Below, piece after piece: positions 1 to 64,000 of a DNA stretch of 64,000 bases. The notes beneath the pieces are model-generated. The model ran no database searches, had not been told where the DNA came from, and worked only from the letters and a program-made list of their open reading frames with translations. The stretch comes from Cystobasidiomycetes sp. EMM_F5. Taxonomy: Eukaryota. Both the position numbers and the translations under genes were made by a program. Positions within the stretch are counted from its first letter, which is position 1. The number at the start of each line of letters is the position of its first letter. Location: contig JBPGPT010000025.1 of NCBI GenBank assembly GCA_051047955.1, positions 62,001 through 126,000 on the forward strand, written 5' to 3'.

Positions 1-372
1 AGCGTATCAATGCAGGAAAAGTCATCAAGCGGTAGGTTGTGCGCAATGTCACGAGGCGAGTTTCAAGCTGAGTAGATTATGCGTTACAGATTCATTATGC
101 ATTCCCGAAAGTCTGCCCTTATCATCGAGCACGACTTTCTTCTCGCAACCTATCTTGCAGACAGGGTTGTCGTGTTTGGCGGTAAACCAGCAGTCGATGC
201 CCATGCTAGCGCGCCACAGACTCTGTTGAGCGGGATGAATAGCTTCCTCAAGAGCCTAGAAGTCACCTTTCGTCGTGATCCAACCAACTACCGGCCACGG
301 GTCAACAAGCGCGACTCGGTCAAGGATAGAGAGCAGAAGGCCGAAGGCAGGTACTTCTTCCTCGAGGATTGA
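1..372 (+). CDS. RLI1: ABCE1/RLI1 ribosome recycling ATPase, 3' end only (intron 32-89)
   Basis: Spliced translation ...[33 protein letters not shown]...[30 protein letters not shown] matches the conserved ABCE1 C-terminus; GT..CAG intron with GCTGAG branch point. Confidence 0.95.
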
Positions 373-941
373 GATTGAAAATCAAGCGCAGTGGCTTGTT
401 GCACTGGCCGCTCAGCGCCGCCGTGGAGATGGCAAACGCAACCTCAATGCCTGCATTGCGTGTATGCCGCGAAGCACTGCATGTGCTCGGTCGTGTGGCA
501 CCGACTCTAGCTCAAGCTCCTGCTGCATACGCTGCGCGCACACATGGATTGGGATATTTCGTGCAGGTACGCGTGCAGGCATGCATGCTCTGAACCAGCT
601 GCGTTGGCTGTCTGCAACTCGGCAGCGAGTCAAGTGGAAGTGACACTACGACTGGCGGGCTGCGGTCAGAGTCATTACTGGGATGTCTTGCATACTGCCA
701 TCGGATGCATATCTTCCAGAGTGGATTGGATTACCGCGGGCGCTACCTGCTGCGTTACCAATGGTGCAGAGTAGGCTTACTGTGTGACGCAGCCTTGTCT
801 CGGTCGTCTATTGTAAAATGTTGTAATTCAATAACAATTTCGACTGTTTGAACTCTCATCTTTACCTCTTGCAAACCAACAATCAGAGTATCCAGGCCAT
901 TCGATGCGGCCAGCCAGCAGCTGCGAGTGACTGTTGTCCGC

Positions 942-3141
942 ATGTCGTCTATCCGAAGGAGATCAACCCAGGGCATCCTGCGCGACCTGCCCGCCAGCAA
1001 CCGAGACGGTAACAACGATAGCAATGGCTTCCTCAGAGTGCCCGGCGACAAGCCAAGGGCGACTACGCAGCGGCCAGTCACTCGTCCACGGCGACGCTTC
1101 CACAGCGACAACGACCAGTCATGGCTGGGCCAGTCGATGCAAAAGCTCAGCAGTATCTTTGGACGGCGGAGGATCAGTCAGCGCGGATGGGCAAAGCTCC
1201 TCTTCTACCTCTTCGTCCTCGTCGCTGCCGTCTGGCTCATCGTCACCCTCGTCGCAGACCCCCCAGACCCCTTCCCCAGCACACTGCCCAATTCAGCAGA
1301 GGCAGTCAAAGAGGCTATCGGTCCGGAGCGCTGGCTGAAGAATCTATCGAAAAGTGCACCGTCTCCCTGCGAGTCTCCTTCATATCGCTTACTTGGACTT
1401 GTCCTTCTCCAGAAGCAAGGGCCAGGCATGCCCAAGTCTTGCAGAGCAAGAAGAGACTGGCAGACATCTACAAATCGATGAATGTATGCGGACCAAACGA
1501 CGTCTTGAGCAAGATTTACGGCAACAGCGCATTGACTAGCACTCGTGCGCACATTGGGTCATCTACTCGGATCCAACGCGTTATCCAAAAAGCTTTTAGC
1601 GGACAACCGCTGTGTAAGCGGATGGAAGTCATGGTGCTTGTGCAGTCATGTAGGCTGACAGTGTTCATGTGTTTGACCCGCCGACTCTCGCAGCCATTGC
1701 GTTCCTGGGCGGCTCAATCTCTGCGTGCCACGGCTTACACGGCGAGGCGGCACATCCTTTGGGCAATCCACTGTCTCCGCAAGGTTTTCCACACCGGATA
1801 TACAGCTGGCTTACGCAAACTTTTCCAAATGAAGACCATACGGTGACCAACGGGGCAGGTGTGTCGTCGAATTTGCCTCTTACTGTGTGTATTTTCGTGT
1901 AGCTGACAGTGTGCTACGCCAATGATGCCAGAACTCAAAACGGATACCACATACTTTGCCTACTGCTCTCATATGCATTTGCCCGACCATGTGGACCTCG
2001 TCATTCTGGAGTTTACTGCCGAGGATACGTCGTGCGTCATCTTGCTGTCTTCTGCCCGCATGTACGAGTCCGGGCTGACCTTGGAACCGAACCTAGGAAT
2101 GCCGAGGCCGCACGGAGTACCGAACTTTTGGTTCGCTCACTCCTCCTCCGGCCTCAACGTCCCGCCGTCCTCATGCTCAGCAGTTTCTCGCCTCAGACTC
2201 AGAGCGAGCACGGCTTTTATGACGCCGAAGTAGTCCACAACACTGTCGCCCGCTTCTATGACGTACCCCACATCAGCGTCAAGGGTCTCATTTACCATCG
2301 ATACTTGCTCAATTCGACCCAAGTCTCACAGACACACTTTCTCGATCCGATACTCATGAATGAGTCTGGACATACCCTACTGGCGGATGCGGCAATCGCT
2401 TACCTGCAAAGCGAAATCTGCGCGCATATCGAGGCGGTTCATTATGACGGCTCATTTCACGAGCACGGCACGGAGTCACTATTAGACTACGAATCAACGG
2501 AATCTGCTTCTCCGACAGAGTTCGCAGGAGACGCTGACATTGAACACAAGGATGGATCAAATGCCGAAAGTGATGTACCTCCCTTTCTCATGCTCGACAC
2601 CCCAGACGGAAACTGGCGTTCGCGAGACATTGTGCCATATTGCTTCACCGCAAATGCTCTTCTGCATCCTCTTCCCAACGACGCTCTCCGGGGCACAGGC
2701 TGGACGCGTGAGGATGCTGCTGGTTTCGACAAGAAAGCAAGTTGGTTTAGCGAGACGCCTGGCAGTCGCTTGAGGATACCGATCGAAGTCTCAGCCGGTG
2801 ACGTGTCGGTACGCTTCTCCCAGCAGCCTATAGAGCAGGGATATGGTCGTGCCAGCTGTTGGGTAGATGATAATAGCAGCGGAGCGGTTGTGCTGGTGGG
2901 CGTTACGTCTGGTCCAGAGGAAGTTGTGAGGTACGCCCGCTTATGTTTAGACAAGGGCGCGAAGTCTACTGGCTGACTTGTCAATTCCACGATGCCTCTT
3001 GTTCGAAACGTCTTTTTTGATAGCACCACCAATATCGATCACAACGTTCCGGCAGGCAAGCACTTTGTCGAGTGCGAACTGTTGGCCGCTGACGGGGACC
3101 GTGGCCTCCCATTCAAGATTTACGCAGTATTTAGCACTTAG
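942..3141 (+). CDS. CAP64: CAP64/CAS3-family type II membrane protein (SGNH-hydrolase-like, capsule-associated), multi-exon
   Basis: N-terminal TM (LLFYLFVLVAAVWLIVTLV); GSSTRIQRVIQKAFSGQPL / IAFLGGSISACHG block; DLVILEF; DPILMNESGHTLLAD; C-terminal beta domain GRASCWVDDN...HFVECELL...FKIYAVFST*. These motifs resemble Cryptococcus Cap64/Cas3 proteins. Confidence 0.8.
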
Positions 3142-3513
3142 ACTCCGCCCTCGTGTGAGGATCAACGGTCTGTTACCACCCTCTTGGCGGGCAAACCTGA
3201 GGGCAAGGCGTGGTCGTGTACTAGATGTTGGGCTGTCTTAGATTGTTGTCTAGGTGTAGTGTTCGTATTTGCAAGCTGCACAGCGGTCACTTCGGATAGT
3301 AACAAGGGCCATGCGGCGAGAGTTCTCACCCTTCAAGATGGCTAGAAATCGTTTATCTCCATCAAGAACACCGACCACTAAGCAAGAACACTACCATCAG
3401 CAGCAGCCGCTATCGAAGCCATCAACGTGCTCCCCCGCTGTCTGGACTGACTCTGGCAACGTTCAGTAACGGCTTGACGGGCGAGTTGGCCACATTGGGG
3501 CAATCCGGCTGCC

Positions 3514-6017
3514 ATGTCTGGACGTGTGAGTTGGCATATAATTTGGAGCGGATCACTGGCTGCACGCTGTGGACGCTGTCTACGGTCAAGGTGTTGATGC
3601 ATTCTTCTCAAACTCGCCCTCCTTCTCCTCGTATCTCTTTCAGCTGCTCGGAGTGCCAGACACATCGCAGGTGACCAGGAGGAGCAGCATACAGGTCGAA
3701 GCAGGTCTCGGCCAACCACTCCGGAGACGCAGCAGTGCGCTCAGCGATGGCATCGGTCCGGGCAAAGCGCCAGCGCGACATGGCGCTCGAGGAGAGAAGG
3801 ATGCGTCAACGTCTGACCGGCTGGCACAATCTTCCCGGAGCGAGCCATTGCGGTATCTTTCAGATATCCTGCAGCGGCCTCTGTTGGTGATCGCGCTCGT
3901 GTTGGCTGTGGTGGTGTATGCGACCCGAAACTCGTCGGTCTCGACCAGTCTTCCGTTCGAATCGTACAGCAGAGGGCACAAACACAAAGACCTAGGATTC
4001 GCTCTTGATGACGAAGATCAATTTCTCGACTGGATCAAAGCACCCCTTCTTGAAGAGGAGCGTCCTTTTACATATACGCCCAAGAAGCGAAGCAAAAAGT
4101 TACGCGTGCTTTTCCTACATGATTATCTAGGTGAGCCATTTCAAGACTTCCCTCATGTTTCCTCGTCAACTGAATGTCACCGCAATTCCGTTTGAAACAA
4201 TCCCGTAGCCGCCGTCAGGACCTACGATTCCTTTGTCCTAGACGTGTACAGTGAGCAACTTCTACTAGCGCTGCCTGCAACCTCTTTACGGATTGCTGAC
4301 TTCTCTTGCGGTCGCTTTATCCGAATACAGAGGCCTCATTGGAACATCCCTACGTCGAAGCACACTTGTGGGGCCCACGTACGTGCATTTCTGGTATTGA
4401 TCCACCACAGAGCTGACGATAGCCGCTGCGCTTCCTAGATTTCGAAGGCTACGACCTTAAGCAACACTTCGTCAAGAATGTAGAAAGGCAATATGGCTGT
4501 GGCTACTTCGACATAGTTTACACATTCTACGGGCGATCAGCCCCCCTACTCTTCCCGCCATCTGCTGTACGATGGTGGGAGAGTCCCGTCGACAAAGCTT
4601 TTGGGTGTGGAACCATTTTTGCGATCAAAACGGGAGACTGTACGGTTGGTCAGTGCCCAGAAGGTCACTTCCAATGGCTGGGCAATATAACGCTAGTACG
4701 GTAGGTTGATTCGGCTCACCTGCTCCGGATCAATAGTGCAAATCTTAATTGAGCCGCTACAGCTACGCGATGGAGCTGACCGAGGTATACTCATACGATC
4801 GATTGGTCGACCTCAAAGAAAAACGTCTTTTGGGATACAACCCACCTTTCCAGCTCTACGCTCACGTCCCAGACTCTGCCCATACTGCTAATTATTATCC
4901 ACCGGTGCGGCTTAGCTAGAATTGTGGCTCTACGTCAATGACTGAACCCAACGGACAGGAAAATTGGGAAGACAAAGTCGAGGACGTCCAGCTTTTCGGC
5001 AAATCGGAGCCCTACTATCCCCTGAGGTGCGCAGACTTACTTGCAGACGTGACTTTCGGACTGACTTCGTATAATACAATACAAAGATACAAGCTGGTTG
5101 CTGCTATCGAAGATGGGGAGACTTTCATCAAGCAGGCTGATAGTAAATCTAACAGTACATATCCAACCCGAGAGTGGCTGGCGACACTAGGGCCAGGTCC
5201 ACCAAACAACTTGACTGGCGATTATTTCGAATTTTACTATGCCAACGATGCTGCGTTTGCTGCAGATCTCCGGAGAACAAAGATATGCGTTTTCGATGGG
5301 TCGGTACAGAAAAAGGCGATTCGTAAATACATGCAGGCCAGTCTCACTGGGTAGGTGGTCCGATATTTGTTTTGCTGTGTGCGAAACGTCCTGACTGTAT
5401 CACATTTTCCCTGCACAGATGTGTTATAGCGGGCGAAATTCCTGATGAGCATCAAGAAATTTTGAGACCTAACATGGTGGAACTCAAGGCCTCTTGGCCC
5501 ATGTCAGTAAGTCGGGGAGCGATTTTCATGCGGCAGCTGAACTCTTGACTGAGAATACAATAACTGGTGCCAGCGTATCAATGCCATCCTGCGAGAAGCA
5601 CTTGCAGACCCTGCAGAGCTTCAGCGGAAAGCCTCGACAATGTTTGCATATGCGAGTCAGCACTGGACTTCCTTGCACGAAATGGACAACATTCTCGACT
5701 TGGCTGAACGATACCGTGCTGGCGAGAGAGGATATGCTTCGACTGTAGATTTTGCTTCTGTCTGTCGCGACTACTTTGCTCCAAATGAAATGAACCCCGG
5801 TGAGCTATGTTTCTGCCCGAAGATCAAGCTCGTACAACTTATTGTTGCCTGTACAGTCTACCTTCTGACACCCGAGATGATGGAGGCCTATCCCATTTTC
5901 CGTTACGTGCCGCCTTGGTGTACTGGAAAGGACTTTAGGACACTTCATCCACCCCCACGATTTGTCCGGGACCACAACGACATCCTGCCGGTACAGCCAC
6001 CTCCTAAAGAATGGTAG
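3514..6017 (+). CDS. Uncharacterised type II membrane protein, putative GT-B glycosyltransferase, multi-exon
   Basis: Proposed micro first exon MSGR (3514-3525) spliced to 3644; TM LLVIALVLAVVVYA; luminal domain RVLFLHDY..., EAHLWGP, VQLFG...YYPLR and KICVFDGS..KKAIRKYMQASLTG-CVIAGEIP, which resembles the C-terminal nucleotide-sugar binding lobe of GT-B enzymes. Start codon uncertain. Confidence 0.6.
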
Positions 6018-6386
6018 CAACCGCTGTAGCGCAAAGATGAGCACGGGTTCTATGGCGTCAACGGTATATTATGTTGTCATTGTCTTGACCGATATGGGCA
6101 GAGCTGCCTCTGTATATAGGTTCCACTTAGAAGCAGCCAGCTATTGACTAAATGGCGTGTTCTATTCGTCCCGGCAGCTCTTGATACCGACTTCAAGTTG
6201 CCCCGCTTTGACTATCAATACCCTGTCTAATCTTGGGCTTTTGGGGCTACTCGGTACTTGGCGAAACGCATACAAATGCACTAGGGAGCTTCACAAATAA
6301 CTTGACGTTGTCGTTATCGAGCCCAATCTCCATCATTAACAAACCCAAGTCAGAACTTGCGACATTAGTCGTCTTTCAACGCATCC

Positions 6387-8506
6387 ATGTCGGCATTCGG
6401 AAAGCTGTTTGGGACTTCAGAGACGACTGCCAATGCGGATACTGGACTGCAAGCACTGTTTGAGGCGTCGAGGCAGAAGGGTACTGCGTCGGCAAGCGAT
6501 GCTGTCGCCAGGCTCAAGCAGGTAAAGCAGAATGGTCTACCAGCCAGCCAGCCAGTCGCAAAGGCTAACGTTGCACACAGAGAGCACTCGCAAAGGCTGT
6601 AAAACCCCCAGAAGCAATTATTGCGGCCGCTCAAGCCGCAAAGTCCAAATCGCAATCTTTGGCGACTAAACCGAAATCTGTTCACAAGAGTCTTAAACGC
6701 AAAGCGGACGATACTGACGACGATGGGGAAGATAAAGTAGACCACAGAAATAGTCAGAGCAACGGCCAGAAGACTGTCCAGCAGAGGCAGAGCAGCTCAG
6801 AAAAGCATGGCCAGAAAAGTGCAAAACGAGACAATGCTGGCGAGGATGGGAGCGGAACGGGTGGAGGCAGCAGCAGCGAGGATGATGAACCGCTCGTTCA
6901 CGAAACCGTAGCGAGATTACAGAATGGCACAAATCGAAACTCGAGAAAATCGCTAGGATCCAGCCGCGAGAATGTGCTACACGCAGACGAAAGCCCTGCT
7001 GACAAGAATGGACGTACAGTCTTCCTTGGTAACGTACCTGTTGCTTGTGCAACCAAAAGCGTACGTTCTTCTGCGATTTGAGCACGGTTCGGTCCTCCGC
7101 TGACTCTTCTACGCTGCCCACAGAGCGCACGGAAAGCTCTCGTCCGTCATCTGATCTCGACCTTACCTACCACTCCTATCGACTATACTGCTCTTATTCG
7201 CCTTGATACTATACGTTTCCGGTCGATACAGCTTGCTGCGCCCGTGCCCGCCAATGCCGGCTTGAGAGAAGCTGCACCAGCGGACAGTGATACTGCGCAT
7301 GAAACCGAGGAACCAGGTGCGTCTTCTTCGGAACCACGCAGTCGCCGGAGAGCCAGGCAATGGAGAGAAGAGGAGGAGGAAGCGACTTCAGAACATCCAA
7401 GTCGGCCGAAATTCCTCACGGCTGCACAAAAGCGTAAGGTTGCCTTTATCACCGGTGATATACACGAAAAGGCTACGACGTGTAATGCCTATGCTGTATG
7501 GACGACTCGAGACCCTGCGATTGCTTCGCCGCAACAACTCGCCGGCTTGATTGTCAAGCACGCCAATAACACGGAATTCGAGGGCTTGACTTGCCGAGTA
7601 GACCATGTGAATACTTCCCAGGCGAAGGATATCAACGCAGACGATCGAAACAATCTAGCCTTACAAAAGGGGAGTGCTGAAGACGAGAAGCGGACCCTCT
7701 TTCTCGGCGGAATAGATTTCGAAGAAACTGAGCAGTCTGTTCGTACCCTCTGTGAAGGCTTGATGACTGCAGAAAGAGGCAATGTTGAGGATGGATCAGG
7801 CACTTGGGTCGAACGGGTCCGGCTAGTGAAAGATCCCGAAACAGGCCTTGGAAAGGGTTTTGCATACGTCTTATTCAAGGTGAGTACGTGAGCCGCGGTC
7901 GGCTTAGATCGAAGCTGACAATCTGCTACTACGTAGGATCGCGAATGCGTAGACGAAATGCTGGCTGTGGACGGATCCAGAGTCAAGCTAAGTAAGCGAA
8001 AACTCAGAATGGAGAGATGCAAGAGTACGAGCGCCATTGCTGCTGCCAAGAAAGTAGCTGAGGCGAAAGCAGCTCGTCTTGCGCGAGCAGCTGCTAAGAC
8101 CGAGGGCAAAACATCGAAGAACAAGCATATTTCAAAGCCAAGAGACAGTACTGCAAGCAGTAGTGCGCAGAACGAACCGGCGCGCGAGGCTGAATCCAAG
8201 GTACGGCCAGATATTGGGGAGGATCTGCGAAAGTTCTCGAAGGACGAGCGCAGAGCCATCAAGAGCAGCGATGCGGAGCGGTTGGCTCGGAGGATGGAGA
8301 AGAAGGAGATGCGGCGTGCCTCTTTGCGGGCAGAGAAGGCCAAGAGTGTGATTGACGCAAAGCTTCGAAAGACTGCGGCTGGCAAGGTGGGCCGGCGCAG
8401 TGTCTCTGGCTTAGGCCAGACGTCTGGCAGTGTGACGAAGAAGAAGGTCAGGGTCCGCAGCGACAGGGCGGAGAGGCGGCGGAACACCAAGAAGATTGAT
8501 CCTTAA
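6387..8506 (+). CDS. NOP12: Nucleolar protein 12 (RBM34-like, two RRMs)
   Basis: RTVFLGNVP; KRKVAFITG...CNAYAV; RTLFLGGIDFEETE...VERVRLVKDPETGLGKGFAYVLFK; KRKLRMERCK; Lys/Arg-rich tail; three introns. Confidence 0.9.
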
Positions 8507-8654
8507 GACATGTGAATCGCGCGCGGTTCCACGACCACGCTGTCGTATGCTCAAGCCGTTGTTGTAACAACTTTGTCTAATCTACAGAAAGGACGTCATT
8601 GGATGCAAGTCCCCAGCCCGTGTCCTTTCGTCTTTTAGTATACAGTCCGGCGTA

Positions 8655-10613
8655 CTACCTACTCAAAGCATCCTCATCTATGACCAGTGGCTCGTCTAGC
8701 GACGTGCGCGTCTCTATGCTCGGCAGATACTCTGCATTGTCCTCTGCTCGCTGAGTCGCATCTGCTACTCCGACAGCTATGAATCCACCCAATACGAGTC
8801 CAGCACCAACAAAGAACCAGACTCCACCCACAGTTGTTCCGAGAAACAGATCTCCAAACACGGCCAGAGGAATGGTCAATGACAGACCCAATGTCACAGC
8901 CAATGGCGAAGTCATAAGCTATGCGATTTATTCACAGTCAATGAGTGTATGAAATGATAAGAAAGGCAGTCGTACCATCGAGGTCATCATCAACATGTCT
9001 TTTTGGTGAAACTCATCAGTCAGCTTGCATATCAAGGCAAGAATGCTAGGACTGACCAGACGCGCTGTAAGTTTTCGGATTCATCAGCGCCAATCACGAC
9101 ATTCCTTTGCTATCGAACAGCTTACAAGGTAATGAAGGCATTGATTACCAGTAACAGCAGTATCTCGGACTGCTTCGGCCATTCGAGTCGCTCGACTCCT
9201 GTAAGATGTAAAACGACCAGTATGGGCCAGAAGAAGAGTGTGTTCCAGCTGTACCGCACGCACTGTCAGCCGACTACAGCGACGCGCGTGCTCGTCCGCT
9301 TACGCGCCAACAAAGCCAAAAAATTGTGTCATGCTGAAGAGTTTCGTGGGATTGTAATTAGCACATAATTTAGATAATCGAATGACGTAACTGTGATCTT
9401 ACGATATGCGAGTCTCGTCGCCCGTCTTGGCCTTTAGTAACAGTGTGTATACAGCATACAGCGCGGCAGAAGCTACGGAAAGAGCATCTCCAAGAAAAGG
9501 GTATTTGGGTGCGAAGTTGTTGACTGCAGCGACGACATCTGCTGGACTTGGCGGAGAAATGCCACCCATGTTGCCCTCCTGCACATGCGTAATGCCATTG
9601 TCCGCTTTCGAGACGAGGACGACCCCAATTATGCTGGGATGCATAATGTTGGTTTCTGTAACAGCGATAGACACTCTGAGCTCGACTTACCTGGCCAATA
9701 CGGCCAATAAGCGCGTCAGATTGAAGCGCTCGATGCCAAACAGGGCTCCCAGTCCGAGCGTGAAGAGACCGCTCAGGGACGACAAGATTGTGACACTAGA
9801 GACTGTGGTATGCGCAAGAGCAGCGTTGATTGTCACGTTGGCTGCAAACCTGCGCGACCCTGATGGTTTGTATGTACGTTGTATGGGGCGAGAAATGCAC
9901 ACTTACCATATAGCACAGAAGGCCAGAGCCAGCTTGCTGGTTTCTAGCGTAGTCAACGGTGGGGCCAGATCCACTGCAGTTCTTTCGACGGAACTTGACC
10001 TCCGGCTGACGCGCCTGACTAAGTCTGCAGTATCCGAGTTTTGCGATGTAGTTCGGTCGAGCAATGGTTGATATGCTCCCCTTGGCCACCGTGTTAGTTA
10101 CATGGGTTTATTCAATTGTAAATTTAAGTGGTACTTATTCACCTAGTTCTCCTGGGTGCGTCTTTGTCCGCTTGTGCTGGGATGTCTGATCGTTTCCGCC
10201 ACCTTCGAAACGCAAAGGGGACGAGATAGATGGTGAAAGTGGCCGTACACAGGTAGGTTGTCAGGAAGGCTGTCGGAATTGGTAAATGTATCAGCAGATA
10301 TGGCTACTATCGACATGATGTATGCCCGACGTTTGTTGTACTGCAAATCTGTAAAGAGGGCCTATCGAGAGACACAATGCTGGATTTAGCCTGTAGTTAG
10401 TATACGGACTGCACTCATTCGAGCACACATTAGTTATGAATGAAGAACTGCCGCGTCCGTCCCCTGACAAATCAGTTCATGTTTTTGGATATATATCCTT
10501 CCAGAGACGTACCCCGTCCAGAGCGTCACAACGAGCAGGAGCAGGAAATAGCCCAGACTTGTCCGGCTCCAGGGCTGGCTTTGCGGAGCGAGGTGGGCAT
10601 CATTGTCGTCCAT
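8655..10613 (-). CDS. SLC35F5/THI74/YML018C-like DMT-superfamily transporter, many exons
   Basis: LGYFLLLLVVTLW; KPFLTTYLCTATF; NAALAHTTVSSVTILSSLSGLFTL; LGDALSVASAALYAVY; TSPLAVTLGLSLTIPLAVFGD. Confidence 0.85.
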
Positions 10614-10830
10614 GTAGACGTCAGAAAGAAGAGCCAGCCAGCCAGCCAGCCCAGCCTTTTCTCTTTCTTTGCGGAAAACGGCTGGACACTTCTGCGTCTT
10701 GACCACAACTGAGCACGGAAAACATTCGCTCGACTGCTGCTGGAAAGCGTTCCGGGACTCGCTGACGCTCCAGAGTTGGCGTACTATGCGGTAGTCTGGC
10801 TGCTCGCAAGAACACCCTCTAACCCCCGAT

Positions 10831-13800
10831 ATGGCTCAGGATATCTGGAACTACAGCGTCGGGGGTGAGCTATTGCGTTGCAGAACGGCACAGTATCAAT
10901 CTGACAATTGTAACGCATTGCGCTTGATAAAGACCACGTCTACGTCGCCCCGCCGTACGAGACCCGCGATGGCTCTCCATACATGATTTGCCGTGTACTG
11001 GCACTCGCGGCGGCAGACGCAGCCAACACCAGTCGACACGAGCCAAAGGCCAAAGTAGCCTACTACCTCCGGAGACGAGATGTCACAAACCGTTCACTCG
11101 CAGACCATCGCGTTATTTTTGCAACCTTTATGGACGGCCTAGTGCCCATGTCGCACATACGCGGCAGGTGCAGAGTCATGCACAAGGACTACCTTGCGGA
11201 TCCAGAAAAGTACAAACGCGAAGACGATAGCTTTGTGTTTTCGCAGGTGAGTAGCCGGACAGAAGAAAAGAGCAATCCCGAGACAAACTAATATCAACCG
11301 AAATGCGTGGCTTTGTCCGGGCTGATCTGGCAGATTTACGACCGCTTCATGCACAAACCATTCGACTTGATTCCCACATCGCAGGTCTTGAACGCGCCGG
11401 GTGCGTAGGGCAGCACTCTCCAAACACTTTAAACCTCCTTTACGCGTAGCTGACTCAAAGTGGCGAATGAAACAGACAACATTTTGGAATATCTGCGCAG
11501 CAATTTCGAGTTTGTATGCACAGAACTCGGATCCAGCAGTGATCTGTGCGACGCCATGCAGGGCTGCACAAAGTGCCATGCCCACGCTGCAAAGTAAGTC
11601 ATGGCTCTCCACCACTGTCACGTGACCCTTATGGACTCATGTTCCATCAGAGACTCTTCCGTTACTTGCTGCTTGTGCGGACACAATTACCACTTGACGT
11701 GTCTGGAGCCGCCTTTGTCTCGTAAACCAGCACTGGGCTGGCGGTGGTCTTGTATACCCTGCACAATCTCTGCCGATAGTAGCGGTTCAGGCGGAGATGA
11801 CGACGAGGAAGCTGCAATAAATGGTCATGCAGATGGTGCAAAAGCGTCAGTGTCGACTGACGCTAATGGAGATCGAAATACAAAACACATCAAACGGGCT
11901 ACCCTGTCTGCACCTCGCGTCTCGGCAAAGAAGAAAAGTCGTGCTCGCGTAGAATTTGGTGGAAAGGGACCGGAACTCGTTCCGCAACTTGACGTTTCGA
12001 AATGGAAGCAAATCAATGGTTGGCCATGGCGCTATTTTGGTCAATACGTCGATATGTCTTCTATCTTGGATCCGCACGATTCGATATGGCCTAGAGCCTC
12101 TACGCGCACCGGTAGCCGTTTCCAAGCGAGCGACATACCTGGTGATACCGCCGAACCATTGAACAGATGGTTTAGAACAACTCGTAAACCGGGCAGGAAG
12201 CGGAAAGCTGTTGTATTGGCCGACCCTGCTCAAGTACGTGGCGAAGACGGAGCGTCCACACTACTATGGTCACCGACGTCATCAAGTTTCTCGAATGCTG
12301 ATGGTGAGTGCGTATGTTTATATATGCGCATGCCTCTTAGCAATGCGTACGGCATGGAATTATCACAGTCGACGACTACATGCGGCAAGTGCGAGCACTG
12401 CCTTCGCTGCAAAGTTTCATCAACGTGGACGCTCTGATCCTGGCGTTGAAGGTCCTTGCAAAATCATCAACTGTTGATATGGCTGTATCAAGTTTTGCTG
12501 AAGAGGTAGCGTCCGAATTCACCGGTCATGGTTCCCTCTCCGTGTGGAATGATGTCGACAAAGCTACTTTTCGCAAAAATATCGACAATTTCGATGATCA
12601 GCTTTCCGATTTTCGCTCCAACCTACCGCGGAAAACGAACGCAGAAATCGTTCATCATTATTATTATACGGCAGGCCATTCGAGACAAGATACACATCCA
12701 GAAGAAGCCAAGCAGCAAGACGAAATTGTCAACGTCCTTGATCCCTTGAGAGCTAAAGAATCTGTTGCCCAGACTGACGACCTGGATGAGGCTCTCAGCT
12801 TGGAAGAACAAAACGCTGACAAGGGTTCAATGGCTGGTAGTCCACCCCCGGTAGGCAGGGGTCGAGCTCGTCGTGAGTGTGCTATCTGTTACACCGACAA
12901 TTGCGACATTTGGTATCGATGTCCGGACGGGATCGGGGACATGTCGTACGGTCGAAGAGAGAAGGTAATGTGCGACTCTTGCAGTACTCAGTGGCGGCGA
13001 TGTAAGAATTCTACATCAACGGGCCGCGCATATTGGGCTCAGAAACTGTTGATACCCACAGATGGCAATCCTCATCCGGCTCTCTCGCAAGTCGAAATCG
13101 ATACACGTGCTGCTCGCGATGGCAAAAAGAGGAAGCAACCAACCGGACATCTCGGTTCCGGGAGAACTGCCCGTTCCAAGGCTCCGACTTCTGTTACGGC
13201 CTCGACTGTTGTTTCGCGCACTGTCAGCCCGGTGGATGAGCCAGGAAACGAAGAAGAAGGCACGGGTCCACTCGTCGAGGAAGAGTCGACCAATAACCGA
13301 CCTACGCTGTCCGAGACCGAAGTTGAGCAGCTTGTGCACGCTACCGATGATGAAGCGGATTCTCTTGTGGAGCCCCCACAAGTATCAACGATCCCGATTG
13401 TACGCAACAAGGTCAAATCCTGTGTCATGTGCAAACGTCCGGAGCCCAAGCAGACCAACTACACCTGCGCCGGATGCGGTGTCGTCTGTCATTCAGGTGA
13501 GCGATTCGTAGTGCACATTCGTGCGTGATCTAGCCTGACATGACACCGTCAGCCTGTTATGGCATCAAAGAAAAGCAGCGGCAAAAGGACTGGTATTGCG
13601 ATGCGTGCGAGTACGATAGGAATCAGGAACGCCCCATCCAAGTTGATGTGAGCTCTATGCATCGTCTCCATGCTGCCGAGCTGAGATTGCGTTCAGGAGA
13701 GGCATTGCGAACTATGTCCACACAAAGTCCCGGGCTCGCATCACCCGGAAGTGCTAAAGGCTTTCAAAATGACAGACAGCGGTCTTTACGTGCACCTGCT

Positions 13801-15849
13801 GTGCGCGGTGTGGAACGCGGAGCCATTGTTTGACGATATCGATCTTTTGAAGAGCGTATCCGACGTGGAATGGATTTGCTCAACGAAACGCAATCAGACC
13901 TGCTCCATCTGTCTCAAGACCACTTGGGTTCCGACAATACGCTGCAGTAATTGCCCCAAAATATTTCATCCCGCCTGCGCCTGGCTTGCAGGGTACCGTT
14001 TTGCGATCGAAGTGATGCCATTAGCTCCAGAAGCCGACTGGTATCTGCCGAGTTCGCGTTTCAAAGATGAAGAGGGTTAGCGCGTACATTACGCAAGATG
14101 CTCTGACTTAGGCTTACAGTCGGTCTGTTTACGCAGGCGATATGCGGACTATCGTCATTTGTAAATCGCATCCACATGACGTTACACGGCGTATCTACGA
14201 TCTCGGTCAGAAAGACAAAGCCACTGGCCTGGTGAGTACCTATCGCTGAATGTCTCGACCTATCGCCTGACGCATCAAGATTCGCAGACGGCGATTCTTG
14301 CGTTCGTCAAAGTAGGCAAAGCACTCTTGCAGCACTTTGCCACGATTCACTGATGTGTCTGCTCAGCATTGCAAATGGCCATATTCTGACAACAAGTGGG
14401 CTATGTGGCGTGCAACCCACGTCTACGGACAACTCAACGTGACGAAAGAGATTAAGGCGGCCTTGATGGAGCCCAAAAGTCTCGGCGGTAACAATATGCA
14501 GTATGGCGAAGAAGGTAGGCCGGTCGTCTGTTTCACAAGATTTTAGTCTCCATCTTACAAAATTTCTATTCACAATGCAATATACAGACATCGAGACGAT
14601 GGAGTGGCTTTATGCTCCCAAAGCTCCATACATCAAGCCGGCTAAGGGCGCAGCTAGGGGTCGCAAACGAGTGAAAACTGATGATGTCAGCGAAACACAA
14701 CAGGACCAAAATCTCGCTAACGCTCCGGCGATACAACCGTCGATTATCACCGCGGAAGCTAAAACGGCCATTCTGACCGAAGAAGCAGAACCTAAAATGA
14801 AGCAGAGACGAGTCAAGCGCAAAGCGCCTCCGTCCGAGCAAGCTACTGAAGATGTCAGCTCGCTCTCTGAGGATGAGGTAATGCCCTCTGCGTCCACTGC
14901 CCGGTCGCGCACAGCTGCACGACCGGTGCGTGGCGTTAGACGTTCGGATATCTTGCAGGAAGCTGCCGGCGCGGTGGATCCTCCAGGCAGCTCGGCTCGA
15001 GCCCATCATATTCCAATTTCAACGACGACTCCTATCGTCCATCGTGCCACAGCAAACGTGCCCGAAAGTGCCCCAGTTCAGAGCAACTCGATACTCAGTG
15101 CCAATTTGCAAGCTGAACAAGCCGAACAAGCCGTATTGACCAGTGGCATCGGGGTGGACCTCTTAGCACCCGCGAAGCAGCCCACTGCAGCAGTTCCAAC
15201 CAAACATCTGCCCTCTGTGTTTCAGGCAGCATCTACACCCTCAGCTGCGGCTTCCCTTACAGCTTCTCTACCAGAACCTCAGCTGCGCGAAGCTCAATCC
15301 AGGCGAGACGCTCAAACTAGGCGAGACATTTACACGTTCAACCAGTCAAACCCTGCGCAAAGTCCAAATCATCGCCAACAGACACATGTAATGCCGGACA
15401 AGCGCGGACCCGTTGCAGCGTCTCCTCCTCTTGCAGATGCTCGATCCTCCAACGGTTCAAGCGTGCATAACGCTATGCAACCGAGACCATCTCCATCTGT
15501 CCCCGCATTGGTTCCCACTCTGCCCCTGCCTGTTCCTTCCTACTATCCGTACCATGGTTTATCGCGAGATTGGCATCAATCCCGCGGACTCAGCTATTCC
15601 GGTATCCTAGGACCTTCGAACCCTCAACCTTTCTCCTTCGGTCATCCCTTAGCCAAGTCATCCATTGCGCCGACGTTGAACGGATCCTTTCACCGCTCCC
15701 TCAATAACGAAGGCATCAAACGCAGTACTCCAACATATTCCAATTACTACCCACCTTCGAGCGGGCATTCGCTAAATCCTGATGCCACCAAGCATGGTTT
15801 CGTTTCGCCGAAGCATCCGTCAAAGACCGAAGAAATGTCCAACGTGTAG
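10831..15849 (+). CDS. SNT2: SNT2-like chromatin protein (BAH, PHD, ELM2/SANT-like, GATA-like Zn finger, PHD, extended PHD)
   Basis: BAH (DHVYVAPPY...IRGRCRVMH...FYDRFM); PHD (CCLCGHNYHLTCLEPPLSRKPALGWRWSCIPC); WPWRYFG...PRASTRTGSRFQA; SANT-like AEIVHHYY; CxxC...CDSC; second PHD and zf-HC5HC2H (VHLLCAVW, CSNCPKIFHPACA). Confidence 0.88.
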
Positions 15850-16037
15850 GAGAGGCAAGAACTAGCTGCCACTTGTAAGCAAGATGCATCGACGACGTTC
15901 ACGTATCTGTAGAAATGTGCATCTGTAGTCATTCGATTCATACAGCGTCCTGTTATTGTCAACAACACCGTTCCAAACCAAATATGGCTAAGGCTACAGG
16001 CGAAAGCGACAGCTAGAATATTGATTATGCATTTCCA

Positions 16038-19000
16038 TCAATGACGAAGTGAATACCAAAGTGTGTATACCGATTTGCCTGCCATGGCTATGTGCGCTTC
16101 GTCTCTTGGAATGGTCTTGGAGTCGTTGAGCTCAAACCAGGCACCGCGATTCTTCACATATGCCGTATCTGCAAAAAAGCAGTCGTCAGTTTTGACACAA
16201 AGGGTGATATGATTCACAGGCTCTTACAATGACCACTGCTGAGGCTTCCAAAATGGTTGCTGACAGCGTGTAAATCGTACAAAGGAGTAGGATGTGGCTC
16301 GGTGTGCCCACCTAGCGCTGAAGCATATCTGGCCTCGACCTTCGGATCCAGCGGGGGCGGTACGTAACGACTGAGATCCAGGTTTCGCACAGGAAATTCA
16401 ATTTGGCTATCTATACGGCTTGTGAATGGACCAGAGAATGAAAAGCGTTTGAGGTGTATGAGTAAAATGGGCGGTAGTCGCGAAACGGTCAGCTGCTTCG
16501 AAGCCCTACGAGCCTTCTTGCACTTGGGACAATTCCAAGCATCGTCGCCATCGAGGATTTCCGGCTGCGTAAATAGATCGATGCATTGGCTGAGGGTCAC
16601 CTTTTTCGAGTTTTTGCCTGGGATCGGCAGAGACAGATACATGAATGTATTATACGTCGTGGATGTCGCGCCGCAAGTGAGACAACGCAATTGACTCTTG
16701 TATTGCCCTTGCAAGAGGCGGACAATAATACTGTCGTCTCGGCGGAGGTAAATATTCCATTCGCGAACAGCAGCTATTTGGGTAGGCAAAGACTCGAGTT
16801 CAGCTTCCCGCTCAGGCGTGAATTCGACCGGCGGTGGCTTCTTGATCACAAGATTGAGATCCTCGTGTAAGCCATCGAGGAGGAATGCCAAAAATTCTTG
16901 ACTGTCGTGCTGATCGGAGCCTTTGAATTGCGGTGCAAAGCGACAGATAGCTTCTCTGAAAGTAACAGGAGCAAGAAAGCTGTACTGTTGTCCCCACAAG
17001 CTTTGGATGAGTTGTGCAACAGCATCGGCCAGAACACCTTTAGTGCCCAGGGGGTTGTGCTTGTTGACAGCTTTTTTATAGCTTCCGTCTACAATGAAGT
17101 CAGTGAAGTCGACATGCTTGCTACGGAACAGAGCTACTGACCCTTAAGAAAGCGTGCCAACGGCACTGTACCGCTCAGACATTGAATCATCGAATTCATA
17201 TAGCAAGTATTGCCAAGGTTTTTGAGTCCCGTTATACCAACAGTTCCATCGCCGAAAGCGTAAAGCTGTTCTGGGAACGCCCCATGCTTTGGATTCGTCA
17301 GGTAGGATGCCTTCTGGAACAAATGAAGACTTTGATCTCTTGTTGGACTGGCGAATGAGCTTGAAGGTAATCGGGCGAGAACCGGCGGAGGGACTTGGAC
17401 GCCGCCGGGCTGCGTACTGAGTGAGGGCAAAGGCTGACGAATGGCCGCCGGACTTTCATTGACGCGCTGTCGCTGTTGAAGAACCGGATAATCGATACTC
17501 CTTGATCCACCTTGCGGTACGTTAGAGTATTGCGACGGCATGCCGTACCCCTTCACGTGTTGACCATGTGCGTCGAAGTAATTTTGACCAACGTTCGCTT
17601 GCATAAAGTTCGATGACATTGCAGACTGGATCGATGGAGTTGGATATGCTTCATAAGGAGAAGACGGACCTGTGCGGTGTACAGCCACAGGAGGCATCGT
17701 AATTCCCGGCATTGCATACGCGCCGACTGCGCCAGAAGCCATATTATTCGTAGCAACAGAACTACGTGCGTTGTCGGTACCAGGATTGGCGACGTTATGA
17801 TCGGCTCGCTGTGAAGCAGGGGTCGGCTGCAGAACAGCTTGTCCATTGGCAGCCTGACGATTTCTCAACATGCTGCGAAGCGAGACTCAGCCGGCTTAAG
17901 TAAAGTTGGTCATGCAAAACTCACGCTTGGTATTCATCTTCCTTGCCGAAGGACTGTTGAGGCGCAGCACCTTCATTTGCAGTCAGAGGTCGTCCATTTA
18001 CATGGTCTGTCTGTACAGCGCGCTGAATGCCGGCCACCCCAACGTCCTTCAGCCATGCTTCAAACCCTCCTGCAAGAATGAGCGGGCTCCTCTTTAACCT
18101 GTTACGCTCGTCCGCGAAATTGTGTTCATAGATAGCAGACGAGAGTATAGCCAGAGTCTTGGCCTCGGGGGTGGCCGGGTGAGTTGCATTACTGCCGATT
18201 CCTAGAGATGGTCCGTAGATCGAGAGCGGAGCGTTACGAGATCCTGCGGTATTTTGAGGCGCGGAATAACCATCTGCACCAGGACGTAGTGGCAGCGAGC
18301 GCGTTGAGCGATCATACAGAATGATTAGATCGAACTGTGCACGATCGCGGAAAAGTGTCTGTTCTTCGTCAGGAGATACGACGAGAGAGTTAGTGATGCT
18401 GAAAGCTGTGGAGTTTGGGGACAATGTGAATGGTTCTATGCAAAGAGCTCTCCCTTTGATATGACCATTCTGAAATTCTCGGCGTGAACGGACGTCCATG
18501 AGCAATATGGATGGCCTGGCTGATTTTGTAGCGGCTACCGACTCCATTATCGCCCACAGTTCTGATGGAGTGATGGATGTCGCCTTCAGATTTGGGAGTG
18601 AAGGTGCGGACGGGACGCGGGGAAGTGGAGGCCGACTTTTGCTCTGTAGTCCCATTGGTATACCATTACCCATTGCTTGTATCGGGGGAGAATGATGCAA
18701 GTCAACTCCATTTGACGATGGTACGGCTGTACTGGCGGGGTAGCGAGCTGTCGTTTGCGATGCACTAGAGGATCGATCCCTCGTCAAATGAGGCGAGTCA
18801 ACAGAATGCGGCGATGATACCGCAGGCACTCTATCCGGCATATGAGGAAGCCTTGTCGGAGCAGGATGGAATGGCATTGGCAGGGAAGGGCGGCGCTGAT
18901 CGGTCGCATCTTGACTCTCCGATTTGGACATGCCGGTGCCATTGATGTTGTCGTAGTGTGCATGCAGCGTAGAGAGGCCAGGCAGCTCAAAACTGAAACC

Positions 19001-20610
19001 TTCGGCTGCAACATCAGGAAAGCGATTCTCAAAACTGTTTCTAGCACTATCGTTATCTGCAGATTCAGCAGCCGGCTCCTGCTGCACGCTGTTGAGCGGT
19101 AGAGACTTGCGCAAGCCAGAACCCGAAGCCTCGAAGTTGCGCAAAGCTGCACGACCATCGTTTGGTCCGACTTCATCAATGAGCCTGTCTGCTTCTCGAG
19201 CATGTGCGGGACCAGACGCTTCGGCCATGGAGTTCGGCATGGTAGGAGGCGCAGACTCTGACCGTTCAATAGTATTCGGGTCGTCAGCGACCGCTAATGA
19301 ATCGCGTTCTTGAGCCAGAACTTCCTCCTCGTCATCTTCGTTTGGCATCGTTTGCGACGAAGTGCGGGGGACCTGACCTTTGGCATACTTCGTTGATCCA
19401 TGCGCAATAGTTGGCTTATTGAGCGACACGTTCGGTGATTTGACGTGAATGGCCGGCTGCAAAGCGCTAGATGCGGAGTTCGTTCCATGCTGGGAGCCAC
19501 TTTGCGGAGAATTGCCTTCTGCGATGCTATTGGAACGGGAAGTCTTTGCCGATGAATGGGAAAATTGAGCAGCCTGGTGCCCTGGAGATGCATTGGGCAG
19601 CTTGCCAGTATCGATGCCGGTATTGTACAGCGCCGCCATACGAGCAACGAAAGAGTTGCCTATCCGCGGTGAAGGTGTAGATATTCCTTCATGCGATACG
19701 GGCGGAGTAGAATGAGCGCTTGCATCGATGTGTGCAGACTGCTTCAGGCCTGGTGAACTGGGCAGAGAAGCTGATCCATTCGGCGAGTTTTGAAGTCGGA
19801 TTGAAGATGTCGGTGCTGTCGTCTGCGTCGATTTGAAGGGCGCGGGAACCGATGTGGGTGATATGGGCGACGATGCCGTAGTGGGTTTGGTTGAAGAAGG
19901 GGGTACCGGTGGCGGTCCTGCGCTGGTACCAGTCGAGGAACCGGTATGATGCGTCGTTGCTTTACCGTTGGTCAGTACATGGAGCGGAGAGCTTGGAGCA
20001 GCGCTTTGAGGCGACGTAGCGGCATTCTTTCCCTTGCCAGACTCAGATACTTCCGCCTCGGGCTGGATGGCCAGGATGTCATTGATTGCAGACGAGGCAG
20101 CGGCAGGACCTGCCAGTGAGCTCTTAGACGCTCTTTCCCCCTTATTGCCTTCTATTCTCTCCTCTAGATCGCGCACGCGGTGAATATATGGGGTGACCTG
20201 GATGATATCTACGGGATCAGCATTTCGAGACCTGGCATCCAATAAACACTGCTCACCCTCGCTTTCAAGTCAGAGTACGAGTAATATGGTCCCTTCTTCT
20301 CCTTTCGCATTGCTTCAAAGTCGGGATGGTCGACTATTGCTCGGAGCAGGCTGATACATCATTCATTATTATCAACGGGGACCCAATACCATTCAGCTCG
20401 CAGTTTGCAATCACACCACGCATAGGCTCACTTTGCGACCTTGCGATATCCGACATACGCTCCCTCGACATCGTTGTCCTCGTCCGCCCTTTCGGCCTTT
20501 TCCTTTACACGCTGGGCGGTTGTAATGTACGACCGCAGCGAAAACTTCGAGTCGAGCGATACCTCAGACTGCGCCCGGAGCCGCGACAGCGTGGAGCTCG
20601 CAGAGGTCAT
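16038..20610 (-). CDS. DOA4: Ubiquitin C-terminal hydrolase Doa4/USP8 (N-terminal dimerisation domain, rhodanese, USP catalytic domain)
   Basis: LLMDVRSRREFQNGHI rhodanese; Cys box GLKNLGNTCYMNS; QHDSQEFLAFLLDGLHEDLN; LLIHLKRF; His box YDLHAVSNHFGSLSSGH|YTAYV...WFELNDS. Confidence 0.93.
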
Positions 20611-20757
20611 CTTTTCATTCAGGTCATTGGATGGTCCGGAGCGAAAGAACGAATGCAATCCGACGATATCATATTCACATAGATATGTGCAGGGTATCAT
20701 TCAGTATAATCATACAACCTCAATTCTCCCGTGTCCCGTTGCATGCCTCCCTCAATT

Positions 20758-21682
20758 TCACCTATCCTCGCCAACGAGGTCCCTTCTCTCGTGAATCGTA
20801 ATTGCCGTCGCACTCTGATCGCCCTTGGTGGTCCGCACTCTGCGAACAAACCTCCCTTGCTGGTCAACGTGCCAGACGTGTCTTGCCGTCCACCCCTTGT
20901 CGATGCTGAAGACTGTCGCATCGATGACGTTCTCGTCGGCCGGCAAGTCGCGCACGAAATACTCTTCCTCTGCTGAAAAGTCACCCGCTCTTTTCCATTC
21001 CGACTTTACGCGCATCCTGCCTAGAAACGAGTCCTTCTGTTCCCGTTCGATGCCATCGTGGTGCCTTTGATGAGGATACAGGGCAGTATGTTGGTAATCC
21101 AGTTGTGGAGCAAAAGTAGACACGGCCACCCACCACACTTCCTTTATCGCAAGTAGTCCTCCCGTTGTATGCTGTCGTATGTACAGAAGTGCGGCCTCGT
21201 CAGACACTGTCTCATCCTGTTTGCTATCGTAGGCGTAAAAGCAGTCGAGAAAGACTGGCGCCAGAGCCACGGCCTTGCGGATCGGGGCACTGTAGCCTAC
21301 ATGTGTAGCGTCAGTTACACCTCTGCGCAACACGCACCACGAATAAATGAAACTCACCCTGGACAGCCAGTATCGGGCTGAAATCGTCAGAGGCTGCTCT
21401 GGATAGCTTCCACTTTCCGCGCAGGTTTCGCAGGGTAGGAACGAGCGGAGGTTTGTCGTCGTCGTTGGATATCTTGGCTGGACGTGAGGCTCTCCGCTCG
21501 AACGGGTCTTTCTGCGATATCGTCGGGGTTGGAATTGATGCGGCGCTGCTCTCTGAAGAGACGGAGCCTGGCATTGCTGGCCTGGCTGGCACTGCTGTAG
21601 CTGCAGACGTGCTGCTACTGCCTCTGCCTGCCCCGTTGACGCTGACGGGCAACTGCTCCTGCCATTTCCTGACCGAGTCCAT
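20758..21682 (-). CDS. Conserved fungal hypothetical protein with calycin/FABP-like beta-barrel signature
   Basis: LRGKWKLSRAASDDFSPILAVQG|VGYSAPIRKAVALA...GWTARHVWHV...RFVRRVRTTKG resembles the FABP-like GxW / S(E/D)xFxxxLxxxG pattern; two inferred introns. Confidence 0.6.
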
Positions 21683-21906
21683 GGTATTCACGGCGCTTTC
21701 AAGCTCAACTACGCTGCCATCCAGCTCGTTATTAGCATATTGTCAGTCTCAGGCCTGCTCATTGTCGAGTTGGATGATTTGGAGCGGAGTCAAGCCATTC
21801 TCTCCCAATTTACGCCGTCATTTGAATTGATTGCTGCTCTTCCAGCCAACAACTTGCAATAATGACCTCGAAATGACCATCATGACACTGCTGTAGCTGC
21901 TATTTG

Positions 21907-24900
21907 ATGACCATGGCAGCTGCCGCAGCCTCCGCCGACTGGGACACGCTGGGCGACTCGAGCAATGCCTTTTACCGTCGAGTGATCCAGTACGGCAGCA
22001 CAGAGTCGTGGTCTGCAGCACTCCCAGCTGGCGTTGACCTCGCAGACTACGTCGTAGCCTCAGCCGACAACGGCGGGCCCATCGCATTGACCAGAGACGA
22101 CAGCAAGCCCGTCATTGTTGGCAGCGGGAGTAGTGCAACGACGAGCGAGTCTGGTGGTGGCCGCAAGAAGCGAGTATGGCTGTATACGTGTTCCGGAGTG
22201 TTGCTGCGGTCCATCGTAGTGAGTGGTGTTCAAATTGCCCGTTTGTAGCTATTGACAGACATCCATACAGTGGGACTACAATTCCCGGATAATCAAACTC
22301 GGCTTCACCTCTTTCGAATCGCTCGTCATCCTCGCAAAGGACGGGACATACCGCATCTATCCCCTGAACGGCCCGTCACCGTCCTCCGTCTTGGCAAATA
22401 GCAGTGTCGCACTAAACACATACACACAACACTCCCTCACTGCCGACCTCAACGACGCTCATATTCTCGACGCACGCATATATCCAGACGGAGCAGTCAT
22501 TCTCAGTTCCGCTCTGCAATTCCTAGAAATACGCGGCTGGCCAGAAAGTCCAACCGCATCCAACCTCTTCTCCGCACCCTCAGCTTCCAGACCTCACAAT
22601 GCCGATGACCTCGGTTCTCCGGTCCAGAAGTACAGGTCATCCTTGGACAATGCACCGCGATCCGGCGCTGCTTTTGCTAGTAGTGCCAGAATAGATCGTT
22701 TCGTCGAGAGCGGGCTCGAGCAGATGCCAAACGCTTGGTGTCTACTAAAACCCGAACAGAGTACAAGCCGTCAAGCCGAGGTGCTCATGTCTGTTGGCGA
22801 GAGTCTGCGAAGTATAGACCAGCTTGATGTGCAGGATCAGGTGAGCGAGAATAGATTCAACTAACGACGTAAGCCTGTTGACAGACGTCACGCACGTTGC
22901 GACATACAGCGCTTTTCGCGCGGTCCATTCAGTCATATCGTCCCTTCTCCCTCTGGAAGATTCTTTGCCTTCCTGACAGCTCGTGCCCCACAATCGCTCC
23001 TCGTGGTTTCCTCAGACTTTGCAGAAACCCTCTCGCAGTACGACTTGTCGCAAGAGCCGGGTGACAACGGTCCACCTCGGCATGTCCTATGGTGCGGCAG
23101 CGACAGTGTCGTGCTCGCATGGACGACGTCAGTAACGATTGTCGGACCATACGGTCGCAACCTAAGGTATAGCTGCACGTCATCGCTGATGCAATCAGCG
23201 TTCTGACAACAGTTTGGGCGTGTCTCAGATATTATTATAACGAACCTATCCATCTCACCGCCGAATTGGACGGGTTGCGGATACTGTCAGCTACAAAGTG
23301 CGAATTTCTGCACAAAGTGGCCCGTACGTTCGGTCGTTTAGTAATGCGTGGCGAAATGAGCACTGACGTATTTCCGTTTCAGCCTCAACTGCCGCAGTCT
23401 TTCAGCCCGGATCAGCGCACTCTGCTGCAATACTGTTTGAAGCACAGGAAGAGTTTGCTTCCAAGTCCGCAAGGGCGCATGAACGGATCGCACAGATCCG
23501 ATCCGATCTAGCTGAAGCAGTCGATACGTGCATTGACGCTGCCGGTCGTGAATTTGATGTAACTTGGCAACGCAAGTTGCTCAAGGCTGCTGCGTTTGGT
23601 AAAACGTTTCTCGATTTATACAATCCTGCCGATTTTGTTGCCATGTCGCGAACATTGAGAGTATTGAACGCCTGCAGGCATTACGAGATTGGGATACCCA
23701 TTACCTACGAACAGTGAGTACAATTTTTAGCAAGTCCGATTGTCTCCGGTAATTGGCGTTAACGATAAATATCCACAGATATATGTCCATGGCTCCTGCT
23801 GTCTTAGTATCACGCCTCGTCTTGAGGCATCATCATCTTCTTGCTCTGCGTATCAGCTCGTTCCTTGGAATATCGCCCTCACCGACACTAAGGCACTGGG
23901 CGAGCGTAAAGGTTTCCGACAGCAAGAATGACAACGACGATGCCGCTCGAGTATCCGCGCTAATTGTGGGCCGGCTGTCAGAGACTGCTACCCAGGGAAG
24001 TGGCAGCCTCAGCATCGAAGCGGGAATTACGAGTACCGATATCTCCTGCGCTGATGTCGCGAGGATCGCCTGGAGCGAGGGTAAAACCATCTTAGCGACA
24101 CGTGTAAGTCATCCATGAATACCCGTAAGCGTGATATTGACGGTTTAAACGCGAATGAATACAACGCAGCTACTTGAACACGAGCCCCGTGCGCACAAGC
24201 AAGTCCATCTACTTTTAGCGATGAAAGAAGACAATTTAGCTCTGCTCAAAGCGACACGTTCCGGTGACAGCGACCTCGGTAAGCCTAGCCAGCACTAGAA
24301 CATTTGTATATACCTAAATCAGTAAATCTGCAGTGTTGACGGTCTTACTATCGCTTCGGAAACAACACAGTCTAGGCAACTTCTTTCGCCTGCTCGATGG
24401 AAAAGACGAGGCGATCGCAATACTGCTCAACTACGGCAAGCGTTACGATACAGAGCTTGTGAGGGACTTCTGGTTTCAGGAAGATAGGCGGATGGAAGCA
24501 GCCTGCTTTGCTCTTGATACCGCCGCTTTTGTAGGCCTCAGACAGCCTTCAGCGACCGAAGTGGCGGCAAGTGAGCCGGTCCCGCTTTCTGGTCCGCTCA
24601 GGAGAGATGTTCCAACTCTCAATGCCGAACAATTTGGCAAGACAATGGAGCTTGTCCGAACAGCGGCAAAGCTCTTCTCGGAAGACCGAGACTGCGCGTT
24701 CGAGTCAAAGGTGAGGACATCTGGACGGACTTTGCTAGCTATTATCGCTCACCGTCTTGCGATTGCAGATTTGCGACGATCGTGTCAAGCTGATGGCGTT
24801 TCAGCAAAGTCTGCAGAGCGAGGCTGGTCCGAATGTACTGACGCCGTTTGTCGGCCTGAGCGTCAACGAAACAATCCGTCAATGCTTTGTGCACAACTGG

Positions 24901-25425
24901 GCTAAAAAGGCAGAGAAGTTGCGCACCGATTTCAAGATATCAGATAAACGGTGCGTTTCAGTTTGATCTGACTCCAGACTTTTTAGCAACCTGATCTAAT
25001 ATCAACGAACCTACCAGATGGTGGTACGTGAAAATGAAGGGCCTAATCGAGATCCGGGATTGGGAAGGGTTGGAACAATTTGCGCGTAGCAGGAAGTCTC
25101 CGATTGGATATGATCCGTTTGTCGAACACCTGCTCAGCACGGGCAACACTAGGCAAGCACTACAATACATACCAAAGTGCGAGCCTCGCAATCGTGCGGA
25201 CTTGTACATCAGCGCCGGCGACTGGGTCAAGGCGGGTGAAGGTACGTGGCGGAATTGCAGGTTACCGTCGCCGCTATGAACATATCTGACAAGACATTGC
25301 TAAATGATGCAGAGCACCGTGATCGGGGAGAGCGCGGCAAGCTGCAAGACCTTATTGGGCGAAGTCCCAATAGCCATTTGGCAGATCAGTTGACAGCAAT
25401 GTTGGATGATATCCGCGGCTTTTAA
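21907..25425 (+). CDS. VPS16: Vacuolar protein sorting 16 (HOPS/CORVET subunit), many exons
   Basis: [93 protein letters not shown]. Confidence 0.95.
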
Positions 25426-25568
25426 TCTGTTCACGATAAGGTTCTGATTCCAAGTTGCATATGGGTCATAGCACATTGCTAAGTATGTTATGAATGCTGC
25501 TGATGCTACAGAGATTTTAGCAGCTCAGAGGTTTGCCGAACATTCGACCAGCCATTGAGCACGGCCTT

Positions 25569-26015
25569 TTAATTGGTCTTGTGACCGGTGAGCTTGTCCT
25601 TGGCTGCTTCTGCCTTTTGGGCGAGGTAATCTGGCGGCATGGGAGCGAGTAAGATTTGAGAATAAATTGCATGGGGCGAAAAGAATGACCACTGACCAAC
25701 GTTGGGGACGCCGCCAGTTTGGGAAATGGGAGCTACGCCCTGCGGGTCATTTTGCTTGTTGAAGTGTCCTTCAATTTCGCGGCTGAAGTAGGGCCACGAG
25801 AACGTCAGAACGTGACGCGACTGGCTGAAACACGCGGGCAGCTGAACTCACACAGTCGTGCCCGGCTGGAAGAGGCCAGACCCGGTGACCCTCTCGGTAC
25901 TGCAGCACAATTGAAAGACATTAGACGGCGCCTCTTTCCAACCAACTCGACTGCGGTGAGTTCCTCACCCCGAAGACACATTGCTGCCGGTGTTGGTGTT
26001 CGTGGTAGATGACAT
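25569..26015 (-). CDS. Small (~80 aa) four-exon hydrophilin-like protein, paralogue of the N-terminus of the adjacent gene
   Basis: Splicing three canonical GT-AG introns gives MSSTTNTNTGSNVSSGTERVTGSGLFQPGTTVREIEGHFNKQNDPQGVAPISQTGGVPNVDYLAQKAEAAKDKLTGHKTN*. Supported by alignment with the neighbouring gene and shared intron positions. Confidence 0.75.
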
Positions 26016-26366
26016 GGCGGAGTACTTGTGGATTGCTGAATACGTTTCTGAAAAGAGCAAAGCAAAGACGCGCAGACAAGAATCCAATTGTGAAGACAAC
26101 TCGCTGATGATGCAATAGCCCCATATAGTTTGCCACTCGGTCGGCGATCCTTTCGCAACTGCGACAATCATGCAAAATGCATTGAAACAAGGGCATGACT
26201 GTCGGTCTTCATGCGGAGATGCGTCGTGCTATGCAAAGTCTGGCATGCAAGTCATCAAAGCGTCGGGAAATGCGCGCACGTCGTGTGTACAGTGCGTAAG
26301 AAGCTTTACAGGCTAATCTGGTTTGGAATTGGTTGATACAGGACTATACGAGATCACCATCTCAGA

Positions 26367-27813
26367 TCAATTGAGTGCCTCTTTGATCTTTGCAAACAAT
26401 CCCTCCTTCTTCTTCTCTGGGGTGTGAGTACCCGTTGTAGTGGAATGGGTGTTGGATGTACCAGTGGTCGTGTGATGTCCAGTGGTATCTGTACAATGTA
26501 ATTATCAACATGATGTCCTCTGCGCACTCTTACCTGTTATGTATGCGAAACTCACCGTGGCTCTTGCGAGCCTGGTCTTGAATGGTACGCTCGGCCGAAT
26601 CGGAGATACCGTGAGTCGCAGTTGGGGCAGCGGTTGCGGAGGTGCCGGTAGTGGTTGACGGATGAATGCCGCTGGAGGTGTGTCCAGTGCCGGCAGAAGC
26701 GTGTCTCAACTCAGAAGCGACACCGGAGCCTGGTGTGGTGCGGGTAGCGGTTGGGGAGGTAGTAGCGGAAGAACCAGTCAGACCGGTGCCAGTAGTGGTG
26801 GCACCAGTACCGGTAGTATGGTGCGAGCCAGCGTGATTGCCGACATCGATGCCAGGACCGGCACCGAGGGCAGCACCTGTTCCGCTCGCGGTATGCGTGG
26901 AAGTACCTGGACCAGTGTGCGAGCCGACACCGTCGTTGATGCCGCCAGAGGTGTGATGAGGAACGGTCCTGCCAACAGCACTTCCTTCAACGTGTTCAGA
27001 TCGGTTGCTGTGACCAGTAACGACCTCCTTGACTTTTGTGACTAGCGACTCCTTCTCCTTGTGGTCGCCATGTCCGGCACCGTGGGTGCTTGAATGTTCA
27101 GTGCCGGTGACTGGGGTATGGTCCTTGTGGTCAAGGCCAGAGACGGTGTTGTGCGAGCCAGTCAAACCTCCAGCAGTGCCAGAAGTACCGGTTGCATGAG
27201 TTCCTGGAACAGTGGGTCCGGTAGTACCTGCAGCAGCTGCCAAGCCTGTTCCAGTTGTACCAGAATGATGGCCGAGGCCGGTTCCAGAAGTGGTCGACGT
27301 GGATGTGCCGCTGCCTAGACCGCTACCGAGGCCGGTGGAAGACGAGGATCCGGTGAGACCGGATGTCTCGCTATGTGTGCCATGAGTACCGTGTGTTCCG
27401 TGGCCAGTCAAGGCATTCTTAATTTTGTCACCAAAGTCTGCGACATGGCTAACTGTCAGCATATAGGGTTCTCCACTCGTATGCAAAGCCACACACCAAC
27501 GCCTGGGACACCGCCAGTCCTATCGATTGGCGTAGCGTTCTTTGGTTCATTCTCCTGCAAGTAGACTGCCTGAGTATATGTCGACACCGATGGCCATGGT
27601 CTTTCCTTACCGGATGGAAGTGGCCTTCGATTTCGCGGCTGAAAAATCCCGGTCAGCCATTACGAGGACGACAAAGCAATGTGCCCACTCACGTCGTTGT
27701 GCCCGTCTGCCATTGACCGATTCCCTTGATGATTTCGCTGTTTGGCGGAATGCTTTTCAGTCTACCTCCCGGCAACGAGAAGGGAGCTCGACGACTCACG
27801 AAGCGTGCGACAT
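26367..27813 (-). CDS. Gly/Thr/Ser/His-rich hydrophilin, dehydrin-like (six exons)
   Basis: Spliced start MSHASEIIKGIGQWQTGTTTREIEGHFHPENEPKNATPIDRTGGVPGVDFGDKIKNALTGH..., long GTGxH-rich body, C-terminus EKKKEGLFAKIKEALN*; no hydrophobic segment. Confidence 0.8.
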
Positions 27814-27940
27814 GGTTAAGTGTAAGGGGATTTGTAATGAATACTAATAATCAGTCCACAGGTATGCTTTTGTATTAGTCCGTGAAGAGGAAAGCAAACC
27901 CTCCCCGATTTTCATTCCGAGCTTTCGTTTCATTTCGCCC

Positions 27941-27948
27941 TACGTCAT
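27941..27948 (-). promoter_or_regulatory. Possible ATF/CREB (CRE-like) stress element upstream of the dehydrin-like gene
   Basis: ATGACGTA on the minus strand ~130 nt upstream of the ATG at 27813. Short motif that could occur by chance. Confidence 0.25.
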
Positions 27949-28171
27949 CCGGGCGGGCAAAGCGGGGCCGGGCTAGGAGTCTAATGCAAACATGGCCTAG
28001 CCTGGAAGGGCAGTCATATAACATGACATAAACAGTGGACAAGAGTATTCATGCTGTCTGATAGTCCAGCGACTTTGCTACAAATGGATACCGAGTATAC
28101 CCGACGAAATCCGAAAGAAGACTGCCAGGTGAACGTATAAACATACTTGCCTGCACAGAATGCAACGGCCA

Positions 28172-29715
28172 TTATGCATTTAGCGAAATACTCGGCGTTG
28201 TACTCGAGTTCTCCTCCTCCTGAGGGGTTTGCTCCAGTCCGCGCTCAGCCAATTCCTCCTTTGTCAGGAATCGACCGCCCGGTCCCCGTGGCCGCCTCAT
28301 CGCGTGCTTGTGCCGCGACTCGTGGAGGTACGGCTGTCATACACGTATGCGTAGTCAGTCGTCACATTCCACTTCGCAGAAAGCTGTAATGCACATACCT
28401 TTCGCTCCGTGCTCAGCTTGTGCAGTTCAGCGAGACGCAATCTCGCTTGCCGTCGCTTCACTATGCGATGATACTGTTTGGCATTCACAAACAGCGGTTC
28501 CGTGTCATCGACAACGTTCTTTCTGGCAAATTGAGCCTTTGCCTTTGTCGGACCTGAACCTGTCAAAGTGCTCGCATTTGATGTCTTGGTTTGCGACGCA
28601 GCTGCAGCGGTGACTTTTTTACTCCTACGAAGAAGTTTCGAGGTAGCGGCGTTCTTTGCAGCAGATATTCCCTCTACAAATGTAGCAGGATCAAAGTCGA
28701 AGTTGTCTGCTGTTCTTGTGTTGGCAGGTTGGGATGTCGTAGAAACAGGTCTAGACTCCAGAGGGGGAGAGTAACGAGCAAACTTTGGACTGCTGAGAGC
28801 CGAGTGATCAAACATGGTACAAGTCGAAGCGGGCGAGGTGGAGGCGGAGAAGGCCGTCGAGAGAATGGGAGATGGCGCGACCCTGTCCGATGGGAGAAAG
28901 AGGTCTGATGCATTCTTTCTCAGCAGGGAAGTACTATCCATAACGCCTGCAGAAGACGTCGGTGCATGCGACTGGTTGAGTGGCAGTGGACTTTGTGAGG
29001 GAGAGTACAGAAAGGGGGACGCCGGAATTGTCGGAGGGACTAGCATGCTCATTGATCGCTGGTGGTGATGATGATGACGAGGCTGTGGGTGATAGTGCGT
29101 GGTATGCTGATAAGCCTGGTCGTTGTATGCGGGTACAGCCGCCTGCTGAAGCTGAAGAGGATGGATAAACGACATTGTTCGGCCTCTCTGCTTGGTATTG
29201 GGGAGTGCATCGTTCGGCAAGCCAGCGCTCGTCTTCGTTGAAGGCGCGGTCGATACGGCGGATGCTACTGATCTCGATGAAGATGAAGACGATGATGCCG
29301 CTGAGGAAGGACCTGAAGTCACGACAGTCTGCGGACAAGATCCCTGTTCTAAGTCCTGCACATAGTAGGTATCGGGAGTTGCTGCAATCTGCGAGTCCAG
29401 CTGTTGCTGCTGTTGCTGATATTGCAGAAATGTGGGCTGCAGCGGTGAGACTGATCCGGCGAGGAGGGAAGTTGGAAGGTAGAGGTGCTGGAGCATCGCA
29501 GAGTGGGCTGTTGGAGCATTGGACGACGATGACGGTATCACTTGGCCGGGAAGCTGCTCGTATTGCTGAAGTTGCTGGTACGGCTGATGGGCCTGGAAGC
29601 CATCCAGCGATACGGAATGGCGGTGACGCTGCGGCGAAGACTGGTGCTGCGCGAGCCAGGCGAGGTAGTCTGAGCTGTACCCAACATCGTCCAGGTCATA
29701 ATTATTGGGGTCCAT
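28172..29715 (-). CDS. HAP2: CCAAT-binding factor subunit Hap2/NF-YA
   Basis: [20 protein letters not shown]...[25 protein letters not shown]; Gln/His/Ser-rich N-terminus; one intron. Confidence 0.95.
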
Positions 29716-30066
29716 TGGGTGGACTCAGTTCAAAGAGCATGCAGGCCTGGTCAAATCTGATAACGATAACAAGACATGGTTATTCTACATCATACAGCAT
29801 ACTTATACATACTCTGAATATCCTTTCCTCTTTATGAAATAATCGCTACATCTTACCCTGATCCCGCATCAGGTTTGCGACTGAAAGATGCCTATGGACG
29901 ACGAAATCGTCTGGCAGACTCACAGAGACTGAGACGCCCACGATGACGGGTTCGTGTTGGAGATCAGCCAGCAAATGCTAACCAAATGCCCATATCATCG
30001 CACAGGGCAACCGACCACGCAGTGCGTAAGGGCTTCCATAATCTCAACCATCCCCCCCGCACTCCC

Positions 30067-31464
30067 TCACCACGTCAACCTCGTCTGATTCCCCTCAAAT
30101 GTCGACTGCAGCCAGTGGAGCAGCTCGCCGATGAGGAGACCGTTGGAATACTTGCCCAAGATTTCCTTGCCGTCACCCCACCAGTGCGAAATGTAAGCAC
30201 CTTGGCACACATTTTCCAATTCATTTGGGTTGTCTGGCCACCCGTTCGCATCCACGCATGGTACAATGACGAGTTCTTCTCCTTCCTTTAGCGTTGGGCG
30301 CACGTAGCGGTTGAAGGCGCCCTGTTCGTGCGGCCACTCCCACGAGAAACGCTCGCGGCATCCTGGAACTATCGGTATGGCTGCTCAGCCGCTGTCACGA
30401 TAGTAAACACGTATTAGGTTTCCTCACAGTGATCAAAGCAGTTCCAGATTTGATCAATAACTTTGAGCGTCGTAGGTGTATTGCGAAAGAGCATGAATCC
30501 AGTCTACCGTACCGCTCATCAGCTAACTACCATTTGTGCACTGAATGTCATCGACTTGCATTGGTCGCGTTGATATTGCCCTCTTCGTTCAGTGGTATGT
30601 CCATTGCCAAGGCCATACTTGCACGGTCGTGGAAACCGAAATGCTTCATCAATTCGAACAAACTATATTGCGGATGGCTTATTACTGTAGGCAAGTCATG
30701 TCGGAATCTGATGATGGATTGACGGGTAACATGTCACACGCACCTGCATCCCCGTCGAGAAAGACGACATATTCGCAGGTCTCGAGGGACTTGCCAATCG
30801 CCGGGAACTTCTGCCAGGTTGACCACCGATCTGTCATACTCTCCCAAGTCCATCTTTGGAAGCGATAGCCATGTCGGAGCGCCCAAAACATGTTGTGATA
30901 CACTGCCGCATCATAGTATTCAATCTCGGTCGCTGTTGGTGGCTCTCGATGATTTTGCTGCTCCAAGCTGTATGGGAAGGGAGTCATGGCACGCGTGTCT
31001 GACGACATGATGCACACTTGATCTGGCTTTGGCTCGCGGTACGATAATCCAGAAGGTAACGTTTTGACCTTGTCAGAAGGCATCTGCTGATTTGTCAATT
31101 GCCAAGCCTAGCAGGGCGATTTTATACAACGTCAACGCTGGATGAGCGTAATAAAGTGCGAGGCGCTCACCTTCTGGAAAGACACGAGTGGGTTTTCCGC
31201 TGCCGCTTCTCTGGCTGGCTGCCCATTCAGCGTGTAAGCATGACCGGACGCCCAGTTGATGACCAGAGCCGAAGTTGAGATTGTTGCAAGTGCCCACGGC
31301 AACAGAATCGTCGTCCATAGCAACTTCCGCCTCCTCTTGCTCTGCGTGTAGTCTCCTTCGAGGCCGCTTTTGCGGGTATCGTGAGTGAATGGCTGCTCGG
31401 AGCTTGAAGCTACCAAAGACTCCAGCTCGGTGCTGTCTGCTGCCTCGTCCTTGTACGCGGGCAT
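30067..31464 (-). CDS. GT34-like (GMA12/MNN10-type) glycosyltransferase, copy 1; 3' end approximate
   Basis: TM LLWTTILLPWALATISTSALVI; WALRHGY; RWSTWQKFP; EYVVFLDGDA (DxD); N|TGF; WPHEQGAFNRYVRP; PCVDANG; CQGAYISHWW. Confidence 0.78.
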
Positions 31465-31818
31465 CTCGGCATGGGACTGAGTGGATGACCACGAACCAGG
31501 AGATGGACTATAGAGCTATGTGCTTGTGCTTGCTATTGAGACGCAGTTGGGTGTATTGCAACAGACCTAAAGAGGTTTCCTCTAATCAGGGTCAATAAAT
31601 TGCCCCCTATTCTGGGCAGGGAGGCGCGTTGAAGAGCCTATACCAGGCCAACAGCAGTCCTGCGTATCGTCTCAAAGCAGCCTGGATCATGTTATGCGAC
31701 TATCCAGCTCAACATAAATATCGATATCGTTATCCGCTGCACGGACCCTCTGCTCCCCGTTGACCTCTAAGTGGGGGTGGCACATTCTGTTGACCCGGTG
31801 CCTGCTTCTTGTCTCGGG

Positions 31819-33213
31819 ATGGCCAACGGATACGAGATGGCGTACAGGCGCCCGTCTGCTCGTGCAAGTTACGAGCTTCTGCCCGGCGTCTCTGTCCCGT
31901 CACGGCGGTCGTCGCTGTGGTACGCCCTCCCGGCATTGGCTCTTGCGGCTGTTGTGCTCGGAGGTTTTTCCATCATAGACTGGAGCAGCGCTTCCAAGCA
32001 GTCGATAGAGACAGCGCCAGTCGCTGCCTTTGAAGCCATCTTCGCAAACGGCCTCAATCACAATGCCACATCTCCTTGGACAGACCCCGACAGCGGGATA
32101 ACCTACACGGCAAAGCATGCTCACTGGAGCAAACTAAACAAGAAGCGTGAGTACCGTTCTTGCAGTGTCTAATACTCTAGCAATCCCGTTCTCATTCAAT
32201 CCCATCAGTATGCATCGTCAACATTGATACACGGCCAATCACTTTGCCTTCATACGCCTCAACCTTACCGGAAGACTACTTCTCAGCGACAGCCTACTCA
32301 CACCTGCTGTATGCCTTGCGGCATGGCTACGCGTATCAGACAGTGCATGCGCCTCCTATGGAAGGCAGGTATCCAACATGGGTGAAAGGTCAGGAGTTGC
32401 TGTTGTGGACGTGAGAGCATAAACTGATTGTTCTCCACACTTTCCCAGTCCCGCACATCCGCAAACTATTGCGCGACTACGAACTGGTTGTATTCCTTGA
32501 TGGCGACGTGCAGATGAATCATCCCGAACTACCCATCGAATGGCTTCTGAATAGATGGGATTTCGCTCCTACATCCCTCATGGCGATGGCTGAAGATCCT
32601 ACATCCGATGACAACAGAGACAAGAATGGCAAAATCGCGCTCAATACCGGTTTCGTGGTTGTGCGCAACGACGCACGGTCCTTTCAGCTCTTGGATGAGC
32701 TCATCGCTTGTCCAGACGTGTTGCCAGGTTGTGAGGTGACTGCTCACGAGTGGTCTCACGAACAAAGAGCGTTCAGTATGTTGGCATCCATTGCCTCTGT
32801 TAAATTAACGAAGGCTGAAACTTTCCAACGCCAGGCGGCTTCATCCGTCCTTCCATGAGCGAGGGCCCTGGACAAGAATTGTAAGCTTATAAGTTGCCGA
32901 TACGTGCAGCAAGTGCTGATGATTCCACAGAGTTGTTGCGCCGTGTGCAGAGGCCAATGGCTACGAAGGGGAAACATGCGACGGAGTATTTGTCAAACAT
33001 CGGTGGTCCGCAAAGCATCAAACCACTGCTGCTATCCACAAGCAATTGCTAGGAACCATGTACTTCATGCTGGACGAGATGTAAGCGGTCTGTGCATTGA
33101 GCGAATGTCAAAAAATCCTTATATTTCGCTCTTCTAGTATGCGCGACGGGAATCATATCGCTGAAGAAGCCTCTAGCGAGCCTGCGGATTTAGATTTCGG
33201 CAGCGTAATCTGA
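31819..33213 (+). CDS. GT34-like glycosyltransferase, copy 2 (divergent from copy 1)
   Basis: TM LWYALPALALAAVVLGGF; YALRHGY; RYPTWVK; ELVVFLDGDV; LNTGF; WSHEQRAF; PCAEANG; CDGVFVKHRW. Confidence 0.8.
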
Positions 33214-33599
33214 AAGAGGCACTAGAGCAGCCGAGATTGAAGGGCCACGCCAACTGCTCAGCACGACGTAGGACTTATGGGGAGGGATACAGTGCGTAAT
33301 CAGTCAGGGACGTAGTGTCAGAGTCCAAATCATTTCGTCATTGTATCAATACAAGCAGTGTCATGCTGGCACCAGATTGAACATAGAATATACCGGAAGC
33401 AGGTCTCGTATGTAGGCACGTTTTGTGATGACCGTGGCCATGCACTGACACGTCTCATGTGGCTTTACTCAGACAGCTGTATCTGTCTGCTTTTCGGGCC
33501 GGAAAAAGCAAATGCCCAACAACAAGGGCTGAGCGATGCGTGATGAATTGAGACGTACACGACGAGCTTTGCATAGCTGTCTGAACGCGACACGCCCCT

Positions 33600-34993
33600 C
33601 TAATCGCGAGGGCTTGCCTTTCGCGCAACGAAAAGCTCTGCAGAATAGTATGCAACGTTAGTAAACCTAGCCTTTCGGTATCGTACAAGGGAACAACCTA
33701 CGCATAGGCGTGAAGAGCTTGGTGCGACCTCCTGCAACGAGAGCATCCGCAGCAATTTTGAGGGCTTCGCCGGTTGCATAGGTACCCTTTGGGAATAGAC
33801 CGACACGCTCGCCGGCCCACACTGTATTTTGTGTGACGATTTTGCCTAACCAAGTCATGCGCGCGACCATAACAATGTCCCAGAGCGTCTGGACTTTGCG
33901 AATGTCGCCTTCGAGTGGGTAGAACCAACGCTGTTCAAGATCGGGCAGTCTTTAAGCTTCGTAGCGCTCTGCGCTTCACCAATTTAACGCTCACAATCTC
34001 ATCGGGCCGTTCCGCCAAATCCTCATCGTGCAAGATTTCAAATCCGACCGAGTGCATGGCATCCCTAGCGTCTTTGATTGTTCGCATTTCCGGAATACCA
34101 TCGCCAAGTTCTATCCCATGGGCAATCTCGCGGTGCTTTGGGTTGCTCTTGTCGTATTCGTCCGTCATGCACCACTCGTATACTCCAAACTGAGGGCGGG
34201 GAAAGGTTCATCAGTACACATCACAGCACCGTGAGGTGCATTGACTTACGATACCGCCTGGCTTCAGTACTCTTCGAATTTGCTCGTATATGCCCGCAAA
34301 TGACGGGGCGTGTACAGTCGCTTCGATGGCGTATACTGCATCAAACGAGTTTTCTCCGAAATGCTCGGCTAAGTGCATAAAGTCGCCCTTGACAAAGTCG
34401 ACCAGGTCGGACAAGCCTGCCTTTGCAGTGTACTTTGTCGCTCGGTCCACCTGGAAGGCATTGTTGTTGACTCCGGTAATATGAGCACCGCTGAAACGGG
34501 CAATCTCGCGCGCGGGACCTCCGACACCACACCCTACATCCAGGACCCGCATTCCTGGCTTGAGGCCCATCTGAGCGCTCAGATAGTGCTCGTGCCTAGC
34601 AATGGCTTGATAGAAGGATTCGCCCTTGTAGTATCTGAATTCTGTAATCAGCGCGTCCGTAGCTGTCAACTCTGAGCATACACCCACCTGGCAAAGTGAA
34701 AAGAAGTTCCCCAGCCGTATTCATAGAGTTCTGAAGAGGTCAACAATTTAGGCTGATAGACAGCCATCTGAGAACCGAGACCTGCCTGTCGCGCTGTCGT
34801 AATATCCATTGACGACGTCGGTGTAGTTTTCGAGTCTGTGCTTCATCTGCTCGGCCGTGTCCTTTGACGAGTCGGCGTTCCAGTGCTTTGTGTAGTTTTC
34901 CATTCCCTTGCGGTTGCGAAGGTCGCCGTTGACCTTGAGCACCGTGCCATTGCCGTTGCTCAGACTGGAGCTGGAGCTCGGAGCATTCACCAT
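33600..34993 (-). CDS. ERG6: Sterol C-24 methyltransferase (3' end uncertain)
   Basis: [84 protein letters not shown]. Confidence 0.96.
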
Positions 34994-35142
34994 GGTTGCA
35001 GGACGGTCACTCGCCGTCTTTTTCGAGATGGGCTGAAGGCCAACCTGAGACAGTCGTTCGATGTTTTCTCAACTATTTTATGGATACAACGCAGCTCCAG
35101 CTCAAACGGACAACACGTCTAAGTAACTCATGTACTCTACAA

Positions 35143-37837
35143 CTATGCAACACTGATTGAATCACCATTGTACAAGCGGCTCCACTCGAGGGCCAGCCGA
35201 TAAGCGTACACCTTGGCCGCCTGTTCTCCCATGTACTGCCTTCCCCATTCGCGACCACGTTCGGCAATCGCTTGCAGGGCAGCGTCGTTTCCAATGTGAC
35301 GCTCGTACGACGTGGAAGAAGTCCCCGACTTTGATTGCCGCGTGACGGCCTTGAGCGACGAGGGCGAGCCTGTACTGCCAAAGAAGTAGGTCAAGATGCT
35401 GGAAAACTCGTCGTACTTGAGAGAAAGGGGAATGACATGGTACCATGCTGTTGATAATAGAATTATAATTGAATTTGTGAAAGTCACATCAGTCGCTACT
35501 TCTGATGATTAGATCCGGAAACCTACCCTGCAGGTGGTCTGCGAAATATTCCTTGTACAAGGACGACTTGACCACAGCGGCTCCACTCTCGAGCAGCGCG
35601 CTAAGGCGAGAGGAGTATGCGTTGCCTGCGTTATGATGTCGCAATCCAGTCAGTCAACGTGCCACAGAGCAGCCATTTCGGTATCGGAACCATCCAGAAC
35701 TCACCATCCAAATCCGCAGTCATCTTGACTTGGGCAAACTCTTGAACAACCCTGCCGCGGTTGATGCGGTACGTCGAATTATCGAGCAGGGCTTCGCATG
35801 TCGCAGCTTCTCCACAGCCCGTCAGGTCGTCAAATGCAACATCGAGGTGGTCCACGTTGGATGTTTGGTGGCCGTTGTCAGATAGTGCTCGAGATTCTGC
35901 GATGGAGTTGGCTAATGCAACGAAGCGCTGTCGCTGGTAATTGAGCTGGCGTCCAGACGGCCTGTTGCCACCACCGTCGGCTGTTCCGCGCCAGTATAGA
36001 CGTTCTGCCCGCTCAGCCCAGTCTAGAACAGGCTCTCTCTCAAAGACTCCTGGGAAATCACGGTGGTGGACTTGAGCAGATGTAGAATTAGCCAAATGAC
36101 TGTAACCCCGGCTCTGAAGAGGGCAGCGCTTACAATTTGGTATAAGAATATCGGAGAAGCCTGGGACGGTAGAGTGGGAGAAGACAGGATACAACGTGTC
36201 GATGATGCGCCAGTCCGAATAAAACAGGCCATGCTTTTGCAGATAATCCGAACCGCTGCACATTTGGGTCTCATCGACGGCCGCCAACGAGGTGAGGAAG
36301 CTCTTTCGAGCTTCCGCCTGCCTGGCGGCGACCTGCTGTGCGTATCGAAGGTGCGGTGCCGCTCGAATGCTCTTGATGGGCGCGAATGGATGGGTCACGT
36401 TTGCAGCATGGGAAGACGCAAGAGTGAAGTGTTTCACCCTGGTGTCAATGGACGCGAATGAGCGTCGCAAATTGGCAGAAGGATCACAGCTTCGGGCGTA
36501 GGCGTTGGCCGTCGTTTCGCCAGCACCCCAATCTGCGCGCGTGATTGGGCTGAACGGCGCATCTTGCTGATTGGTGTCTAGGTATACTGCAATACGGTGA
36601 AAATCGAAACCAAGAAAGACCATGAATTGAATTAGTAGCTGCTAACCTCTTTATATTCCGCTTCATCTGCGGATGTGGACTGCTGCTTACCTTCTGGATC
36701 GTGTTTTGCTTCCCACGACAGGAGAACCCGGGGATCTGCAATCTCATTGACGGCAAACGATACACCCTTATTTAGCCCTGGTCTCTCTTTTTCCTGCAAC
36801 AATTGTACGAGGAGTTGGCCAAGTGAGTACGCTCTCTTCTGCACAATGCCGACAGGAGGGCTCTGCACGCTGATTCTCTCTTCGGGTCGCAGCTGCTTGT
36901 AGCCTCTTCCGGCCTGGGGTAGCACATTGACAAGGGAGAATGACGGGGAACTCCCAATCTCGATTGTTCTGTATTGCAATTCAGAAGTTGATAACCGCCG
37001 GAAAGGATCAAGAGAATGCATGAGCGAGTCGTATTCGTCAACGAGTTCGATGCCTGATTCTGCATAGTCGATTGACGATGTCAGTGACGAGACAAGCTTG
37101 ATTTAGATGCAAAACATTCGCCGCGTACCTTTCGCATACTCAAACCACTCTTCGAACCCTTCTGGAGGCGCCATTTCATATCGTCGTATGTACTCCTGTA
37201 CCGCTTCCTCTGCAGTCTTACTTTGCTTTGCCACCTTTGCCTTCCACTGCTCGCTTGCAGTCACAATGATATCATCCAGCCTTGCAGCTTCTTCGGAAGT
37301 AAATTGACGAGGCTCTTTTCTAGGTAAACTAGTAGAAGTATGTTGGGAGGAAATTGGTCGAAGGTGCCAATCCCGGTCCAAAGCACGACCGGCGTATAGA
37401 TTGTAGGGAGCGGCCAGCTTGAGTAAAGCAAGGTAGGCCACAATGATGAGCGCCACGCAGGCGAATAGCCGCCTTGCTCTTGTCCGCGACCTTAGTGGAC
37501 GAGTCTTTGTGGATTTGGCATCGCTGACGCCATCGAATTGCTTTGAGACCCAATTTAACGACGAAGAAGGAATATCTGGAGTGGAAATCTTGTTGAAAGC
37601 CTTGCGATCCACATGGCGTTGCTTCTGCTTTTGCTGCTTAGACGATTGTTGCTGATAATGATGCTGGGCTGTGACGATGGCGCTCTGCCTGCGGGACAGG
37701 GCTCTGCCGTTTGCGAGAGGAAAGGACGATGCTACAGTGGGGTAGATGGCTATCGCTGGCGTTGTGGAATGCTTGGGCTGTGGAGAGGGTCCGTTCTCTG
37801 TGCTTTGCCACTGCGAACTATCGGCAGTAACCTGCAT
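35143..37837 (-). CDS. GT90 / CAP10-domain glycosyltransferase (Cxt1-like beta-1,2-xylosyltransferase family)
   Basis: TM LFACVALIIVAYLALL; YIRRYEMAPPEGFEEWFEYA; PVFSHSTVPGFSDILIP; LYWRGTADGG; DLDG|NAYSSR; WYHVIPL; YAYRLALEWSRL. Confidence 0.88.
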
Positions 37838-38565
37838 GGCTGAAGGAATCGATGGAGGTGAGCGATGATGATATTTAGGAGATGAAGCGAGAGTGCAGAG
37901 ATGATGCCAGCTTTTCTTTCTCTGTAGCAGACTGTGATTATCTGCAGGAATATTTAATCTCGCTGTGGCAGTTCCAAACTAGGCAGCATCCAGCTCCTGC
38001 AGCTGGCCAGTGTCAGTCCGGGCGTGAGCAGTGTCAGCTTTTCAGCAGTATTGGCGGCGTCGAGAACAGCGCATCAGTTTTCTTGCAAGTACATTAGCCC
38101 TCCTCATCGATATTCTGCCCTGCTCGTCAGCCTAGCTCCCGCATTTGCATCCGAGAGATTTTGCACCCGGAAAAGGCAATGGGCAGAGTATTTGACGATA
38201 GCGTCGTGATTACGGCGAAGCACTCGCAATGGATGGATGGCATTAGTATTCTGCGTAGCGTTGGATGCTACTGCGCACGCTATGGGAGGATCCGGTGGAG
38301 ACCTCAAATTTGTTGGTCGACGCGACGACGCGTATAGCATCATGGTGGAGATTGCGATGCTGACATTGGATGCCAACCAGGGTTTGTTGCATTGGGACTT
38401 GGATTGGCACATCGCACGTCCTAGCTATAGCTTGCCCCATTTCAGCCGGTCCATGAGTTACACGTTCAATTTGAGATTGGTCATCGATACAACAATACTG
38501 TCGCTATGGATACAGAGCTGGCACTAACTTGACGTATGTACTGCCTTCCAACGTTCGCATGGACT

Positions 38566-40248
38566 CTACGCGATCCGTGCCAGACTGGATCGATACATAG
38601 AGAGACTCCGTTTGTAGAGGGATTCTCGGAATGCTGCGAAATCTTCTGGCGAGCGTACCCAATCGTCCGGCGAACCACGCCTCAATTGCGTGATCATCTG
38701 CATCTCAGATACGCCCGGTGGTCGGTGAATCGTAACGCGTCCGTCTAGATAATCGTACGCGTCGAGCAGTTCGTCCGAAGCAAGAACAGGGACGTCAGCC
38801 AGCAAAGCCGCTGCAACGCTGGAGCTCTGCAAGATGAGAAATATTAGAGGAGTGAACAAGACAGTATCGTAAAAAATGACGTACAGCCTTGTCGACCAAG
38901 TACGTATCCGTAGCAAAAGCAGGGATGACAATGTCCTGGTCCGCTATCGCTTGATAAAAGTCGGCATACATTTCTTCCATCCCTCGGCGCACGACATGAA
39001 TGAGAGCTTGCGGCGTAAAGACTTCATGCCGATCCAGGCCCAATAGGGTGAGCTGGAAGCGATCGGTGCAGTCCGGCAATGGCAGGAAGGTCGTTCCATT
39101 CTCGCTCAGGTAGTATCCAAACAGTTCCGGATCGTCTGTGAGGAACACCAGTAGATCAGTATTGGAGTCCGAGATATAGGCTGTAACTGTGAAACCGACT
39201 TCGAATTTCACGCTCCAAAGCTGCGTATGTACCAGTGTAGTCTCGTCGACCATGCTCAATGTTGCCTTGGATGATGGCTCGACTGAGACGTGGTTTGTGT
39301 TCGGGCTTTTTCAGCTGTCCAACAGGGAAGACCGGGGGCAAGAAGTTGTATGCCGTCCGATCAGCAGGTGATCCTAGACGATTCGAGTTTGGCGAGCTTT
39401 GTTGAATGCCGGAGACGCGCCTCTTTACGGCATCGACAACGCTAGATGGTTGGACGGCCTCACATGTTAGTCTGAAGAGCAAATGCCCGATGGGGCAGCG
39501 AGTACGTACTGTGGGGAGAGGACATAAAAGTCTATTGCATTCCTCGAGGTCAGGTCTGACCAGATTGTTTGCCAATCCTCGCCATTTGGATCGATCTTGT
39601 AGGCCTCGTGCAGTACGCAACCGATCCTGAATTTGTGAGTGCGCTTTTCCCAACTATCCAAGATGTCCTTTCCTCTTCGTTCCAAGGTATAGTCGCACGA
39701 GGTGAGGACAAGCAGGTCTATTCTTGTAGCGGGATCCGACTCCTCGGCCAAATCAGCGGGCAAAGTTTCCCACCATTGGGCTTGTTGATGGAAGAACGGA
39801 TCGATGAGCTTGTCAAACTGCCATCGGAAGTTGTTTCTGTACAGCGAGATGCTGACCTCCGGCATGCGAGTGAGCGAGTGCAAAATCGCGCCGAGAACTG
39901 CGGGGACGGTACGGAGTGTCAAACTAATACAATGGAGCAATCACTAGACTTCTACTGACCTTCGTCATGATAGCCAGCATACTCAGATACGGCCACATTG
40001 AACTTTCGTAATGGGCTTGCCCGCCCCGAAAATGCTTTCGCCCACGCATGTCTGGGCAGATTTGTAATGCGTGCCAGTGAGGGCCGTACACTAGCGCTGA
40101 AAGTGTTACTGATAGGATGAGTAACACTTTGGACTTTTGGGGAGCCGATGAGATGTCCGGTGCCGTAGACCAATGAGCAGATCGCAAGTAGCCATATTGC
40201 CATGAAAGACCTTGTCGACGTTCCACGATGCTTCGAGTATCTACGCAT
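38566..40248 (-). CDS. Uncharacterised type II membrane protein, putative GT-B glycosyltransferase
   Basis: TM FMAIWLLAICSLVYG; EYAGYHDE|VLGAILHSL; IDLLVLTSC; CVLHE; FYVLSP; AIIQGNIEHGRRDY; DFYQAIADQDIVIPAF...KA|SSSVAAALLADVPVL, a GT-B-like C-terminal signature. Confidence 0.65.
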
Positions 40249-41190
40249 ATTGAGGCGTCGCAGACGTTTTCCAAGACGGTGTACTGTGTGAGAAGAAATG
40301 TTTACCAAAGGCAAGCGTGCAGCCTTTGGCCAGTAGCATAATGGCGCGAGCTCGTCGCGCTCGAAGTAGCCCACCATTGTTCAGGTGGGAGGAAGGGAGA
40401 GTCTAGGGAGAGTCTAAGGGCACTGCCCCCTGTATGAAAAGTTCGTCGCTGCGAAGCCATACTATAGCACGAGTCCGAGGACGGACAGCTTTAGTTATGC
40501 TTTGCCGTCCGCGGTAGGATGTAGTTTGCGCGTCGGCAGAGCAGGAGGGCGGCGCAGAATAGATGTCAGCCAAATGCGTCCAGACTAAGCGTGTTCTTGG
40601 TATGGATGTAACTGTCATGCAATTCCACGCAATAAAGAAAGTGGACCCGCATGGCGATGACCTGCCACAAGGGTGTAAATTGCAACTACCGGCACAGCCA
40701 AAATCGGCGTTAGCGAGGTTAGTGTTTGTAGCGAGGGAGCGAGTGCAGCAGTGTCCTATTAGTGTAGACGTAAGTATAATGAACTTGTACAGGTGTATTG
40801 AGCCCGCTATTGTCCGCTATTAACGGTGTAATGAACGGGTGTCGATTTGAAGTGGAAAACGCAGCTGGCGGAATAAACGAGCAGCTCGAGGATATGGCCA
40901 AGTATCAGCTGCACAGCGGCCTGTTAGTGAGCTGTAGCTCGAGTGAGCTGGGCCTCGCGTGGGGTTGCAGTTGAAAGAAATGTCGCGGAAGCAACGGGCC
41001 CGTCGGAGAATGATAGAAGCAAAGAGCAGGTTGCAAACAGAACCAGTCGATACATTACAGCAACTAATGTCCACTATACACTCTAAAACACTGATATGAT
41101 ACACTTGAGCGTCTAAACTACGGACGACTTGTACCCGCTATTCTTCGAAGTGTCGTCATGGATACATGAAAGATTACACACGCTCGCACG

Positions 41191-44100
41191 TCACGGCAGG
41201 TAACCCATCCCTGGCAGGGAGGTGCCAGGTGTAGAGGTCGAGATAGCTGCATTGTAGGCCTGAATCTCTGCAAGGCCCGCAACATAGATACCAGTAGCCA
41301 TAGTGGAGACGGTAAATCTAAGAGAAGTCGTAGTCTTGCCAGAAGATCCGAGACTGATAACGGTCCCCTGTTGAGACACAGCCGGCACTTGAATTGTACT
41401 GCCATCGGAGAAAGTCAGGTAGCCCGTCTTGATGCCGCCGCTAGTACCCTGTCGGTCATATAGAACGACGGATTGCATGGAGTAGCTAGAGGGAAAGGTC
41501 AATTGCACCCCTGCAAGTGTATTAAAGAGTGAGTAACCTGAAAGCGGAGATAGTGGTCACATCGACTCACATGCGCCCACACCTCCAATGCCGAAAACAG
41601 CCCATTCGCCTGTACCGCTGCGGATGACACCATCGTTGACACCACTTGCAGGTGCTCCGCTTCCGCTCGAAGAAGCAGACGCAGTACCGCGTCTGGCTAG
41701 ATTTGATGTCGCTGCTGGCGCTACTGAGCTGCTAGTTGTGCTGGAGGGGGAGGTGGATGTCGTTGATGGTCGTGAAGATGTGGAGGTTGTTGATGTCGTT
41801 GTTGGACGCATTGATGTGGAGGAAGCCGTTGTAGAGGGTGATTTTGTGGAGGAAACGCTGCTGCCGCTGCTTGCACTTGAAGGTGTCGTGCTAGTTGAGC
41901 TAGACGTGCTGGTAGGTGTACTTGCCGTGGAGGGCACAGAGGACGGCAGGGCTGACGTCGATATAGTCGAGGTGCTCAGTATAGCAGGAGCAGTCGAGCC
42001 GGAGCTTAAACTCGACGTTACGGCGGGTAACGAAGTCGACGAGCGGACGCTGGTGGCAAAACCTGAAGAAGTTGTGGAAGGTATGACTGGCAAAGTACTG
42101 CCAGTCGATGTATTCTGAGACACTTGCATACTAGTCGGCGCAATACTCGATGAGTTTTGAATCGAAGGTACTGTGGTATTGGCAGCAATGCTCCAGCTAG
42201 ATGTTACAGTCGCAGTAAAGTTGCTGATAACGCTCGTAGTCCTGTTAGCAAACGGTGGCGCAGTCGAGTTGGCCATGCTGTACGTAGATGTGATTGTTGC
42301 CGTAGCAGTAGTACTCGAATTAGAGACTGACAATGTGGTAGCATTCGGGAAAGTAGTATTCGAGGTGATCGTAGTCGTAGAGTTAGCCAGACCGGTAGGC
42401 AAGGAGGTGGTGTTTGTTGGCAGACTTGTAGGTGATGAGGTATTGGCAGTGGCCGTTGCATTATTCGCCAAAGTGTTATTGATGGCGGCAGGTAAAGCTC
42501 TGAGAAATCGTGCAAGTTGTATGATATTGTTAGCGCTGTGAGCCTTAGCTACAGCTATAGAAATCCAACGTACGGCGTATAGGTTCCCATGACAACTAGC
42601 TCACTTAATCCAATATTATTAGAACTGGACGAAACAGAGTTGACGGTAAAGCGCAAAGATGTCGTGGTGATGTTGCCAGGCAAGGCGACAGGCGTAGCTG
42701 AACCGTCGTTGGCCAGTGTACCGACAGGCACAGACTGACCATTGCTGAATGTCATTGTTCCGCTAGTAATTTGATCCTGATATCAATCGGCAGCGTCTCA
42801 GTCAGTCCGTGTATCACAAGCGCTTAGACCAGTGACTCACATATGGATTCGGCCGATCGTACGCGATGACGCTTGATACGACCACGCTTTGATTCCAGGT
42901 GAGTAGAAGGTAGGCTCCGGCTCCCTGCTTGTTGGTTGCCCATTCGACTGTATAATTACCCGGATAGCCGCCGAGTACACCATCGGTAGCCTTCTCTGCG
43001 CCTTGATCGACAGAGCTAGAGCTGGCAGACGCGGCCGCTAATCTCGCTAGGTCGCCATAGAAGATCGGGGTGGATGTGCTATTGGTGTTACTGGTACTGT
43101 TAGTGGTGCTGCCAGTGGTGCTGTTGGTAGTCGAGTTGCTGCTAGGCGCAGGAAGCGTGCTATTTGTAGACGCACTGCGAAGCCGGGCGCTAGGAGTTAG
43201 TATGTAATTTTGTCTCCTCACGCTATGGCTCCAACAAATTACCTTGTAAATGTGCCCATCACCACCAACTCGCTCAGACCAACATTTTGCGTTGACGACG
43301 AGACGGAATTGACCGCAAAGCGCAAGGACGATGTGGTGATATTGCCTGGCAAAGCTACTGGGGTGGCGGATCCATCGTTTGCTAAAGAACCGACTGGGAT
43401 GCTTTGCCCATTGCTAAATGTGATGGTACCGCTGGTCACTTGATCCTGGAATTGACAAAGGTCAGCAGGTCAAACTATGCAAAGATTGCGTTCCGACAAC
43501 TCGCCAGTTGATTGGGCCTATCATACGCAGATATGCTTGAAATTACCACGCTCTGGTTCCAGGAGAGCAAAAGATAAGCGCCAGCACCTTCTTTCTGTGA
43601 CGCCCATTCTAGTGTGTAATTCCCCGGATACCCGCCTATTTGGCCATCAATCGCCTTTTGAGCACCTTGATCCGGGCTGCTCGAACTAGCGGAGGCGGAA
43701 GCGAGTAACGCCAAGTCACCATAGAATACAGGCACGGACGGGCTTGTACTGTTGCTAGTCGTCGTACTGTTACCAGTGGTAGTTCCGTTGACATATGTAC
43801 CATTGTTGGCGGTCCCATTATTTACCAGGCTGAGTACAGTAGCTAATAAGCTTCACATCATCAGAAGATCGAACCTCGAGCGCTTGCCTGACAAAAGAAC
43901 CCATAACCACCAACTCGCTCAAGCCAACATTTTCGGTCGTAGAGGAGACCGAATTAACGGCGAAACGCATAGATTTCGTTGTAACATTTGGGGGGAAGAT
44001 AATCGGCGTGGCAGACCCGTCGTTATTGAGCTGGCCGACTGCTACTGTCTGCCCATTGTCAAGAATGAGACTGCCGCTGAGGACCTGATCCTGCAGACGT

Positions 44101-46120
44101 TCAATGCTGGTACATCAGTAATGCATTCAGACAATCTTTGGCCTCTGACTTGCCAGATTGTTAGGCCTGTCGTAGGCAGTGACGGAGGAAATGGACACGC
44201 TTTGATTCCACGTTAATTGGACCCACGCTCCAGCACCCTGCTTGCTGCTCGCCCATTCTTGAGTATAATTTCCAGGATATCCACCGATGAGACCATCGTT
44301 CACTTTTGCGGCACCCTGACCGTCTCCAGCGGAGCTCGCTGACGCGGCAGCATACAGAGCGATATCGCCATACCAAGCCGGAACAACAGAGCTGGTCGAG
44401 CTGTTAGTAGTAGGATTAGTGCCGGTACCGCTCGATCCGCCAGTACCGATAGGCGAGCCCGTGCTATTGGTTGTGGGTGTGCTTGCATTACCAGCTATGG
44501 TACCAATAACCACAATTTCCGATAGTCCAATGTTGTAAGTATTGCTGCTAACTGATCCAACAGTGAAACGAAGGGACGAGGTAGTTTTGTTGCCCACGTT
44601 GATGGAGAACCCAGTCTGTCCATCGTTCGGCAGAGTGCCAACCGCTACCGACGACCCATCGTCAAATGTCAAGGTTCCAGACGTGACTTGGTCCTGTGCA
44701 GTAAAACCATTTCAATCACGTAGGCATCAGTCATTATAATCAGTAGGGCTTACATCAGGATTCGGGCGATCGTATAGTGTGATGAAGTTGACTGCTACGG
44801 GTTGCGACCAGTTAAGATTCAGCCACGCTCCAGCGCCTTGATGGTTGGACGACCATTCCTTGCTCGGATCGCCTCCGGCATTGGTAAAGCCGCCGATAAC
44901 AGCGTCAATAGCAGCAGATGCTGGTTGGCCTTGTGCTGCCGAGCTTGCTGTTGCAGTTGCCAGCAATGCCAGATCGTTACTCCAGGATGAATGGGGTACG
45001 GTTGTCGAATTGTTGGAATCGCTGTCAATGACACTTCCGGTCAGTACTTGTGCAGGGAAAATACGGTGATCTATGCGCGAGGGCAACCTACTTGCTGACA
45101 TAGGAGCCCAGCACAACCAGTTCGCTCAATCCAATACTTGTCGTTGATGACGAAACTGAAGTGACTGTCAAGCGTAAAGATGTTGCTGTGATGTTGGAAG
45201 GCAGATTGACCGAAGTAGCCGAGCCATCTTGTATGAGGGGTCCAGTTGAAAACGTTTGACCAGTGTTCAGCTTTATTGTAGCACCTGTAATCTGATTCTG
45301 GTGACACGTGGATAGTCAGTCGTGTTGACGAATGCCGCTTTGTAAGCTCGCTTACTACTGTGCTCGGGCGGTCGTAAGCCAAAATGTTGGATATCTGTAC
45401 GGCTGAAGGCCAGCTCAGCTCTATCCAAGCACCCACTCCTTCACCATTTGTAATCCACTCGACTGTAGGATCTCCGCCAGTTGCATTTTGACCTCCAAGC
45501 TGTCCATCGATGGCCTTCTCGGGTCCAGATCCAGCAATTGATGAACTAGCCTTGGCAGATGCCAAAAGGGCAATGTCATTCACCCATAAGAAAGATGTAC
45601 TGGAATTTCCAGTAGAATTAGGCATCGTCGCATTGGCTAGGGTTCCGAGTACTGCAACTTCGGCTAGACCGATATTCACAGTTTTGGCAGACACCTTGTT
45701 GAAATTGACTTTGATGGATGCGGTTGTCTTGTTACCGATCGGAATAGAGTATGCACCCGCTGAGTTGGGCAGTTGTCCGAAGGCTATGATGGAGGCGTCG
45801 TCGAATGCGACTGTGCCACCCACAGCGTTGTCCTGCAGATGCAAATTCAATCACGAGGAGTGCACGCAAAACTCAGAGATAAGGCTCTTACATTCAGATT
45901 TGGCCGATCGTACAGAATAATGTCCGTGATGCTGATCGGAGCAGGCCAGCTCATTTGCAGCCACGCCCCTACGCCTTGACCGTTAGACGCCCATTCTTTT
46001 GATGCGTCTCCTCCGATCCCCCCATACCCATCGACCACACCGTCTATCGTAGCTTTCGCCAATGAGCCCGTTGTTTCGGAGCTTGCGCTTATCGAAGAAT
46101 TCATGGCAATATCATTTGCA
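41191..46120 (-). repeat. Seven intragenic domain repeats: approx. 46120-45640, 45590-45095, 44990-44500, 44375-43890, 43730-43243, 43065-42573, 41705-41250
   Basis: Aligned by eye from the translated exons; repeats 4-6 are most similar (GGYPGNYT.EW; GSATPVALPGNITT.SLRF in 5 and 6). Confidence 0.85.
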
Positions 46121-47154
46121 GCGGACCAGGCGGGAGCAACGTTGGTTGAGAATGTTTGAGCAAGCTGTGGAGATGTCATGTACTGCCTTGCGAACCAGAG
46201 AGACTCCTGCTGCGACGAGCACGCAGACGCGCTTTGACACTCGTTTGAGTCGTAAGGGGTGTAAGCAAAGAATGTTGCAGATTTGGCCTGCGTCTGCGCA
46301 CTGCTGAGTGTAGCAGGAAAATTATCTAGTAGAAAACGGCCGCTTCAGATTGAATAGCTTGATCAAGGAGAATTGAAATCATCCTACTTATCGTATAGCC
46401 CATGAATCCTTCTAGTGAAGCAGACCCAGCGTACGTACCAACTAATTCTTGCGTGATGCGGCCAGTCGTCAAATGATCCGTGTGATCGCCACAGCCGTAG
46501 GAGCTAAGATAGTCGAGCGTGACCACATCTGAAGGCTTAGCGGCGGACATGACTGCAGCAATGGATTGTTTGAGAGCTGCGAGGGTATAGGTATTGCTGC
46601 CATCGAGACTGGTGACGGAGGACACGCCGCCTGTATACAGATTATACAGCGATTGAGAGCCAGTGAAGCCGCTTCCATCGACGTTTCCGTCCGGTATTCG
46701 AAGGTAGATATTTTGGATCCTAGGGGACGCGTTGAGGACTGAAATGACGGCATTCGCACTCCCCAATTGTATTGTCGAGCGGGCTGCGAAGGCGGATTAT
46801 TTCATCGTAAAAGTCAGCTTCCGGGCCCTCTTAGGCTAGTGTTGCAAGCCTTTACTCACTCCAAGCGTTTGTCACGCCGGCCATCTGGGCTTTAGCAGCC
46901 TCGTTGCCCTGTTCGCGACTTTGCGTATACGACATCCCTCTCCCCGCATCTCCAGCGACCAGGATAAGTGTCGTGAAGCAACCCGACTGAACGCGAGGAG
47001 CGATATATGGCGATTGGAAGAGAATGTCATCGTCCGCGTGTGCGACTATCGAGAGCGTTCCGCCGATACATGCCAGACTGGCAGCTTCTAGCCCTACGAA
47101 GGCGGTTGTTGCGAGGGTGAGCGATTGCAAGCAGATCCGAGTTGACCACTTCAT
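41191..47154 (-). CDS. Large secreted PIG-L/LmbE-family (CE14-like) de-N-acetylase with seven galactose-binding-like (F5/8C/CBM32-like) repeats and a Ser/Thr-rich stalk
   Basis: Signal peptide MKWSTRICLQSLTLATTAFVGLEA; PIG-L motifs SIVAHADDD, LVAGDAG, SREQG, LRIPDG, DHTDH; then ~130 aa repeats (D(L/I)A..A.ASASS...AIDG..GG.....EW....G.GAW..L.W......YDRPN|DQ..SG...F..G...L.NDG...GLSE..V.G). Confidence 0.85.
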
Positions 47155-48815
47155 TTCGAAAGACTGCCGGAGAGGAAACGTCTGTGTGTAGCTTGCTAGA
47201 TGGCGATTGTTTGTCTTAGCAGCGGGTCATTAATCGTCATTCAAACGCAGGTTTCAGTCATCAGTTTCAGACAAGGTAAGCAGTGAGCGGGCACAAGTCT
47301 CGTCAGGAGTTCAGCAGACTTTACTCCTTGCATTGTCAGGCCCATCAGGGCAGCCGCACTAATCTTTTTTTTGTTGGCCTTGCACAGCCAGACCGCACCA
47401 TCCTGGGCTACGCCGAGCCGGTTTTATCGCACCTGAAGACCTGCACGCAAGCTCTGGGTGCTGCCCAGTATAGCGCAGCTTGCTAGCCGCTTCATGTAGG
47501 GCAACCGCGGCACCTTGTGGGCGGCATGGTCAAATGCGTCCGAATGGGGGTATGCGTGGTTCGGATTTGTGTCCGGCGAAGAAATATAGAAGCAAGTTTT
47601 TAAAGTATACTGCAAGCGGATACGGATACGAAGGTTCTCGCATGCAGGCTACGAGTATAGTAGCATTGCTGTATAGACGACGCCGTGGTTGTTGGGCTAT
47701 TTTACATATAATCCTGCGAGTTTCTCCGCTCGCCAACGCCAACCAACACCTTCATGCTGACTCGTACGACCAGTATTTTCCCTTCACGTACCGCCAACAA
47801 GGGGCTTGCCGCATCATCGTGATGTGATCCTGTATTTTTCTCGCTTTACCGCTGTTATTTTTATGTTTGTTTGAGCCTTTAAAGAGTAACAAAAGACCAG
47901 AAAGGATGCCGTAGTCAGCAAGAACGCAGTTGGGTTCAATCTCCCTCATTCAAGGGACAAGCTGCTTCCATGCCGACGGAGGATGCAAATTCAGCTATGC
48001 AAGTGTCACGCTGGCGCTTCACTTTTATCAGTTCTACGGACGGTCTACAGACTGGTAATGGAGGGCACCTGGTATTCGACACGACGCAAGGCATGAGTCC
48101 ATCAGTCACTTTGGCTTCTCGTTTGTCAGAGTTAGCAAATTCACAAACAGCCCAGTGTCTTCGTCATAGCATGGCTGTTGGACTTGCGGAATCCATCAAT
48201 ATGTAAAGTAGTAAACAGAGGCCTAGCCTCGATGCAAAGACGCTGTCATAGTGGGGATAGTCTCTTCATGTTCACTGACCGTAGCATGGATATTGGGAAT
48301 AATACCCAGAAATGCGGGGCGCAAATCCTCGAAGCGCCCAGTCATGAACAGCGTTCAAAAAACACGTATAGTGAGTGATACGCAGCGTGTATGCCGGTCC
48401 GGGATACTGCAAACATAGAGACTACAAGGTTGACGCGCCTATATTGCATATCGCCGGATGCAGAATTTTCGAGTTTTTGCATTGCCCAATGTGGATACAT
48501 TAGGCGGTACAGCTCATAGCGCCGACATTGCCCTGCAGATAGTCACTAGGTCGGCTATGGTCAGTCTCACGTCGTGCAAACGCGCAGCGACTAGGCTGGT
48601 TGCCATTCAAGCGTATGCGGGATTGGCTCTGCAGCGAAGGTCTGGGTCAGGGTGACAGTATCGTGGCTTCAAGATTCCAGCCAGAAGGCTTTCCAGTATC
48701 GCAGAATTTAAGCACGCAGTGCTCTTCGCTACTACGTTGGCTGCGGTAGTCCTCGTCAAGATCCCTTCTCCATACGTTTCCCAAGGATACTCGGATCCGG
48801 TTGGAGCATATCAAA

Positions 48816-50023
48816 ATGGCAAGATATACTCCAATGCATAACTACGCGAATGGACAGCCAGAAGGTCGTAAACTACACCGGCATTCCCTTGTCATCATCC
48901 TTGCAGCCCTGGTACTGCTCTTGTTGGTCACAGGCTGCTTCCAGCCTAAAGCCATCTCCACGTTTGCCGAAACGCGTGCCAAAACGCATGCAGCGGGTCT
49001 AGCTAGCAAAGACCAGTCTAAGAATGCGTACGCGCAGTATGTAACCAACTCGTGAGTCCCAGCGTTTGTTTGCAGAGGAAATATCATCAAGACTGACAGC
49101 CTATTCGACAGGGTATACCTCTGCAACGCAATAGTCATGTTTACGCGTCTGCTACGATACGGAACAACCGCGCAATTGGCTCTGATGTACCCGAGAGAGT
49201 GGGACATCCTATCAGACGTAAATACTTTCCATCTGATGCGTTGAAGAAGCAGTCTGACCCGTATCGCATCTTGCAGAAAACCGATGAATCCCAACAGATA
49301 TCGCTTCTGATGGGTAAAGCGCGTGATATGGGGGTCCACTTCTACCCATTCGATGACATCTCTACGCCGGAAGCATTGTACTTCTACCTTCATGTCAACA
49401 ACAAGTTCAACGTGATGAACCTTACCCGTTACGACAGGGTCATCTACTTCGATTCGGATGCTCTACTCTACAAAAGTCTAGACAACTACTTTGACCTCCC
49501 TTCGTCTCCGCTTGCATTGACGCGAGCGTATTGGTACCCTCAGCCAAACTATATGACCTCTGCATTCATGGTCATTGAACCGTCCGAATTCCTCTTCAAC
49601 GCGGCGCTCTCTCGGCTACCCGGCGGAGCGGCGTTCAAAGAGGGAGTTGTCGAGGATATGGACATCATTCAGCATATGGCCGACGGATACGCTATGCTCA
49701 TACCGCATCGCCATCTGTTCCTTTTGTCAATGGAATTCCGTGATGGGCTAGGTGATTCGACGCACTCTAGATACCTGCGGAGTGCACAGTCTGGGCAAGA
49801 ATGGGATCCTGTTGAGGAATACAAACACGCAGGCATCATTCACTGGTCGGAGGGCGGGCCGAAGCCGTGGGAAGGCCGGTATCGCATGGATCCTCTGTGT
49901 GCGGGGCGGACGGACGCTGGATGCACAGTGTGGCGAAGTATTCTTGACGAATACTATGCAGAGACGGAGCAGATATGTCAGGTAGTCTATGCTGACCGGA
50001 CGGCCGAGCAGTTACGGACATAG
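48816..50023 (+). CDS. GT8 glycosyltransferase, GNT1-like (alpha-N-acetylglucosaminyltransferase-like)
   Basis: TM LVIILAALVLLLLVTG; AYAQYVTN|.YLCNAIVMF..L...ALMYP; KFNVMNLTRYDRVIYFDSDA; ALTRAYW; MVIEPS; DMDII; IHWSEGGPKPW. Confidence 0.85.
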
Positions 50024-50969
50024 TCGACCTGTCCCTCAGACAGTTTTCACGTACGGTCGTCGGGAAGTGCAGAAATACCCTCTGCAGCAGTGAAGCCTCA
50101 CATTCGTGAGATGTAGAAACATCCGAGGTTCGATAAGCCCCGCTTGTGATAACATTCGGCGTGTCACTCTCTTGATGCTTTTCAGCCACTTGACCGTTAA
50201 CGGGTCGGGAGGTGTTTTTGACAAGGCTTATGCAAAGGGAAATGTGTGTTGCCACACGCCAATTTTGAAATCAAATAGGTCGCGGAGAGAAAGTTTTCTT
50301 CAGCAGGAGATGGCATTCAAGCTCGAAATGTGGAAGGATGGCTGTAGTGATGTTTACTCTACACCCTCTGGCCGTGTATTGTTAATCCTCGTCGCCTTTG
50401 GTCAATAGGATGTTGTTCAGGCCGCGTAAAGCAGAGCCCGGGATTGAATGCACCCTATCAGTGAAATTCGGAGCCTGCCATGCCTGCACCCGCACAGATA
50501 GTTGCGCTACGATGACAGATTATGCCGCTTTCTGAAAGCTGCTCGCTCTTCCTGGACGACCTGTTGCGACTTGGTGAATTGTCGGAGATTGACGGGACAT
50601 TGAAGCCGTGAAAGGAAAGCACTCGCACTACGCAAACAAGAAGGCAGAGCAGCTCCTCCACAGAGTCCGCGATGGTACAATCATCAATTGCTGGTCCAAA
50701 TAGCACTTCCTATTGTCAGCGAAAGAAGCGGGTCTGTGCGAAGAATGGGAGTGCGGAATACGCTTCTGACCGCAACAATGGAGGCAGTGCTCGGGCATTG
50801 TACAGCATGTCGCTGGATGAGCCAGCACGCTGCAATGCTGACGACTGACCTGTCCATTCTCGTAAACTAACCCTGCTGACGCCGCATGGCCAGCAAGAGC
50901 TGACTGGCTCTCGTTGGCTGATCCGTCGTGGAAGCGAGGCGCAGCACAGATAGTTGAATTCCTCCAACG

Positions 50970-53900
50970 ATGGGCCTCTCAAAAGCTGCGCACCCCGATA
51001 CCGGGACCGTCGTCAAGGTTATTCCCGCAGCACAGAGCGACCGCTTTAGTTTCCAAGCGCCAGCTCCAGCATCCCTCGTCATGGCAGGCGACACGTCTCG
51101 GACTTCATATACGAGCACCTCGCCCCGTCGACCAGCTCATCGGATCCGACCTACCCCGCTCAGACTGTATCGAGCTACCTTTCCATCGCCGACCAATCAT
51201 GCCCACCAGTACACGAGCGGTGTGACAAATTCCACTCCGATATACTGGCGCAACGCGAGAAGTTACTACGTTCCAACCTCCTCGTCGTCCTTTAGCAACA
51301 ACACCTCCATCCCATCGTCCTTCTCGTTCGGATCGCCTCCGTACTCTTCGTCCGTCGACACGGTCGAGGGCTATGCGACACCAGCTGCAAGGCCTGTCGC
51401 GACACGACTGACAGGGCCTTCGTCAGGAAGACTGAGCGACGGTCCAGAGCACAGCCTGCCAATCTCTTCATCGACCAGGCAGGCCTTGGACGCAACTGCT
51501 CCAACACCGTTTGCCACTCCTTTGTCGACGACCAACTCGGCATCCCATCGCAGCTACATCGACGACAGTCTCAACAGCGACAACTCTGGTGCTCGTCGAT
51601 ACCCAGCTGGCTACCTCGTCTTTCCTGCCAGCTCCCGCTCTTCAACGAATGTTACTGCGGTTCCAGTTGCGCCGGATCTTGGTCAACCACCATCGCCCTT
51701 CTCCTCGTTCCATCCGCACTACTCTGGCGGTGTACGGCAGCAGCTGTACATGAAGCCTAGTCGACGATATACGCTGCAGGAACAGGGTAGTAGCGATATG
51801 AGTATGCATGCCGTCCCTTCAGCAGCTAATGCGACTACGGCTCCCTCTCACAGGCCGACCTTCTCGACAACCGTTCTGCCTGCTGCTGTTGATAGCGACA
51901 AACAGGAGCGCGCTGTGACTGGTCTGCACTCGCATCCCACACCACCCTCTGCCATATCGTCTAGCGATTCCTCTGCTCCTTCTTCTCCCCCAACTCCCTT
52001 CCCGTTCGCAACCTCGCCCGTCTCACGCAAGCGGACTGCCAGTGCTGCTCAGCTTGTACCGCATCCCGACCAACCCATGGACGACAACGGTGACCACGAC
52101 ATTGACCGCAACGCCTTGTTGTCGACCTCATCCCCATCTTCCAAGCATGCCCGGCTCGAGGTCACCCACCCATCGACCACAGCCCACCGCAGTCCTCACC
52201 TCCACGACATTGACGCTGCCCTCCTCTCTGCCGCTGCGTGAGTCCTGCTTACTCATCATCCCTCGTGGCTGTCCCTGACCCTTTTGTCTCTCCCCTTTTT
52301 CCCGTCCCTGACCATGTCTCACTGGATCCCGGGACCTTTTTGCCCACTTTTTTTCTTTTTCCGTTGAACGGCTGACCGTTGCTGACCGTTGACCGTTTGT
52401 CTCTCCTCGTTTTCAACGGCGGCGGCGGTCTGTGCGCCGCATGCTCGGGCAATGCGCAAAACAGAGGGGCACGTGACGAGGTGGAGATGGTGCGCGTCAA
52501 GCTCGAGGAGGACGGGGACGCGTCGGGGAGGACGGCGGGAAAGGGCAGCGAAAGCGGAGAAAGGCAGCGTGGAAACACCCCAGAACATCAACGCGGAAGG
52601 AGAGTGGGAACGAGCAGCCATCACGCTGCCGGTCCAATCAGCGGAGGGCAATCCACGTCGAGGGCACTCGCCGGAAGCACAAGCACATCAGACTCGCTGA
52701 AGCGTCCGCTGTCGGCCCCTCACGCAGATCATCCCAACAAGTCGCGCGCCAGGCCAGTCGGGCGTCATTCCATTGGTGCAGCTGCACCGCCCGTCGAGCC
52801 AGAGGGAGGAGAGGATGCTCCCACCCCGCTGCTGCATGTACAGGCAGCCTCTACTCCTGTCATTCACGCACCGCCCACCCCGTCCGCATCTACCTCTCGC
52901 AGAGCCAATCCAACCAGCGCAGCTATGCGGCCAGTTCGCTCAGATCCTGGTCCTGTACAGGCGCCCAGACACCCGTACAGCAAGAAGGAATCTCGTGAGT
53001 CAATCATTATCGGGAACGGGAACAGCAAAGCGAGACTGACGATTCGACACTAGATCAACACAAACACAGTCTTTCTGCAGTGGACAAGCCGCCTTTGCGA
53101 ACGTATCCGTCAGACAACCCGCGCAATATGGCAGCTGCCAGTGGTTCAGGTAGCAGTCTTGCATCTCGTCGAGGCGCGGAGGCTCAGGAGAAGGCTGCTC
53201 ACCTATCCATCAAGACTGTCATTCCCTCTATAAGGCCGCGCGAACACGGTCGCATGCAATCGATTCCCGAGGGTGTACAGTCCTTGCAGGCCTCGTCGCA
53301 CCGACCAGCCCTTCATATGCCAGGTATGCAACATGTAGTCATGGCTTCCTCCCAGCCTAGCCCTACTATTGCCAAATCGCTAAACTCTGCAAAAGCCACT
53401 CCAAGACAGAGTACGTTTGCCCAAGCCCAGGCACAGGCGAACTATTTCGCAGAGACTGCAGCTGGTCATACAATATATCAGTCACAGATGCAGCCTCAGA
53501 CCGCCATGGCTCAATCAATGTCGTCGCCTAGGACGGCTGGTCCGTCAAATATTCAGGCACGTCCGGGAAGCAGTAGCGATGCAGGCATGCATATCGACAC
53601 CTCTCTGACTGGCCCACCCAACACTCAAGCCTTCCAGCGCCACCCAACTACCCAGACACAAAGTCAGGCTCGTCGAAGTATACCATCTACTGCACCGTTA
53701 CCCTCTGCTCCCATCATGACGGCAAGCATGCATGGCCCCGTCATTACAGCATACGTCAGCGATCCTCCAGTTGGCTCACCTCGGCCATTGGCGCACATTG
53801 CGCCTCGCAACATGCAGGTCCAGCACCAGCAGCATCACAGCTATCCGCAGTCTATACCGAATACCGCAAGACTAGCTTCCAGCATGCCTGCAACCGCTTA

Positions 53901-54531
53901 CCCTGTCGAGAGCGGAACAGGCGGGTATCGGACACCTCGAAGCATGAGGGCAACGCAAATGTCTGCATATGGCAATCTCCTCGATTCCGTGGCTATTCTC
54001 GATGACCAGCGCGCTCAGCTTACGGACTCAATGGCCGGTCTCCAAGGCACCCTAGTTCAGCACGTGCAGGATACGCGAGCCTCCTTTGACAGATACGAGC
54101 GCGACGTAATGACTGCAATGGCAGACATCTCACGTCAGCTTCGTGATGAGGTGACGCACTTCAAGGAGACGGTAAGTGTCGAACAGCAGGAATTCGAGAG
54201 GCGCATTGTGCAGCTCGAAGAAAAAGTTGGCATTCTCGTCAATAATAGGACAAGCTCGGTCGCCACTGAGCGTCAAGCAGAATCTGCCACTCTTGCCGAG
54301 CGCTTTGATGCTCTCGAAAGAATGGTGGGCACCCTCTCGAGCAGTCTCGGGAAGCCATCCGGAGACGATACGACTGAGGCGGTCACCTCTGACAATGCAG
54401 CCAGCTATCCGAGCGTGCTCAGAAGGAACAGTGCATCGTCCCTGTCTCAGCGAAGCCGTCCATTACCCGGCGCATCTTCAGTAACATCATCATCGCGCGC
54501 GGAATCAAGTGTACGCGGTAAACAATCTTGA
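50970..54531 (+). CDS. Large low-complexity (Ser/Pro/Ala-rich) hypothetical protein with C-terminal coiled coil; start uncertain
   Basis: Three long ORFs joined in frame by GT-AG introns (~52238-52464 and ~52995-53080); heptad-like segment LLDSVAILDDQRAQL...FERRIVQLEEKV...LAERFDALERMV. Confidence 0.65.
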
Positions 54532-54694
54532 AAGCTACTTCTTTAGAATCATCATCAGTTGGTGGGGTATCGCTTGGAGTTTGTGAGAGCGGGAAGTAGT
54601 GGTAATGGAGTGAACGTGTAGCATTATTTAGATTCCGATTAACGCAAACAGGGGTTGTATCGGCATTGCTTTCTGTGACACCGCTGGAACAAGC

Positions 54695-57282
54695 TCAAAT
54701 TTCGCCCTCCTCCTTGTCTTCGTCCAATTTTTGGCGTTTGGCTTCGGGCACATCCTTGTCGCCTGCTTTCCGCCTCGACGACGTGGAACTTGACGGCTTG
54801 TTTGATTCCCGTTCGTGCCTTTTGCATGACAGCCTCTCATTTTCTTCGTCTCCTCCTTCACGACGATGACGTTTGCTGTCGTCGTCGCGTCGCCTATCCG
54901 AATCTTTTTCACGAGTACGATCACGAGACCTGTCTCTCACACGATCGTCATCACGATGTGAACGATGTGAGCGGGACTCTCGATCCCGTTCGCGGTCACG
55001 CTCGCGGTTGCGATCTGTTTCGCGTTCAGATTCCTTGTTCCGCTTCTTGTCCTTCTCCCGGCCACTGTCTCGCTCCCGTTCTCGTTCGCGATCTCGCTGT
55101 CTATCATCTCCTCGTTCACGGTCGCGATCGCGTTCACGAGCTTTGTCCTTTGTGTTCTCCCTGTCTCTCTCCGGGGATCGCTCTCGATCCCTACCACGAG
55201 ACTGTTCGGTTTCGCGGTCTCGTTCAGCTTCCCGTGATTTGTATGATCTACGATCGCTTTCGTGACGACCGGTGTCGCGGTCTTTTGCACGATCTCTATC
55301 ACGATTGTCCGGTGACCGAGCATCCCTCGAGCGAGCAGGAGAAGCCGGGGCTATTGAATCAAGTAAAGAAGGCTCACCGACTCGAGACGACAAGCCTTTA
55401 TTGCGCTTCGACCGACTAGTTGTGCTCTCGGTATCTGAACCGTAGCCATTGCGACCACGATCTCGTTCACCTAGCCTATCCTTTAATCGCTGGAGATTCT
55501 TGTCAAAAGCAGCCTTCCGAGCGTCGTCTTGACCTTCCAATTCCTTGAACTCTGAAAGATCTTGCATTCTTACTAGAGCTTGCTCGTACGTGGTATGGGA
55601 ATCCAGAGGCGGATTGAGCTTCTTTAAAGCATAGCGTAAATCGTCAATCTGATGCCGAAGTTTGCGCTCGGCTCGACGTCGTTCATCGCGAGCCTGTTGC
55701 GCGGCACGAGTTTGTAACGCTTTGAACACTGCTTCACGTTCCTCGACTTTGAGGGACGTAAGTCGAGGGTGATCTGCCAATTGTGCATCCCAGTCCTGAA
55801 ACGTTAGGCTGGAATCGAAAGTGACGCCGCGTTCGGAAGCGACATTCTCCATAAGGCGCGTATCCTCTTCAATTCGAGCATCCATCTCGTCGACGACGTC
55901 CCAAAACAGGTCAAGAGGCGATGAGCCAGGATTACCCAGCATGTTGTTGAACCGAACATCATTTTGTATGATTGGAAATACCTCCTTCCATTTTGTACCA
56001 GCTTGTATCTTGCCCTTGGACTTTAGCTCCAACAGTAGCTCGGAATAAGCTTGACGGTTCTTCCGAATATTCCGTTGCCGCTCAATCTTTTGTTTTGACC
56101 GCTTCATCTCCTCTTCTTGTTCTGCCTTCTTGGCAGCTTCTTCATAGACGATCAAAAAGTCGACAGGATCGATGACCTGGAGTTCCGAATCCTCTCGCCA
56201 TATTTTAAGCTGTCTTACGGTATGCGCCACATCCACGAAGCGTGTATGTGAACCGATGTCCATACCGCCAAAGATGGCTGCGAGCTTATCAATATTGGCT
56301 TTGCGAAGATCTGCCATGCGTGTCGCCTCTTTACGCGTAAGCTCGCCCATATATTCACGCCAGAGAGTTTCGCGCTCCGTGTCGTCTCGACTCATACGCC
56401 AGACGTCTGGCATGCGCTCACGGATTTCTCTTGCGGCATGCTCCCAGCTCCACCACGCCTTCATGCCGTAGTCACCCTCCGACATGCGCCCTAGTGCAGT
56501 TCGCCAGGAAGGACGGTTCCGCTCCAAAGACCGCTCTTTGGCGTCTCGCTCTTTTTTGACTATATCGTCGCAGTACTTTTCAAAAGCAGCCTTACGCTCG
56601 CCCAGTGTTTTAAGAGCTCTGAACAAAGGCTGCGTGACAGTCGCCCGCAGAACCTGTTCCCATGTCCAACTTGTTGTCACCCCCTGCGCGCGGAGCATGC
56701 CCATGAAAGCGCGCTCTGCTTCCTCCTTTGTATCGAAATCGAGATTGACTGGGGTAGCACCTGGAGTGGAGTTTACGTTTTGCATGGCCGATGATGGAAT
56801 TCCTTGTCCTGGGACAAATTGGCCAGGAGCAGCGAGCTGCATACTGGCCGGATCCATGGGGAGAGCTGCTGCATCGTTACCTTGGTATGCTTGTATACCA
56901 TTGACATTGATTGGCGTGTTTGCTCCAGAAGCGGCACGGTCTGCAGACCCGTCTACGGCCCTCTTGGCTGCAATATCTGCTGCAGCTTCATCCACCTTTG
57001 CCTTTACATCTGCTGGGAGCTCCCATACGGTGTTGTTTTCGGGTCCTACATAGTATGGTTTCCCACTGCTCTCGTAGCCTTTCCATCCGACTTGGGATAA
57101 CGCCAGTTCGAACGGGGTTTTCAGTTCCTCTGGTTTCTGGCAGAAATAAAGGCGTAGGCTTTGAGCTTTGTACGTCTTCACTCGTCATCTGCGCTCACCT
57201 CCCATACAGACTGCTGCGTCGCGGGATTGTACCAGTATATGCGGCCGTTTGCGGCTTCACGGTGTTCTGTCCACGCTGCCAT
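54695..57282 (-). CDS. PRP40: U1 snRNP protein Prp40 (2 WW domains, FF repeats, RD/RE/RS-rich tail)
   Basis: WTEHREAANGRIYWYNPATQQSVWE|KPEELKTPFE; WKGYESSGKPYY...TVWELP; EAERAFMGML...WTWEQV; LGNPGSSPLDLFWDVV; KEEGEI* end. Confidence 0.95.
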
Positions 57283-57441
57283 GGCGGATGTTTGAGATAC
57301 AATAGGCTACCCAATTGTGAGCTAAAACTGATAATGTTATCAGAGTATTGGCATATTAGTCTGGTATTTGGAGCAGAAGCAAGCCTGAAATCTTGAAAGA
57401 AATGACCGTCTTGCCCGGACGCCGACTGAAAGAACGCTGCC

Positions 57442-59080
57442 ATGTCGAGCAACGACAACGACGACGAGCTCGAGCACTTCAGGCGAGTGCCGTGAGCGAG
57501 GAGTTGGGGTCGCGGTTGGCTGATGGAAAGGCTGGATATCCAGGCAGCAATGGAAATCCGAGCTGCAGCATCAGACAAAGACGGCGAATACTTCGATAGT
57601 CCAGAGCGGAGCATTGGATACCGCTGCTCATGACGGCCAGGCTGCCGCGAAAGCGTCATTTCTGGACAGAGCTCCCCCGATATCGATATCGCAAACGAGC
57701 AACGCTGGGCTATCAGAAAAGGCAGCGACATCGGGAAAGGGCAAGGAGCGCGTCGTAGTCAATGATGTGGCTCCCAGTCTCGAGACTATCCAAGATGCTG
57801 TCGAATTGTACAGCCAGGCCGTCATTGCCGAGCGTCAAGGTAGGGTCAACGATGCTCTCAAGGCTTATCGACTGGCTTTCCGCAAGAATGACGAAGTGGA
57901 CAAGCTATACCACCGCCAGCAGGCTCGCGTCAGTGCAAAGGAGGCCGAGCAGAGAAAGACGCCTGAAGACGTCGACTCTTTGGCTTTTGAATACGAAAGA
58001 ACGCTCCAGATCGAGCCAGATTATGACACGAAGCGCAACAAGACCCGCGACAGCACCCAATCCTACGTCGATAAGCTTATGCAGTCTTTCACTGAACACC
58101 CCTACGACCCCGAGGATCCTCGTCGAGAAAAGCAAGTCGTTCCCATAACACCGAAGAATGGCACCGCTCCAGTTCAGGTTTTTCATCGACGCTCAACACT
58201 TCGCTCAATGCCAATTGAAAAGCTGCCGGATGAAATTCTGCTATCTATATTGTCGCATCTGACCGCGCTCACTCCACGCGCAAGGTATCCCGATGTGTCA
58301 TCGCTGGAACGCGGTTGGTCTCTATCGTGCAGAAAGGCTCGAATAATGTCCTTGCAAGCTACCAATATCTGGAGAGATATGTGTTTAGGCGTGTACATTG
58401 CGCCACTGCAAATTCCCTTACTACCGGCTATACATCCAGAGGCAGACGGTACGGACTTCCAGCAGGAGCGGCACTCTGACCCGAATCCATGCAGCAGAGT
58501 GTGCATGGAGCAATACAAGGGTGACTGGCGTCGAATGTGGCTGGAACATCCGCGTATCCGTACAGACGGAGTTTACATCTCGCAAATAACTTATTTGCGT
58601 AGGGGCGCTCAGGATGGTTCATTCTACGATCCTACTCATCTAGTCACATACTACCGGTACCTTGTCTTTCTTCCGTCCGGTGACGTCGTGAGCTTGTTAT
58701 CACACGAGGCACCCACAAGCGTGGTCCCGACTTTACTGTCGGCCGCACACAACAAGCAGCCCGCGGCTGGATATACCGTTGGCCGCTGGCGAATCTTGCA
58801 TCGAGACGCGACATCTTCGTCTGATCGGCAGTCAAACTCTACACTCGTTCAGCTGTCGTCTCTGGAGGATCCTCGCGTATCTAGCCCTCGAGACATTAAA
58901 TACTCATTCAAGATGCTGTGTCAATTGAAATCTACAGCCAGAGGCCGAATGAACAAGCTCGAGATGATTTCTCTGATGACTCTCAATCATCGCACTAACG
59001 ATGAAAGCCCTATTCCTATCAAGCAGGCGAACAATTCTCGACCGACGTTTTTCTTTAGCCGCGTCCTGAGCTATGATTGA
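57442..59080 (+). CDS. HRT3: F-box protein Hrt3/Pof7/FBXO9-like
   Basis: First exon MSSNDNDDELEHF spliced via a GC-AG intron (57483-57543) to RQQWKSEL; AVELYSQAVIAERQG..NDALKAYRLAF; F-box IEKLPDEILLSIL; PRIRTDGVYIS..TY.R.G; HLVTYYRYL.F; PTFFFSRVLSY. Confidence 0.9.
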
Positions 59081-59310
59081 CATATCCTGCCGGATTGCAA
59101 TCCTCGCCAAGCAGTGTAGCCAGTCAGCAGTGCAAGAGTACGCTAGCTCGCCGCTCTTAGCTGCCGTATCAACGTAAAGTGTAGCTGTATGTACTGTAGA
59201 CACAAATTGCATTCACAGCAGCATCTCTTGTATATTTGCATCTGTCTATAGCCTACAACAACATTTACTCATTTACGAGACCGACTCGTGGCCTAGACCG
59301 TTGATCACTG

Positions 59311-61611
59311 CTAACCTTCGGCCGCGGCGGGAGCCTCGGGATTGCGTTTGCCAGCTTGCGTCAATGCTTCGAGAAGAGTAACGTAGCCTTTCCATGCATC
59401 GACCACTCCCATCTGTCGTTTCACCATTCCTGAAGTATATCTCTGAACAGCCTTTCTGAAGTCATCGACCTTTTCGCGATCCAAGCGTTGCAGTTCTCGC
59501 TTCAGTAATGAAGAGGTTTCTTCAAAATCGCGCTTGGTAGAAATCGCTTTGCGCTCGGACTGAAAAGTACATGAATCAGGGCGACCGCCTTGCACATTTA
59601 TAATGGATACTCACCTCAGCAATCTCGAATAGGGCGTGTGTGGTCAAGTCTGGATTAGTGCGCGCTTGCTTCTTTGCTTTGTCTTGGTTGGCTCGAGCTG
59701 CTTTGACTGCATTCTCGGCGCGCTGCCATGTGTAATATACCTTTATGCGAGCCTGGAATGCCATCTAATATTATCCGCGTCAGAACGACAGCAATAAAGG
59801 ATACAGATTAAAATGTCACATACCCGTATGCTGCCGATCAGTCTCATGTACTGTTCAGCGGTAACGAGAAGGACAGCCTCCTCTTCGCAAGCAAGCTGGT
59901 CAAAAGCTTCAGCTCGCATGCGCTGCAGTTGAGCGAGATGATTGACGGCGTCCTTCACGGGCTGACTTAATTCGCAGGTTGACATGGCATTCAAGGCGTT
60001 TGCTAATTCGGTTGAAGAAGCTGCAGTAGCGCCTCGGAGCTTGATTGAAGTCGCCAAAGAAGCTGTGAGAGCCTTTATAGATGTCTCAAAGGCATCTGTC
60101 GACGACCGGCGGGCCTCGAAAAAATCGTCAAATTCGACAAAGCGGGGAGAGGTCAAGGAGGACAGGGAAAAGAAGCGTGACGCCGTAGATGTCGATGCAT
60201 CGGGAGAAGAAGCTGCCTGTATCGCAGCGGAACGGTGTTTGATGTCGGTATGGAAAGTATCGCTTTCGAGAAACAAGCGAAGATCAGGATCGGTATACAG
60301 CATATGATGCTGAAGTATGTGAGTTAGGCATGACTGCAGAGCAAGCCGTCTAGACTCCACGAAAGATTGAGAGAAGCGGCCTAAGCGGTGTGTCAGCGAA
60401 AAGTTGCAGCTGACACGAATGAGATCCACCTTACCGACAACAGCCTTGTCTGGTGGTGGCGGAACCACCACGCCTGGATTATTTTCGTTGAGCCGCTCTA
60501 CAAGCCACAGGAAATCTCTGAAGCGCCGCAAGACTGAAAAATCCTTTTTCCGAAACGCCGTGCTTGAGGTGCGTGTGCGGACCGTATACACGGTATGCGA
60601 TGTGAGAGGGTCTCCGAGCGAGAGCGTCGAAGATACCTTGGTCGGATCGCCTACCGTCACGACGAAGGACGGCCGCCCAGAAGGCTCGTCCTCGAGATTG
60701 GGCGTAAAACTTTGCGGCTCTGGCCTGATTAGCATGCCAGGCTGACTGCGGACGCTGGCAACGTCACTTTCGAGTCCGATGGTCCGGATACTGCCAGTAT
60801 CATCGTGATGGTCGCCGGCATGTAGGTATCTCTTAGTAATCAACCCATTGTCCAGCGAGCCATTGGCATGTGGTTGATTGTCTTCATCGATCGTCGTCGT
60901 ATGATGATGTGCCGGACGTGGCTCATCGTGTTCACCGAAGCCCCCAAGCTGGTCTATGTCCAAAACGGGAACCTGCGACTGTATTCGATGATCCTGTTCG
61001 GTCCACGGGGACTCCATGGGTTCTCGGTGCGGGTCATTCTGAGTGTAGCCGTCTATGCTATTGACCGATGACCGCCTGGTGAGAAACTGCGGGTCTGCAT
61101 TTTCGGCTATGCGAGCTTGAGCGACGCCGTGCATGATAGCTTCTGGCAATGTCGCGTTATCAGCAGCTACAGCCCGCACGTCGAGCTCTGAAGTCGTCCG
61201 CGAAGCCATGGGACTGACGACCACTCTGTCGTTGTCAGCTTCGGCGCCCGCATCCAACGAGGACGAGCGCGTCGAGATGTTGAGAGCTTCGCTGGCTACG
61301 CTGTTATCGTTAGTCGCAGCAGTCTTTCCTGGCGAGGTCAGTCCATTCTGATGCGGCGACGTCAAGGTCGATATCGTGTCGGCGGATGCAGCGATGGCGC
61401 TGTCGTAGTCTCCAAAGGCAGCTACACCGCTGCTCTGCAAGTCTGCAAACGGGTTGCTGCTCATCCCGTCGTCCCACGGAGCTCCAAAGCCATTATTGCT
61501 GCTGATGATTCGCGGTGACCGCGGTGACCCGCTCGCAGACAGGCTGCTCCCTCGTCTGATGGCCCCGCTGGGCGACGTCGGGGCGCCAAACAGGTCATCA
61601 AAGTCGTTCAT
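59311..61611 (-). CDS. VPS5: Sorting nexin Vps5 (PX + BAR), retromer
   Basis: FVVTVGDPTKV...HTVYTVRTRT...FSVLRRFRDFLWL...NPGVVVPPPPDKAVV|GRF...FVESRR..L; DPDLRLFLES; BAR helices ELQRLDREKVDDFR. Confidence 0.92.
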
Positions 61612-61721
61612 GGTTTCATGATTGGCCGGTCGAAAGTCAAAAGCGGAAGCCAAGTTTGGTTTGTGCGATAGTATTCTGCAACAACACTTTGATTACGTAC
61701 GTACACTGCACATCCGCCTTC

Positions 61722-63447
61722 TCAATCACTCCTTGCCCTTGCAAATATCCTCGGATTGTCGTACAGATCCGTGTGCCGGATCATGAAGACGATAGTGACG
61801 AAACAGAGGAGGCTGAGAATGACAAAGGTGACTGATTTGAGAAAGGCCGGCTCGGCGTAGATATCGGGAAGACGACCTTGCTCGCCGTCGACGAGCACGT
61901 CGCGAATTGCCCGCTCAAAGTTGCGTCCCAGAACAGGCAGGTCGAAGTGCGCTTTTACTCGGAGTTTCCCCTCTTCTCGGTACGCCTGCCGCGTATCTAC
62001 GTCGAGACCTACAAAGTATGCTATAGCATCTGCCCAAATCGCGGGTTGTGAGGCTCGGAGCAACCCGGTCTTGCCTTCCACAATCGTTTCGAGCGGGCCT
62101 CCAGAATTGCTAGCTATAATTGGGAGACCGCACCCCATAGCTTCTAGTGGCACGATACCCAAGTGCTCGAGCGAGGGAGTGTAGAGGAGGCATTTTGTGC
62201 TTTCGGCTTGCATCAGTGCCACTTTCTGCTTGTTGGACAGATTTGTGAGGAACAGGACCTGGACGTCGCTGCCTAGCGATGTGGTGGAGTGAGACAGACC
62301 GCGAACCTTGCAGATGCGTTGCAATTGTTGCAGTGTATCTACGCATGACTGGACACGCTCGTCGTAACCTCCGCCAATAATGAGCCGAGTATTTTCGGGT
62401 ATTGCCTTCCTTTCGAGCGCTATCGCAAACGCCTCGATGGCCAAAAGGACATTTTTCTTGGCTTCGAAGCGGTTGATAGATAGTAGAGTGGGTCGATTGC
62501 TGCTAGATGATTAGCATGCAGCATCTGGCAAGTTGCTTGCCTGTAATGTGAGCGGTAGCTTACCTTGCCAACTCATCGGCTTCGGCCGTGATGCCAAAAC
62601 TCTTTGCATCGATACCGGGGTACACGATTTGTAGCTGGCGATGTACTTGCGGAAAGACCGATTTGAACATTGTAGCAGTAAAGTTGGAATTGACCAGGAT
62701 ACGGTCAGCCTGTGCTGTTGCGCAGCGTTGTATGTTAGTTTGGCGTAAACGCAGCTGCATGACATCACCCCACAAGTCGTAGCCTCCTCGAGCGCGTCCA
62801 CTGGCACACGGTATGCCATCCTCAGTAGGCTCCTTCGCCCTTGCCCCACCACGCCGCCGTCAAAGCCGCTGCGACCCGGCGAGAGGAGGAGATCCGGAAA
62901 GTGGCAGTAAAAGACGACGCGGGTACGAGTAAACCATCGCAGGAGGGGAATGCACGCGGAAAGCTGGTCGACAACGTAAATGTCGGGCGGGGCAAAGCTT
63001 GCGGAGAACCAAGTCCTGTAGAGGAGGGTAAATGTGAGGTGGAGCTGCCGGAGGATGGCCAGCACGATATGGAAGCGGCCTCGGAGGGAGACTGGGAGAG
63101 CGTTGCCCAGGACCGTCACGCTCAGCGTTCCTGCGGTCAGATTGGGAGTAAATCAGCTGGCTTGCATACTCTTTCGCAACTTGGCTCACCGTCGTTGGTC
63201 TCCTCGAAACACCTCGACGGATCCCAATGGGACGTGTAGATGTCGACAGCATGCCCTAGATCCTGCAGACTGCACGCAGCATCGACGACGAGCCGCTCAG
63301 CTCCGCCTGGAGAATATGATAATCAGGAAATGGCCAGCAAGAACTCAGCAATGAGCCAGCTGAATATCCTTGGAAAGCTGCGACCAACGCACCGATACCC
63401 AGGTCGGGGTGGATCCAGCCTACTCGGAGCGGTCGCAGCTCCGACAT
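61722..63447 (-). CDS. ALG2: Alpha-1,3/1,6-mannosyltransferase Alg2 (GT4)
   Basis: [99 protein letters not shown]. Confidence 0.95.
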
Positions 63448-63765
63448 GGCTGGGGTATTAGGGCTGGAGCTGGTCGAAGAATGCATATAGCCCGTGACGA
63501 AACTGACATCGTTTGATTAGGCGACTGACTGCTGATGCCCGCTGTGGAAGCCGACTGGCTGACTATTCCCCACGCTTGTCGAATTGCTGCTCGTCCTCAC
63601 TGCCATGCCAATCTTGGTCGCAACTAACGTCTCAATATTGACAATCCCCGCAAAGGCTCGCTCTCGACAGACGTGCGATGTCAAAGCGTTGTGACTGATT
63701 CGGCATCTGAGCTCTTCATTGTTTAACGCTCGAGCTAGCCCGATATCGATGGACTGCTCTAAACA

Positions 63766-64000
63766 ATGCCAGTGGAAATGCTGCTACAGCCCGGTAATCC
63801 GACACAGAAGCATGCCGCAAGTCGGCAACTACAACTCGCCAGTTGGGATCCTACCGAGCGATATCAAAGTTCAGGAAGCTCTGTCTCTGGGACAACCGAG
63901 GTGACAATTACAGGATCCCCCTGCCTCTGTCCATTACAGGCAGACTTCCCCCAGCTCCAGATTGTCTAGCCCTGCTGTCCTCTAGTCTTGTACGTATAGA
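63766..64000 (+). CDS. Possible 5' end of a gene divergent from ALG2
   Basis: ATG-initiated short ORF ~320 nt from the ALG2 start, near the window edge; no recognisable motif. Confidence 0.2.

Follow-up and report, generated by a model that had tools for sequence, protein, structure and literature searches.

The seven consecutive genes considered here, labelled A to G, lie in the genome of the little-studied yeast Cystobasidiomycetes sp. EMM_F5 and raise the question of whether neighbouring glycan genes in this fungus work together on one surface polymer or have simply come to lie side by side. A sequence-only reading of the window, by which we mean the whole 64,000-nucleotide stretch of DNA analysed, had put forward the hypothesis that one cluster builds one polymer, which is then deacetylated outside the cell. 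We favour a broader reading, to which we give a probability of roughly 55%, namely that A to G form the central block of a ~110-kb glycan-gene island serving surface-glycan synthesis, whether of a capsule-like or of a wall heteroglycan.

Gene content of the block and of the island

First, the seven genes at window positions 30067..50023 (Table 1) splice into intact reading frames, with introns that are 49-104 nt long and bounded by GT-AG or GC-AG, and the claim that six of the seven are of glycan type is borne out by the gene models together with Pfam, paralogue and fold support. A, B, D, E and G carry one N-terminal hydrophobic segment apiece, and F a signal-peptide-like segment. A and B, arranged head-to-head across a 354-nt spacer, both belong to GT34: the third exon of B is 100% identical to database protein P0170, which scores 23.8 bits against Pfam GT34 (narrowly above the cut-off of 23), B falls in ESM Atlas GT34 clusters with a score of 0.96, and A is assigned through its identity to B, the DGD motif being present in both; a PDB sequence search with P0170 gave no match. 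Gene C is a housekeeping interloper in the block. Gene D resembles six PF05686 loci of its own genome (24-40% identity, best E 1e-28), and an exon-by-exon scan, which reads single exons only, gave no Pfam match, including PF05686. The main exon of G scores 19.1 bits against PF01501, under the cut-off of 24.3, and matches GT8 structures in the PDB (best E 2e-4); a paralogue, 43% identical, lies on contig C210. The source locus numbers of P0170 and of P0001, the database protein 100% identical to E from its second Met, are three apart, which fits C and D lying in between.

Table 1. Genes of the block and of its neighbours within the window
Gene	Position in window	Strand	Description	Basis
A	30067..31464	-	GT34-like type II membrane glycosyltransferase, 379 aa, 5 exons, DGD motif	30% identical to B (E 2e-43)
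B	31819..33213	+	GT34-family (PF05637) type II glycosyltransferase, 368 aa, 6 exons, DGD motif	P0170 score
C	33600..34993	-	Sterol C24-methyltransferase (ERG6-like), 365 aa	PF08498 (Sterol_MT_C) E 2e-22 and methyltransferase domains
D	35143..37837	-	GT90/CAP10-like type II protein, up to 766 aa, 6 exons	Similarity to own-genome PF05686 loci
E	38566..40377	-	Type II GT-B-fold glycosyltransferase, 476 aa from second Met	Predicted structure
F	41191..47154	-	PIG-L/LmbE deacetylase protein, predicted secreted, 1717 aa, 14 exons	Pfam, gene model, motifs
G	48816..50023	+	GT8-like type II glycosyltransferase, 362 aa, DSD motif	Weak PF01501 score, PDB matches
CAP64-like	852..3141 (approximate limits)	+	Type II membrane protein of a three-member family, in the tail of upstream block I	No Pfam match
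Family X	3542..6017 (approximate limits)	+	Tail of upstream block I; type II membrane protein	Four of its five copies on C168
GT4	61725..63255 (approximate limits)	-	Start of downstream block III; GT4 gene	PF00534 E 2e-26

The block is the middle one of three glycan blocks on contig C168, which together occupy C168:28-138 kb (~110 kb) and in which ~25 of ~44 genes encode glycan enzymes or type II membrane candidates. Beyond the seven genes, the island holds GT8, GT61, GT43, GT32, GH162 and AA14 genes, a nucleotide-sugar transporter, four GT25-like and two CAP64-like genes, four of unassigned family and a second E-family gene; in most block I genes, too, the first exon encodes a single hydrophobic segment. 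The only GT61 gene found in the genome and all four of its GT25-like copies are on C168. The housekeeping flanks that the sequence-only reading described hold for the nearest five to eight genes, but glycan-type genes appear again at window 852-6017 and 61725-63255 and past both window ends, and twelve or thirteen housekeeping-type genes lie between the blocks. Just past the window end, the GT4 gene, which we take to be ALG2-like, is followed by a nucleotide-sugar transporter (PF04142), three GT25-like genes, a DEAD helicase and the paralogue of E. Long spacers, also described earlier, were rejected as a mark of the cluster: the 1661 nt between the divergent genes F and G exceed every other gap found in the window, but the other five measure 149-813 nt.

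Two families at the tail of block I deserve mention. The three-member family, presumably CAP64-like, has two of its copies on C168, and the third adjoins a CAP59 gene on contig C24. Family X gave no match in Pfam, PDB sequences or a profile search, and it did not match the E-family profile (probability 0.4%); as a putative glycosyltransferase at most, it was omitted from the conservative statistics below.

Density against the genome background

Second, the packing of glycan genes can be set against a background of glycan loci found through genome-wide searches of 18.3 Mb, which is not an unbiased random sample of the genome. Of 70 such loci, 20 fall within the 110 kb. With same-family copies collapsed, the figure is 10 of 54 (p 2e-9, or 2e-3 given a fourfold larger background), and with tool-assigned families only it is 7 of 49 (p 2e-5, rising to 0.04 at a threefold and 0.25 at a fourfold background). 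The best other 110-kb window in the genome holds three families, and ORF scans of the remaining 112 kb of C168 gave no GT Pfam match. The clustering thus exceeds chance unless the GT content of the genome has been undercounted three- to fourfold, a result that supports the earlier claim of non-random clustering of secretory-pathway glycan genes while making the cluster bigger than first thought. The seven-gene block alone, with four families in 20 kb, is only modestly significant (p 0.001-0.002; 0.02 at double background). Shared promoter 6-7-mers were also sought, and none was significant after correction for ~10,000 tests (best p 6e-5).

A different view of the same density, which we consider a possible though minority account, is that C168 is a plastic region in which dispensable GT paralogues have piled up by duplication and relocation, serving unrelated pathways (N-glycans, glycolipids, wall), so that the neighbourhood is functionally meaningless. 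About half of the island's genes are indeed local paralogues, many at 30-67% identity; other contigs carry smaller glycan pairs and arrays of their own (five GT71 genes on C135, GT32 pairs, GT90 pairs); and ERG6, primase, HemY, RLI1 and DEAD helicase genes are interspersed. Duplication cannot, however, account for 7-10 unrelated families coming together, the non-paralogous members are glycan or core housekeeping genes, no transposon domain appeared in Pfam scans of C168 ORFs, and all seven block models are intact.

Gene E and its fold

Third, E belongs to a family of 345 homologues (E<=0.001) that is widespread in fungi and without a Pfam model. Its relatives are fungal, the 13 named among 20 looked-up clusters comprising 12 basidiomycetes and one chytrid, and a paralogue, 45-50% identical, lies at C168:136.7-138 kb, so that two of the five E-family genes are on this contig. 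In an alignment-based AlphaFold model (pLDDT 89, as against 39 for a single-sequence fold), E has a predicted GT-B fold, which agrees with GT4, and its matches to GT4-type structures lie at Z 20-22. The top structural match is the alpha-GlcNAc transferase BshA (Z 22.0, rmsd 3.9, 333 aligned), level with the mannosyltransferase PimA; nine more GT-B chains reach Z 19.4-21.8, and GlcNAc donors cannot be told from Man or Glc donors by these scores. PF00534 matched neither P0001 nor six homologues. The GT4 motif E-X7-E is absent from the E-family consensus, which has Lys-Ala-Ser-Ser-Ser there and no conserved Glu.

The secreted PIG-L protein

Fourth, F comprises, in order, a signal peptide, a PIG-L/LmbE domain, six tandem DUF7402 repeats, a Ser/Thr-rich stalk and a seventh DUF7402. 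Its single exons score 21-25 bits against the PIG-L Pfam model (cut-off 28.2) and the full-length orthologue P0005 scores 40 bits; a PDB sequence search with P0005 gave no match. Membership in PIG-L/LmbE is given by the metal-binding motifs (H-x-D-D and a second His), namely HADD at 39 and DHTDH at 198, which are conserved in the aligned fungal orthologues. F is the only DUF7402 gene found in the genome, and its repeats show weak similarity (E 0.02-0.05) to fucose-lectin and CBM32 structures. In a tree, the PIG-L domain of F clusters with PIG-L+DUF7402 proteins of bacterial type that lack introns, one of them from an actinobacterial genome, and apart from the two GPI12-like genes of the same genome, a placement that takes F out of GPI12; because those two genes exist, F should be dispensable for GPI synthesis. 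A PIG-L gene beside GT32 on contig C13 was considered as a second deacetylase cluster and rejected, as it reads as GPI12-like. The bacterial relatives of F lie mostly outside glycan loci: one, at L117, adjoins YfhO, GT2 and acyltransferase genes, and reading the ORFs at four others (L154, L115, L123 and L131, three of them short contigs) revealed no recognisable glycan genes. The main texts of mostly open-access literature yielded no description of the C168 island or of secreted PIG-L/DUF7402 proteins.

The bacterial company of F in the tree could be taken to mean that horizontal transfer brought in the whole island as one block, or that it is an assembly chimera. We hold this to be very improbable: GC across the block is flat (49-55%), the seven genes have GC3 values (0.52-0.63) that overlap the range of housekeeping genes (10th-90th percentile 0.49-0.61) or lie slightly above it, all seven genes have introns and the relatives of E are fungal. 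Moreover, F has Microbotryomycete orthologues, so that any transfer would be old and of one gene.

The surroundings of these orthologues bear on the unity of the block. Among 20 metagenome loci around F relatives, none of them Cystobasidiomycete and only nine above 9 kb, not one had any of the six block neighbours of F (A to E and G) in it; at F-orthologue loci in Microbotryomycete-like contigs the block order is not conserved, a point in favour of the plastic-region account. What does recur in two other fungal lineages is linkage of the secreted PIG-L gene to a transferase-like gene, with a partner that differs from A-G: in both, the same type II transferase-like gene (61-80% identity) lies directly upstream of the F orthologue, with a sugar transporter and a GT47 gene also present in one of them. 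HtrL/YibB is a tentative label for this partner, for which Pfam gave no such match and a PDB sequence search two chance-level ones. A search of the EMM_F5 genome with one exon of the partner as query did not find it, nor was any GT47 gene found there.

On these data the hypothesis of a self-contained, GAG-like seven-gene pathway, in which F deacetylates one HexNAc polymer outside the cell to leave a cationic adhesive, appears improbable. It could draw on the signal peptide, intact metal-binding motifs and weakly lectin/CBM32-like repeats of F, on the dispensability of F for GPI synthesis, on BshA being the best structural match of E (tied with PimA), and on the divergent neighbour G, a type II GT8-like protein with DSD as in the fungal Gnt proteins described in part of PMC3886883. 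Against it stand the modest significance of the block alone, which is neither delimited as a unit nor conserved at the 20 loci, and the absence from the locus of a polytopic synthase or an epimerase; nor did the C168 ORFs scanned exon by exon include a GH114/GH135 hydrolase. To our knowledge, moreover, the acceptors of PIG-L enzymes are small molecules with a single alpha-GlcNAc residue and not polymers.

A proposed surface-glycan island

What was observed is gene content, topology, folds and families, a density above background, and paralogue families (GT25-like, E and GT8) with members in two or more of the blocks. Beyond this, the island reading that we prefer would run as follows. The island may have grown through local duplication and relocation of unrelated glycan genes, rearrangements may have split it and left housekeeping genes inside, and it may have been retained since its genes serve surface-glycan synthesis. 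Its mostly single-pass Golgi-type transferases would attach the side chains of a heteroglycan, secreted or in the wall, that is probably a capsule-like xylo/galacto/glucurono-mannan, and alongside them the island would supply remodelling proteins for secretion (F, a GH162 glucanase and an AA14 oxidase) as well as a nucleotide-sugar transporter. It is not a self-contained pathway, because the backbone and precursor genes (homologues of CAP59, CAS1, UXS1 and GMD) are present in the genome but lie elsewhere. In what we regard as the weakest step, F would most likely bind the glycan via its lectin-like repeats and deacetylate alpha-GlcNAc at chain ends, which G or E, as candidate GlcNAc transferases, may have added.

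A more ambitious version, which we advance tentatively and think rather unlikely, is a true biosynthetic island whose product is a capsule-like heteropolysaccharide made in the Golgi: ~20 side-chain transferases under common regulation, with the uncharacterised families E and X among them, would act together, a GT8 or GT-B enzyme would add alpha-GlcNAc caps, and the secreted, bacterially derived PIG-L protein with its seven lectin-like repeats would convert these to glucosamine and so adjust how charged and adhesive the coat is. If true, it would provide a second, independently assembled fungal route to a cationic surface glycan and would at once list the missing capsule transferases; if the island is merely a duplication sink, it is a curiosity of genome organisation. 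As far as sequence can tell, the packing of ~25 genes, including a bacterial-like secreted deacetylase, suggests a gene island for a capsule-like coat. The 7-10 unrelated glycan families in 110 kb are guilt-by-association candidates for basidiomycete capsule or matrix synthesis, among them the Pfam-less GT-B family of E and the type II family X, and glycan de-N-acetylation in Pucciniomycotina has a so far unstudied candidate in the secreted PIG-L/DUF7402 protein, which is amenable to tests in tractable red yeasts.

Comparison with known systems

GT4 transferases and PIG-L deacetylases form the pairs PIG-A/PIG-L, MshA/MshB and BshA/BshB. E, a GT-B protein, likewise lies directly downstream of F, a PIG-L protein, and BshA and MshA are among its structural matches; unlike those pairs, E is lumenal and type II and lacks the GT4 Glu pair, and F is secreted with lectin-like repeats. 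The fungal GT8 N-acetylglucosaminyltransferases ScGnt1, CcGnt1 and FoGnt2 have type II topology and a DSD motif, and no deacetylase adjoining their genes is reported in the portion of PMC3886883 cited here. G resembles them in length, in its one N-terminal membrane span, in DSD and in a weak GT8 score, a likeness of features, not of compared sequences.

The Aspergillus GAG cluster (uge3-gtb3-agd3-ega3-sph3) consists of five co-regulated genes, with a membrane synthase that polymerises and extrudes the product (PMC4817252, in part), and it is the only fungal exopolysaccharide cluster shown in the cited portion of a 2026 review (PMC13202872). Common to GAG and C168 is the linkage of fungal glycan genes that include a secreted de-N-acetylase and a glycoside hydrolase, and to this extent the analogy drawn from the sequence stands. 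It fails for the synthase, the epimerase and the Agd3-type deacetylase: no Gtb3-type polytopic synthase is at the locus, where A, B, D, E and G are single-segment; for a Uge3-type epimerase, none of the 11 PF16363 matches in the genome is on C168, and C168 ORF scans gave no PF01370; and Agd3 is CE4-like, whereas F is of PIG-L/LmbE type with DUF7402. Selected C168 ORFs scanned exon by exon gave no Pfam match for Ega3/Sph3 hydrolases. With no GAG gene family detected at the locus, and five genes set against ~25 mostly single-pass type II enzymes, the analogy is loose.

The capsule genes of Cryptococcus are largely dispersed, whereas many candidate side-chain enzymes are gathered on C168, with CAP59, CAS1 and UXS1 on other contigs. 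For the Cryptococcus capsule (GXM/GXMGal), the genes named in the cited parts of PMC10889740 and PMC8355462 are CAP10, CAP59, CAP60, CAP64, CAS1, CAS3 and UXS1, and the former describes the biochemical roles of core capsule genes as undetermined. The island shares CAP10/GT90-like and CAP64-like genes with this system by family, not by gene-level orthology, and a related Cystobasidiomycete is predicted, in the cited part of PMC8355462, to make a GXM-like glycan.

Gene content of the island

First, the clustering of glycan genes within A–G proposed by the sequence-only reading is confirmed, splice-site modelling giving intact frames for 7/7 genes, and it is extended by two further blocks. Reading nearly all of C168 (222,785 nt, in an 18.3 Mb assembly of 253 contigs), of which the window is positions 62001-126000, revealed an island with ~25 of ~44 genes of glycan type, a count that includes the weakly assigned GT25-like and CAP64-like genes and the unassigned family X; about 8 and 4–5 housekeeping-type genes lie between the blocks. 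Block I, denser in glycan genes than the seven-gene block, combines a secreted endo-beta-1,2-glucanase homologue (GH162-like, E 1e-29), GT8, GT61, GT32, AA14 and GT43 with one GT25-like, two CAP64-like and four family X genes, and a primase, a small gene, HemY and RLI1 are scattered within it. Three of the seven block III genes are GT25-like, and the other four are a GT4, a nucleotide-sugar transporter, a DEAD helicase and a paralogue of E (45–50% identical). The GT25-like label comes from weak matches (Pfam E 0.03; tblastn E 1e-5 to a PF01755 gene), and the CAP64-like label of the two block I genes is a resemblance, supported solely by the adjacency of a third paralogue to CAP59. Family X, with zero matches in Pfam, PDB or profile comparison, is possibly a new transferase family. 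Families common to more than one block point to a single region that grew through duplication and was split by rearrangement; arrival of the locus by block transfer, or its presence through contamination, is argued against by composition, GC3 and introns.

Within the seven-gene block, A, B, D, E and G each carry a single hydrophobic segment near the N-terminus, as is typical of type II Golgi enzymes. Database protein P0170 is identical to an exon of B, and the nearest ESM clusters of B are GT34; D matches six PF05686 loci of its own genome, and its exon-by-exon Pfam scan gave no match. The entries P0170 and P0001 (gene E) are both labelled with a taxon of class Cystobasidiomycetes (Pucciniomycotina). 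Gene E, identical to database protein P0001, belongs to a widespread uncharacterised GT-B family not confined to C168, with 345 homologues (E<=0.001) among 1.84 billion representatives; an organism was named for 13 of the 20 homologue clusters looked up (12 basidiomycetes, one chytrid). Its model (pLDDT 89, from 110 aligned sequences) has a GT-B structure whose top matches, BshA (Z 22.0) and PimA (Z 21.8), are tied, so the donor cannot be read. Pfam finds no PF00534 match in P0001 and six homologues, and the Glu pair conserved in GT4 is absent from the family.

Features of the C168 island and related loci (C, contigs; L, sequence stretches)
Feature	Coordinates	Size	Description
Gene A		379 aa	GT34-like; 30% identical, head-to-head paralogue of B
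Gene B		368 aa	GT34; database form P0170 marginally above Pfam GT34 cut-off
Gene C		365 aa	ERG6-like
Gene D		up to 766 aa	GT90-like, by similarity to PF05686 loci
Gene E		519 aa (476 from second Met)	GT-B fold
Gene F		1717 aa	Secreted PIG-L + DUF7402
Gene G		362 aa	GT8-like, score below Pfam cut-off
Block I	C168:28000-68000 (L044-L048 and window 852-6017)	17 genes	
Block III	C168:123700-138300 (window 61725-63255, L049, L050)	7 genes	
Family X	window 3542-6017; L046:7834-9949; L047:753-4945; L098:9336-9994	5 proteins	Type II membrane proteins sharing a conserved C-terminal block
GC-AG introns	window 30559-30504, 34785, 45095, 44153, 43887, 43504	6/38	Common in models; four in gene F
Low-complexity protein	window 25572-27519 (-)		Thr/Gly/His-rich, two genes from block; resembles stress or dehydrin-like proteins
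Beta-lactamase-fold pair	C168:142300-148500 (L050, L051)		Just past block III; two PF00144 genes flank DUF1254/DUF1214 gene
CAP64-like locus	C24:297500-306000 (L095, L096)		CAP64-like, CAP59-family and chitin synthase genes adjacent
Mixed locus	C35:259500-281000 (L100, L101, L078)	21 kb	GT64, CAP59-family, GT90; two DUF1996 genes between
GT71 array	C135:11900-27700 (L140, L141)	5 genes	Tandem PF11051 genes
GPI12-like locus	C13:255300-263500 (L136)	8 kb	PIG-U, GT32, GPI12-like; second GPI12-like on C215
Short secreted-looking gene	L135:5144; L136:2701		Apparently duplicated
PIG-L/DUF7402 locus	L125:1337-14227		Unannotated type II transferase-like gene next upstream of PIG-L/DUF7402 gene; also nucleotide-sugar transporter and GT47
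Locus with tandem PIG-L/DUF7402 genes	L120:154-14338	2 genes	
Bacterial-type PIG-L + DUF7402	L154:4602-8225; L115; L123		Intronless, secreted

Density against chance

Second, genome-wide searches plus four genes from neighbourhood scans gave at least 70 glycan loci, 20 of them inside the island's 110 kb. With a window size picked post hoc and several families searched because they are present in the island, collapsing families gives 10/54 (union-bound p 2e-9, and 2e-3 at fourfold background); removing family X, CAP64-like and GT25-like gives 7/49 (p 2e-5, 0.003, 0.04 and 0.25 at one- to fourfold background); and the seven-gene block alone, four GT families in 20 kb with F excluded, gives p 0.001–0.002, its density being reached at double background in 479 of 20,000 simulations. 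A gene-order test (five of six consecutive) gave p 1e-4 with the background set to 2%, and 4e-3 with it set to 4%. The remaining 112 kb of C168 has zero GT Pfam matches. On other contigs, the surroundings of glycan genes (60 stretches, ~595 kb) held only pairs, triples and tandem arrays, in scans that covered the best-scoring ORFs (150, 150, 150 and 140), where Pfam overlooks genes like A, D and E, and that were supplemented by BLAST with island proteins (40 stretches) or the seven models (the remaining 20).

The secreted deacetylase and its neighbours

Third, gene F runs from a signal peptide through a PIG-L domain, which carries the motifs HADD and DHTDH, and then through six DUF7402 repeats in tandem and a Ser/Thr stalk to a seventh repeat; all 13 DUF7402 matches of the genome fall inside it. 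Weak resemblance of the repeats to fucose-lectin and CBM32 domains (E 0.02–0.05) makes glycan binding plausible. Microbotryomycetes supplied four of six hits for F, the four named orthologues. A FastTree tree of 25 PIG-L domains unites the secreted fungal forms in one clade (support 0.985), next to bacterial-type proteins without introns, of which one (L154) is from an actinobacterial genome, and separate from this genome's two GPI12-like genes. From this small sample we infer an old bacterial origin, with the L154/L115/L123-type lineage as a candidate source.

Among 20 metagenome loci with F relatives, none Cystobasidiomycete and 11 shorter than 5 kb, matches to A, B, C, D, E or G number 0/20. 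Four share an unannotated type II transferase-like gene that lies directly upstream, ~3 kb from the PIG-L gene, in two Microbotryomycete-like lineages (L125/L126, 68–69% GC; L120/L121, 50% GC) between which it is 61–80% identical. Thus, what is repeated is the proximity of a secreted PIG-L gene to genes for glycan synthesis, and not the gene set. The transferase-like neighbour is absent at L116, close to Rhodotorula protein P0006, and a one-exon query did not find this partner in our genome.

Proposed function and comparison with known systems

Finally, gene content, topology and density are the established part of the island reading. Golgi type II enzymes would decorate a mannan-type glycan of the wall or capsule, drawing on the transporter in the island and on pathways for UDP-xylose and GDP-fucose whose genes lie outside it; UXS1 is on C124, GMD on C113, and CAP59 and CAS1 on contigs other than C168. 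Secreted F, tethered via its repeats, would deacetylate terminal alpha-GlcNAc. Since the Gnt proteins of fungi, members of GT8, transfer GlcNAc onto mannose side chains (PMC3886883), G, the divergent neighbour of F, would be the natural, if putative, supplier. The glycan-gene island is real and apparently undescribed, the main texts of the literature searched yielding no description of one; its function and co-regulation are hypothetical.

The earlier interpretation, a GAG-like cluster that builds a glycan and deacetylates it extracellularly, is partly supported: it gains from the excess density and the recurrent PIG-L linkage, but loses from a gene set not kept elsewhere and from the comparison with GAG itself. 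PMC4817252 describes GAG as five co-regulated genes that include a membrane synthase, an epimerase and a CE4-like deacetylase, three features that the C168 locus lacks, and the two may work alike in the deacetylation step only. With the Cryptococcus capsule pathway, as described in PMC10889740 and PMC8355462, the locus has families in common.

Follow-up and report, generated by a model that had tools for sequence, protein, structure and literature searches.

Gpi12, which takes part in GPI synthesis, is a small enzyme of the ER membrane that acts on the cytosolic face. It shares Pfam family PF02585 (PIG-L) with the protein described here, which differs from it in being a predicted exported multi-module glycoprotein of 1715 aa. 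Characterised LmbE/PIG-L enzymes of CAZy family CE14 include: MshB, BshB, BC1534, the archaeal diacetylchitobiose deacetylase, and the teicoplanin deacetylase Orf2*. These are cytosolic proteins of approximately 220-300 aa without binding modules, and their substrates are small molecules. Extracellular N-acetyl removal from wall HexNAc polymers, the role proposed here, is that of the CE4 (NodB-type) fungal chitin deacetylases, whose fold is unrelated to that of the present enzyme. A literature search on the PIG-L-DUF7402 family found no paper.

The closest named relatives of the locus were giant Microbotryomycete PIG-L-DUF7402 proteins of 1300-1900 aa, all of them uncharacterised. These included: KDE08721.1 (MVLG_01176) of Microbotryum lychnidis-dioicae (1915 aa), GAA5824582.1 of Rhodosporidiobolus azoricus (1622 aa), and KAI5475263.1 of Pseudohyphozyma (1539 aa). 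The order of parts in these giants matched that of the present protein: a leader, the catalytic module, several DUF7402 modules, a long Ser/Thr stretch, and a distinct terminal DUF7402. Several relatives ended in a short hydrophobic or Cys-containing tail, which the present protein lacked. Identity between its catalytic domain and those of the named giants was no more than ~50%, and within the fungal clade the gene and a metagenomic fragment (P0001) branched apart from them.

The window, a 64,000-nucleotide stretch of Cystobasidiomycetes sp. EMM_F5 DNA, contained a coding region of 14 exons and 13 introns at 41191..47154 on the minus strand, to which all features below belong. Exons 1 to 7 lay at 47154-46860, 46783-46388, 46325-45892, 45832-45356, 45297-45092, 45021-44754 and 44693-44154, and exons 8 to 14 at 44090-43888, 43829-43505, 43445-43243, 43189-42841, 42776-42574, 42499-41571 and 41510-41191. 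Splicing this model, which was built from the window, gave 5148 nt and 1715 aa without an internal stop, from an ATG at 47154 to a stop codon at 41193-41191. Introns were 53-76 nt long (n = 13), comprised 10 GT-AG and three GC-AG introns, and all had consensus-like ends; the junctions of introns 1 and 2 agreed with homologues. By its open frame and homology the locus is a real 14-exon fungal gene, which bears out the observation made in the initial annotation.

The PIG-L/LmbE-type catalytic domain (aa ~26-230; 46388..47079) was cut by intron 1 (46784-46859). The Pfam scan was run on the 14 separate exon translations, so the two PIG-L halves were scored individually, at 22.1 bits on exon 1 and 25.7 bits on exon 2, each below the 28.2-bit cut-off. 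NodB / Polysacc_deac_1 had no match in the same 14 translations. The intact metal motifs claimed by the initial annotation were present: HxDD at residue 39 (VAHADDD), within the AHADDD motif (aa 38-43; 47026..47043), and HxDH at residue 199 (GDHTDH), within the HTDH motif (aa 199-202; 46473..46484). Both correspond to the AH(P/A)DD and HxDH motifs of characterised CE14 enzymes. The first contains the predicted metal-binding His39 and Asp42 and the predicted catalytic Asp41, roles that we take from the MshB-family literature, and the second contains the predicted second metal-binding His. Of the 32 positions at least 90% conserved across 224 family catalytic domains, 30 were kept in the window, including H39, D41, D42, D198, H199, D201 and H202; the two departures were T to V and L to I. 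Aligning homologues with the model revealed a conserved C-terminal extension of the module (aa 231-295; 46132..46325) with the pattern K..A.F.AY..D...C.....C....W..R.Y.

Both structural models were of proxies and not of the window's own sequence. The catalytic proxy, P0001, shared 51% identity with the window domain, and its model reached pLDDT 78. With VIA-align, the top 22 PDB entries were all LmbE-fold enzymes (Z 9.8-11.5, next at most 7.6), and the first 12 chains ranked by Foldseek were LmbE-fold deacetylases. The best matches were: diacetylchitobiose deacetylases, BshB, MshB, and teicoplanin deacetylases. A PDB sequence search with a small profile returned nothing at E<0.7, and NCBIfam had no model (no equivalog) for the PIG-L-DUF7402 family; the tie to characterised enzymes is thus only one of fold and motif, at 12-22% identity.

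DUF7402 (PF24135) was matched on 11 exons, which together formed seven modules; scores lay at 54-87 bits for every half (cut-off 27). This Pfam search, which had been proposed as a check on the repeats, agreed with the six tandem galactose-binding-like domains and seventh divergent domain first described. Modules 1 to 6 were each split by a phase-0 intron, as follows: module 1 (aa 296-439; 45641..46131) by intron 3; module 2 (aa 457-599; 45103..45589) by intron 4; module 3 (aa 615-757; 44499..44987) by intron 6; module 4 (aa 798-937; 43896..44378) by GC-AG intron 7; module 5 (aa 974-1113; 43251..43729), 81% identical to module 6, by GC-AG intron 9; and module 6 (aa 1158-1297; 42582..43065) by intron 11. 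The terminal, post-stalk module 7 (aa 1562-1697; 41248..41715) was divergent, and its intron 13 was phase 1 and placed differently from those of modules 1-6. The DUF7402 proxy, a Nakamurella module to which the window half-modules aligned at 37-55% identity, was modelled at pLDDT 90. Its best matches were CBM32 modules and fucolectins (TM 0.64-0.78; E 1e-8 to 1e-6), and the repeats are read as lectin-like, in line with the first description, because this bacterial proxy folds like CBM32. The beta-sandwich is common to CBM32 / F5/8 type C modules such as those of C. perfringens NanJ and GH84C and the chitosan-binding DD1/DD2 of Paenibacillus IK-5 chitosanase, but identity to these was only 14-25%, and DUF7402 is a separate Pfam family. 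PF00754 matched the window modules weakly and homologues strongly.

The sole hydrophobic stretch of the 1715-aa protein was a leader of ~25 aa at the N-terminus (MKWSTRICLQSLTLATTAFVGLEAA; 47080..47154). It ended just ahead of a conserved Cys29-x-Gly-Gly, and homologues had the same leader followed by C-x-G-G. From hydropathy and homologue N-termini the leader is probably a signal peptide, as had been proposed. The Ser/Thr stalk, earlier described as ~270 aa and rich in sequons, measured 276 aa (aa 1300-1575; 41674..42499), was 53% Ser+Thr, had no Pfam match, and held 14 of the 49 NxS/T sequons in the whole protein. The last 40 residues were not hydrophobic, in keeping with the reported absence of a C-terminal TM or GPI signal.

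In an exhaustive profile search, 1847 proteins passed E<=1e-3, and the stricter threshold of E<=1e-30 was passed by 410. Among the 37 long matches scanned, PIG-L was found in all 37 and DUF7402 as well in 32. Of 30 matches looked up, 14 had organism names, and all 14 were fungal: 10 Microbotryomycetes, three Ascomycota, and one chytrid. The layout of catalytic domain, repeats, stalk and terminal module occurred in seven of 27 other fungal-clade proteins examined (P0152, P0010, P0003, P0007, P0008, P0005, and P0006). The eight post-stalk terminal modules, from the window and seven Microbotryomycete-type proteins, formed one clade (support 99); by this grouping the terminal modules of the window and of the Microbotryomycete giants are orthologous. 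In the module tree, internal modules had multiplied separately in each lineage, and window modules 4-6 were duplicated within their own lineage. By shared layout, the gene does not stand alone as a giant but corresponds to a conserved family of Microbotryomycetes.

The window catalytic domain fell in one fungal clade, with support of 100 in FastTree (224 rows) and SH-aLRT of 99 in a quick IQ-TREE (70 rows), and all 78 bacterial loci fell outside it. Outside the fungi the family was bacterial, mainly Actinomycetota and Saccharibacteria. As sampled, it is mostly bacterial, with a few fungal lineages also carrying PIG-L-DUF7402 proteins. The Actinomycetota and Saccharibacteria forms belonged to the same catalytic subfamily, with 30-44% identity to P0001 and the same conserved positions, and their DUF7402 modules were 37-55% identical to those of the window. 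The Actinomycetota forms were exported PIG-L-DUF7402 proteins with or without PKD, Big_9 and SLH; examples came from Nakamurella leprariae (locus L004, 862 aa) and Modestobacter italicus (locus L007). Unlike the fungal gene, bacterial forms were intron-free, had one to four DUF7402 modules, often had PKD-type spacers in place of a Ser/Thr stalk, and carried wall anchors such as SLH. One N-terminal hydrophobic segment was found in four of four Actinomycetota forms with the N-terminus checked, and in three of three Saccharibacteria forms examined the domain was fused to 9-10 transmembrane segments. Bacterial members are thereby predicted to be extracytoplasmic, as is most of the family. Bacterial loci often had genes for glycan synthesis as neighbours: GT2, GT4, Wzx-type, GtrA or ABC-2 genes lay within 5 kb of eight of 15 loci, a count without a background control, made after 10 of 109 candidate ORFs had been set aside.

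Profile search, identity and trees, which included no Gpi12 sequence for direct comparison, all pointed to an affinity of the catalytic domain with this mainly bacterial family rather than with a Gpi12-type enzyme, which upholds the bacterial affinity suggested by the initial annotation. The catalytic-domain phylogeny that it had proposed placed the fungal clade inside an otherwise bacterial family, but the trees were unrooted and the placement of the clade among bacteria was poorly supported (80-91), so neither the direction of transfer nor a donor is established. A single fungal clade and the presence of DUF7402 already in bacterial members fit an old bacterium-to-fungus transfer of an enzyme with its binding module. 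The later intronisation and repeat expansion that had been suggested were supported by the module introns and the module tree.

Within the known LmbE/PIG-L superfamily, the gene is read as fungal and as belonging to an exported branch that is uncharacterised, and the protein as an extracellular HexNAc de-N-acetylase, with export, activity and substrate all predicted. With moderate confidence, from sequence and models, we favour an exported, heavily glycosylated, metal-dependent LmbE/PIG-L de-N-acetylase with six CBM32-like modules, a mucin-like stalk and a terminal DUF7402, derived from one old cassette transfer. Such an enzyme would probably deacetylate extracellular amino sugars. His39, Asp42 and His202 would hold a divalent metal, and a GlcNAc or GalNAc residue would lose its N-acetyl group by hydrolysis with Asp41 as general base. 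The DUF7402 array may tether the enzyme to a glycan outside the cell, in the wall or matrix of the fungus itself or on a foreign surface, while the stalk would distance the catalytic head (aa ~26-295) from the terminal module, a possible attachment point. The fungal branch would most likely stem from a single ancient transfer, in the predicted direction from bacteria, of a cassette that combined the catalytic domain with DUF7402; this cassette would then have acquired spliceosomal introns and been enlarged by exon-pair duplication.

To our knowledge, characterised LmbE-fold deacetylases all act on small GlcNAc conjugates and not on polymers, which weakens the polymer-substrate part of the favoured reading. 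An alternative with the same architecture, unlikely but deserving of weight, takes as substrate small soluble or lipid-linked extracellular GlcNAc compounds (chitobiose, chito-oligomers, glycosides or glycolipids), and the DUF7402 array would only place the enzyme near their source. The top structural matches of the proxy are small-molecule enzymes, but Z scores of 10-11.5 cannot tell substrates apart. The Saccharibacteria domain, fused to its 9-10-TM protein, lies beside GT2 and GtrA genes, an arrangement that would fit a polyprenyl-phosphate-linked HexNAc substrate by analogy with NaxD/LgmC-type pathways. Against small substrates, an array of seven CBM32-like modules with a stalk is usual for enzymes directed at polymers or surfaces.

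It is improbable that the protein serves chiefly as a multivalent lectin or adhesin, attaching cells to each other, to a biofilm or to a host surface, with a binding-only or marginally active catalytic domain. The seven lectin-like modules make up most of its mass and, as in adhesins, the internal modules expand independently in each lineage. However, short members from Ascomycetes have no part other than the catalytic module, and the seven metal and catalytic residues kept in the window are kept in at least 219 of 224 members, which points to selection for catalysis.

Still less credible is a model that fuses two or more genes, or a decaying pseudogene in which the three GC donors are broken splice sites. 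No RNA run was listed, so support for the 14-exon model, these GC-AG introns included, comes only from its reading frame and from homology, and no database protein of 231-2000 aa was found to contain exon 2 at full identity. The GC donors affect three of 13 introns: intron 7 (44091..44153; GCAAGT), with no frame-keeping GT alternative; intron 8 (43830..43887; GCAAGC); and intron 9 (43446..43504; GCGAGT), read from the sequence. The GC donors sit in a strong GCAAGT-like context. Moreover, the 5148 nt are free of stops and frameshifts, all 13 introns are 53-76 nt long with consensus-like ends, and proteins of other fungi were independently annotated as single proteins with the parts in the same order.

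The reading of the protein as fungal Gpi12 (GlcNAc-PI de-N-acetylase of GPI-anchor synthesis), which follows automatic UniRef names, was already disfavoured and has next to no probability, as the Pfam PIG-L match and the label 'N-acetylglucosaminylphosphatidylinositol deacetylase' on four relatives are set against a 1715-aa protein with a leader, 49 sequons, a stalk and seven lectin-like modules, a PIG-L model that scores only near threshold in relatives (29-54 bits), and nearest non-fungal relatives that are exported bacterial proteins 30-44% identical to P0001.

The window gene represents, on the fungal side, a large and unstudied exported branch of the known LmbE/PIG-L superfamily; its modelled structure, domains, motifs and relationships come from the present analysis. 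Its product is most likely an exported, glycosylated, metal-dependent HexNAc de-N-acetylase, with export, catalysis and substrate predicted from these features. The main rival reading keeps the de-N-acetylase activity and gives it small substrates. This reading draws on the fact that all LmbE-fold enzymes studied have small substrates; to our knowledge, every LmbE/PIG-L (CE14) deacetylase studied is itself small and intracellular, and acts on small GlcNAc conjugates. At E≤1e-30, 410 or more sequence clusters belong to the exported, lectin-decorated branch.

The gene was found on the minus strand as a chain of open frames running from 47154 to 41191, with splice-site consensus in the short gaps between the stop-to-stop frames. 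A scripted splice model joined 14 exons into 5148 nt encoding 1715 aa, with no internal stops. The initial annotation had described a giant secreted PIG-L/LmbE deacetylase with lectin-like modules and a mucin stalk at 41191..47154, and the splice model, Pfam, and motif and hydropathy scans found that description correct. The 13 predicted introns were 53–76 nt long: ten GT-AG and three GC-AG. The GC-AG introns, all on the minus strand, were 44091-44153 (donor GCAAGT at 44153), 43830-43887 (donor GCAAGC at 43887), and 43446-43504 (donor GCGAGT at 43504). When the sequence was inspected for GT substitutes for these three donors, none preserved both the frame and the module alignment. A GC-AG share of 3 in 13 introns looks high for a fungal gene. 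All three fell within the module 4–5 region.

For two introns the acceptor was ambiguous. The end of intron 10 lies either at 43190 or at an in-frame alternative 15 nt downstream (43189-43175, minus strand). For intron 12 the choice is between 42500 and an in-frame alternative 36 nt upstream at 42536, also on the minus strand, which would leave an intron of just 38 nt. Use of these second acceptors would change the model's linkers behind modules 5 and 6 by 5 or 12 residues. Near the start of the gene, P0001, a database fragment of 245 aa that shares 55% identity with exon 2, was continuous across the intron 1 junction (...NAW|T|RSTIQL...) and ended where exon 2 ends. In A3, an alignment of twelve short family members, the catalytic domain was followed by a conserved stretch, K..AF.AY..D...C.....C....W..R.Y. 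The intron 2 junction is supported by exon 3, which encodes precisely that pattern (SAQTQAKSATFFAYTPYDSNECQSASAC...WFARQY). A word-index search for longer proteins with exon 2 as the query returned P0001 as the sole match, and an independent annotation of the gene was not recovered. Searches of the window for a second copy (tblastn with the catalytic module and modules 4 and 7) gave matches confined to 41248-47154.

The PIG-L domain (PF02585) was split by an intron; scored separately, exon 1 reached 22.1 bits and exon 2 reached 25.7 bits (cut-off 28.2). The same cut-off was passed by all 37 scanned relatives, at 29–62 bits. Both metal-binding motifs noted in the initial annotation were intact: VAHADDD at aa 37-43 (His39) and GDHTDH at aa 197-202 (His199 to His202). 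We take the A-H-x-D-D motif to supply the metal-binding His and Asp and the general-base Asp, and H-x-D-H to supply the second metal-binding His. Across 224 catalytic domains of the family, the A38, H39, D41 and D42 columns were kept in 219–221 members, while D201 and H202 were invariant (224/224). A protein acting only as an adhesin is unlikely: of the 32 columns conserved in at least 90% of these domains the window protein kept 30, including H39, D41, D42, D198, H199, D201 and H202, and its two departures were conservative changes.

The catalytic fold was modelled on P0001 with alignment A3; P0001 is 51% identical to the window catalytic domain, so that fold assignments for the window protein are by proxy. 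The P0001 model had a mean pLDDT of 78. Foldseek ranked LmbE-fold deacetylases as its first 12 chains (E 1.6e-4 to 1.8e-3, TM 0.35–0.46), among them BshB, MshB, BC1534, diacetylchitobiose deacetylase and TT1542. In VIA-align the top 22 PDB entries were all LmbE-fold (Z 9.8–11.5, rmsd 2.8–4.0 over 146–161 residues), and the entries after this block had Z ≤7.6. Tested through P0001, the modelled catalytic module thus has the LmbE-type alpha/beta fold. A PDB sequence search with the small family profile A2 gave nothing below E 0.7, and none of seven NCBIfam queries had a meaningful match (best 16.8 bits to BshB1 versus a 182.5-bit cut-off). Together these two results indicate a distinct, uncharacterised branch of the LmbE/PIG-L superfamily.

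The CE4/NodB chitin deacetylases carry a NodB domain, whereas the 14 exon translations had no Polysaccharide deacetylase (NodB) Pfam match at E≤0.1. Gpi12 is a small, single-domain ER-membrane protein without extracellular modules. Identity with Gpi12 is unlikely for a 1715-aa protein that combines a leader and a stalk with seven DUF7402 modules and 49 NxS/T sequons, and whose nearest relatives outside fungi were exported bacterial proteins (profile search, bacterial locus scan and FastTree). The UniRef name “N-acetylglucosaminylphosphatidylinositol deacetylase” was attached to four fungal relatives, two of them giant multi-module forms, and is probably wrong, an over-annotation that stems from the PIG-L domain.

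Pfam matched DUF7402 (PF24135) on 11 of the 14 exon translations above the 27-bit gathering score, forming seven modules in agreement with the six tandem lectin-like domains and divergent seventh originally proposed. N-terminal halves scored 82–87 bits and C-terminal halves 54–72 bits where separately scorable. For PF00754 (CBM32, or F5/8 type C) the best window exon, tested as half-modules, reached 23.9 bits (E 4.9e-5; cut-off 28.2), whereas whole modules of relatives passed (e.g., 104.9 bits in the fungal-clade protein P0008). This points to a fold or clan relationship rather than to family membership as tested. A module from the bacterium Nakamurella served as the structural proxy and was modelled with an alignment that included the window half-modules. 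The proxy model (pLDDT 90) matched CBM32 modules, lectinolysin and fucolectins at TM 0.64–0.78. The CBM32 matches were to NanJ, GH84C, AlyQ, and the chitosan-binding DD1/DD2 of Paenibacillus IK-5, the last having the highest identity among them (24–25%). Tested through this bacterial proxy, the DUF7402 modules have a predicted beta-sandwich fold like that of solved CBM32 structures.

The Ser/Thr stalk, expected at about 270 aa, occupied aa 1300-1575 (276 aa, 53% Ser+Thr) and held 14 of the protein's 49 NxS/T sequons. Exon 13 (309 aa) had no Pfam match. The sole hydrophobic stretch of the window protein was its N-terminal leader. The last 40 residues were non-hydrophobic, the maximum 12-residue Kyte-Doolittle mean being 1.36, inside module 7; hydropathy thus bore out the absence of a C-terminal transmembrane or GPI signal. 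GPI-anchored fungal wall mannoproteins, in contrast, have a C-terminal hydrophobic GPI-attachment signal, which the window protein lacks as judged by hydropathy. The window protein ended in a non-hydrophobic ...STPGTSLPGMGYLP. An alternative 3′ end with a hydrophobic tail was considered, in which a GTGACG donor over the stop codon led to a downstream frame containing ...SVCNLLFASIIL...; it was rejected on two grounds: its donor has no G at +5, and the downstream frame extends about 60 residues more. In six fungal relatives (P0010, P0003, P0007, P0004, P0008 and P0005) a short hydrophobic tail followed the terminal DUF7402, some tails containing Cys and some rich in Gly/Leu. From their sequences, these tails could be GPI-attachment or other anchoring signals. 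In the window protein, the multivalent CBM32-like array would hold the enzyme on a glycan surface, the stalk may serve as a spacer, and the terminal module is a possible anchor.

An exhaustive profile search of 1.84 billion representative proteins, using P0001 with exons 1 and 2 as the profile, found 1847 family proteins at E≤1e-3; 1238 of them also passed E≤1e-10, and 410 passed E≤1e-30. The best 150 of the 1847 all had E≤9.4e-40. Among 37 longer matches scanned with Pfam, PIG-L was found in all 37 and DUF7402 in 32. The top-ranked long relatives had 4–9 DUF7402 copies and nothing typically bacterial; lower-ranked long relatives had added PKD, Big_9, SLH, TIG and similar bacterial surface modules. 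Organism names were obtained for 14 of 30 matches looked up, and all 14 were fungal: ten Microbotryomycetes, three Ascomycota and one chytrid (Zopfochytrium). The named Microbotryomycetes included: Microbotryum silenes-dioicae, M. intermedium, Microbotryomycetes sp. JL201 (two proteins), Pseudohyphozyma (two proteins), Rhodosporidiobolus microsporus, R. azoricus, R. ruineniae, Rhodotorula babjevae, and Phenoliferia psychrophenolica. M. lychnidis-dioicae was represented through a cluster member. The Ascomycota relatives (Lepidopterella, Trichodelitschia and a Trichoglossum MAG) were short, at 261–304 aa. One of the other 16 entries was labelled only “LmbE family N-acetylglucosaminyl deacetylase”. 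In the ESM Atlas the nearest cluster to P0001 was mainly Ascomycete (66 members, ~277 aa), which is a lead only.

Species-representative bacterial and archaeal genomes contained at least 448 relatives among at least 613 pattern matches. The best 78 of these loci were 30–44% identical to P0001. They came mostly from Actinomycetota (Curtobacterium, Modestobacter, Cellulomonas, Actinoplanes and others) and Saccharibacteria/Patescibacteria, with a few from Chloroflexota, Acidobacteriota and Rhodobacterales.

FastTree, run on 224 catalytic domains (the 78 bacterial loci and 146 database matches, counting the window model), placed the window gene in a 24-row clade with support of 100. All named fungal proteins of the tree fell inside this clade and all 78 bacterial loci outside it; the window gene paired with P0001 (support 97). 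A quick IQ-TREE of 70 chosen rows (LG+C20+F+G4 by PMSF) likewise recovered one fungal clade, of 20 rows (SH-aLRT 99). In FastTree the fungal clade adjoined Geodermatophilaceae and Nakamurella with support of 87–91; in the quick IQ-TREE it had other neighbours, with support of 80–85. The position of the fungal clade among bacteria is thus weakly supported.

The initial annotation had raised a bacterial origin and suggested phylogeny as a check. The idea drew support from a family that is broad in bacteria and patchy in fungi, from the single fungal clade, and from bacterial members that carry DUF7402; because both trees are unrooted, nesting inside bacteria can be read from them only tentatively. 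Bacterial DUF7402 modules were 37–55% identical to those of the window, and since bacterial proteins already have this module, the enzyme and the binding module probably moved together. The fungal branch is a clear candidate for bacterium-to-fungus transfer followed by intron gain and exon-pair duplication; the direction of this ancient transfer is one that we infer.

Module identities within the window protein ranged from 81% (module 5 versus 6) down to 30% (module 1 or 2 versus 7). Each of modules 1–6 was interrupted by a phase-0 intron in the same place, following YDRPxxx, and phase-2 introns came after modules 2, 4, 5 and 6. These shared positions and phases are the pattern expected from exon-pair duplication after intron acquisition. 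Together with a clade of its own for modules 4–6, they agree with the earlier proposal that the gene was later intronised and expanded. Units 4–6 had just 58–65% DNA identity and introns no more alike than unrelated introns, which argues that the duplications were not recent.

Merged genes are an unlikely explanation of the window layout, and the order of its parts recurred in other fungi. Local profiles were used to scan 27 other fungal-clade proteins, and seven had the same order: P0152 (from M. lychnidis-dioicae), P0010, P0003, P0007, P0008, P0005 and P0006. In this common layout, a catalytic module leads into 3–6 copies of DUF7402, which a long gap or Ser/Thr-rich stretch separates from one final DUF7402. 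A tree was built from 72 DUF7402 modules; in it, window module 7 and the terminal modules that follow the stalk in the seven relatives, eight in all, grouped as one clade with support of 99. Internal modules mostly clustered by protein: window modules 4, 5 and 6 formed their own clade (support 99), and the internal modules of P0143, P0010 and P0152 showed similar protein-specific grouping. The terminal-module clade indicates that the stalk and terminal module are ancestral to the window lineage plus Microbotryomycetes, and the grouping by protein indicates that the internal array expands lineage by lineage. The window layout is conserved, neither unique nor a lineage-specific invention. Two Microbotryum silenes-dioicae proteins, P0002 (1365 aa, g02873) and P0151 (341 aa, g02871), resembled the front and the stalk-plus-terminal-module end of one protein, with a single-protein counterpart in the sister species M. 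lychnidis-dioicae (P0152, 1915 aa); they are probably a split annotation.

Neighbourhoods of 15 diverse bacterial loci were examined, with 99 of 109 candidate ORFs scanned. Within 5 kb of the deacetylase gene, eight loci (L001, L003, L004, L005, L036, L062, L068 and L076) carried genes of the GT2, GT4, Wzx-type (Polysacc_synt), GtrA or ABC-2 transporter kinds, as a raw count; the other seven had no such neighbours. In all three Saccharibacteria proteins examined (L062:3078-5798, L068:3135-5777 and L076:3201-5822) the PIG-L domain was C-terminal, after 9–10 predicted transmembrane segments without a Pfam match. These fusion genes directly followed GT2 and/or GtrA genes. From its sequence, the fusion looks like a lipid-linked-sugar transfer-and-deacetylate module. 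All four Actinomycetota proteins with a scanned N-terminus had a single N-terminal hydrophobic segment. In Oceaniglobus trochenteri (Rhodobacterales; L075:5079-8033) the catalytic domain lay at the very N-terminus without a leader and was followed by RTX calcium-binding repeats, an arrangement that suggests type I secretion. The topologies and neighbours of the bacterial members indicate that the domain acts extracytoplasmically and that its gene often lies among those for envelope glycans.

A broader proposal, which we consider improbable as a whole, is that Pucciniomycotina acquired a complete bacterial cassette of LmbE-fold deacetylase and CBM32, giving rise to a new class of wall-displayed polysaccharide de-N-acetylase independent of the CE4 chitin deacetylases. 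Under this proposal the conserved post-stalk terminal DUF7402 would be a non-covalent, GPI-independent wall anchor, and the expandable array would tune which HexNAc polymer becomes cationic (GlcN/GalN). If surface polysaccharides are indeed de-N-acetylated by members of the branch, chitosan-like or GalN-type cationic glycans would have a second source that has no relation to CE4. Glycans of this kind are important for the architecture of the fungal wall, for adhesion, and for evading chitin receptors of the host. The Rhodotorula and Rhodosporidiobolus relatives are genetically tractable, which makes the function testable.

In the non-subscription literature searched, no experimental work on the exported PIG-L/LmbE branch was found, and nothing relevant linked PIG-L, LmbE or CE14 with secretion, fungi, CBM32, discoidin, Microbotryum or gene transfer. 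DUF7402 occurred there in one paper, which does no more than predict K+ binding for the domain; it lists UniProt A0A0K3CMM4 among DUF7402 proteins. Two leads were discarded: “CE14” in PMC7559091 is a 14-day crude extract, and PMC12823222 mentions CE14 once, as not secreted.

Neighbouring frames in the window were ordinary eukaryotic ones: UCH protease, NF-YA, FF-domain protein, F-box protein, PX/Vps5 sorting nexin, and GT1. The best named relatives of the Vps5/PX sorting-nexin frame (59743-61692, minus strand) were Microbotryomycetes at just 42–46% identity. This indicates that the window comes from a basidiomycete that belongs to Pucciniomycotina or lies close to it, and to which no named organism in the protein collection is closely related. 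That the window gene stands apart within the fungal clade fits with such distant Vps5/PX relatives.
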